Positions 1-36,480 of a stretch of 36,480 nt of DNA are shown piece by piece. Within the stretch, counting starts at the first letter, position 1. Each line of letters starts with the position of its first letter. The notes under the pieces were generated by a model. That model saw only the letters and a program-made list of their open reading frames with translations. It made no database searches and had not been told where the DNA came from. Origin of the DNA: Anaerolineae bacterium (lineage in GTDB: Bacteria > Chloroflexota > Anaerolineae > B4-G1 > DUEL01); the NCBI GenBank assembly GCA_016926575.1, contig JAFGOJ010000073.1:1-36480 (forward strand). Direction: 5' to 3'. A program made the translations under genes and the position numbers.

Positions 1-7321: not shown

Positions 7322-8980
7322 ATGCCTGAATATCTTTCACCTGGCGTCTACGTAGAGGAAGTGGACCGTGGCCCCAAGCCCATCGAGGGCGTGGGGACAT
7401 CGATGGCCGCATTCATCGGGTTCACCGAAAAGGCGGAACTGCGCCGCGAGATCGACGGCGAGATGGTCACCCAGGACCTGCTCAACATCCCCCAACTGGT
7501 CACCAACTGGACCCAGTTCGTCGAACGGTACGGCGAGTTCGTGCCGGGGTCGTACCTCGCCCACTCCGTCTACGGATATTTTATGAATGGCGGCACGCGT
7601 GCCTACGTGGTCAGCGTGCGCACCATCCCCAAAGCCCAGGCCGCGCTGCTCAACGCCGAGGGCAAGCCGCAACTGGTGGTGCGGGCCAGGCAGGCCGGAT
7701 TCGAAGGGATGCGTATGCGCGTCCGCATCGCCGACGTCCTGGCGCTGCCCGAACCGAAGGGGGCCAGAAAAGCCAAGAAAGAAGGGGACGAAGAAGGGCC
7801 GGCCGAGCCGGAAGGTGTGGGCGACGCGACCCCCTCATTCACCCTGATCGTCGAGCGCGAGCGGATGGACGGCGGCTGGAAGGTGGCCGAGGAAGTCCGC
7901 GACGTCACGATGCACGAGGTCAGAGAGAACGGCAAGGCCGAGGTGCGCGTGGCCTACCGGAACAACCGCCCGCCCGAGCTGGTCGAGCTACTGATCCCCG
8001 ACGCCAGCCAGCCGCTGGCGAAGGTGTGGCCGCAGGAGCAAGAACAGACGCTGCACATCGAATCGAAGCAGTTGCCCGCACCCACCAGCGCCGAGTTCCA
8101 GGGCAAGGTCACCGAGCGCAGCGGCGTGGAAGGGTTGGAGGCACTGGAAGACGTGACGATCGTGTGCGTGCCCGACCTGATGGCGTCGATGCCCGGCGAG
8201 TCGGTCGAACTGGACACGATCAAGGCCGTGCAGACGATGATGATCGCCCACTGTGAGCGGCTGGGCGACCGGGTGGCGATCCTCGATGCGCCCCCCGACA
8301 TGACGCCGCAGGAAATCAAGAAGTGGCGCATGGAGACCGCCGGCTTCGACTCCAGCTACGCCGCGCTCTACTACCCGTGGATCACGGTGATGGACCCGGT
8401 CACCAACCGGCCCATCCACATCCCTCCGTCGGGCCACATGGCGGGCATCTGGGCGCGCAACGACATCACGCGCGGCGTCCACAAAGCTCCCGCCAACGAG
8501 GTGGTGCAGGGCGCGATCGGGCTGGCCTACCAGACCACCAAGGGTGAGCAGGACACGTTGAACCCCAACGGCGTCAACTGCATCCGCGCCTTCCCCGGCC
8601 GCGGCATCCGTGTCTGGGGCGCGCGCACGCTCTCCAGCAACCCCTCGTGGCGCTACATCAACGTGCGCCGGCTGTTCAACTTCGTGGAAAAGTCGATCGA
8701 GGGCGGCACGCAGTGGGTGGTCTTCGAGCCGAACGACCGCAAGCTGTGGGCGCGCGTGCGCCGCGACGTCACCGCCTTCCTCAAGACGGTGTGGCGCGCC
8801 GGGGCGCTGTTCGGCAGCACCCCCGACGAGGCGTTCTACGTCAAGATCGACGACGAACTCAACCCGCCCGAAATCCGCGACCAGGGCAAGCTGATCATCG
8901 AAATCGGCATGGCCCCGGTCAAACCGGCCGAGTTCGTCATCTTCCGCATCAGCCAGTGGGCCGGACCGGGAGCGGAATAG
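7322..8980 (+). CDS. Contractile tail sheath protein (Afp2-4/Cis2-like)
   Basis: The N-terminus MPEYLSPGVYVEEVDRGPKPIEGVGTSMAAFIGFTEKA is the canonical sheath start. The C-terminal domain carries YAALYYPWI, VNCIRAFPGRGIRVWGARTL and WRYINVRRL motifs. RBS AAGGAGGGA precedes the ATG. Confidence 0.95.
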   Translation: MPEYLSPGVYVEEVDRGPKPIEGVGTSMAAFIGFTEKAELRREIDGEMVTQDLLNIPQLVTNWTQFVERYGEFVPGSYLAHSVYGYFMNGGTRAYVVSVRTIPKAQAALLNAEGKPQLVVRARQAGFEGMRMRVRIADVLALPEPKGARKAKKEGDEEGPAEPEGVGDATPSFTLIVERERMDGGWKVAEEVRDVTMHEVRENGKAEVRVAYRNNRPPELVELLIPDASQPLAKVWPQEQEQTLHIESKQLPAPTSAEFQGKVTERSGVEGLEALEDVTIVCVPDLMASMPGESVELDTIKAVQTMMIAHCERLGDRVAILDAPPDMTPQEIKKWRMETAGFDSSYAALYYPWITVMDPVTNRPIHIPPSGHMAGIWARNDITRGVHKAPANEVVQGAIGLAYQTTKGEQDTLNPNGVNCIRAFPGRGIRVWGARTLSSNPSWRYINVRRLFNFVEKSIEGGTQWVVFEPNDRKLWARVRRDVTAFLKTVWRAGALFGSTPDEAFYVKIDDELNPPEIRDQGKLIIEIGMAPVKPAEFVIFRISQWAGPGAE

Positions 8981-9007
8981 GACCTGGTCGAGTCGTAAGG
9001 AGGAGCG

Positions 9008-9454
9008 ATGCCCGCGAGTACGTACAACTACTTTCTGTTCATAGAGGCCGTGCCGGTCACAGAACCGTTCACCTCGGTCAGCGGCCTGGGGTCCGAGATC
9101 AGCGTGGCCAAAGAGACCATCGTCGATCCGGATACCGGTGACACGGTCATAGAAAGCATCTCGGGGCGTCCAACCTTCACCGACATCGTGCTCACCCGCC
9201 CGGTCACCGAAAACGACGGCTTCTGGCGCTGGCACAAGGATATTATAGAGAACAAAGACCGCCGCGCCAACTGCTCCATTGCTGCCCGCGACGCCAGCAA
9301 CCGCATCGTCGCCTGGTGGAACATCGAAAAAGCTTGGCCCAGCAAGATTGTCGTCTCTGAGCTCAAATCCTCGACCAGCGAGGTGTTGGAGGAAACGATC
9401 ACGCTGTCGCACGGGGGCATCACGCGCGTCCCAACGAACGAGATAACCGGCTAA
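9008..9454 (+). CDS. Tail tube protein, T4 gp19-like (Afp1/Cis1-like), paralog 1
   Basis: 148 aa. It has the FxxxIEGV...VSGLGSEISV...GRPTFTDIVLTRPV...WWNIEKAWPSK...ETITLSHGGI pattern typical of the phage_tail protein family. RBS AAGGAGGAG lies upstream. Confidence 0.9.
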   Translation: MPASTYNYFLFIEAVPVTEPFTSVSGLGSEISVAKETIVDPDTGDTVIESISGRPTFTDIVLTRPVTENDGFWRWHKDIIENKDRRANCSIAARDASNRIVAWWNIEKAWPSKIVVSELKSSTSEVLEETITLSHGGITRVPTNEITG

Positions 9455-9487
9455 AACAGATAGCTTGCAAAAACATGGAGGTGTATT

Positions 9488-9934
9488 ATGGCGGATCGGG
9501 AGGATCCCCTTGTAGCATTTAAATTTGGTCTGGAGATTGAAGGAAAGCTCACCGGCTTCTTCACCACGGTATCTGGCATCGGGTCGGAGAGCGAGGTCGT
9601 CGAGCACAAGATCACCAACCCCGACACGGGCGAGACGATCATCCAGAAGATCCCAGGCCGTTTGAGTTGGACCGACATCACCCTCAAGCGCGGGGTGACC
9701 AGCAGTGTCGACGTGTGGGAGTGGCGTCAGCAGGTCGTCGACGGACTGGTCAACGACGCGCGCACCAACTGCTCCATCGTCGCCTACAACCAGTCCAACG
9801 AAGAGATCGCACGTTGGAATCTGGACAACGCCTGGCCCAGCAAGGTCACCGGCCCGGAGATGGACTCCGGCAGCCAGGACTACATGGTCGAAGAGATCAC
9901 CATCGTCCACGAGGGCCTGGCCCGCGTGTCGTGA
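9488..9934 (+). CDS. Tail tube protein, T4 gp19-like, paralog 2
   Basis: 148 aa. Motifs: FKFGLEIEGKLTGFFTTVSGIGSESEVVEHK...PGRLSWTDITLKRGV...WNLDNAWPSKV...EEITIVHEGL. It is clearly paralogous to 9008..9454. RBS GGAGGTG lies upstream. Confidence 0.9.
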   Translation: MADREDPLVAFKFGLEIEGKLTGFFTTVSGIGSESEVVEHKITNPDTGETIIQKIPGRLSWTDITLKRGVTSSVDVWEWRQQVVDGLVNDARTNCSIVAYNQSNEEIARWNLDNAWPSKVTGPEMDSGSQDYMVEEITIVHEGLARVS

Positions 9935-9997
9935 GTGCGCCGCCAGTGGGTCCCGGGATGTCGAACGCGCTCCCGGGACCCACGAGAGGAGGTAGGG

Positions 9998-10549
9998 ATG
10001 CCATTTTTGGTACGTCCCAGTTCGACGAAGAGTCTGGGCCCCAGCGCCCACGACTTCGGCGCGGATCTGCTGGAGTACGAATACAAGCTCACCGTCGAAG
10101 GCAAAGTAACGGGCTTCTTCCAGCGCATGACCGGCGGCAAGATCGAGGTGGGTACCATCTCCCACGACATCGTCTACGAAAACGGCACCTCGACGACGCT
10201 GTTCATCCCCGGCACGACGAGCTTCGAGCCGATTACGCTGGAACGGGGATTCGCCAACTACCAGGAGCTGTACAACTGGCTGATGGAGGCCTCGTACGGG
10301 CGCATCACCCAGGCGCGGCGCGATGGCAGCATCGAAATGACGCGACGCGGCCAGCCGCTGCTACGGTGGGATTTCAGCGGCGCCTGGCCCACGACGCTCT
10401 CCGGCTTCAGCCTCAACCAGTACCAGGACGCAACCAAGGCGCGCGTCTCTATCACCATCGCCGTCGAAGCCATCGAGTACGTCGAAATCGAACCGCCTGA
10501 GGACGAAGACTTCGACGCCCAGGCGTACTTCACAGACCTGTTTTCTTGA
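9998..10549 (+). CDS. Tube-family protein, paralog 3 (possibly Afp5/Cis5-like)
   Basis: YKLTVEGKVTGFFQRMTGGKIEVGTISHD...PGTTSFEPITLERGF...WDFSGAWPTTLSGF...ITIAVEAIEY matches the same gp19-like pattern. I chose ATG 9998 because GAGAGGAGG lies 6-8 nt upstream. The track ORF starts at GTG 9935, abutting the previous stop codon, with a basic, unconvincing extension. Confidence 0.75.
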   Translation: MPFLVRPSSTKSLGPSAHDFGADLLEYEYKLTVEGKVTGFFQRMTGGKIEVGTISHDIVYENGTSTTLFIPGTTSFEPITLERGFANYQELYNWLMEASYGRITQARRDGSIEMTRRGQPLLRWDFSGAWPTTLSGFSLNQYQDATKARVSITIAVEAIEYVEIEPPEDEDFDAQAYFTDLFS

Positions 10550-10560
10550 AAAGACACCAT

Positions 10561-10752
10561 ACCAGACTCTACTGAAAAAAGCCTTCAACCACAAAGAGCA
10601 CAAAGGACACAAAGAAAAACATGAAGGAATTGCGCGAGATTGCCCAAAAAACAGCACGAAGAACAAGAGAATCTTAAGGCGAATATTGAAAATCTTAGTG
10701 CTCTTTGTGTCCTTTGTGGTTGCCTTTCCTTTTTTTCAGTAGAGTCATACCA
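10561..10752. repeat. AT-rich element of about 190 bp bounded by imperfect inverted repeats (possible MITE-like insertion, structured RNA or bidirectional regulatory module)
   Basis: The left arm gactctactgaaaaaa (10565-10580) is the exact reverse complement of ttttttcagtagagtc (10731-10746). Inner arm segments (caaccacaaag / ctttgtggttg, plus shuffled agcac-aaag-gacac blocks) extend the pairing. GC content drops sharply relative to the flanking genes. Confidence 0.8.
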
Positions 10753-10773
10753 TTCTTCCAAAAGAGGTAACGC

Positions 10774-11142
10774 GTGAGCATACAGACCGAATTCGAATTC
10801 ACCCTGCCGGTGGGGTTCGTCGACCGAGAAGGCAACGTGCACAAGCAAGGCACGATGCGCCTGGCGACGGCAATGGACGAGATCACGCCGCTCAACGATA
10901 TGCGCGTGCAAGCCAACGAGGCCTACCTGGTCATCGTGCTCCTGGCGCGGGTGATCACCCGCCTGGGCAGCCTGCCCCACATCAACACCAGCATCATCGA
11001 AAACCTCTTCGCGGCCGACCTGGCCTACTTGCAGGAGTTCTACCGCCAGATCAACGAGAGTGGGAAAACCACGCGCCCGGTGCGCTGCCCGCACTGCAAC
11101 GAGGTGCTCGAAGTGGACCTGGCCAACCTGGGGGGATCGTAG
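10774..11142 (+). CDS. Phage-tail-assembly-chaperone-like protein (small conserved CIS protein between the tube and putative tape measure genes)
   Basis: 122 aa, GTG start with AAGAGG 6 nt upstream. The sequence MSIQTEFEFTLPVGFVDREGNVHKQGTMRLATAMDEITPLND...AYLVIVLLARVITRLG...CPHCNEVLEVDL resembles, from memory, proteins annotated as phage tail assembly protein in actinobacterial CIS loci. Position is as for the lambda G / P2 E chaperones. Confidence 0.6.
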   Translation: MSIQTEFEFTLPVGFVDREGNVHKQGTMRLATAMDEITPLNDMRVQANEAYLVIVLLARVITRLGSLPHINTSIIENLFAADLAYLQEFYRQINESGKTTRPVRCPHCNEVLEVDLANLGGS

Positions 11143-11303
11143 GCTACCCCCTCGACCGCCTGCACGAGGAGGTAGCCTACATCGCCTACCACTTCCACTG
11201 GCCGCTGATGGACATCCTCAATCTGGAGCACCGCCAGCGCCGGCAGTGGGTGGGCGAGATCGCCAAGATCAACCGCAGGCTGAACGAGGCCGGTAAAGGG
11301 TAA
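11136..11303 (+). CDS. Start-codon-less ORF in the -1 frame (55 codons; DUF6760-like by memory), candidate frameshift extension of 10774..11142
   Basis: Manual translation of the frame with codon starts divisible by 3 gives IVGYPLDRLHEEVAYIAYHFHWPLMDILNLEHRQRRQWVGEIAKINRRLNEAGKG, then stop TAA 11301-11303. The composition looks protein-like. There is no in-frame ATG or GTG upstream, and the frame is open back beyond 10980. The ORF begins right after the slippery-looking G GGG GGA at 11130-11136. Confidence 0.5.
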   Translation: MVGYPLDRLHEEVAYIAYHFHWPLMDILNLEHRQRRQWVGEIAKINRRLNEAGKG

Positions 11304-11309
11304 CGCGCT

Positions 11310-11495
11310 ATGGCATATATCGATCTCTACGCACCGCCGCTCCTCGGTCGTGACGTCGAAGACGAGGAGGCCACGACGTTTCGAGTGCCGATAGAGGACG
11401 TCGACCTGTACGCGCTGGCCGAAGAGGTCGCCCGCTTGCTCAAGCACGACTTGTGGCTGGAGCGGGAGCGCCGCAGCCTGCGCCAAGCGCGGTAA
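11310..11495 (+). CDS. Small hypothetical protein (61 aa) with a C-terminal ALA..V..LLK..L.LERERR motif
   Basis: The ATG lies 6 nt after the previous stop. The N-terminus is acidic (RDVEDEEATTFRVPIEDVDLY). The C-terminal 27 residues share 13 identities with the C-terminus of the 806-aa protein at 12213..14633. Confidence 0.5.
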   Translation: MAYIDLYAPPLLGRDVEDEEATTFRVPIEDVDLYALAEEVARLLKHDLWLERERRSLRQAR

Positions 11496-11506
11496 AAGGA
11501 GGCACA

Positions 11507-12187
11507 ATGGGTTTACTGGACAAAAGCATCACCCGACCGAAGATCAGTTCCACCGGCAAGCTGGGCTCGGCCGCGTCGCACCTGGGCAGCGCGCTCACCG
11601 CACGGGCCGCCGGCGCGGCCGGCACCGCCGCCACAATGGGCATCCGCGCGTTCGAGGAGGCCTCCGGCCTGCGCTTTGACCCCGCCCCGGCCTACCTCTT
11701 CTTCGTCGAACTGTCGGGCGTCATCGTCTCGCTCTTCACCGAATGCGGCGGCCTGGAGGTCAAGCGGGACGTCAAAGAGGTGGAAGAGGGCGGCGTCAAC
11801 AACTACGTCCACAAGCTCCCCGGCCGTCTCAAGTTCGACAATATCACCCTCAAGCGCGGCCTCACGATCTCCCGCTCGCTGTGGGATTGGATGATGCAGG
11901 GCCGCTACGACTGCTCGGTGCGCTGGATCAACTTCTCGATCATCCAGGGCGCACCAGGCCACAACATCGCCACCGCCCTCGGCGCCGACGTCGACATGTG
12001 GGGCTACGGCTTCGGCAAGGTCAAACACTGGGACGTCGAAGGGGCCTACCCGGTCAAGTGGAAAATGGCCGAGCTGAGTGCGTCCAGCAAGAATACGGTC
12101 ATCGAAAGCATCGAGATCGCCCACCACGGCGTGTCGCTCAGTTACGAAGCGCTCACGCCGATGAGCCTGGTTTCCGCTGCGTTCTAG
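11507..12187 (+). CDS. Tube-family protein, paralog 4, with an Ala/Gly/Ser-rich N-terminal extension of about 50 aa
   Basis: ATG 11507 is preceded by AAAGGAGG. The track start at 11453 lies inside the previous gene. The core YLFFVELSGVIVSLFTECGGLEVKRDVKEVEEGG...KLPGRLKFDNITLKRGL...WDVEGAYPVKWKMAELSA...ESIEIAHHGV fits the gp19-like tube family. Confidence 0.75.
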   Translation: MGLLDKSITRPKISSTGKLGSAASHLGSALTARAAGAAGTAATMGIRAFEEASGLRFDPAPAYLFFVELSGVIVSLFTECGGLEVKRDVKEVEEGGVNNYVHKLPGRLKFDNITLKRGLTISRSLWDWMMQGRYDCSVRWINFSIIQGAPGHNIATALGADVDMWGYGFGKVKHWDVEGAYPVKWKMAELSASSKNTVIESIEIAHHGVSLSYEALTPMSLVSAAF

Positions 12188-12212
12188 CCGAGCACGACAA
12201 GGACGTGTTTGG

Positions 12213-14633
12213 ATGGCATCCGAGACGACTTTCCACACCGTCATCGAAAGAAGTGAGCGACTGCGGCGCTCACTGTCGCCGTGGACGCGTCGGCGCCTGG
12301 CGGCGGCTTCCCCGCCCCGCGCGCCGACGCTGACCGCAGCCAACGTGCGCGGGCTGCTGCAGCGCTCGCAACAGCGACTGGAACGCGCCACGGTCTGGAA
12401 GCCCGACGTCGGCTCGCTGCGGCCCGACCTGGTGCAGCGCTTCAGCCGCACGATCGCAGGCCGGTTCCAGAGCGCGCCGCTGGTAAGCGTCCGGCGCGCG
12501 CCGGCCCCCGCCGCCTTCGCCTGGGAAAGCGGCGCAGAGATGACATTGCTCGCCGGAACCGCCCCGTCTGCCCCAAGCGCGGAAACCCAACGCCTCCGCT
12601 CCACCCCCGGTGCGCCGAACGTCCTCAGCGCCGGGCAGCGCATCGAACCGCTGCGCCCGGCGGCTCCCACTACGCCGTCGTCGCGCCCAAAGTCCGCCCC
12701 CCGTCCGGCCCACCAGCCCACGCAGCGCAAGCCCATCGCACCCGGCACGCGCCTCTACACGCACGTGGAAGAGGTAGTTTCAGGAGACAAGAAGCAGGAG
12801 ATAGGCAGCAAGAAGCAGGAGACAGGCAGCAAGAAGCAAGAGGCAGACGCGCAGGAGCAAGGCGCAGAAGGCGGAGCGGTTTTTCTACCGCCAGAAGTCC
12901 CCGCCTCGGAACGACCACCGGCCCCGCCGCAACCGTCCCCAGCGCCCGCCGCGCCGGTGCAGCGCACGCCCACACCCCAGGCGCGGACCGCCCAGCAAGC
13001 ACCGAGCAAGAGGCAGGAGGTAGGAGGCAGGACGGTCGCGCCGCCGCCCACGCCGCGCGCGATTGCGACGCCACCGGCGGATATTGGAGCGCCGCGCGTT
13101 CAGCAGGAAGAGACGCCGCAAGCTACGCCGGTCGACATCCCTGCCCCTGCGCCCGCGGCCGAGGCGACCCCTCCACAAGCAGTTCCCATCCCGGCAGAAA
13201 CGCCTGCCGCTGCCGAACTGCCATGGGTCCAGCGCGCGGTCGAACCGAAAGCGCCGCCGCAGATGCCGCCGCCTGTCGAACCACCACCGGTCCCGCCCCG
13301 CCCCCTGCGCGCGGTCGAGCAGGCCGCGTCTCCACGCGAGGCGCAAGGGGAAACGCCGCGCGCCCCGCTGCCGAAGCCGCCGGTGCAGCGCACCGTTGGA
13401 ACCGAAGCGCCACCGCAGGCGGCGGGAGAGGATGCGCCCTCGGCCACGCCAGCCGACCCGACCGTCCGACACGCCGCCGCACCGCCGCAGGCCCCACCCG
13501 CCGGCATCCCCACCCCTGCACCCACACCAATGCACCGCACGCCCACACCCCAGACGGAGATCGCCCGGCAAGCACCGGACAAGAAGCAAGAGGCAGGAAG
13601 CAGGAAGCAAGGGGCAGGAAGCAAAAGGCAGGAAGTAGGAAGCAGGAAGCAAGAGAAAAAAGACGAGCTGCCTGTTACGCCGCCTGCGCAGCCCGCGCCG
13701 CGCCCCGAGCTGGTGTTGCGCCCCCCCACCCACCCGCCCGCCGAGGTTCGGCGAGAACCGCAGCCCACTGGCGAACCGGAAGCCGCGACGGCCTTGCCAG
13801 AAGCCGCGCAGGCCTTGCCAGAAGCCGCGCCGGCCTTGTCGGAAGCTGCTCCGATCCTGCCCGAAGCCGCGCCGCCCGCACCCGCGCAGCTATTGGCCCG
13901 CGACGTCGTGGCGCGGGCCACGCCCAGACCCGCCGCGCGGCGCACGCCGCTCCCGGTGATCCGTCGCAGACCGGTTGTTGTGCTCCGGTGCAGCGCACAG
14001 CGCACCACCGCCGCCGCTCCGCCGCTCGCCGCAGCGCAGGCAGCGACGGCCGGCCGCCGCCCGCAGCCGTCTCCGGCAAGCACGCCCGCGCCCACGTTGT
14101 ACGCGCGCAGCCCCACCCGCTACGTCGGCGCGGACGTCTCGCTGCCCGTGTCGAGGCCCGGGGCCGCGCCACCGGCAGGCACAAGCGCGGCTGTGTCGCC
14201 GCTGGAAACGGCCGTCGACGCGTGGCGCGCCCAGATTCAACGCGAGGAGCAGATGGTCCTGCCGCCAATGCCGCGAGTAGCACCGCCACAGCCCGTCACC
14301 GCCGCACCGGTACAGCACGCATCTCGACCGACGCCGTCCCCGAGCGGCCCGCAGCCCCCCACCCCCGCGTTGGCCGGGCCGCAAGCGCAGGCCGCCGCTT
14401 CCCCCGCGCTGGCCCTGCCGCCCGCGATGGAGGTGGCACGTCCTCAACCGGCGCCGACGGTGATGGCCTCCATCGCCGAGCCGCCCCCCCAGCCGGTGGT
14501 GCAGCGGGCCGAAGGTCTGGAAGCATTGGAAGAGACGGAGGAATTGGACATGGCGGCACTGGCCCAGCGCGTCTACCCGCTGGTCAAACGCCTGCTGTCG
14601 ATCGAGCGGGAGCGCCGCCCGGCAGGGCTATAA
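12213..14633 (+). CDS. Pro/Ala-rich 806-aa protein with internal heptad repeats; putative tape-measure (Afp14/Cis14-like) or lumen protein
   Basis: This frame has GC-rich third positions and a P/A/Q/E-rich but structured sequence. It ends with ELDMAALAQRVYPLVKRLLSIERERRPAGL. The overlapping 803-aa ORF in the other frame is Arg-rich junk. The gene sits between the chaperone-like genes and the LysM/VgrG baseplate genes. The tape-measure assignment is inference from position and size only. Confidence 0.6.
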   Translation: MASETTFHTVIERSERLRRSLSPWTRRRLAAASPPRAPTLTAANVRGLLQRSQQRLERATVWKPDVGSLRPDLVQRFSRTIAGRFQSAPLVSVRRAPAPAAFAWESGAEMTLLAGTAPSAPSAETQRLRSTPGAPNVLSAGQRIEPLRPAAPTTPSSRPKSAPRPAHQPTQRKPIAPGTRLYTHVEEVVSGDKKQEIGSKKQETGSKKQEADAQEQGAEGGAVFLPPEVPASERPPAPPQPSPAPAAPVQRTPTPQARTAQQAPSKRQEVGGRTVAPPPTPRAIATPPADIGAPRVQQEETPQATPVDIPAPAPAAEATPPQAVPIPAETPAAAELPWVQRAVEPKAPPQMPPPVEPPPVPPRPLRAVEQAASPREAQGETPRAPLPKPPVQRTVGTEAPPQAAGEDAPSATPADPTVRHAAAPPQAPPAGIPTPAPTPMHRTPTPQTEIARQAPDKKQEAGSRKQGAGSKRQEVGSRKQEKKDELPVTPPAQPAPRPELVLRPPTHPPAEVRREPQPTGEPEAATALPEAAQALPEAAPALSEAAPILPEAAPPAPAQLLARDVVARATPRPAARRTPLPVIRRRPVVVLRCSAQRTTAAAPPLAAAQAATAGRRPQPSPASTPAPTLYARSPTRYVGADVSLPVSRPGAAPPAGTSAAVSPLETAVDAWRAQIQREEQMVLPPMPRVAPPQPVTAAPVQHASRPTPSPSGPQPPTPALAGPQAQAAASPALALPPAMEVARPQPAPTVMASIAEPPPQPVVQRAEGLEALEETEELDMAALAQRVYPLVKRLLSIERERRPAGL
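12786..12848 (+). repeat. Three tandem 21-bp purine-rich repeats encoding KKQExGS heptads
   Basis: gacaagaagcaggagataggc / agcaagaagcaggagacaggc / agcaagaagcaagaggcagac, read directly from the sequence. The stretch is locally much less GC-rich than its surroundings. Confidence 0.85.
13578..13661 (+). repeat. Four tandem 21-bp purine-rich repeats encoding (K/R)(K/R)Q(E/G)xGS heptads; second copy of the KKQE module
   Basis: gacaagaagcaagaggcaggaagc / aggaagcaaggggcaggaagc / aaaaggcaggaagtaggaagc / aggaagcaagagaaaaaagac. The preceding peptide PMHRTPTPQTEIARQAPDKKQE parallels PVQRTPTPQARTAQQAPSKRQE upstream of the first module. Confidence 0.85.
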
Positions 14634-14682
14634 GAAATCGCAAGACGGTTTGCAAGTCAATGCGCGATGAAGGAGTTGGACG

Positions 14683-15444
14683 ATGGCCGTGAGTGGTATA
14701 GTAGGCACGATTAACCCATTCAAGATGTTCACGCTGCCGGAATCGGCGAGCGCGCTGCTCAAGAGCCAGCAGAAGGCCAAGATCGTCACCGTCAAAAAAG
14801 ACGGCGGCGCCATCAGCCCAACCGACGCGCGCTACGTCGAACTTGAGTTCCAATTCAACCCCGCCGAACTGAAAATCTCCAAGTCGGTGAAATGGGAAGC
14901 AGGCAAGATTCCTCCGGCGCGCAACGCCCCCGACCTCAAGTTCGGCGGCGGAGAATCGGCCAAATTCGACCTCAAGTTCCTGTTCGATACCTCGCAGGTG
15001 GGGCTGATCGGCACGCGGGACGTGCGCACGTACACGCAGGAGCTGCTGCGCCTGGTCATGGTCCACGGGCCGATCGACGACCGGGAAGAACCACCCTGCG
15101 TCAAGTTCCAGTGGGGCACATTCGTGCTGTTCCTGGCCGTCGTGGAGAAGGTCGACGTCACCTACACCCTGTTCGACCCCGACGGCACGCCCATCCGCGC
15201 CGAAGCCACGGTCAGTCTGGTGCAGCAGGACAAAACCGATGATTTCCCAGGCTCGATGAACCCCACCACGCGCACCGAGGCGCGCAAGACCCGCATGGTG
15301 CGTCAGGGAGAGCGCCTGGACGTGATCGCCTACCAGGAATACGGGTCGGCGGCCTACTGGCGGCATCTGGCCGAAGCCAACGGCCTGTCCGACCCGCGCG
15401 CCCTGCAGCCGGGGCAAATTTTGAGCATCCCACCGCTGCCGTAG
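14683..15444 (+). CDS. CIS tube-initiator/baseplate protein with C-terminal LysM domain (Afp7/Cis7-like)
   Basis: The N-terminal part LEFQFNPAELKISKSVKWEA...FDLKFLFDTS...VKFQWGTFVLFLAVVEKVDVTYTLFDPDGTPIRAEATVSL is typical of the CIS tube protein N-terminal domain. The C-terminal part RMVRQGERLDVIAYQEYGSAAYWRHLAEANGLSDPRALQPGQILSIP is LysM-like. RBS GAAGGAG lies upstream. Confidence 0.9.
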   Translation: MAVSGIVGTINPFKMFTLPESASALLKSQQKAKIVTVKKDGGAISPTDARYVELEFQFNPAELKISKSVKWEAGKIPPARNAPDLKFGGGESAKFDLKFLFDTSQVGLIGTRDVRTYTQELLRLVMVHGPIDDREEPPCVKFQWGTFVLFLAVVEKVDVTYTLFDPDGTPIRAEATVSLVQQDKTDDFPGSMNPTTRTEARKTRMVRQGERLDVIAYQEYGSAAYWRHLAEANGLSDPRALQPGQILSIPPLP

Positions 15445-15459
15445 CCAGGAAAGGACGCT

Positions 15460-17367
15460 ATGCCAGATAACGTCGTCATCACGATCAATGGCGCAAAGCA
15501 GGCCGACGCAGAGGCCGATCTGGTCGAGGTCGTCGTCGACACGAACCTCTACCTGCCGGCGATGTTCAGCATCACCGTCCAGGATCACCTGGACCCCGCA
15601 ACCGGCAAGCTGCAATACACCGACTCGGACACGTTCAAAGCGGGCAGCGAGGTCAAGATCGAGGTCGAAACGGACAGCATCCCAGAAGAAGCGATGGCGA
15701 TCAAGGCCACCCTCATAATTGGAGAGATCACAGCGGTCGAGCCAGTGTTCCGTGGAGATGGTATGCCGTACTTGACCGTCCAGGGGTACGACCGCTCGCA
15801 CCACTTGACGCGCGGGAAGAAAACGCGCACCTATGGCGACGCCAACCCGCAAGGCCAGGGCATCAAAGAGGACCAGATCATCAACACCATCGTCCAAGAG
15901 ACCGCGGCCATTACCGGGAAATCGATCGACACATCGGGATTCAGCGCAGTCAAGTATCCCTACGTGATCCAGTACAACCAGACCGACCTGGAGTTCCTGT
16001 GGACGCGCGCGCGCCGGCTGGGGTACCAGGTCTACGTGGAAGACAAGATGCTCTATTTCCAGAAGGCCGACGCGCACCGTGGGGCAGCGAGCGACAAGCC
16101 GGCCGCGCTGCGCTGGCCGCTCACGCTGGAGAGCTTCACCCCGCGCCTGACGGTCATGCGCCAGGTCGACAAGGCCGTCGTCAAGGGGTGGGACCCGGCG
16201 ACGAAGCAGCCCATCGAGGGCACGTCTTCCACGGACAGCAGCAAGACCATCCCCGCGATTGGCCTGGGGAAGAAGGGCAGCGCGCTGGCGAAGGAAGCGC
16301 TGGGCGGCACCGCCGACGAGACGACGGTCGACCGTCCGGTACTGACCGTCGACGAGGCGAAGGCGATGGCCGCCGCGCGCTTCGCAGAAGCGGAGGGGCA
16401 GTTCATCCGCGCCGACGGTGCGTGCCGCCAGGGCGACCCGCGCTTGATCGCCGGGCGGCAGGTGACGATCGAGGGCGTGGGCGAGCGGTTCGGCGGCGAC
16501 TACTACGTCACCGAAGCGCGCCACACGTGGAGCGCGGGCAAATACCACGTCACGTTCAGCGTCACCGGGCGCACACCCAACACCGTCAGCTATCTGCTCG
16601 GCGGCAACGAGGGGCACGACAAGGACCGCATCTTCGGCGTGGTGACCGCCAAGGTGGTCAACCTGGAGGACCCGGAGAACCTGGGGCGCGTGCAGGTGAT
16701 GTTCCCCTGGCTGCCCAAGTACAAGGACGCCGACCTGGCCAGCAATTGGGCGCGCATCGCCGCGCCGATGGCCGGGATCGAGCGCGGGTTCCTCTTCCTG
16801 CCGGAGGTCGACGACGAGGTACTGGTGGCGTTCGAACACGGTGACCTCAACCATCCCTACGTCGTCGGCACGCTGTGGAACGCCAAAGACAAGCCACCCG
16901 CCGGCACCAAGGACTCGGTCCTCGCCGGCGACAAGAAGAAAGTCGACCAGCGCGTCATCCGCTCGCGCAGCGGCCACCTGATCGTCCTCGACGATACCGA
17001 GGGCGAAGAGCAGATCGTCGTCCAGGACAAAACGACGAAGAACAGCATCGTCATCAGCTCTAAGGAGAACACGCTGACGGTCACGCTGGAGGGCGACCTG
17101 GTCATCACTACCAAGGGCGCGGCGAGCATCACCGCCGACAAGGCGATCACCATCGAGACAAAAGACGCGATCACGCTCAAGAGTACCAAAGACGTGAGCA
17201 TCGACTGCCAGAACTTCAACGTCAAGGCCAAGTCCAACGCCAAGGTGGAGGCGACGGCCAACGTCGAGTTGAAGGGCACGGCCGGCGCCAAACTGGAGGG
17301 CGCGCAGGTGGGCATCCAGGGCCAGGCGATGGTCGAGATCAAGGGCGGCCTGATCAAGCTCAACTGA
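15460..17367 (+). CDS. VgrG-like spike / baseplate hub protein (gpD + gp5 OB-fold + beta-helix; Afp8/Cis8-like)
   Basis: The gpD-like N-terminus is followed by GVVTAKVVNLEDPENLGRVQVMFPWL...ASNWARIAAPMAG...GFLFLPEVDDEVLVAFEHGDLNHPYVVGTLWN (gp5/VgrG OB-fold). A repetitive beta-helical C-terminus follows (TLTVTLEGDLVITTKGAASITADKAITIETKDAITLKS...). Confidence 0.9.
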   Translation: MPDNVVITINGAKQADAEADLVEVVVDTNLYLPAMFSITVQDHLDPATGKLQYTDSDTFKAGSEVKIEVETDSIPEEAMAIKATLIIGEITAVEPVFRGDGMPYLTVQGYDRSHHLTRGKKTRTYGDANPQGQGIKEDQIINTIVQETAAITGKSIDTSGFSAVKYPYVIQYNQTDLEFLWTRARRLGYQVYVEDKMLYFQKADAHRGAASDKPAALRWPLTLESFTPRLTVMRQVDKAVVKGWDPATKQPIEGTSSTDSSKTIPAIGLGKKGSALAKEALGGTADETTVDRPVLTVDEAKAMAAARFAEAEGQFIRADGACRQGDPRLIAGRQVTIEGVGERFGGDYYVTEARHTWSAGKYHVTFSVTGRTPNTVSYLLGGNEGHDKDRIFGVVTAKVVNLEDPENLGRVQVMFPWLPKYKDADLASNWARIAAPMAGIERGFLFLPEVDDEVLVAFEHGDLNHPYVVGTLWNAKDKPPAGTKDSVLAGDKKKVDQRVIRSRSGHLIVLDDTEGEEQIVVQDKTTKNSIVISSKENTLTVTLEGDLVITTKGAASITADKAITIETKDAITLKSTKDVSIDCQNFNVKAKSNAKVEATANVELKGTAGAKLEGAQVGIQGQAMVEIKGGLIKLN

Positions 17368-17382
17368 TCGAGGAGGATACGG

Positions 17383-17673
17383 ATGGGACAACCCGCAGCG
17401 CGAATGGGCGACATGACCGCCCACGGCGGCACGATCGTGGCGGGCTTTCCGACGGTGCTGATCGGCGGAATGCCTGCAGCGCGCATGACCGATATGCACG
17501 CCTGCCCCATGGTCACCGGCGTGGTGCCGCATGTCGGCGGCCCAATCATCCAGGGCAGCGCCACGGTGCTGATCGGGAACCTGCCCGCGGCCCGCGTGGG
17601 CGACCAGGCTACTTGCACCGGCCCACCCGATACGATCATCCCGCCGGGATGCCCAACCGTCTTGATTGGCTGA
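17383..17673 (+). CDS. PAAR-domain spike-tip protein (no toxin extension)
   Basis: 96 aa with three PAAR-like motifs: QPAARMGD, MPAARMTD and LPAARVGD. RBS GAGGAGGA lies upstream. Confidence 0.9.
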   Translation: MGQPAARMGDMTAHGGTIVAGFPTVLIGGMPAARMTDMHACPMVTGVVPHVGGPIIQGSATVLIGNLPAARVGDQATCTGPPDTIIPPGCPTVLIG

Positions 17674-17679
17674 TAGGAA

Positions 17680-18102
17680 ATGACAAACGATAAAATAACT
17701 CGGGAAAAGGAATTTTTGGGGCGCGGGATCGCGTTTCCGCTGCGCGTCAACGCGCGGGGTGAAATTGCCCTGGTGGGCGGCGCAGAGGACATCGAGCAAT
17801 CGGTACGCATCATTCTGAGCACGCGGCCCGGTGAGCGCGTCATGCGCCCGGAGTTCGGCTGCCGCGTCCACGAACTGCTCTTCGAACCGCGTGACGCCGC
17901 CACCCAGGCCCTGGTCCAGCAGTACGTGGGCGACGCGCTGCGCCGCTGGGAACCGCGCATCGACGTGCAAAGCATCGACGTCTTCACCGACGATACGCTG
18001 GACGGCGCCATCCTCGTCGAGATCAGCTACTTGATCAAACCCACCCACGACCAGCGCAGTATCGTCTTCCCGTTCTTCCTGGTGGGAGAAGAAGAATGGT
18101 AG
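17680..18102 (+). CDS. GPW/gp25-family baseplate wedge protein (Afp9/Cis9-like)
   Basis: GRGIAFPLRVNARGEIALVGGAEDIEQSVRIILSTRPGERVMRPEFGCRVHELLFEP is the canonical gp25 core. Confidence 0.9.
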   Translation: MTNDKITREKEFLGRGIAFPLRVNARGEIALVGGAEDIEQSVRIILSTRPGERVMRPEFGCRVHELLFEPRDAATQALVQQYVGDALRRWEPRIDVQSIDVFTDDTLDGAILVEISYLIKPTHDQRSIVFPFFLVGEEEW

Positions 18103-18108
18103 CAGGTA

Positions 18109-18135
18109 ACGGCTCAGGCAACTCGCCTGAGCCGT
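18109..18135 (+). promoter_or_regulatory. Perfect 11-bp stem-loop directly after the gp25 stop codon
   Basis: acggctcaggc (18109-18119), loop aactc, gcctgagccgt (18125-18135). It is not followed by a U-tract. Confidence 0.6.
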
Positions 18136-18150
18136 ACCCGGCCCGAAAAA

Positions 18151-18206
18151 GGGAGGAATTGGGGTTTCGAGAGCGGCGAAGCCGCTCTCGAAACCCCAGC
18201 CCTCCC
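18151..18206 (+). promoter_or_regulatory. Long stem-loop (17-bp perfect core with GAA loop, extended by a 6-bp outer stem) in the gp25 to baseplate J spacer
   Basis: ggggtttcgagagcggc (18161-18177), loop gaa, gccgctctcgaaacccc (18181-18197). The outer gggagg (18151-18156) pairs with cctccc (18201-18206). There is no downstream U-tract, so a classical intrinsic terminator is uncertain. Confidence 0.6.
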
Positions 18207-18288
18207 TCCCCTCGCGGGGGTAGAAAGGCAACTGCGAAGCGAAGCTGAGCAGTTACGAGGCACGTAGATTAGTAATCAGGAGCAGAAT

Positions 18289-20403
18289 ATGCCACTGCCA
18301 GCGCCTAATCTGGATGATCTGCGGTTTCAACGGGACCTGGTCGATAGCGCCCGCAAGCGTATCGTTCACTATTGCCCGGAGTGGACCGAGTACAATCTGA
18401 GCGACCCGGGCATTACGTTGATCGAACTCTTCGCCTGGATGACGGAGTTGATCGTCTACCGGCTGAACCAGGTGCCGGAAAAGAACTACGTCGAGTTCCT
18501 CAACCTGCTCGGCATGCAACGTCAGCCAGCCAGCAGCGCACGCACCGACCTGACCTTCTGGCTCTCCGTCTCCCTGCCCATCAGCGCAGAGAACGAGACC
18601 CCGGTCGTCGTCCCTGCCGGCACGGAGGTGGTCTCCCGCCAGGTGGGGGACGAGGAGGCGGTCATATTCACCACCGACCGCCAGCTGACGATTTTGCCGC
18701 CTAAGCTGACCCAACTGCGACGTGAGGCGGATTTCCACAAGAACTACCTGCCGCGTCTGGGCGTCGAGACGTTCTACGCCTTCGACGAAATCAGGCCCAA
18801 ACCGGGCGACACGTTCTACCTGGGCTTCGAAGAAGAGCGGAACATCAGCGGGCACATTCTCGAACTCGCCTTCGAGTGCGAGCGTACCCGCGCCGTCGGC
18901 GTGCGCCGCGAAGACCCGCCCTGGGTCTGGGAGTGCTCGATGGGCGATGGCGCCTGGGAGGAGATCGCCCCCAGCTCACGCCAGGGCGAGAAGGACACCA
19001 CCGGCGGCCTCAACAACCCCAAGGGCAAGCTGACGCTCTACCTGCCGATGGGCATGCGCCCCCAACCGGTCTATGGGCGCAACGCCTTCTGGGTGCGCTG
19101 CCGGCTCGAACAACGCCGCCCCGAGCAAGGCATGTACACCGAATCCCCACGCGTGGCGAGCGTCGTCGCCCACACGCTCGGCGCGACGGTCCCTGCAACC
19201 CACGCGGTGATCCTGGAACGGGAGGAGCTGGGCCGCAGCACCGGCGATCCCGGCCAGTCCTTCCGCCTGGAATACGCGCCGATCCTGGCACTGGCAGACG
19301 GGGAAACGGTCGAGGTCGAAGAAATGCGCGCGGGCGAGCTCGTCTTCGTCCCCTGGAGCGCAGTGGACAACTTCGCGCACTCGACCCGCTACGACCGCCA
19401 CTTCGTCGTCGATACGGACGGCGGCGCGGTGCACTTCGGTCCGTCCGTGCGCCAGCCAGATGGCACGGTGCGCCAGTACGGTCGCGTGATCGAGAACGGC
19501 CGCCGCATCCGCTTCACGCGCTACCGACGCGGCGGCGGCGTGCCGGGCAACGTGCCCACCGACGCGCTCCAGGTGCTCACAACCTCGCTGGCCTACGTCT
19601 CCCGTGTCACCAACCTACGCCGGGCCACGGGCGGGCGGGACCCCGAAAGCCTGGACGAGGTCAAGGCCCGCGCCCGCCGTGAGTTGCGCGCGCAACTGCG
19701 CGCGGTCACCGCCGAGGATTACGAGCACCTGGCCATGAGCGCCAGCCGCTCCGTGGCACGCGTCAAGTGCAATGCGCCCACCGGCAGCCGCGACAGCACA
19801 TTGCCACCGGGGTCGGTGCAGATTCTGATCGTGCCCGCCGCCGCCGACGCGCTGCGCGCCGGCGACCTGTCGCGCTTGCAGGTGGACGAAGCGCTGGCGC
19901 GCACGGTCGAGGAGCACCTCGACCAGTACCGCCTGCTGACGACCACCCTGCGCATCGGTGAACCGACCTACATCGGCGTCCAGGTGCGCGCCGAGATCAT
20001 CCCCTCCGAGTACAGCCTCCCGGAAGCGGTCAAAGCCCGCGTCGCCGAACGACTGAAGGCGTTCATCGCGCCCCTACCCTTGCCGGAAGAGCCGGAACGG
20101 ACGGACGAGTTAGCAGGCGAGAACTGGGAGGGCTGGCCTTTCGGACGCAACCTGTACGTCGCCGAGCTGTTCTCGCTGATCCAGCGCGTGCCCGGCGTCA
20201 AGCACGTGCTCGACGTGCAAGTCAGTACGCGCACGGTGATCCCCTCACGCGAGGTGCCGCCGGACGTGGAGCAAACGGACGCGGAGATGCCACCGCTGAA
20301 GCGGTTGGAGCAAACGGTCATTCGCGTGCCCGCCGACGCACTGCTCTGCTCGCTCGACCACCAGATCGAACTGCACGCGCTGGAAGAGGACGAGGGGGAA
20401 TGA
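18289..20403 (+). CDS. Baseplate J-like protein (T4 gp6 / P2 gpJ; Afp11/Cis11-like)
   Basis: The N-terminus MPLPAPNLDDLRFQRDLVDSARKRIVHYCPEWTEYNLSDPGITLIELFAWMTELIVYRLNQVPEKNYVEFLNLLG is the typical start of a putative baseplate assembly protein. AVTAEDYEHLA and the size of 704 aa are also consistent. Confidence 0.9.
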   Translation: MPLPAPNLDDLRFQRDLVDSARKRIVHYCPEWTEYNLSDPGITLIELFAWMTELIVYRLNQVPEKNYVEFLNLLGMQRQPASSARTDLTFWLSVSLPISAENETPVVVPAGTEVVSRQVGDEEAVIFTTDRQLTILPPKLTQLRREADFHKNYLPRLGVETFYAFDEIRPKPGDTFYLGFEEERNISGHILELAFECERTRAVGVRREDPPWVWECSMGDGAWEEIAPSSRQGEKDTTGGLNNPKGKLTLYLPMGMRPQPVYGRNAFWVRCRLEQRRPEQGMYTESPRVASVVAHTLGATVPATHAVILEREELGRSTGDPGQSFRLEYAPILALADGETVEVEEMRAGELVFVPWSAVDNFAHSTRYDRHFVVDTDGGAVHFGPSVRQPDGTVRQYGRVIENGRRIRFTRYRRGGGVPGNVPTDALQVLTTSLAYVSRVTNLRRATGGRDPESLDEVKARARRELRAQLRAVTAEDYEHLAMSASRSVARVKCNAPTGSRDSTLPPGSVQILIVPAAADALRAGDLSRLQVDEALARTVEEHLDQYRLLTTTLRIGEPTYIGVQVRAEIIPSEYSLPEAVKARVAERLKAFIAPLPLPEEPERTDELAGENWEGWPFGRNLYVAELFSLIQRVPGVKHVLDVQVSTRTVIPSREVPPDVEQTDAEMPPLKRLEQTVIRVPADALLCSLDHQIELHALEEDEGE

Positions 20404-20407
20404 GCCA

Positions 20408-21379
20408 ATGACCGCTCCCGCCGTCGTAGGTCACGTTGCCAATGTTGGCCGCCGCTACCCCGGCGAAACGGTCGCGTTCCACACCCGCATCCGGGTGAGC
20501 GAGCCGCTCTCTGCCCCCACGTTGCGGGTCTCGCTGCCCCGCGAATGCGTGCTAGAGACGTACCGGGCCGTGGCGGGATTCGCCGGGGCTACCCCCAGCG
20601 TCGAAGTGGACCAGGAGCAGAACCACTATATGACGTGGACGTTCGACGGGGACGTAGCGGCCGGAAGCGAGCACGAGTGCGTGACCGTCTGCCGCATCGC
20701 GCCCGCCGGGCGGGACGTGAGGCTAGAGAGCCGGGCCGTCCTCACCGGTGCAGACGCTGCGCCGGTGGCCGAGGAAACGCTGGCATTGAACGTGGAAGCA
20801 CAGGGGCGCTACCTGCGCTACCTGCCCGAAGTGTACGAGCAAGATGAGTTGATGGGACGCTTCTTGATGCTCTTCGAGAGCTTCTGGGGCCCCATCGAGA
20901 CACAAATCGACCACGCGCATTGTTACTTCGATCCGCAGATGGCGCCGGCCTCCTTCCTACCATGGTTGGCTTCGTGGATGAATGCGACCCTCGACGACCG
21001 GCTGCCGGAGGAGCGTCAGCGGCTGCTGCTCCAGGCAGCGGTCCCGCTGTACCGCCGGCGCGGGACGAAAGAGGGACTAGAGCAGTATCTGGATCTGTAC
21101 ACCGGCGGCACAGCACACATCGTCGAGCACCGCGCACAGGATTTTGTCCTGGGGCCGGCGGCCCACCTGGGACCGGGCATCGCGTTGGGGCGGACGAACG
21201 TGCCGCACACGTTCACCGTCGTCCTCACCCTGCCGCCGGTCGGCGCGCCGAGCGGGAGCGACGAGCAAGCGGTCGCGGCGCTCGAGGAGCAGCGCCGCCG
21301 CGTCATCCAATCGATCATCGAGACCGAGAAGCCGGCTCACACGGGGTACACCCTCCACTTAGAGGTAAAAGAGATATGA
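20408..21379 (+). CDS. Phage tail protein, P2 gpI-like baseplate wedge component (Afp12/Cis12 N-terminal-like)
   Basis: RYLRYLPEVYEQDELMGRFLMLFESFWGPIETQIDHAHCYFDPQMAPASFLPWLASWMNATLDDRLPEERQRLLLQAAVPLYRRRGTKEGLEQYLDLYTG matches the conserved phage tail protein domain found next to baseplate J in CIS loci. Confidence 0.85.
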   Translation: MTAPAVVGHVANVGRRYPGETVAFHTRIRVSEPLSAPTLRVSLPRECVLETYRAVAGFAGATPSVEVDQEQNHYMTWTFDGDVAAGSEHECVTVCRIAPAGRDVRLESRAVLTGADAAPVAEETLALNVEAQGRYLRYLPEVYEQDELMGRFLMLFESFWGPIETQIDHAHCYFDPQMAPASFLPWLASWMNATLDDRLPEERQRLLLQAAVPLYRRRGTKEGLEQYLDLYTGGTAHIVEHRAQDFVLGPAAHLGPGIALGRTNVPHTFTVVLTLPPVGAPSGSDEQAVAALEEQRRRVIQSIIETEKPAHTGYTLHLEVKEI

Positions 21380-22548
21380 CCAAAAAAGACTGGCTGCAAG
21401 CATTTCCAACCAGGCGCATCAAGCCTTTGGACGGGCTGGCCGTGACGGCCGAGGTTTGGGAGGAAGAGCAAACGTACCACCGCCAGCGGCAGCGGTTCCA
21501 CGCGATGCTCGAACACGGGCCGGGGATCGTCACCGGGCTGGAGGTGATCGCCAGCGACCCGCCTGATACGGCGGTCTACGTCCTGCCGGGCATCGCCGTC
21601 GATCCGCAGGGCCAGAGCATCGTCCTGGTCGAGCCGGTGACCTACGACGTCGGGCAGAGCGCCGAGGGGTTGCTGTACGTGCTGTTGAGTTATGGGGAGA
21701 GCCGCCCGCGGGCCGCCGAAGACGCCCCGCCGGACGCCCCCCGCTACGTTCACGCCGAGTACAGCATCGAAGCGCGCGAAACGTGGCCCGACACCCCGTG
21801 CGTGGAGCTGGCCCGCGTCCGGCGGCAGGGCCACGGGGCGGCCATTTTCAACGCCCAGGATACCGCCTTCCCCGGCCCCAACGAGATCGACCTGCGCTTC
21901 CGGCGCGAGATCGGCGCGCGGCCGCAGGAGGCGGCGGCAATGGCCGTCAGTTACTTGGGCGGCGGGCGCACCGACGTGCGGCACGGGCAGGGCGCCAGCC
22001 ACGTGGCCCGCGCCTTCAACCGCAGCGAGCCGCACACTCGCCTGCACGTCGACCACAACGTGCCCCTCGGGCCGGGCCTGACGGCCTACACGCTGCTCTA
22101 CCTGGTCGGCCAAGGCTCTTTCCAGCTCAGCCGAGAGGAAATGCAGGCACTGTACGCCTTCATGCAGGGCGGTGGAACGGTGCTGATCGAGAGCTGCCGC
22201 CACGACACGGCCGAGGGCGAGCCGCCTGCCGACACCTACTTCTACAATCTGATGGGCGACCTGGGCCTGCAACTGACGGAACTGCGCTCGGACCAGCGCC
22301 TGCTGCGCGAGCCGAACCTCTTCGCCGCTCCCCCGGCCGGATTCGAGACGCAGGGCGCGCCGAAGGTGATCGTGAGCGAGGAGGCCATCTTCAGCACGTA
22401 CGACTATGGCTGTCTGTGGCAGGGGGAGCGCCGCGGACGGTCGGCATCGCGGGAGGAGATTCGCGCCGCGCTGGAATGGGGCGCGAACATCGTCGCCTAC
22501 GCCGTCGCCCGCCGCCGGCGCGTCAGAAGAGACGCACAAGAACGATGA
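21376..22548 (+). CDS. Hypothetical baseplate-linked protein with a C-terminal DUF4159-like domain
   Basis: ATG 21376 overlaps the previous stop (ATGA). The track ORF from 20920 adds an Arg/Pro-rich out-of-context N-terminus. The C-terminal half (TAYTLLYLVGQGSFQLSREEMQALYAFMQGGGTVLIESC...IFSTYDYGCLWQGE...WGANIVAYA) resembles DUF4159 motifs from memory. The N-terminal half is not recognised. Confidence 0.55.
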   Translation: MTKKDWLQAFPTRRIKPLDGLAVTAEVWEEEQTYHRQRQRFHAMLEHGPGIVTGLEVIASDPPDTAVYVLPGIAVDPQGQSIVLVEPVTYDVGQSAEGLLYVLLSYGESRPRAAEDAPPDAPRYVHAEYSIEARETWPDTPCVELARVRRQGHGAAIFNAQDTAFPGPNEIDLRFRREIGARPQEAAAMAVSYLGGGRTDVRHGQGASHVARAFNRSEPHTRLHVDHNVPLGPGLTAYTLLYLVGQGSFQLSREEMQALYAFMQGGGTVLIESCRHDTAEGEPPADTYFYNLMGDLGLQLTELRSDQRLLREPNLFAAPPAGFETQGAPKVIVSEEAIFSTYDYGCLWQGERRGRSASREEIRAALEWGANIVAYAVARRRRVRRDAQER

Positions 22549-23372
22549 GCGCATATTTGGAATTGGAAATTGTCGATAAAGAGGGATGGCGCAAACGGTA
22601 CGCGCTAGAAAAAGCCATCACCCACGTCGGCAGCGCGCCCGGCAACGACATCGTGCTGGAAGAATGGCGGGGAGCCGGCGTCGCGCCGCGCCACGTGCAG
22701 ATCATCACCCTCCCATCGGACAACCGGCGCTGTCGGCTGGTGAACCTGGGCGGGCTGCCGGTCCTGGTGACGGGTCTTGAGCGGCGCGCCATCGCCCCGC
22801 GCGCCTCGGGCGAAGTGGCCGTGGGGGAAAGCATTCAGATCGGCGAGTTCTCCTTCATCCTGAGCGGTTCTGACGGCAGGGCAAGCGCCGCTCCGGTCGA
22901 AAGCGCAGCGGTCGCCCACGCGCCTGCGGTGGTCGCGGGGCAACCCGTGCCGCCGCCCTCTCCGGTCGAACGCCTGGCACAAGCCCCAATGATGGGCAGA
23001 AGTTCCGGCGTGATCGGGCTGGAACTGTCGCTGGCACGAAGTGACCTGGAGCCGGGCCGGCCGATCGAGGGCGTGGTCAAACTGACCAACAAGGGCGAGA
23101 AGACCGGCGTGCAGTTCAAAATCGAGCTGGAGGGGTTAGGCGCCGAGTTCTACGAAATCGGTCCGGCGCCGATTCTGTTCCCTAACGCCGAACGGGACGT
23201 GACGCTCACGCTCAGGCACTCGTGCAGCCCGCACCCACCCGCCGGGGAGCGCCAGATTCTGGTGCGTGTCACCGCCCCCGAGGCCTATCCGGGAGAGGTT
23301 GCCACGGTCTCTCAGACCATCCGCATCGTGCCCTATTACGAGCACGCGGTGCGCGTGGAACACGTGGAGTGA
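22545..23372 (+). CDS. FHA-domain protein with a C-terminal beta-sandwich (CARDB/DUF11-like) domain
   Basis: ATG 22545 overlaps the previous stop (ATGA). The N-terminus is FHA-like: YLELEIVDKEGWRKRYALEKAITHVGSAPGNDIVLEEWRGAGVAPRHVQIITL...GESIQIGEFSFIL. The C-terminal GRPIEGVVKLTNKGEKTGVQFKIELEG...ERDVTLTLRH is typical of Ig-like sandwich repeats. Confidence 0.8.
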   Translation: MSAYLELEIVDKEGWRKRYALEKAITHVGSAPGNDIVLEEWRGAGVAPRHVQIITLPSDNRRCRLVNLGGLPVLVTGLERRAIAPRASGEVAVGESIQIGEFSFILSGSDGRASAAPVESAAVAHAPAVVAGQPVPPPSPVERLAQAPMMGRSSGVIGLELSLARSDLEPGRPIEGVVKLTNKGEKTGVQFKIELEGLGAEFYEIGPAPILFPNAERDVTLTLRHSCSPHPPAGERQILVRVTAPEAYPGEVATVSQTIRIVPYYEHAVRVEHVE

Positions 23373-24280
23373 TGCCCATGGGGGAGTTCGATTGGGTCGT
23401 CTTCATTTTCCGCGCCTTGGTCGTCGTCTGCATCGTGCTGGCCATCGCCATCGACGTCAATTTGATCCTGGCGATTTTGCGCCTGCAGGAAAGGCGCTAC
23501 CAGAAAACGATGCGCGTCGAGTTGCGCAACCTGGGTAACACGACCACGCCCTACCAACTGCGCGTGGAAGAGACAGACGCCGCGCTCGTGTTCTTGTTCG
23601 ATCTGGAAGAGGAGAGCGAGGAACCCACGTTGGAGGCTGCGCCGGAGCCACCACAAAAGCCTGCGGAGGCCAAGAAGCCCGGCGTCGATTTGAAGCAGGC
23701 CCAACAGACTGCCGGAAAGGTGCGCGGGGTGAGCTATTTCGTCTCCAACCTGCTGGGGACGCTGGCCAGTATCCTGCCGAACTCGATGGCGGGGCCGCTG
23801 CGGAGTTGGGCCGGGAAGCTGCGCCAACAGCAAGCCGCGGTGAGCCGCGTCGAGCGCGCACCGCGCCAGGCGACCAGCCGGGCGCGCGAGGCCGGGCGCG
23901 GGTTCAGAATCGGCCGGCGGAAGGCCCCGGCCACTGCGGGCGCGCCCAGGCCCGCCCCCGCACCGAGAGCGCAGTCCGCACTGAGGGCCGGCGCCACGTG
24001 GCGGCGCACCCCTGCCGTCGAACCGGGGGAGATGTTGAACATCAACCTGTGGGTGCGCCCCGCCGGCAGGCCGCACCAGGCCGCCGTGTACCCCTTCGTG
24101 CTCCTATCGCGGGCGGTCGGCCCGAGCGATCCTTCACTACGGAGAGACGCCTGTGACGTCCACATCGAGGGGGTCTCCTGGCTCCGCCACGCCCTGCCGT
24201 TCATTTTGTTCGCCGGATTGGTGATTGTCGAAGTCGCGTTGTTGTGGTGCTTACTGACGGAAACGAGGATTTTAGGGTAA
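23372..24280 (+). CDS. Membrane protein with N- and C-terminal hydrophobic helices and a basic/Ala-rich central region
   Basis: ATG 23372 shares one base with the preceding TGA (TGATG). TM-like segments are WVVFIFRALVVVCIVLAIAIDVNLILAIL and ALPFILFAGLVIVEVALLWCLL. No family was recognised. Confidence 0.6.
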   Translation: MPMGEFDWVVFIFRALVVVCIVLAIAIDVNLILAILRLQERRYQKTMRVELRNLGNTTTPYQLRVEETDAALVFLFDLEEESEEPTLEAAPEPPQKPAEAKKPGVDLKQAQQTAGKVRGVSYFVSNLLGTLASILPNSMAGPLRSWAGKLRQQQAAVSRVERAPRQATSRAREAGRGFRIGRRKAPATAGAPRPAPAPRAQSALRAGATWRRTPAVEPGEMLNINLWVRPAGRPHQAAVYPFVLLSRAVGPSDPSLRRDACDVHIEGVSWLRHALPFILFAGLVIVEVALLWCLLTETRILG

Positions 24281-24295
24281 GGGAGAGGGCATCTC

Positions 24296-27200
24296 ATGCC
24301 GGCAAACGAACAGTTAGAGATCATCAGCCCGAGTGGAGAGATCACATTCTTCGAATTGGACCCTCGGAAAGGCGTGGCAAACGTCGGGCGGCACCCGGAT
24401 AACGACATTGTCATCGATGCGCCAGGGGTGGCCCCGTTCCACGCGCTGCTGGACTGTAACCAGAGGCCCTACCGGTTGATGCTTCTCAGCGCCGAGGGAG
24501 GCGCCACCCTGCACGGAGAAACGCTCTCACCCAACGCCTCCGTCGACCTGAACCCGTGGGACAGCCTCGAAGTGGGGGGCTACACGGTGATCTTGCTGGA
24601 CAACGCGGTGCCCGCCGGCGCGCCGCCGCCTCCACCGCCTCCCGCCGCTGCGCCGCGCGTTCCGGTTCAGTCCGCTCCAGGCGTGCCGGCGACGATCCCA
24701 CCTCCGCCGACTGAGGTACCGGTACGCCGTGGTGCTCCCTTCCCCGACCAGACCGACGACGTGGTCATTGTCGATCTGTCGGAGCGCGAGTGGACCATCG
24801 ATGTGGAGCAGAGCGCCACATGCCTGACGAGCATCACCAACGGCGGCGACATCGTCGCCTCGTTCTACGTCCACGTCGAGGGCGTGCCGCAGGGCTGGGT
24901 CGTCACCGCACCGGCAGAGGTCAACCTCAACGAGGGGGAACGGGCCACCGTGACCGTCTCCATCACCCCGCCGCGCCATCCCTCCAGCCGTGCAGGCACG
25001 TACCCCATCGCCGTGATCGTGGCCTCGTCCAACTATCCGGGCCACGTCAGCCAGCGCAGCGCCACACTGACCCTCAACCCGTACTACGAGTTCGCCGTGG
25101 GCGAACTGTCGCCCCGCGAGCAGACCGTCGGTTGGCGCGATCCAACCGGCGAGGTGACGCTCAATCTGGTCAACAAAGGTAACAGCGACGCCACTTTCCG
25201 ATTGGACGGCACAGATGACCGGCGCGTGCTCAACTTCGAGTTCGAAGTACCCGGCGAGGACTCCAGGCTGGCGCGCCAGGCCGAGATGCGCCTCCCGCCG
25301 GAGCAGACCTTCGGCATTCCCACAAACGTCACCAGCACATCGCGGCCGCTCTTCGGGCTGCACAAACAGCGCCACCCCTACACCATCTCCGTCGCCATGG
25401 TGCAGGGCGAGCAGTCGCCGCGCGCGCTGATGGGCGAATTGCACGTGCGGCCGCTCATCGGCCCCATCCTGATGGCATTCCTCGCCCTCGTGCTGGGGCT
25501 GCTGATCATCTTGATCTTCCGGCCCAAGATTCACAGCTTCACCTACCGGTACAGCGGCATCATCTACCCCGGCGAAACGATCACCCTGGCGTGGGAGGCA
25601 TCGCCCTTCACCCAACTGGTGATCCAAGAGGACTGGCTCGAATCGGGCGGCAGCTCGACCGTCATTCTCGGCCCCGACGAGCGGCAGCGTTCGGTCAACC
25701 CGCAAGAGACCACGCGCTACACGCTGATCGGCAACAATATCCTCTCGCGCATCATCCAGTTCCTCGAAGTGACGCGCCAGTTGGAAACGTTGGGAGCCGA
25801 CGGCATCGTCCACGTGGGCGTGCTCTACGCCGCCATCAACGAATTCGACGTGATGCCATCGAGCATCGTGGAAGGGGAAACCGTGACGGTGTTTTGGGAC
25901 GTAGCGGACGCCGACGCCATCGAGCTGCTGCGCAACGGCGTGCCCGTTCAGCTTGCCGAGGGGCAGGTGCAGTACACCGACGCGCCGGTAACCAGCCCGA
26001 CGATCTACACCCTGCGGGTGCGCAGCAACTTCAGCGACCGCGCTCCCGACGAGTGGGACGAAGAGATGGCACGCGACGTCATCGTGCGCCCGCCCACCGC
26101 AACCCCTCTGCCCCAACCGTCCATCGTCCAGTTCGACGTCTCACCCCGCGAAGTGTACGCCGGCAAGAGTGTCACCATCACCTGGGAGGTCGACGCCGAG
26201 AGCGTGCTGATTTTGGGCGGGCCTGAACCGGTGGCGAGCAATTCTCAGACCGGGTACGAAGTGCAGACACTGCCCCAGCCGGGGACCTTTTCCTACCGGC
26301 TGACCGCCACCTACGCAGATAACACGGGCCAACAAGACCCGACGATTTCCGAAGAGGTGATCGTCGTGCGCGTGTTGGAGCCGCCGACGCCGACGCCCGC
26401 GCCCGTGCCCCCCACCATCACCAGCTTCGAGATCGTGCCCGTCCAGGTGACCCAGGGCGGGAGCGCCCAACTGGTGTGGTCGGTCAGCGGCGAAATGGTG
26501 CGTATGGACATTTCCTACGCAACGCAGGGAAACGTGATCTTCGCCGGCACGAACAAGTCGGGGAGTTTCCCCGCGCCGCACGTCGACACGGTGGGCATCC
26601 ACACGTACATTCTGACCGTCTACGACGCGAACGACGAGGCCACCAGCCAGACGAAAGTGCTCACCGTCATCGAACCGCCGCCGCCGCCTACGGCGACGCC
26701 CCTGCCGTTGGCGGTGACGTTCGAGGCGCAGGGGCTGCGGCCGGGCGTCGACGTGGTGACGCCGATCAACGTGACCGTCAACAGCCGCACCTACAGCGTG
26801 GCTCCCGGCACGAAGGTCAAACTCACCTGGCAGATCGACAACGCCGACACCCCCGAGGTGACCATCAGCCGGAACGGCACGCAGATTCACAGCCAAGTCG
26901 GCCCCACCGGCATCTACGAGGACACAGACGCCATCTACGCGACGACACAGTACCAGCTCCACGCCGAGTACGAAGGGCTGAGCGCAGACGCGCTGGTCAG
27001 CATCGTTCCGTTGGACCTGGACGTGCCGCCGCCGCCCTACGACGTCGATGGGGCACTCACGGCCTCGAACACGCTGTCGGTCACCTGGAAGTACACGCCA
27101 CCGGAGAACGTGTACGCGATCACCGGTTTCGTGGTGTGGCGCGCGCCCGATCCCTACACGCTCTTCACGCCGGTCGCGGAAACCACCGATACCGCGTGCG

Positions 27201-27355
27201 ATCCGCAATGTGGGTGGGAAGATACCGTCACGCCGAACTGCGGCTATGCCTACTACATCACCGCCATCTACCTCGACCGGTACGGGGACCGTCAAGAGAC
27301 GGAACCCAGCGCGGAACGGTTCTACAGCGGCCCGTGCCCTACACCGACGCCGTGA
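24296..27355 (+). CDS. Bitopic FHA-domain membrane protein: N-terminal FHA, Pro-rich linker and beta-sandwich domains, a single TM, then extracytoplasmic Ig-like/FN3-like repeats
   Basis: RBS GGGAGAGGG precedes ATG 24296. The FHA region is GEITFFELDPRKGVANVGRHPDNDIVIDAPGVAPFHALLD...LEVGGYTVILLD. The TM is LIGPILMAFLALVLGLLIILIF (about nt 25453-25518). The C-terminal 600 aa contain repeated beta-rich modules separated by PPTPTP / PPPPPTATP linkers. Confidence 0.8.
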   Translation: MPANEQLEIISPSGEITFFELDPRKGVANVGRHPDNDIVIDAPGVAPFHALLDCNQRPYRLMLLSAEGGATLHGETLSPNASVDLNPWDSLEVGGYTVILLDNAVPAGAPPPPPPPAAAPRVPVQSAPGVPATIPPPPTEVPVRRGAPFPDQTDDVVIVDLSEREWTIDVEQSATCLTSITNGGDIVASFYVHVEGVPQGWVVTAPAEVNLNEGERATVTVSITPPRHPSSRAGTYPIAVIVASSNYPGHVSQRSATLTLNPYYEFAVGELSPREQTVGWRDPTGEVTLNLVNKGNSDATFRLDGTDDRRVLNFEFEVPGEDSRLARQAEMRLPPEQTFGIPTNVTSTSRPLFGLHKQRHPYTISVAMVQGEQSPRALMGELHVRPLIGPILMAFLALVLGLLIILIFRPKIHSFTYRYSGIIYPGETITLAWEASPFTQLVIQEDWLESGGSSTVILGPDERQRSVNPQETTRYTLIGNNILSRIIQFLEVTRQLETLGADGIVHVGVLYAAINEFDVMPSSIVEGETVTVFWDVADADAIELLRNGVPVQLAEGQVQYTDAPVTSPTIYTLRVRSNFSDRAPDEWDEEMARDVIVRPPTATPLPQPSIVQFDVSPREVYAGKSVTITWEVDAESVLILGGPEPVASNSQTGYEVQTLPQPGTFSYRLTATYADNTGQQDPTISEEVIVVRVLEPPTPTPAPVPPTITSFEIVPVQVTQGGSAQLVWSVSGEMVRMDISYATQGNVIFAGTNKSGSFPAPHVDTVGIHTYILTVYDANDEATSQTKVLTVIEPPPPPTATPLPLAVTFEAQGLRPGVDVVTPINVTVNSRTYSVAPGTKVKLTWQIDNADTPEVTISRNGTQIHSQVGPTGIYEDTDAIYATTQYQLHAEYEGLSADALVSIVPLDLDVPPPPYDVDGALTASNTLSVTWKYTPPENVYAITGFVVWRAPDPYTLFTPVAETTDTACDPQCGWEDTVTPNCGYAYYITAIYLDRYGDRQETEPSAERFYSGPCPTPTP

Positions 27356-27388
27356 CGGGCTGAAATATTCGGCCACGAAGGCACTCAT

Positions 27389-30300
27389 ATGAAACGAAAG
27401 AATCGTCCCAAGGGCTTCGTCAATCGAGCACCAGCCAGTTTCATCTCGACTCTGGTCCTGGTATGCGCTTTGGCTGCCCTGACCACGCCGGTCGGGGCAG
27501 GTTCGACTCTGAACCAGGCACTCGATCCCCTCTCGCCGCGTTCCCCGGCCGCTGACCTGCTCGTGCTCAGCCAATCCGCTCAGACCAGCAGCGGCACGCC
27601 CGGCATCGTCTACAACGGTGGGACGGTGACGTATACCCTGACGCTCGAAAATCAAGGCTCGACAGCCATCACCAACATTCTGGTCAAAGACTTCCTGCCG
27701 CGCGAGGGCGAGACGGTCTATTACCTGCAAAACACAGCCTGCGTCACGCCCGACTATGCGTGTACGCCGATCGACAAGACCTACGAAATTCCCCTCCCGT
27801 CGGGCAACACCGTTGAAGTGGCAGCCACACGCGAGATTAGTTGGAGCATCCCCAGCCTGGGCCCCGGCGCATCCGTCGCGCTCCGCTTCGTCGGGCAGGT
27901 GCTCGGGCAGCCCGACGGGACGGTCTTCACCAACAACGCCGAAGCCACCTACAGCGGGAACGTTGTCCGAAGCGCCCCGCTGAGCCTTACCGTGGTCGTA
28001 CTGGTCGACGTCAGCGGCGAGGCGGGCATTTCCACAGTGCCGACGTGGTTCTCCCAGGACGTCGGCGGCACGATCAGCCAGGACTGGGGCGACTTCGACC
28101 GCGATGGACTGCTGGACCTGGCGCTGGGTTCCTCGATCGGCGTCTCGGTCTACCGTAACGACGGCGAGAACCTGAGCGAGACACCCGTCTCCACCGCCGC
28201 CGATGACCCCTACCGCCCGGCCTACGGCGTGCGCTGGGCCGACGTGATCTCCGACATCGCGGGATGCCTGGAACTGGTCGTCGTAGGCGATAGCGTGAAC
28301 CACAGCTCCATCGGCGCGGGCATCAACTACGTCTACCACTACGACGGCAGCACCTTCGTCGAAGTCAGCAGCTTCCCCAGCGCCTACCAACTGGTGCGCC
28401 TGGAGCCAGGCGATGTCGACGCCGACGGGGACGTCGACCTGATCGGCAGCACCAACGCCATCAATGCCCCCTGCAATGTCACCCTCTACCTCAACGACGG
28501 GAGCGGCAGCTTCGGCACCGAAGCTTGTCTCAGCGAGTACGCCACCGCCGCGCTCGCCGCCGGCGACTACGACCGCGACGGAGACCTCGACCTGGCGGTG
28601 GGCGCATTCCCAGGAACGATCCAGCTCATCCAAAATGCCGGCCCCGTCTCCCCCGACGTCAATCCCTTCGACACAGACGCACCCATCCTGCTGGAAAGTT
28701 TCCTGGAATACATCCCCTACGACCTGGCCTGGGGCGATTTCGACCAGGACACCGATCTGGACCTGGCCGCAGCATACCCGATCCAGCGCGCCGCGCAGGT
28801 GTACCGGAATCAGAGCGCCGTCCTGACGCCGTTCCAATCGCTGACTACCGGCCCGTTTCTGACCCCTCTCGCCATCGATTGGGGCGATTTCAACGGTGAC
28901 GGTCAGTTGGAACTGACCGTGACGGATTCCCCCCCCGCTTTCTACGCCTACGACGCCACACAAGACCGCTTCGAGCGCTGGGAGCTCGACCTGCCGGATA
29001 ACAGCGGCCAGATTTGGAGCGTGCGCGGCATTGACCTCTACAACCAGGCCAACCTCGACCTGGTCATGACCAACCGTGACGGCCCCAGCCAGATTTACCC
29101 GGCCTTCTCCCCCAACCTGGAGCCCCACCTGACCGAAATCACCCCCGTGGGCTGGGGGAGCAACAGCGTGGCCTGGGGCGACGTGGACAGCGACGGCGGG
29201 TTGGACCTGCTCTTCGGCAGCAGCCCGGCGCCGAACTCGTCCAGCTACCTCTACCACAACGTGGACGGCACGTTCCCCACCGGGCAGGGCCTCGCCGACG
29301 GATTCGGCCCTCACGTGGTCGCTTTCGGCAACGTCGAGCAAGATACGGTGCTCGATATGGCCATCGGCGCGCCTGCCGCGCTACTGGTCTACCTGGACGG
29401 CGCAATCACGTCTCCCATCGACGTGCCCTCCGAGCAGGCGATCCTCAGCCTGGCGTGGGCCGACCCCGACGACGACGGCCGCCTCGACCTGTTGGTGGGC
29501 TACGCGGCCGATGATGGCGGACTGGGGCGCGTCGCCTTGTTCCACTTCGATGGCGCGACGGCCACGACATCCTTCACCGCCACCACCGCCGGCGGCGTCC
29601 GCGGCCTGGCCTGGGCCGACGTCGACCGCGACTACTACCTGGACTTTGCCGCCGTCACCGACGCAGGTGCGCTGCAACTGTACCGCAACACAGGCGACGG
29701 CGCCTTCGAGCTCGACTGGCAATCGCCCTCCCTGACCGCCCCTCGCGCGGTGGCCTGGGCCGACGTCGACGCCGACGGCGACCTCGACCTGGCAACCGGG
29801 CACTACGGCACACAGGACCTGGTCTGGGAAAACGACAACGGCGCATTCGAACCCACCCCTATCGGGCCGTCGGACGGCAAGACCACCTGTCTGGCCTGGG
29901 GCGATTGGAACAACGACGGCTACCCCGAACTGGCCGTGGGCACCGACGACCGGCAGCGGGACGTCGTCTACGCCAACCTCGGCAGCGAGCCCGGCGCGCT
30001 GCGGCTCTACCCACTGTGGCAGAGCGAGAGCGCCGCCGCCACCGGAGGCCTGGCCTGGGGCGACGCGGACGGCGATGGCGATCTGGACCTAGCCGTCAGC
30101 CGCAAGGGCGGTTCACGCAGCGGCTTCTACGAGAATACGATGTGGCCCGCCGCACACTTCACCGGCCTCAACACGCTGCTCGATCCGGCCTTGCCCAACA
30201 CCCCCGCCTACGTCTCCGTCGCGCGGCCCGGCACGACCCCGGATGCCTATTTCTACGCCTCGCCCGAACTGGTGACCGGCCCTAATCACCCCACCGTCAC

Positions 30301-33300
30301 CATCGCCTACCGGCTCTTCGACCCCGAGGCCGTGCCCGCAGCCGAAACGTTCTTCGAGTATTCGCTGGACGGCGGGGGGACATGGGCGGTAGCTGCCCCC
30401 GACGCCGCCTCGCCCCTGCCCACCAACGAGACGAGCCGTTCCGGCACGCCACACACCTTCGTTTGGAACGCCCGCGCCGACGTCGCCATCAGCGACGACG
30501 CCCGCTTCCGCGTCCGAGCCATCCACCAGGACCCCGTGGGCAACTCGCAGCGCGCCACCAGCGTCGGCGTCAGCCCACCTTTCCGCATCCGCAGCCTGGA
30601 CTGCTATTGGCCTGCCGGCGCAGGGATTATTGTCAGCAACGTGCACCCCGAACTGGGCGAGGAGATCATTCTCACCGCCACGTTGGACTACGGCAGCGGA
30701 CAGATCAACGCTACGTGGGATATGGGGGACAGCACGCTCCAGTATGGCTGGACCATCACGCACACGTACACCAGCCACGCCATCTACACCACGATCCTGC
30801 GCCTGGACGGGCCGGCCTGCCCCGTAGCGCGGCCGGCGTATGCGCGGGCCGACATCACCGTCGGTTTGGGGTACCTGGCCAACAAAATCTACCTGCCGCT
30901 GGTGTCGCGCTCGTCGACTGCGGCGCGCCTGGCTCCGGCCCCTGCCGTGCCAGAGGCTGCACCTGTGCAGATCGTGTCGGGGCAAACCATTCCTACCCCT
31001 GCCCCAATGCCACCCGCACCCGCACAGGCGACATCGAGTACAGAAGACACCGCGCGCGCCGCCACGATGGAGAGCGACCTCATCCAGGTCAGCCGGAACC
31101 GGATCGGGTTCCAGAACCAGCCCACCATCAACAGCGACGGCCGCTACGTGGCCTTCTGGTCCACCGGCGACTTCGATTCGTCGGGCCAGCGCAGCAACCC
31201 CGACGGGAACATCGAGATATTCCTGGCCGAAATCGAATCCGTCAAAGAGATCAGCTACACGCAAGTCACCAGTTCCACGGGCAGTATCCTCGGCGGGTTC
31301 AGCCTCTACCCAGACATCGACGCTGCCGGCAACACGGTCGCCTTCTTCTCCGACGGCGATTTGATCGAAGGCGAAAACGCCGACCTGAACTTCGAGATCT
31401 TCGTGGCCGAAATCAACAACGGCATCCCTTACCTGACCCAGGTGACCCACACCCCGCGCGGCGTCAACATCATGCCGTCGATCAGCAGCAACGGGCGCCG
31501 CGTCGTCTTCATCTCCAACCAGGATTTGGACGGCGGGCGCAATGCCGACGGCAACCAGGAAGTCTTCGTCGCCGAGCTCGACAACGTGGGGCAAGTCAGT
31601 GCCATCGTCCAGACCACCGACACGTCCGACTGCTTCAACGACCGGCCCTCGCTCAGCCAGGACGGGCGCTTCGCGGCCTACGTCTCCAACTGCGACGGCA
31701 ACCGCGAGATCCGCCTCGTCGAGTTCGACAGCAGCGGCCAGGCCGTCGCCACGCTCCCGGTGACCGATTCCGCATCGGGGTACAGCGACAACCCGTCCAT
31801 CAACGGCGATGGCAGCCGCATCGCCTTCGTCTCTACGATGGGCGACGCCGCAGGCCCGGCCCAAGTCTACGTGACCGAGATCGATACCGGCGGGCCGGAC
31901 GTCCTGTCGGTGGCAGCAGTAACCGACGACGACAAACACAAAGCCCACCCCGCCATCAGCGCCGACGGCCTGCGCCTGGCCTACATCCGCATCGAGTCGC
32001 CCACCGTCCGCCGCCTCAGCCTCTACGACGTCCAGAATCGCAACGAAGTGCTGTTGGACACCGGCGACGATAACGTCTACCCCGCACTAGACGCGGACGG
32101 GCGGGGCATGGCCTTCATCGCCAACTGGGACGTACTCATCACCTACCCGCCGGACATCGATTTGAGACTCACCAAGGCCGCCTCCCCGGCCATCGTGGGG
32201 GCCGAGGACCCTCTCACCTACACGCTGTCGGTCACCAACCAGGGCAGCGCGGCGATAGCGGGCAGCATCATCAGCGATACCCTGCCCTACGGCGTCGCCG
32301 CGCAGTTGCCGGAGGACCTGGCCGACTACGTCGACGACGACGGCACGATCAGCGGGTTTGGCGGCGGCACGCCCAACGGCGCAAGCTGGGACCCGGATGC
32401 CGCCGTATTGACGATGGACGACCCCTCCAGCGGCGAGGTCTACTTCGACTCGCGGGTGATGCACAGAGGGAATGGCGCGCACGGCTGGAACTCCGTGGCC
32501 CTGCTGCCCGAGCGGCCCATCGGTATGCCTATGCCAGACAACAACACCTTCGAGACCGGTTACCCCACCGGGAATGTGGATATGGCAGACAACGCCCTCT
32601 TGCTGCACTTCGACGACCTGGTCAATTCGGAAGTCTTCCTGGACACGTCGGGGGGCGGGCACGATATGACTTGCCCGATGGCGAGCTGCCCCGCCGCCGG
32701 TCAGGAGGGCGTGCTGGGCAACGCCCTCACGTTCGACCCGGCATACCACCAATCGATCACCCGCGACAACACCGACCCCGCCACCAGCTCGGACCTGGTG
32801 CTGGCAAACGATTTCACCATCGCCCTGTGGGCCAATCCAGAGAGCATCGACCGCCACGCGGTGATGATCTCCAAGCACGTCTACATCCCCTCGGGAGACG
32901 GGGACGTGGTGCATTTCGGCATCAACAGCGGCCTCTACCGCTTCAAACTGCGGGACGTGGTCCACGAGGAGGGCGCAGCGCAAACCGGCTGGCAGCACCT
33001 GGTCGTCGTCGGGCGCACCATCGACGCGGGCACGCGCACGGAGGTGGCGCTGTACCGGAACGGCGACGTGTTGTGGGCACACACGTACAACACCATCGCC
33101 GACGACGTGGCCGACGGGATGTGGGGCGTGGGGAACGACTTCGATGGCGAGTACGGAGCCGACAACTTCTTCGACGGCGGCATCGACGAGGTGGCAGTCT
33201 TCAACCGGGCGCTGGATGCCCAGGAGGTGGAGGACATCTATCTGCGCGGCGCGCTGCGGGTGCGCTTCCAGGTGCGCTCGTGCGACCAGGTCACCTGTCC

Positions 33301-36480: not shown

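What the first reader, a model, noticed from the sequence alone, without database searches (positions are those of the whole stretch)
11128..11303. Candidate programmed -1 ribosomal frameshift (G GGG GGA) fusing the tail-assembly-chaperone-like ORF to a start-less downstream ORF
**Seen in sequence**
- The 122-aa ORF ends CTG GGG GGA TCG TAG (11128-11142).
- The heptamer G GGG GGA (11130-11136) fits the X XXY YYZ slippery pattern.
- In the -1 frame the reading continues ATC GTA GGC TAC... for 55 codons: IVGYPLDRLHEEVAYIAYHFHWPLMDILNLEHRQRRQWVGEIAKINRRLNEAGKG, stop at 11301-11303.
- This sequence is clearly protein-like, yet there is no ATG or GTG start anywhere upstream in that frame. That is why it is missing from the ORF track.

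**Established knowledge**
Long-tailed phages make two tail assembly chaperones through a -1 frameshift just upstream of the tape measure gene (lambda G/GT, P2 E/E+E').

**Interpretation**
Here the pair sits between the tube genes and the putative tape measure. I am not aware of this being described for eCIS-type loci. Alternatives are a non-canonical start (for example ATC at 11136), transcriptional slippage, or a homopolymer sequencing error in the six-G run.
Basis: partly seen in the sequence, partly recalled or inferred. Interest (0 to 1): 0.7.

Follow-up and report, generated by a model that had tools for sequence, protein, structure and literature searches.

The report
Frameshifted tail chaperone in injection-system locus
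A phage-tail-like injection-system gene cluster makes its tail assembly chaperone in a short and a long form through a conserved programmed -1 ribosomal frameshift (a run of G followed by an RNA hairpin); phages such as P2 and lambda are known to do this, but I found no report of it for these systems, where databases list the second half as a separate gene of unknown function.

Summary
The 122-aa ORF (10774-11142) ends CTG GGG GGA TCG TAG. The -1 frame then runs 55 codons (11136-11303) with no ATG, GTG or TTG upstream, and it matches Pfam DUF6760 (E=9e-14).

Evidence that this is a programmed -1 frameshift:
- **Frame.** In 80 related genome loci from at least six phyla, the downstream part lies in the -1 frame in 78 of 81 sequences. 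Two more show it locally, after an upstream indel. None is +1.
- **Slip site.** Every -1 locus has a G run that starts at codon position 3 (G GGG GGG, G GGG GGA or G GGG GAA).
- **Hairpin.** A hairpin (window 11139-11180, -27 kcal/mol) follows at a fixed distance and shows compensatory changes.
- **Isolates.** Finished genomes of Streptomyces, Rhodococcus, Nostoc, Ralstonia and Paenibacillus show the same signal.
- **Other heptamers.** Distant relatives use T TTT TTC or G GGA AAG instead.
- **Homology.** The upstream part matches a phage tail-assembly-chaperone family. The extension is homologous to E', the frameshift extension of phage P2 E+E'.

Sequencing error is excluded. Transcriptional slippage and separate initiation are unlikely. 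It is a new member of a known kind, and I found it unreported for contractile injection systems.

The parts
10774..11142 (+). Zero-frame ORF (122 aa, GTG start preceded by AAGAGGT): the short form of the tail assembly chaperone, with a CPHC zinc-ribbon-like motif near its C terminus
   Evidence: ORF list. PHROG 508 'tail assembly chaperone', E=1.5e-8, and all 44 sampled orthologues match it. Weak hits to Pfam Gp41_Mu and Phage_TAC_7. NCBI names some homologues 'phage tail assembly protein'.
11130..11136 (+). Slippery heptamer G GGG GGA, in the X XXY YYZ phase relative to the zero frame
   Evidence: Sequence. An in-phase G run of at least 5 is present in 78 of 78 -1-type loci. The first in-phase heptamers are GGGGGGG (47), GGGGGAA (19) and GGGGGGA (12). 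The same holds in isolate genomes.
11139..11180 (+). Downstream stimulatory stem-loop: GUAGGCUACC-C-CCUCG [10-nt loop] CGAGG-A-GGUAGCCUAC. Its conserved core, GGCUACC, starts 12 nt after the first base of the P-site GGG codon
   Evidence: MFE -27.3 kcal/mol, z=-6.3, 0 of 200 shuffles fold as well. Across 78 loci, 86.8% of cells are paired against 31-53% for slid partners; the covariation score is 0.168 against 0.04-0.085, and 0 of 500 shuffles reach it. RNAalifold finds the same stem independently. The 3' arm uses the rare Val codon GTA in 71 of 73 cases against a 9.6% background.
11136..11303 (+). -1-frame extension (55 codons plus TAA) with no start codon of its own: DUF6760, the counterpart of P2 E'
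   Evidence: Pfam DUF6760, E=9e-14. hhalign against P2 E' gives probability 94%, E=1e-7, with a shared FHWP motif. No ATG, GTG or TTG in this frame. Coding periodicity in this frame.
10774..11303 (+). Coding region of the predicted 176-aa frameshift product (...VDLANLGG|IVGYPLDRL...)
   Evidence: Single-ORF homologues of 174-177 aa align straight through the junction.
12213..14633 (+). 806-aa Pro-rich ORF, the presumed tape-measure-like client of the chaperone (context; inferred)
   Evidence: Its position upstream of the CIS_tube/LysM and VgrG genes. In the phage-like relative L098, a PhageMin_Tail tape measure directly follows the DUF6760 frame. The ORF itself has no family hit.

Best explanation
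**What it is.** The two reading frames encode one chaperone in two forms.
- Most ribosomes translate 10774-11142 and stop at TAG, giving a 122-aa tail assembly chaperone.
- A fraction slip back one base on G GGG GGA (11130-11136) while the hairpin at 11139-11180 sits at the mRNA entrance of the ribosome.
- Those ribosomes continue in the -1 frame to 11303 and make a 176-aa protein that carries a DUF6760 (P2 E'-like) extension.

**What it does (inferred).** This follows lambda G/GT and P2 E/E+E'. The common N-terminal part would coat the tape-measure-like protein. The rarer long form would recruit tube subunits. The fixed ratio of the two would then be part of tail-tube assembly and length control in this contractile injection system.

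**Shown here:** the signals, their conservation and the homology.
**Inferred:** the slip itself, its efficiency, and the roles of the two proteins.
For: **1. Frame relation.** The downstream part is in the -1 frame in 78 of 81 sequences and never in +1. Two of the three exceptions (L027, L034) have an upstream indel and are still -1 locally, with G GGG GGA.

**2. Slip site.**
- A G run of 5-8 always starts at codon position 3.
- The preceding codon varies (Leu, Pro, Val, Met, Ser, Ala, Gln) but always ends in G.
- The distance to the conserved Tyr codon is fixed at 15 or 18 nt.

**3. Hairpin.**
- It is conserved with compensatory changes. For example, Leu CTC/CTG pairs with GAG/CAG, which is an E/Q amino-acid change (32 C-G against 24 G-C).
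- Val is GTA in 71 of 73 cases against a 9.6% background.
- Streptomycetaceae have a different stem (GTACGCG/CGCGTAC) at the same place.

**4. Other heptamers.** Distant relatives keep the -1 geometry with other canonical heptamers: T TTT TTC or T TTT TTT (L095-L098, L100) and G GGA AAG (L101, L102).

**5. No start codon.** Most loci have none in the second frame. RefSeq had to call ATA as the start in Nostoc.

**6. In-frame fusions.** These exist and align through the junction.

**7. Homology.** The N part matches PHROG 508. The C part matches P2 E'. Synteny is like P2, which runs sheath, tube, E/E+E', tape measure.

**8. Finished isolate genomes.** They show the same arrangement.
Against: - No protein or ribosome data exist, so the fusion product and its abundance are inferred.
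- G-rich heptamers, and especially G GGG GAA (where the A-site tRNA would re-pair with a G:U at the middle position), are not the classical efficient E. coli sites. Slippage may involve the P-site tRNA only.
- The spacer in the window is short: 2-3 nt to the first possible base pair and 6 nt to the conserved core.
- The hairpin lies in strongly conserved coding sequence (GYPL...EEVAY), so part of its conservation comes from the protein.
- It is also retained in L081, the one clear in-frame fusion.
- About 15 of 78 loci have an ATG or GTG overlapping the stop (ATGA or GTGA). Those loci could also reinitiate.
- The N part shows no detectable similarity to P2 gpE itself.
Confidence: 0.85

Rival explanations
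1. Transcriptional slippage. RNA polymerase adds one G in the G run, so a subset of mRNAs encodes the fusion in a single frame. No ribosomal frameshift is involved.
For: Half of the loci have runs of 7-8 G. Inserting one G gives exactly the same fusion protein. Two short metagenome contigs carry one extra G and are in frame (L082 with 8 G, L083 with 9 G), which shows the run is indel-prone at some level.
Against: - 19 of 78 loci, and many isolates, have only 5 G. From my own knowledge, that is too short for appreciable polymerase slippage, which favours long A or T runs.
- The 5' end of the run is fixed at codon position 3. A downstream hairpin sits at ribosome-entrance distance and covaries. 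Neither feature is needed for polymerase slippage.
- L101 and L102 use G GGA AAG, which is not a homopolymer.
Confidence: 0.07
2. Two separate proteins. The DUF6760 peptide is made on its own, either by initiation at a non-canonical codon (ATC 11136 in the window) or by termination-reinitiation at the overlapping stop, with the G run acting as a Shine-Dalgarno-like element.
For: - RefSeq annotates the pair as two CDSs.
- About 15 of 78 loci, plus Rhizobium, Streptomyces and the haloarchaea, have an ATGA or GTGA overlap.
- GGGGG can pair with the anti-SD sequence.
Against: - Most loci, including the window, have no ATG, GTG or TTG anywhere in the frame.
- The codon at the equivalent position is ATC, ATA, GTA or others.
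- The G run is 0-4 nt from it, too close for an SD.
- This model explains neither the invariant -1 phase, nor the in-phase start of the run, nor the hairpin.
- In-frame fusions align through the junction without a gap.
- The homologous P2 E' is a proven frameshift extension.
Confidence: 0.06
3. Artefact or decay. The frameshift is a homopolymer sequencing or assembly error in a single 176-aa gene, or the gene is a pseudogene.
For: - A six-G run is error-prone.
- A few single-ORF versions exist.
- Nanopore-based MAGs in the set do show indels elsewhere in the gene.
Against: - The same -1 arrangement is seen in 78 of 81 sequences from independent projects and in finished isolate genomes.
- The window differs from its closest relative (8 G + AATCA against 6 G + ATCG) by exactly one codon, which preserves the relation.
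- Both parts are under purifying selection.
Confidence: 0.02

Closest known systems
Phage P2 E / E+E' tail chaperone pair (programmed -1 frameshift at T TTT TTG, between tube gene FII and tape measure gene T)
   Same: - Synteny runs sheath, tube, then chaperone pair, upstream of a long tape-measure-like gene.
- The -1 extension of about 55 aa has no start codon.
- The extension is homologous: hhalign probability 94%, shared FHWP motif, and a faint Pfam Phage_P2_GpE hit.
- Distant relatives even use a T-run heptamer like that of P2.
   Different: - The host element is an AAA+ ATPase-containing contractile injection system locus, not a phage.
- The slip site is a G run followed by a strong in-ORF hairpin.
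- The N-terminal part has a C-terminal CxxC motif and no detectable similarity to gpE.
- Two extra ORFs separate the pair from the presumed tape measure.
Phage lambda G / GT and the general conserved frameshift of long-tailed-phage tail assembly chaperones (Xu, Hendrix and Duda 2004; cited from my own knowledge)
   Same: - Two overlapping ORFs upstream of the tape measure.
- A -1 shift at an X XXY YYZ site.
- The arrangement is conserved while the sequences and heptamers diverge. L101 and L102 carry lambda's own heptamer, G GGA AAG.
   Different: - No detectable sequence similarity to G or T was seen.
- Lambda's site is reported to need no strong downstream structure (my own knowledge), whereas here a hairpin is conserved.
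- Lambda is a siphovirus, not a contractile system.
Cis6 / Afp6 / Pvc6 / Alg6 spike-plug protein of lineage I eCIS
   Same: A small helical protein of about 55-60 aa, encoded among the tube genes of a contractile injection system and essential for assembly (PMC8894136, PMC12546770).
   Different: - Cis6 is a free-standing gene product found in the particle.
- DUF6760 has no start codon and is fused by frameshift.
Whether the deposited plug chains are in that copy was not checked.
- Not the same thing on present evidence.

Membership tests
Programmed -1 frameshift pair of phage tail assembly chaperones (lambda G/GT, P2 E/E+E' type) | Two overlapping ORFs located after the tube gene(s) and before the tape measure gene | tested here: met
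   Sheath 7322-8980; tubes 9008-10549; the pair 10774-11303; then a 61-aa ORF, a gp19-like ORF, the 806-aa ORF, and CIS_tube/LysM and VgrG. The phage-like relative L098 has a PhageMin_Tail tape measure directly after the pair. In the window, two ORFs intervene.
Programmed -1 frameshift pair of phage tail assembly chaperones (lambda G/GT, P2 E/E+E' type) | The second ORF is in the -1 frame and lacks its own initiation signals | tested here: met
   78 of 81 sequences are -1 and none is +1. The window and most loci have no ATG, GTG or TTG in that frame. A minority have ATGA or GTGA overlaps.
Programmed -1 frameshift pair of phage tail assembly chaperones (lambda G/GT, P2 E/E+E' type) | An in-phase X XXY YYZ slippery heptamer in the overlap | tested here: met
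   G GGG GGA at 11130-11136. All 78 -1-type loci have an in-phase G run. Other clades have T TTT TTC or G GGA AAG. The G GGG GAA and G GGG GAG variants fit only with a G:U re-pairing or with P-site-only slippage.
Programmed -1 frameshift pair of phage tail assembly chaperones (lambda G/GT, P2 E/E+E' type) | The arrangement is conserved across divergent relatives while the sequences change | tested here: met
   Loci come from Chloroflexota, Myxococcota, Acidobacteriota, Pseudomonadota, Gemmatimonadota, Planctomycetota, Actinomycetota, Cyanobacteriota and Bacillota.
Programmed -1 frameshift pair of phage tail assembly chaperones (lambda G/GT, P2 E/E+E' type) | Both a short and a long protein are made, in a fixed ratio, and both are needed for tail assembly | not testable with these tools
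   This needs proteomics, reporter assays and genetics.
Pfam Phage_P2_GpE (PF06528) / P2 E' extension | Sequence homology to the E' extension | tested here: met
   hhalign of 44 DUF6760 parts against P2 E': probability 94.2%, E=1.1e-7, 40 aligned columns. The direct Pfam hit is only faint (E=0.076, below the cut-off), so this is a remote relative, not a member by Pfam's threshold.
Pfam DUF6760 (PF20546) | Score above the gathering threshold | tested here: met
   51.7 bits against a cut-off of 27.
Phage tail assembly chaperone families (PHROG 508; Pfam Phage_TAC_7 / Gp41_Mu) | Sequence match of the zero-frame ORF | tested here: inconclusive
   PHROG 508, E=1.5e-8, with 44 of 44 orthologues matching. 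The Pfam Phage_TAC_7 and Gp41_Mu hits are only sub-threshold. There is no match to P2 gpE and no NCBIfam hit.
Extracellular contractile injection system (Afp/PVC-like, lineage II type) | Sheath, tube, VgrG, gp25, Baseplate_J and Pvc16/Afp16 cap, together with an AAA+ ATPase, and no capsid genes | tested here: met
   AAA+ with winged-helix domain 1014-3131; eCIS_core (DUF4157)+OTU protein 3391-6345; Pvc16_N 6352-7188; sheath; gp19 tubes; CIS_tube+LysM; VgrG; PAAR; gp25; Baseplate_J; Tail_P2_I. The scanned ORFs include no capsid or terminase hit.

The most novel reading that the evidence does not exclude
The G run might be more than a ribosomal slip site. Its length varies from 5 to 9 G between close relatives, and +1G in-frame variants turn up in metagenomes (L082, L083). 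It could therefore also act as a mutational or transcriptional switch that tunes, or locks, the short:long chaperone ratio, and with it particle yield or length.

Separately, the haloarchaeal versions carry an in-phase G GGA AAY four codons before the stop. If that site is used, it would add a conserved -1 frameshift to the very short list known in archaea.
Probability: 0.1. Interest if true: 0.7.

Novelty: new member of a known kind. Interest (0 to 1): 0.55.

Why it matters
**1. It explains a Pfam family of unknown function.** DUF6760 is the frameshift-encoded extension of a tail assembly chaperone and a remote relative of P2 E'. RefSeq currently lists it as a separate gene, sometimes with a forced ATA or GTG start.

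**2. It bears on how these systems are assembled.**
- The CIS literature I could search describes lineage II and Streptomyces systems as lacking a typical tape measure and as carrying conserved genes of unknown function (PMC6899500, PMC10066040).
- None of those papers mentions a chaperone or a frameshift.
- A conserved P2-type chaperone pair implies that these systems assemble their tube around a tape-measure-like protein, as phages do. It also points to the long ORF upstream of the baseplate genes as that protein.

**3. It is practical.** The pair is present in the CIS-type loci found on Streptomyces plasmids, a genus whose chromosomal CIS is studied experimentally. Anyone who refactors or codon-optimises such clusters for protein delivery would destroy the slip site and the hairpin, and so lose the long form.

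A phage-tail specialist would find it expected in hindsight. For the injection-system field it appears to be unreported.

Tried and rejected
- **Structure prediction.** AlphaFold2 on the 176-aa fusion with a 12-sequence alignment gave mean pLDDT 54 and pTM 0.32. That is too poor for a fold search, so none was run.
- **PDB sequence searches.** Profiles of the DUF6760 part, the N part and the small downstream ORF found only designed helical proteins or noise.
- **GenBank phages.** tblastn of the fusion found no match.
- **N part against P2 gpE.** hhalign found no similarity.
- **NCBIfam.** No hit for any of the four small or long ORFs.
- **Rfam.** No family matched in 10700-11500.
- **Upstream Shine-Dalgarno-like stimulator, as in dnaX.** GAGG at -20 is present in only 30 of 78 loci, is encoded by the conserved Glu-Val codons, and is absent from the window. 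I make no claim.
- **Hairpins after the T-run and G GGA AAG sites of distant clades.** Local stems exist, but the folding energies are not distinguishable from shuffles (z from +0.5 to -1.6). I make no claim.
- **The three 'in-frame' genome loci as counter-examples.** Rejected for L027 and L034, which have upstream indels in Nanopore MAGs and are still -1 locally. L009 is in frame but shows further indels.
- **P0002 as a natural fusion.** Rejected, because its CxxC region is replaced by out-of-frame sequence.

Full report
**Observation**

The sequence is as described. The 122-aa ORF 10774-11142 starts at GTG behind AAGAGGT and ends CTG GGG GGA TCG TAG. The G run is 11130-11135. The heptamer G GGG GGA (11130-11136) begins at the third base of the Leu codon.

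The -1 frame reads on from ATC (11136) for 55 codons to TAA at 11301-11303. That frame is open from 10743 and contains no ATG, GTG or TTG before 11150. The 55-aa peptide matches Pfam DUF6760 well above threshold (E=9e-14).

**Setting**

The window is a complete contractile injection system locus:
- an AAA+ ATPase with a winged-helix domain (1014-3131);
- an eCIS_core(DUF4157)-OTU protein (3391-6345);
- a Pvc16_N cap protein (6352-7188) and the sheath (7322-8980);
- three gp19-type tube ORFs (9008-10549);
- the ORF pair, then a 61-aa ORF, another gp19-like ORF and an 806-aa Pro-rich ORF (12213-14633);
- CIS_tube+LysM, VgrG, PAAR, gp25, Baseplate_J and Tail_P2_I.

The closest relatives are Anaerolineae MAGs (89% identity).

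**Is the frame relation conserved?**

A protein search with the conceptual fusion found about 6,000 relatives. Most are 120-125-aa proteins that end at ...LGG plus 0-2 residues. A few are single ORFs of 174-177 aa that align without a gap through the junction (GG[IV][IV]GYPL).

I then fetched 80 loci from species-representative genomes of Chloroflexota, Myxococcota, Acidobacteriota, Pseudomonadota, Gemmatimonadota and Planctomycetota (at least 580 such loci exist).
- In 78 of 81 sequences the DUF6760 part is in the -1 frame relative to the chaperone ORF, and in none is it +1.
- Two of the three exceptions (L027, L034; Nanopore MAGs) have an indel further upstream, and locally still read ...G GGG GGA... 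with the -1 relation.
- L009 is in frame but shows other indels.

**Slip site**

- In every -1-type locus a run of 5-8 G starts at codon position 3.
- The preceding codon encodes Leu, Pro, Val, Met, Ser, Ala or Gln but always ends in G.
- The first in-phase heptamers are GGGGGGG (47), GGGGGAA (19) and GGGGGGA (12).
- The first G lies 15 nt (53 loci) or 18 nt (25 loci) before the conserved Tyr codon.
- In most loci (73 of 78) the zero-frame stop follows within two codons of the first in-phase heptamer.
- In neighbouring long ORFs the in-phase motif G_GGG_G occurs at 0.16% of codons.
- The window (6 G + ATCG) and its nearest relative (8 G + AATCA) differ by exactly one codon, so the relation is preserved.

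**Hairpin**

Immediately downstream, 11139-11180 folds into GUAGGCUACC-C-CCUCG / CGAGG-A-GGUAGCCUAC (-27.3 kcal/mol, z=-6.3).

On an ungapped alignment of 78 loci:
- 86.8% of cells are paired, against 31-53% when the partners are slid by 1-3 columns.
- The covariation score is 0.168, against 0.04-0.085 for slid partners and 0.121±0.006 for shuffles (0 of 500 reach it).
- RNAalifold recovers the same stem.

Compensatory changes include:
- Leu CTC/CTG paired with GAG/CAG, which changes Glu to Gln (32 C-G against 24 G-C);
- GGC/AGC/CGC paired with GCC/GCT/GCG;
- TAC/TAT paired with GTA/ATA.

The 3' arm uses the rare Val codon GTA in 71 of 73 cases, against 9.6% of Val codons nearby. Third-position entropy is lower inside the hairpin than in the rest of the extension (0.95 against 1.37). 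The conserved core GGCUACC starts at +12 from the first base of the P-site GGG. That places it at the mRNA entrance of a ribosome holding the heptamer.

**Isolates and distant relatives**

tblastn against PLSDB found the pair, nearly always as two pieces in different frames, in 46 replicons of cultured organisms: Streptomyces (24 records), Kitasatospora, Rhodococcus, Nostoc, Brasilonema, Ralstonia, Paraburkholderia, Burkholderia, Rhizobium, Paenibacillus and two haloarchaea.

The junctions read:

| Organism | Zero-frame junction |
|---|---|
| Rhodococcus | ACG GGG GGA TCA TAG |
| Nostoc | CTG GGG GAA GTA TAG |
| Three Streptomycetaceae | CTG GGG GAA TCG TGA |
| Paenibacillus | GCG GGG GAG CTC TAA |

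- Streptomycetaceae have a different stem (GTACGCG/CGCGTAC) at the same position.
- RefSeq annotates two CDSs, named 'phage tail assembly protein' and 'DUF6760 family protein'. In Nostoc the second begins at ATA.
- In IMG/VR contigs, a more distant clade (L095-L098, L100) has GAT TTT TTC or TTT TTT T in phase two codons before the stop. L101 and L102 have TTG GGA AAG, lambda's heptamer.
- One of these contigs (L098) looks like a phage: HK97-gp10-like protein, sheath, tube, the pair, then a PhageMin_Tail tape measure.

A changing heptamer with a constant -1 geometry is the signature described for phage tail chaperones.

**What the proteins are**

- The zero-frame ORF matches PHROG 508, 'tail assembly chaperone' (E=1.5e-8; 44 of 44 orthologues). 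It matches Pfam Gp41_Mu and Phage_TAC_7 only weakly.
- A profile of 44 DUF6760 parts aligns to E', the frameshift extension of P2 E+E' taken from the annotated P2 record. The hhalign probability is 94%, E=1e-7, and both share an FHWP motif.
- P2 has the same order of genes: sheath FI, tube FII, E/E+E' with an annotated -1 site at T TTT TTG, and tape measure T.

**In-frame versions**

- About 5% of the 50%-identity representatives listed span both parts.
- L081 became in frame through a 2-nt deletion, and its run is reduced to GGGG. It still has the hairpin.
- L082 and L083, both short metagenome contigs, simply have one more G than their -1-type relatives.

These cases show that the fusion is a functional protein. 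They also leave open some DNA-level instability of the run.

**Mechanism and rivals**

The best explanation is -1 ribosomal frameshifting on the G run, stimulated by the hairpin (confidence 0.85). It would give a majority 122-aa chaperone and a minority 176-aa chaperone-E'-like protein. The functions follow lambda G/GT and P2 E/E+E' and are inferred.

- **Transcriptional slippage (0.07).** It is disfavoured by the 5-G loci, the fixed phase, the downstream hairpin and the non-homopolymer heptamer in L101 and L102.
- **Independent initiation (0.06).** It is possible only where ATGA or GTGA overlaps exist, and it does not explain the signals.
- **Error or pseudogene (0.02).** It is excluded by the conservation.

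**Literature**

- No paper in the held library contains 'DUF6760'.
- Full-text searches combining eCIS or contractile injection system with frameshift, slippery or assembly chaperone returned nothing relevant.
- The eCIS, tCIS, PVC and Streptomyces CIS papers that I checked by in-text term search contain neither 'frameshift' nor any mention of a tail assembly chaperone.
- They describe lineage II and Streptomyces clusters as lacking a typical tape measure and as carrying conserved genes of unknown function (PMC6899500, PMC10066040).

**Verdict**

It is a new member of a known kind: the P2-type chaperone frameshift, here as a conserved part of contractile injection system loci.

Noticed in passing
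window 11310-11495 and 14520-14633: The 61-aa ORF that follows the DUF6760 frame ends in a conserved helix, D-L-x-A-L-A-x-x-V-x-x-L-L-x-x-E-L-x-x-E-x-E-R. At least 28 of the 78 loci share it. The same motif forms the extreme C terminus of the 806-aa Pro-rich ORF (...LDMAALAQRVYPLVKRLLSIERERRPAGL). It may be a shared docking helix, for the spike cavity or for the chaperone. No PDB or Pfam match was found.
   Followed up: partly
L108 about 800-825 (Halogeometricum borinquense pHBOR03) and L111 about 795-820 (Haloferax larsenii plasmid): The haloarchaeal versions of the pair have an in-phase G GGA AAT or G GGA AAC four codons before the stop, and also an ATGA start/stop overlap. They may use either -1 frameshifting or coupled reinitiation. 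Conserved -1 frameshifts are rarely documented in archaea.
   Followed up: partly
L095-L100 and L101/L102 (IMG/VR contigs): Distant DUF6760 relatives use T TTT TTC or T TTT TTT (as P2 does) or G GGA AAG (as lambda does) in place of the G run. L098 is phage-like, with a PhageMin_Tail tape measure directly after the pair, and its N part hits Pfam T4_baseplate (E=1e-7).
   Followed up: partly
L082 520-535 and L083 694-706: Two short metagenome contigs carry 8 and 9 G, one more than their -1-type relatives, which puts the two parts in frame. These could be sequencing errors or natural run-length variants. The run varies from 5 to 8 G among species.
   Followed up: partly
window 3391-6345: A 984-aa protein with an eCIS_core (DUF4157) domain and a C-terminal OTU cysteine-protease domain lies just upstream of the cap gene. 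It is a candidate cargo or effector.
   Followed up: no
window 24296-35671: Downstream of the baseplate genes lie a 1019-aa FHA-domain protein and a 2760-aa ORF. Neither has been characterised here.
   Followed up: no
proteins P0121, P0122, P0126, P0128: Some representatives of 244-252 aa match the chaperone N part in two stretches. This suggests tandem duplication of the chaperone domain in some lineages.
   Followed up: no
L009, L027, L034, L109: The three Microflora Danica MAGs (L009, L027, L034) and the Kovacikia plasmid record (L109) show extra frame breaks inside the chaperone gene. These are most likely long-read indel errors. Such records can mimic 'in-frame' or 'split' variants.
   Followed up: yes

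Follow-up and report, generated by a model that had tools for sequence, protein, structure and literature searches.

An adaptor and FHA/membrane gene module behind the baseplate genes of a Streptomyces-like contractile injection system in Chloroflexota, and its possible role in docking at the cytoplasmic membrane

Results

The locus studied here is from an Anaerolineae-class bacterium of the Chloroflexota, and a contractile injection system (CIS) is encoded on its contig. Pfam and NCBIfam domain scans were run over the ORFs of the window, that is, the whole stretch of 36,480 nucleotides that was analysed (21 ORFs on the + strand, 1 on the - strand). The eCIS hallmark genes at the locus included those for Cis15 (AAA ATPase), an eCIS_core domain, the Pvc16_N cap, the sheath and tube proteins, CIS_tube-LysM, VgrG, PAAR, and gp25. 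No match to the TssB/C, TssJ, TssL, TssM, or ClpV families was found among the window ORFs scanned, which were of eCIS type or unrelated. The sheath aligned over its full length with the Streptomyces CIS structures 8bky/9gtp (E = 1.2e-160), its nearest solved relatives. By sequence, the similarity of the sheath and wedge proteins to those of the Streptomyces coelicolor and S. venezuelae CIS places the locus among the Streptomyces-like (class IId) contractile injection systems.

Two wedge genes lie upstream of the region of interest. Cis11 (18289..20403, + strand), a baseplate J-like protein given here for context, matched Baseplate_J/TIGR02243 (E = 4.7e-117 for TIGR02243), and its top solved relative was the S. 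coelicolor CIS baseplate protein 9gtp_1K (E = 1.4e-122). Cis12 (20408..21379, + strand) is a Tail_P2_I/TssG-like wedge protein (Tail_P2_I, E = 3e-12; TIGR02242, E = 1e-28), and its residues 138-246 aligned with S. coelicolor Cis12 9gtp_E (E = 3.6e-14). In addition, about 133 aa at its N-terminus form a further domain, in which comparison with FHA and Ig detected neither. Cis12 is the predicted docking site of the 390-aa adaptor encoded by the next gene.

The genes behind Cis12 are tightly joined. The stop of Cis12 overlaps the start of the 390-aa ORF in ATGA (21376-21379), this ORF overlaps the FHA1 gene in a second ATGA (22545-22548), and FHA1 overlaps the two-TM ORF in TGATG (23370-23374), the two-TM ATG being at 23372. 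A 15-nt spacer with AGGGAGAGGG precedes the FHA2 ATG at 24296, and a 33-nt gap separates FHA2 from the next ORF (27389), which encodes a giant protein. All four junctions claimed in a first-pass annotation of this DNA were re-read and found in position. No terminator-like site was found on the + strand in 20408-27389, and the total number of such sites was at chance level (12 observed vs 11.4 in shuffles). With overlapping codons, a short spacer, and no such site, the unbroken operon-like chain proposed in that annotation stands. Likewise, domain scans and hydropathy recovered the DUF4159 domain, the two FHA-like domains, and the transmembrane segments that it had named, each in its place.

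The first product of the module is a soluble adaptor of 390 aa (21376..22548, + strand), with an N-terminal TssK/phage-RBP-like shoulder domain (about residues 22-180, Cis13/Cis19-like) and a C-terminal flavodoxin-like DUF4159 head (about 185-390). DUF4159 (PF13709) was matched at residues 233-376 (E = 1.5e-14, 54.5 bits vs a cut-off of 25.9). The NCBIfam model CIS13_fam matched residues 22-109 (E = 4.3e-13), which cover only positions 14-103 of its 392, and the 49.3 bits lie below the curated full-length cut-off of 370 bits for the CIS13 family (NF053767). Judged from this match, the part common to the adaptor and the CIS13 family is the N-terminal baseplate-binding domain. The similarity to Cis19 was weak (E = 0.11). 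No Pfam or NCBIfam match to the TssK family was found in the adaptor, the head of which is DUF4159 and not TssK-type.

The AlphaFold model of the adaptor (pLDDT 77; only 50-85 in the N-domain) was searched against PDB using Foldseek. The best match was 4i66, which aligned to about half of the model (E = 1.2e-7, target TM-score 0.73). The TssK chains 5y0e, 6n38, and 5mwn were also matched (E = 1.6e-4 to 8e-4, probability 0.96-1.0), the TssK likeness being at the single-domain level only, with whole-chain TM-scores of 0.2-0.3. We assign the 4i66 match to the C-terminal DUF4159 half and the TssK matches to the N-terminal half. Against BFVD, the model matched phage receptor-binding and tail-fibre proteins. 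Furthermore, some homologues have a fibre-like coiled-coil stalk between the two domains. No transmembrane segment was found in the adaptor by hydropathy, and the same was true for 76/79 homologues.

FHA1 (22545..23372, + strand) is a soluble protein of 275 aa that consists of a degenerate FHA domain (residues 1-107), a disordered linker, and an Ig-like domain (about 155-270); no transmembrane segment was found in 68/71 homologues. It scored below every Pfam cut-off, and its top Pfam model was Yop-YscD_cpl (20.7 bits vs 33.2). FHA1 is a paralogue of FHA2 residues 1-268 (hhalign probability 99.7%, E = 5.5e-26), and it also aligned to the canonical Cis12-FHA domains of sister lineages (probability 97.9%).

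The next gene (23372..24280, + strand) encodes a 302-aa protein predicted to form a two-TM hairpin (N-out, loop-in, C-out). Its hydrophobic segments lie at about residues 8-36 and 268-297, with hydropathy segments at 9-27 and 268-286, and mean K+R in 20 homologues was 3.45 after TM1 vs 0.95 in the N flank. The cytoplasmic loop holds an Ig2-like domain, interrupted by a disordered basic insert of ~130 aa. With hhalign, residues 37-81 matched FHA2 279-321 (E = 4.4e-6) and residues 215-284 matched FHA2 332-398 (E = 2e-5). By these alignments, the loop is a paralogue of the Ig2 and TM of FHA2, with the second TM corresponding to the FHA2 TM helix. Long homologues of the two-TM protein have a signal or anchor, VWA, and Big_7 before the first TM. 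VWA domains also occur, together with a PKMT-type lysine methyltransferase, as optional additions in related loci.

FHA2 (24296..27355, + strand; 1019 aa) is predicted to be a bitopic, N-in protein with the layout FHA-Ig1-Ig2-TM-ectodomain: degenerate FHA 1-103, disordered linker 104-141, Ig1 150-268, Ig2 270-370, and TM 386-408. The first-pass annotation had described a second FHA protein with a single TM at about 25453-25518 and ~600 aa of Ig-like ectodomain. This description was confirmed, with the TM at nt 25451-25519 and six beta-sandwich domains (residues 410-1010) modelled C-terminal to the TM helix. The AlphaFold model (pLDDT 78.8) had Foldseek matches to tandem-Ig chains only. PF00498 was matched with E = 6.3e-7 (30.2 bits vs a cut-off of 20.7), and the FHA domain aligned to OdhI/GarA; Yop-YscD_cpl gave a lower E-value (2.9e-7), and FixG_C and choice_anchor_T were matched as well. 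In addition, residues 30-647 matched the kinase-FHA-TM proteins of sister lineages (E down to 1e-33). FHA2 has a single TM and no signal peptide, and K+R was 1.9 before the TM vs 1.1 after it. Ig1 and Ig2 are placed in the cytoplasm because of the missing signal peptide, the flank charges, and the kinase fusions. However, the top-scoring families of both domains are choice-of-anchor T and FixG_C, which are usually extracellular, and this counts against a cytoplasmic placement.

The gene after FHA2 (27389..35671, + strand) encodes a giant secreted or surface protein of 2760 aa with DUF11, FG-GAP, PD40, LamG, and SdrD_B repeats (Pfam). It begins with an N-terminal signal or anchor, in which a hydrophobic segment (18-36) follows MKRKNRPKGFVNR, and it is probably the outer part of the module.

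The related sequences are all from metagenome-assembled genomes (MAGs). Cis12 was located upstream of the adaptor gene, no more than 2 kb away, in 72/72 related loci. Downstream of the adaptor, every locus with enough room had FHA1 (59/59, at least 5 kb) and FHA2 (51/51, at least 8 kb). The two-TM protein gene was detected by tblastn in 42/51 loci, and of the 46 loci offering 10 kb or more, 33 had a giant-protein homologue behind FHA2. The gene order is beyond chance, since it is kept in about 100 species-level genomes. In the reverse test, nearly all full-length FHA2 homologues sat behind Cis11-Cis12-adaptor; among the exceptions, two still adjoin CIS genes and a third (L095) shows no CIS genes. 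These results support the four genes as an accessory module that is dedicated to the CIS baseplate operon and strictly syntenic with it. Co-occurrence of the four ORFs with Cis11/Cis12 in related genomes had been set beforehand as the test of the first reading, and with near absolute synteny that reading was not refuted.

At the phosphothreonine pocket of FHA1, Ser takes the place of the canonical Arg in 63/72 homologues, and 42/72 have Ala at the position of the canonical Ser. For FHA2, 51/59 homologues show this Ser-to-Ala change, the Gly-Arg pair/Arg is kept in 35/59, and the canonical Asn is absent, with no conserved Asn among homologues. Neither protein has the residue set of a phosphothreonine reader (Arg, Ser, His, Asn). 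No Hanks kinase or PP2C motif was found in the window or in 80 loci of lineage A (the related adaptor-bearing loci), and tblastn with a kinase domain gave a hit in 1 of about 110 lineage-A loci (L023), located after the giant gene. Phosphothreonine gating is unsupported here, because canonical residues for phosphate binding are gone from both FHA domains and no kinase lies in the neighbourhood. The proposal of a membrane-tethered, phosphorylation-gated CIS is thereby divided. Its gating part is not supported at this locus. Its tether part is in keeping with the make-up of the module, in which the adaptor and the FHA-Ig protein are soluble, the third protein is a two-TM hairpin, and the fourth is bitopic (FHA-Ig-Ig-TM-ectodomain).

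In sister Chloroflexota lineages, at least 119 protein clusters have Cis12 fused with a canonical FHA domain, the canonical residues of which are invariant. In sister lineage B, Ser/Thr-kinase-FHA-Ig-Ig-TM proteins follow Cis12 in 56/58 loci at a median distance of 107 nt. Other sister lineages have a canonical FHA domain fused to the DUF4159 adaptor (Pfam, alignment, and locus context), again with invariant pocket residues. Such FHA-Cis12, FHA-adaptor, and kinase-FHA fusions would tie baseplate, adaptor, and membrane proteins to one another. The adaptor and the kinases are nearly mutually exclusive: the adaptor is in no lineage-B locus, and L023 is the one adaptor locus with a kinase. Meanwhile, one MAG holds both lineage types (L033 and L176), and locus L236 has the adaptor and Ig-Ig-TM proteins without any FHA domain. 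As far as sequence can tell, the phosphorylation idea does hold for the sister lineages with canonical FHA-Cis12 and kinase-FHA membrane proteins, in which the baseplate-membrane connection appears to be under Hanks kinase control.

Discussion

Several known systems resemble parts of this module. As in the T6SS, the adaptor N-domain has the TssK shoulder fold and its gene lies behind a TssG-like (Tail_P2_I) wedge gene; the order from wedge through adaptor to membrane complex and the FHA proteins alongside the machine are also alike. However, the head is DUF4159 instead of the TssK head, the window is without TssJ, TssL, TssM, TssB/C, and ClpV, and the FHA domains are degenerate, without linked kinase or phosphatase. 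Furthermore, the Chloroflexota are generally regarded as single-membraned. T3SS YscD/PrgH and T7SS EssC resemble the module in that a single-pass membrane scaffold of a secretion machine carries a non-canonical FHA domain facing the cytoplasm. They differ in that an Ig-like chain lies outside here in place of ring-building motifs, and no ATPase domain is present here; the resemblance is one of architecture only.

CisA (SCO4242) of the cytoplasmic S. coelicolor CIS is required for membrane association and firing (PMC12237407, PMC10020575). It is bitopic N-in and encoded directly after the wedge genes (PMC12237407), and it has a disordered N-terminus, a substrate-binding-like C-terminal outside domain, and a predicted direct contact with Cis11 (PMC12237407, PMC10020575). 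Both systems share the CIS class and the genomic slot directly behind the wedge genes, and FHA2 is also predicted to be bitopic N-in, with disorder in part of its cytoplasmic region and a folded domain outside the membrane. However, FHA/Ig domains occur only in the Chloroflexota module (CisA compared by its published domain description), four or five proteins stand here against one, and the soluble TssK-like adaptor is absent from Streptomyces.

The thylakoid-anchored CIS of Anabaena has a TM fibre (Cis13), a Cis12 extension, and a Cis19 crown (PMC8894136; PDB 7b5h). In it, an eCIS-type particle is held at the membrane through modified fibre-position and wedge proteins, as we propose for the module; Cis12 has an extra domain in both, and the adaptor N-domain is Cis13-related (E = 4e-13). 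However, the TM helix is inside the fibre-like protein of Anabaena, whereas here the adaptor is soluble and the TMs are in separate proteins, and the membrane is the thylakoid there and the cytoplasmic membrane here. The Anabaena CIS paper makes no mention of FHA or DUF4159 (PMC8894136). A shoulder-type N-terminal baseplate anchor and a Tail_P2_I wedge protein are also found in eBAP3-type eCIS, the fibres and Tail_P2_I protein of which have already been likened to TssK and TssG (PMC12923769). In contrast, eBAP3 fibres terminate in receptor-binding modules of the lectin, Ig, or enzyme type and are interpreted as extracellular; neither the text of that paper nor the supplements searched mention Chloroflexota, DUF4159, or FHA (PMC12923769).

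We propose, with a probability of roughly 0.55, that the four genes, probably together with the giant-protein gene, encode a complex that docks the class-IId baseplate to the cytoplasmic membrane. Gene anatomy, folds, paralogy, predicted topology, synteny, and domain fusions are described above; what we infer is how the proteins touch one another, their stoichiometry, and in which direction and to what effect the machine fires. The adaptor shoulder domain, probably trimeric, would sit on Cis12, the TssG/Tail_P2_I equivalent, and the DUF4159 head would face away from the baseplate. FHA1, the two-TM protein, and FHA2, which share the two paralogous modules FHA-Ig1 and Ig2-TM, may form a hetero-oligomer at the inner membrane face. 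Binding to this hetero-oligomer would be through the DUF4159 head, through the degenerate FHA domains, or through both. The FHA2 Ig chain of 610 aa would reach through the wall to the cell surface, together with the giant adhesin-like protein. Docking would place the particle at the membrane and probably license firing. It is most likely phosphorylation-independent in this lineage, because the FHA domains are degenerate and of the YscD-like scaffold type. On the best reading by analogy, the complex would be functionally like TssK with the T6SS membrane complex, or like CisA. Stable anchoring cannot be taken for granted, since the related IId particles of Roseiflexus and Deinococcota float free in the cytoplasm (PMC12998442). 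In the searchable literature, we found no description of an adaptor and FHA/membrane module behind CIS baseplate genes.

A kinase and a phosphatase encoded elsewhere might instead mark a module or baseplate protein, with FHA1 and FHA2 reading the mark and triggering assembly or firing. In the T6SS, Fha1/TagH with PpkA/PppA form such a threonine-phosphorylation trigger of assembly or firing. The FHA fold is present in both proteins, FHA2 retains the Gly-Arg pair in many homologues, sister lineages have canonical FHA domains and adjacent Hanks kinases at the equivalent genomic position, and kinases could act in trans where one MAG has both lineage types. Nevertheless, we think this quite unlikely here: FHA1 lacks both phosphate-contacting residues, FHA2 lacks the Ser and the Asn, and kinases are missing from the window and from nearly all lineage-A loci. 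Moreover, FHA1 scores best in Pfam against the YscD cytoplasmic domain, which is not phosphopeptide-binding, and FHA2 matches this model with a lower E-value than PF00498. It is unlikely, too, that the FHA-Ig proteins are only chaperones, checkpoints, or sensory inputs that time particle building and do not physically hold the baseplate at the membrane. FHA proteins are known to regulate T6SS assembly, and the PKMT-type methyltransferase and VWA extras suggest regulatory elaboration. However, the core that stays constant from lineage to lineage consists of the adaptor and Ig-Ig-TM proteins, and a structural rather than signalling partner is indicated because this core persists without FHA in L236; a TssK-like adaptor also has no obvious purely regulatory role.

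The least probable alternative, and a very doubtful one, is an ordinary released eCIS, in which the 390-aa protein is a short tail fibre, its DUF4159 head binds a target-cell receptor, and the FHA, TM, and giant genes form a separate adjoining or co-regulated surface/adhesion operon. The stop/start codon overlaps and the co-occurrence across orders (59/59 and 51/51) argue against it, as do the sister lineages that fuse FHA directly to the fibre-like adaptor or Cis12, the near absence of full-length FHA2 homologues away from CIS genes, and the nearest solved relative, a non-released Streptomyces system. What speaks for it is that the 390-aa gene occupies the classical tail-fibre position, that its N-domain resembles fibre baseplate-anchor domains and phage receptor-binding proteins, and that the Pvc16_N and eCIS_core hallmarks are present at the locus. 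We prefer the docking reading. If it is true, the adaptor and the membrane/FHA module tie a phage-tail-like injection machine to the cell membrane.

Contractile injection system operon and linkage of the module

Family and profile scans revealed a complete contractile injection system (CIS) operon on the + strand of the window. Its products include Cis15 (an AAA ATPase with a winged-helix domain), a Pvc16_N cap, the sheath, four tube-family paralogues, CIS_tube-LysM, VgrG, PAAR, gp25, Cis11, and a Tail_P2_I-type Cis12. The tube paralogues (148, 148, 204, and 244 aa) are located with a 122-aa ORF at 9008-12187 (+), between the sheath gene and an ORF of 806 aa. Neither the 122-aa ORF nor the 806-aa protein had a family match, and that the latter is the tape measure is only a guess. 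The sheath (E = 1e-160), Cis11 (E = 1e-122), and Cis12 (E = 4e-14) were nearest to the solved cytoplasmic CIS of Streptomyces coelicolor and S. venezuelae (8bky, 9gtp). Thus, the system of the window is class-IId-like. A defence system and a prophage tail were both considered less likely, given the full set of eCIS hallmarks and the lack of any capsid or replication gene in the window. On one side of the operon is the C-terminal fragment of a UvrD/PcrA-like helicase (16-1017, +), with a stop codon that overlaps the ATPase start; on the other is a Nudix hydrolase gene, which is on the opposite strand (35741-36454, -). A symmetrical pair of promoter-like sites was seen at about 36357-36425.

In addition, a 984-aa protein gene (3391-6345, +) lies between the ATPase and cap genes. 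Its product combines eCIS_core (DUF4157; residues 249-325) with an OTU-like cysteine protease at the C-terminus, and it is a candidate effector or cargo.

The first-pass annotation had described a chain of overlapping genes leading from the baseplate into FHA and membrane proteins, and every one of its sequence statements held on direct check. The Cis12 gene ends within the ATGA at 21376-21379 and overlaps the ORF of a 390-aa DUF4159 protein (the adaptor, 21376-22548), which itself ends within the ATGA at 22545-22548. The TGATG at 23370-23374 is common to the ORFs of FHA1 and the two-TM protein, and FHA2 starts 15 nt after the stop of the latter, with a AGGGAGAGGG motif just ahead of its start. 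The ORF of a giant protein follows FHA2 after a gap of 33 nt. The + strand from 20408 to 27389 had no terminator-like site, and the overall count of these sites equalled the chance expectation.

To examine the neighbourhood in relatives, 80 genome loci were fetched with the adaptor gene as anchor, and the neighbours were scored by tblastn; denominators are the loci with enough sequence. Cis12 was found at most 2 kb upstream of the adaptor in 72/72 loci. FHA1 (59/59) and FHA2 (51/51) were always downstream, as were the poorly conserved two-TM protein in 42 of 51 loci and the giant protein, after FHA2, in 33 of 46. In the reverse test, the FHA2-anchored loci with at least 9 kb upstream contained Cis11-Cis12-adaptor-FHA1 there, with three exceptions: in one the module is directly 3' of the Cis15 ATPase gene (L105), in another it is just upstream of the ATPase-cap-sheath genes (L119), and in the third no CIS gene was seen (L095). 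FHA2 matches away from CIS genes were short, distant, and N-terminal only. The first-pass annotation had named loss of synteny with the baseplate genes as the outcome that would speak against it; instead, the linkage was kept in the relatives. All relatives are MAGs of Chloroflexota, labelled mostly as class Anaerolineae, and the labels include Anaerolineales, Caldilineaceae, Thermoflexales, Ardenticatenales, Litorilinea, and Ca. Roseilinea.

Some window-type (lineage A) loci carry further genes between adaptor and FHA1. In the two loci scanned (L005:11347-12984, L017:11208-12806) the gene encodes a PKMT-type protein lysine methyltransferase with Methyltransf, MethyTransf_Reg, and PKMT_2nd domains, and an insert of that size or larger occurs in about 29 of 71 lineage-A loci. 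One locus has a sortase gene at this position (L066:6310-7113), which hints at cell-wall anchoring of some module protein.

The adaptor and the membrane-side proteins

The adaptor family includes 166 representatives (50% clustering, E <= 1e-30), mostly full-length. Residues 22-109 match the N-terminus of NCBIfam CIS13 (E = 4e-13) and, weakly, Cis19, the crown protein of the Anabaena thylakoid CIS, and residues 233-376 are DUF4159. Some homologues have a coiled-coil stalk between both domains. No hydrophobic segment was found in the adaptor. Structures were modelled as monomers from 18-sequence alignments. For the adaptor model (pLDDT 77), the best PDB fold match was 4i66 (target TM-score 0.73), which spans about half of the model and was assigned to the DUF4159 half. 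Matches 2-11 were nearly all the T6SS connector TssK and were assigned to the N-terminal half. The likeness to TssK is at the level of a single domain only. Among viral models, the adaptor matched phage receptor-binding and tail-fibre proteins. A PDB profile search with the family gave weak matches only (Cis19, E = 0.11; IFT52 GIFT domain, E = 0.2), and a PHROGs scan gave no match for the adaptor, FHA1, or the two-TM protein.

Compared with the 190-aa Cis12 of Streptomyces, the window Cis12 is extended at its N-terminus by a further domain of about 133 aa (20408-20810, +). A cryptic FHA or Ig domain was rejected for this region (hhalign probabilities < 5%).

FHA2 (24296-27355, +) consists of an FHA domain (1-103), a disordered linker, Ig1, Ig2, a TM helix (386-408), and six beta-sandwich domains (model pLDDT 78.8). 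Foldseek returned generic tandem-Ig chains only (such as titin, contactin, and GhpA), which are uninformative on function, and PHROGs gave an Ig-repeat match only. The soluble FHA1 (22545-23372, +) is paralogous to the part of FHA2 that spans FHA, linker, and Ig1 (residues 1-268; hhalign 99.7%, E = 5.5e-26). The two-TM protein (302 aa; 23372-24280, +) has a TM segment at either end and a 235-aa loop between them. This loop is collinear with Ig2 plus the TM helix of FHA2 (E = 4e-6, 2e-5), except that about 130 aa of disordered, basic sequence are inserted into it. Thus, two common modules, FHA-Ig1 and Ig2-TM, make up the three membrane-side proteins, which suggests that these proteins form a hetero-oligomer.

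TM segments and topology were called from hydropathy and charge counts rather than by a trained predictor. The flank charges of 20 homologues predict that the two-TM loop is cytoplasmic; the Ig1 and Ig2 families are otherwise usually extracellular. Longer two-TM homologues have an extra signal/anchor, VWA, and Big_7 domains before the first TM, and these VWA and Big_7 domains are predicted to be outside the membrane, in agreement with an N-out topology. Many loci encode such a homologue of 740-1300 aa with N-terminal VWA and Big_7 (for instance L017:14702-17332, L021:12093-15974, and L058:5790-8624). DUF4159 and VWA co-occur in BatA-like contexts. The giant protein (2760 aa; 27389-35671, +) includes a signal/anchor, DUF11, about nine FG-GAP repeats, PD40, LamG, and four SdrD_B repeats, and no obvious sorting signal was seen at its C-terminal end.

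Phosphothreonine binding and the sister lineages

The first-pass annotation had proposed that phosphothreonine may gate this CIS. Our results did not bear this out for the locus. When the FHA domains were aligned to OdhI/GarA and to canonical FHA domains of sister lineages, the binding pocket looked degenerate. In FHA1, the phosphate-binding Arg is replaced by Ser in 63/72 homologues, and the Ser by Ala in 42/72. In FHA2, Ser is replaced by Ala in 51/59, Arg is kept in only 35/59, and there is no conserved Asn. The Pfam model of the YscD cytoplasmic domain, an FHA fold without phosphopeptide binding, was the best match for FHA1 and gave the lower E-value for FHA2. Furthermore, a regex search found no Hanks catalytic-loop/DFG or PP2C motif in the window (the whole 36.5-kb contig) or in the 80 loci. 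A kinase-domain tblastn (140 records; 2.26 Mb of lineage-A and FHA2-anchored loci) gave a single lineage-A match, in L023, where the kinase domain is situated after the giant gene.

An odd FHA2 match (L132) brought to light a sister lineage, lineage B (L132:3444-7832; L140-L221, e.g. L140:10001-14407 and L141:10001-21005). Here Cis12 begins with an FHA domain (PF00498, E = 1e-18) in which Gly-Arg, Ser-Arg, and His are invariant, and this FHA plus Tail_P2_I architecture was found in at least 119 protein clusters. The window Cis12 has its extra domain of about 133 aa at the same place. The following one to four proteins of lineage B comprise a Hanks kinase, a canonical FHA, two Ig domains, a TM, and an ectodomain. 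Where at least 5 kb of downstream sequence was available, a kinase domain lay 3' of Cis12 on the same strand in 56 of 58 loci (median distance 107 nt). No DUF4159 adaptor was found in lineage-B loci. Residues 30-647 of the window FHA2 match the lineage-B kinase proteins (E down to 1e-33), so FHA2 is a kinase-less homologue of them, and this homology points to a probable N-in topology. We regard lineage B as a candidate phosphorylation-gated baseplate.

One MAG has both a lineage-A locus (L033, with adaptor and without kinase) and a lineage-B locus (L176, FHA-Cis12 plus kinase), on the same 5.4-Mb contig (CAWAGA010000002.1). Because the two share one MAG, cross-talk in trans is conceivable there.

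In a third lineage, D, which includes Dehalococcoidia (L222:2993-4678; L223-L235, e.g. L223:9947-14495), the TssK-like DUF4159 adaptor itself bears a canonical FHA domain as an N-terminal fusion, and the Arg, Ser, Arg, His, and Asn of this domain are invariant. The next protein has the layout FHA-Ig-Ig-TM, and the neighbourhood contains no kinase. In another relative (L236:9977-16250), a plain adaptor is followed by three tandem Ig-Ig-TM paralogues without any FHA. The Cis11 region of this locus seems to be duplicated or split, with two Cis11 and two gp25 matches. Thus, the constant core consists of Cis12, followed by the adaptor and after it by Ig-Ig-TM proteins. The FHA domain shifts among all three partners, a pattern that would be expected of mutually touching proteins.

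Discussion

The system of the window is probably a membrane-associated CIS with accessory adaptors. In a full-text search that covered few of the subscription journals, no paper joined eCIS/CIS loci (outside T6SS) to FHA, Hanks kinases, or DUF4159, and no description of the FHA-Cis12/kinase system of lineage B was found in the literature searched. The terms FHA, kinase, and DUF4159 were absent from the supplements of a tail-fibre catalogue (PMC12923769). A recent study of Chloroflexota CIS reported that Roseiflexus particles are free-floating and that CisA homologues are absent, and FHA is unmentioned there (PMC12998442).

Position and fold suggest that the adaptor would be seated on Cis12 as TssK is on TssG; the same seating on Tail_P2_I is predicted for eBAP3 fibres (PMC12923769). 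The membrane proteins would in turn be bound on their cytoplasmic FHA-Ig side, either by the DUF4159 head or by the FHA domains, or by the two together. Outside the membrane would lie the FHA2 ectodomain, the optional VWA/Big_7 domains, and the giant FG-GAP/SdrD-like protein. We infer all physical contacts in this complex. As a result, the baseplate would be held at, or recruited to, the cytoplasmic membrane. An equivalent role is played by TssK with TssJLM in T6SS and by Cis13 and Cis12 in Anabaena (PMC8894136), and is proposed for CisA in Streptomyces (PMC12237407).

Firing may be directed outward and depend on contact, or it may be directed inward and be suicidal, as it is in Streptomyces. 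We tentatively put forward, as possible though rather unlikely, that filamentous Chloroflexota independently made an eCIS-type machine into a T6SS-like, envelope-spanning, contact-dependent weapon, with an FHA-wedge kinase switch in the sister lineages. In such a weapon, the wedge would be linked through the TssK-like DUF4159 adaptor to paralogous FHA-Ig-TM proteins arranged as a ring, and the long ectodomains of these proteins and the giant adhesin would sense a neighbour cell and license outward firing. In the sister lineages, receptor-type Hanks kinases would switch this coupling via the wedge-fused FHA domain.

To our knowledge, there are only two answers so far to how a CIS outside T6SS finds the membrane and decides to fire, namely the TM-bearing fibre of Anabaena and the poorly understood CisA of Streptomyces. 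The docked CIS of the window and its relatives would be a third solution, with more parts and in well above 100 Chloroflexota genomes. The natural fusions (FHA-Cis12, FHA-adaptor, and kinase-membrane protein) point to contact pairs worth testing, and in the sister lineages the model of a baseplate under phosphorylation control can be tested directly. In addition, a TssK-like adaptor on a Tail_P2_I wedge informs how T6SS-style membrane anchoring could evolve from a phage tail. Finally, since wastewater sludge, sediments, and hot springs are reported to harbour abundant bacteria of the class Anaerolineae, the system may matter to the interactions or the death of their filaments.
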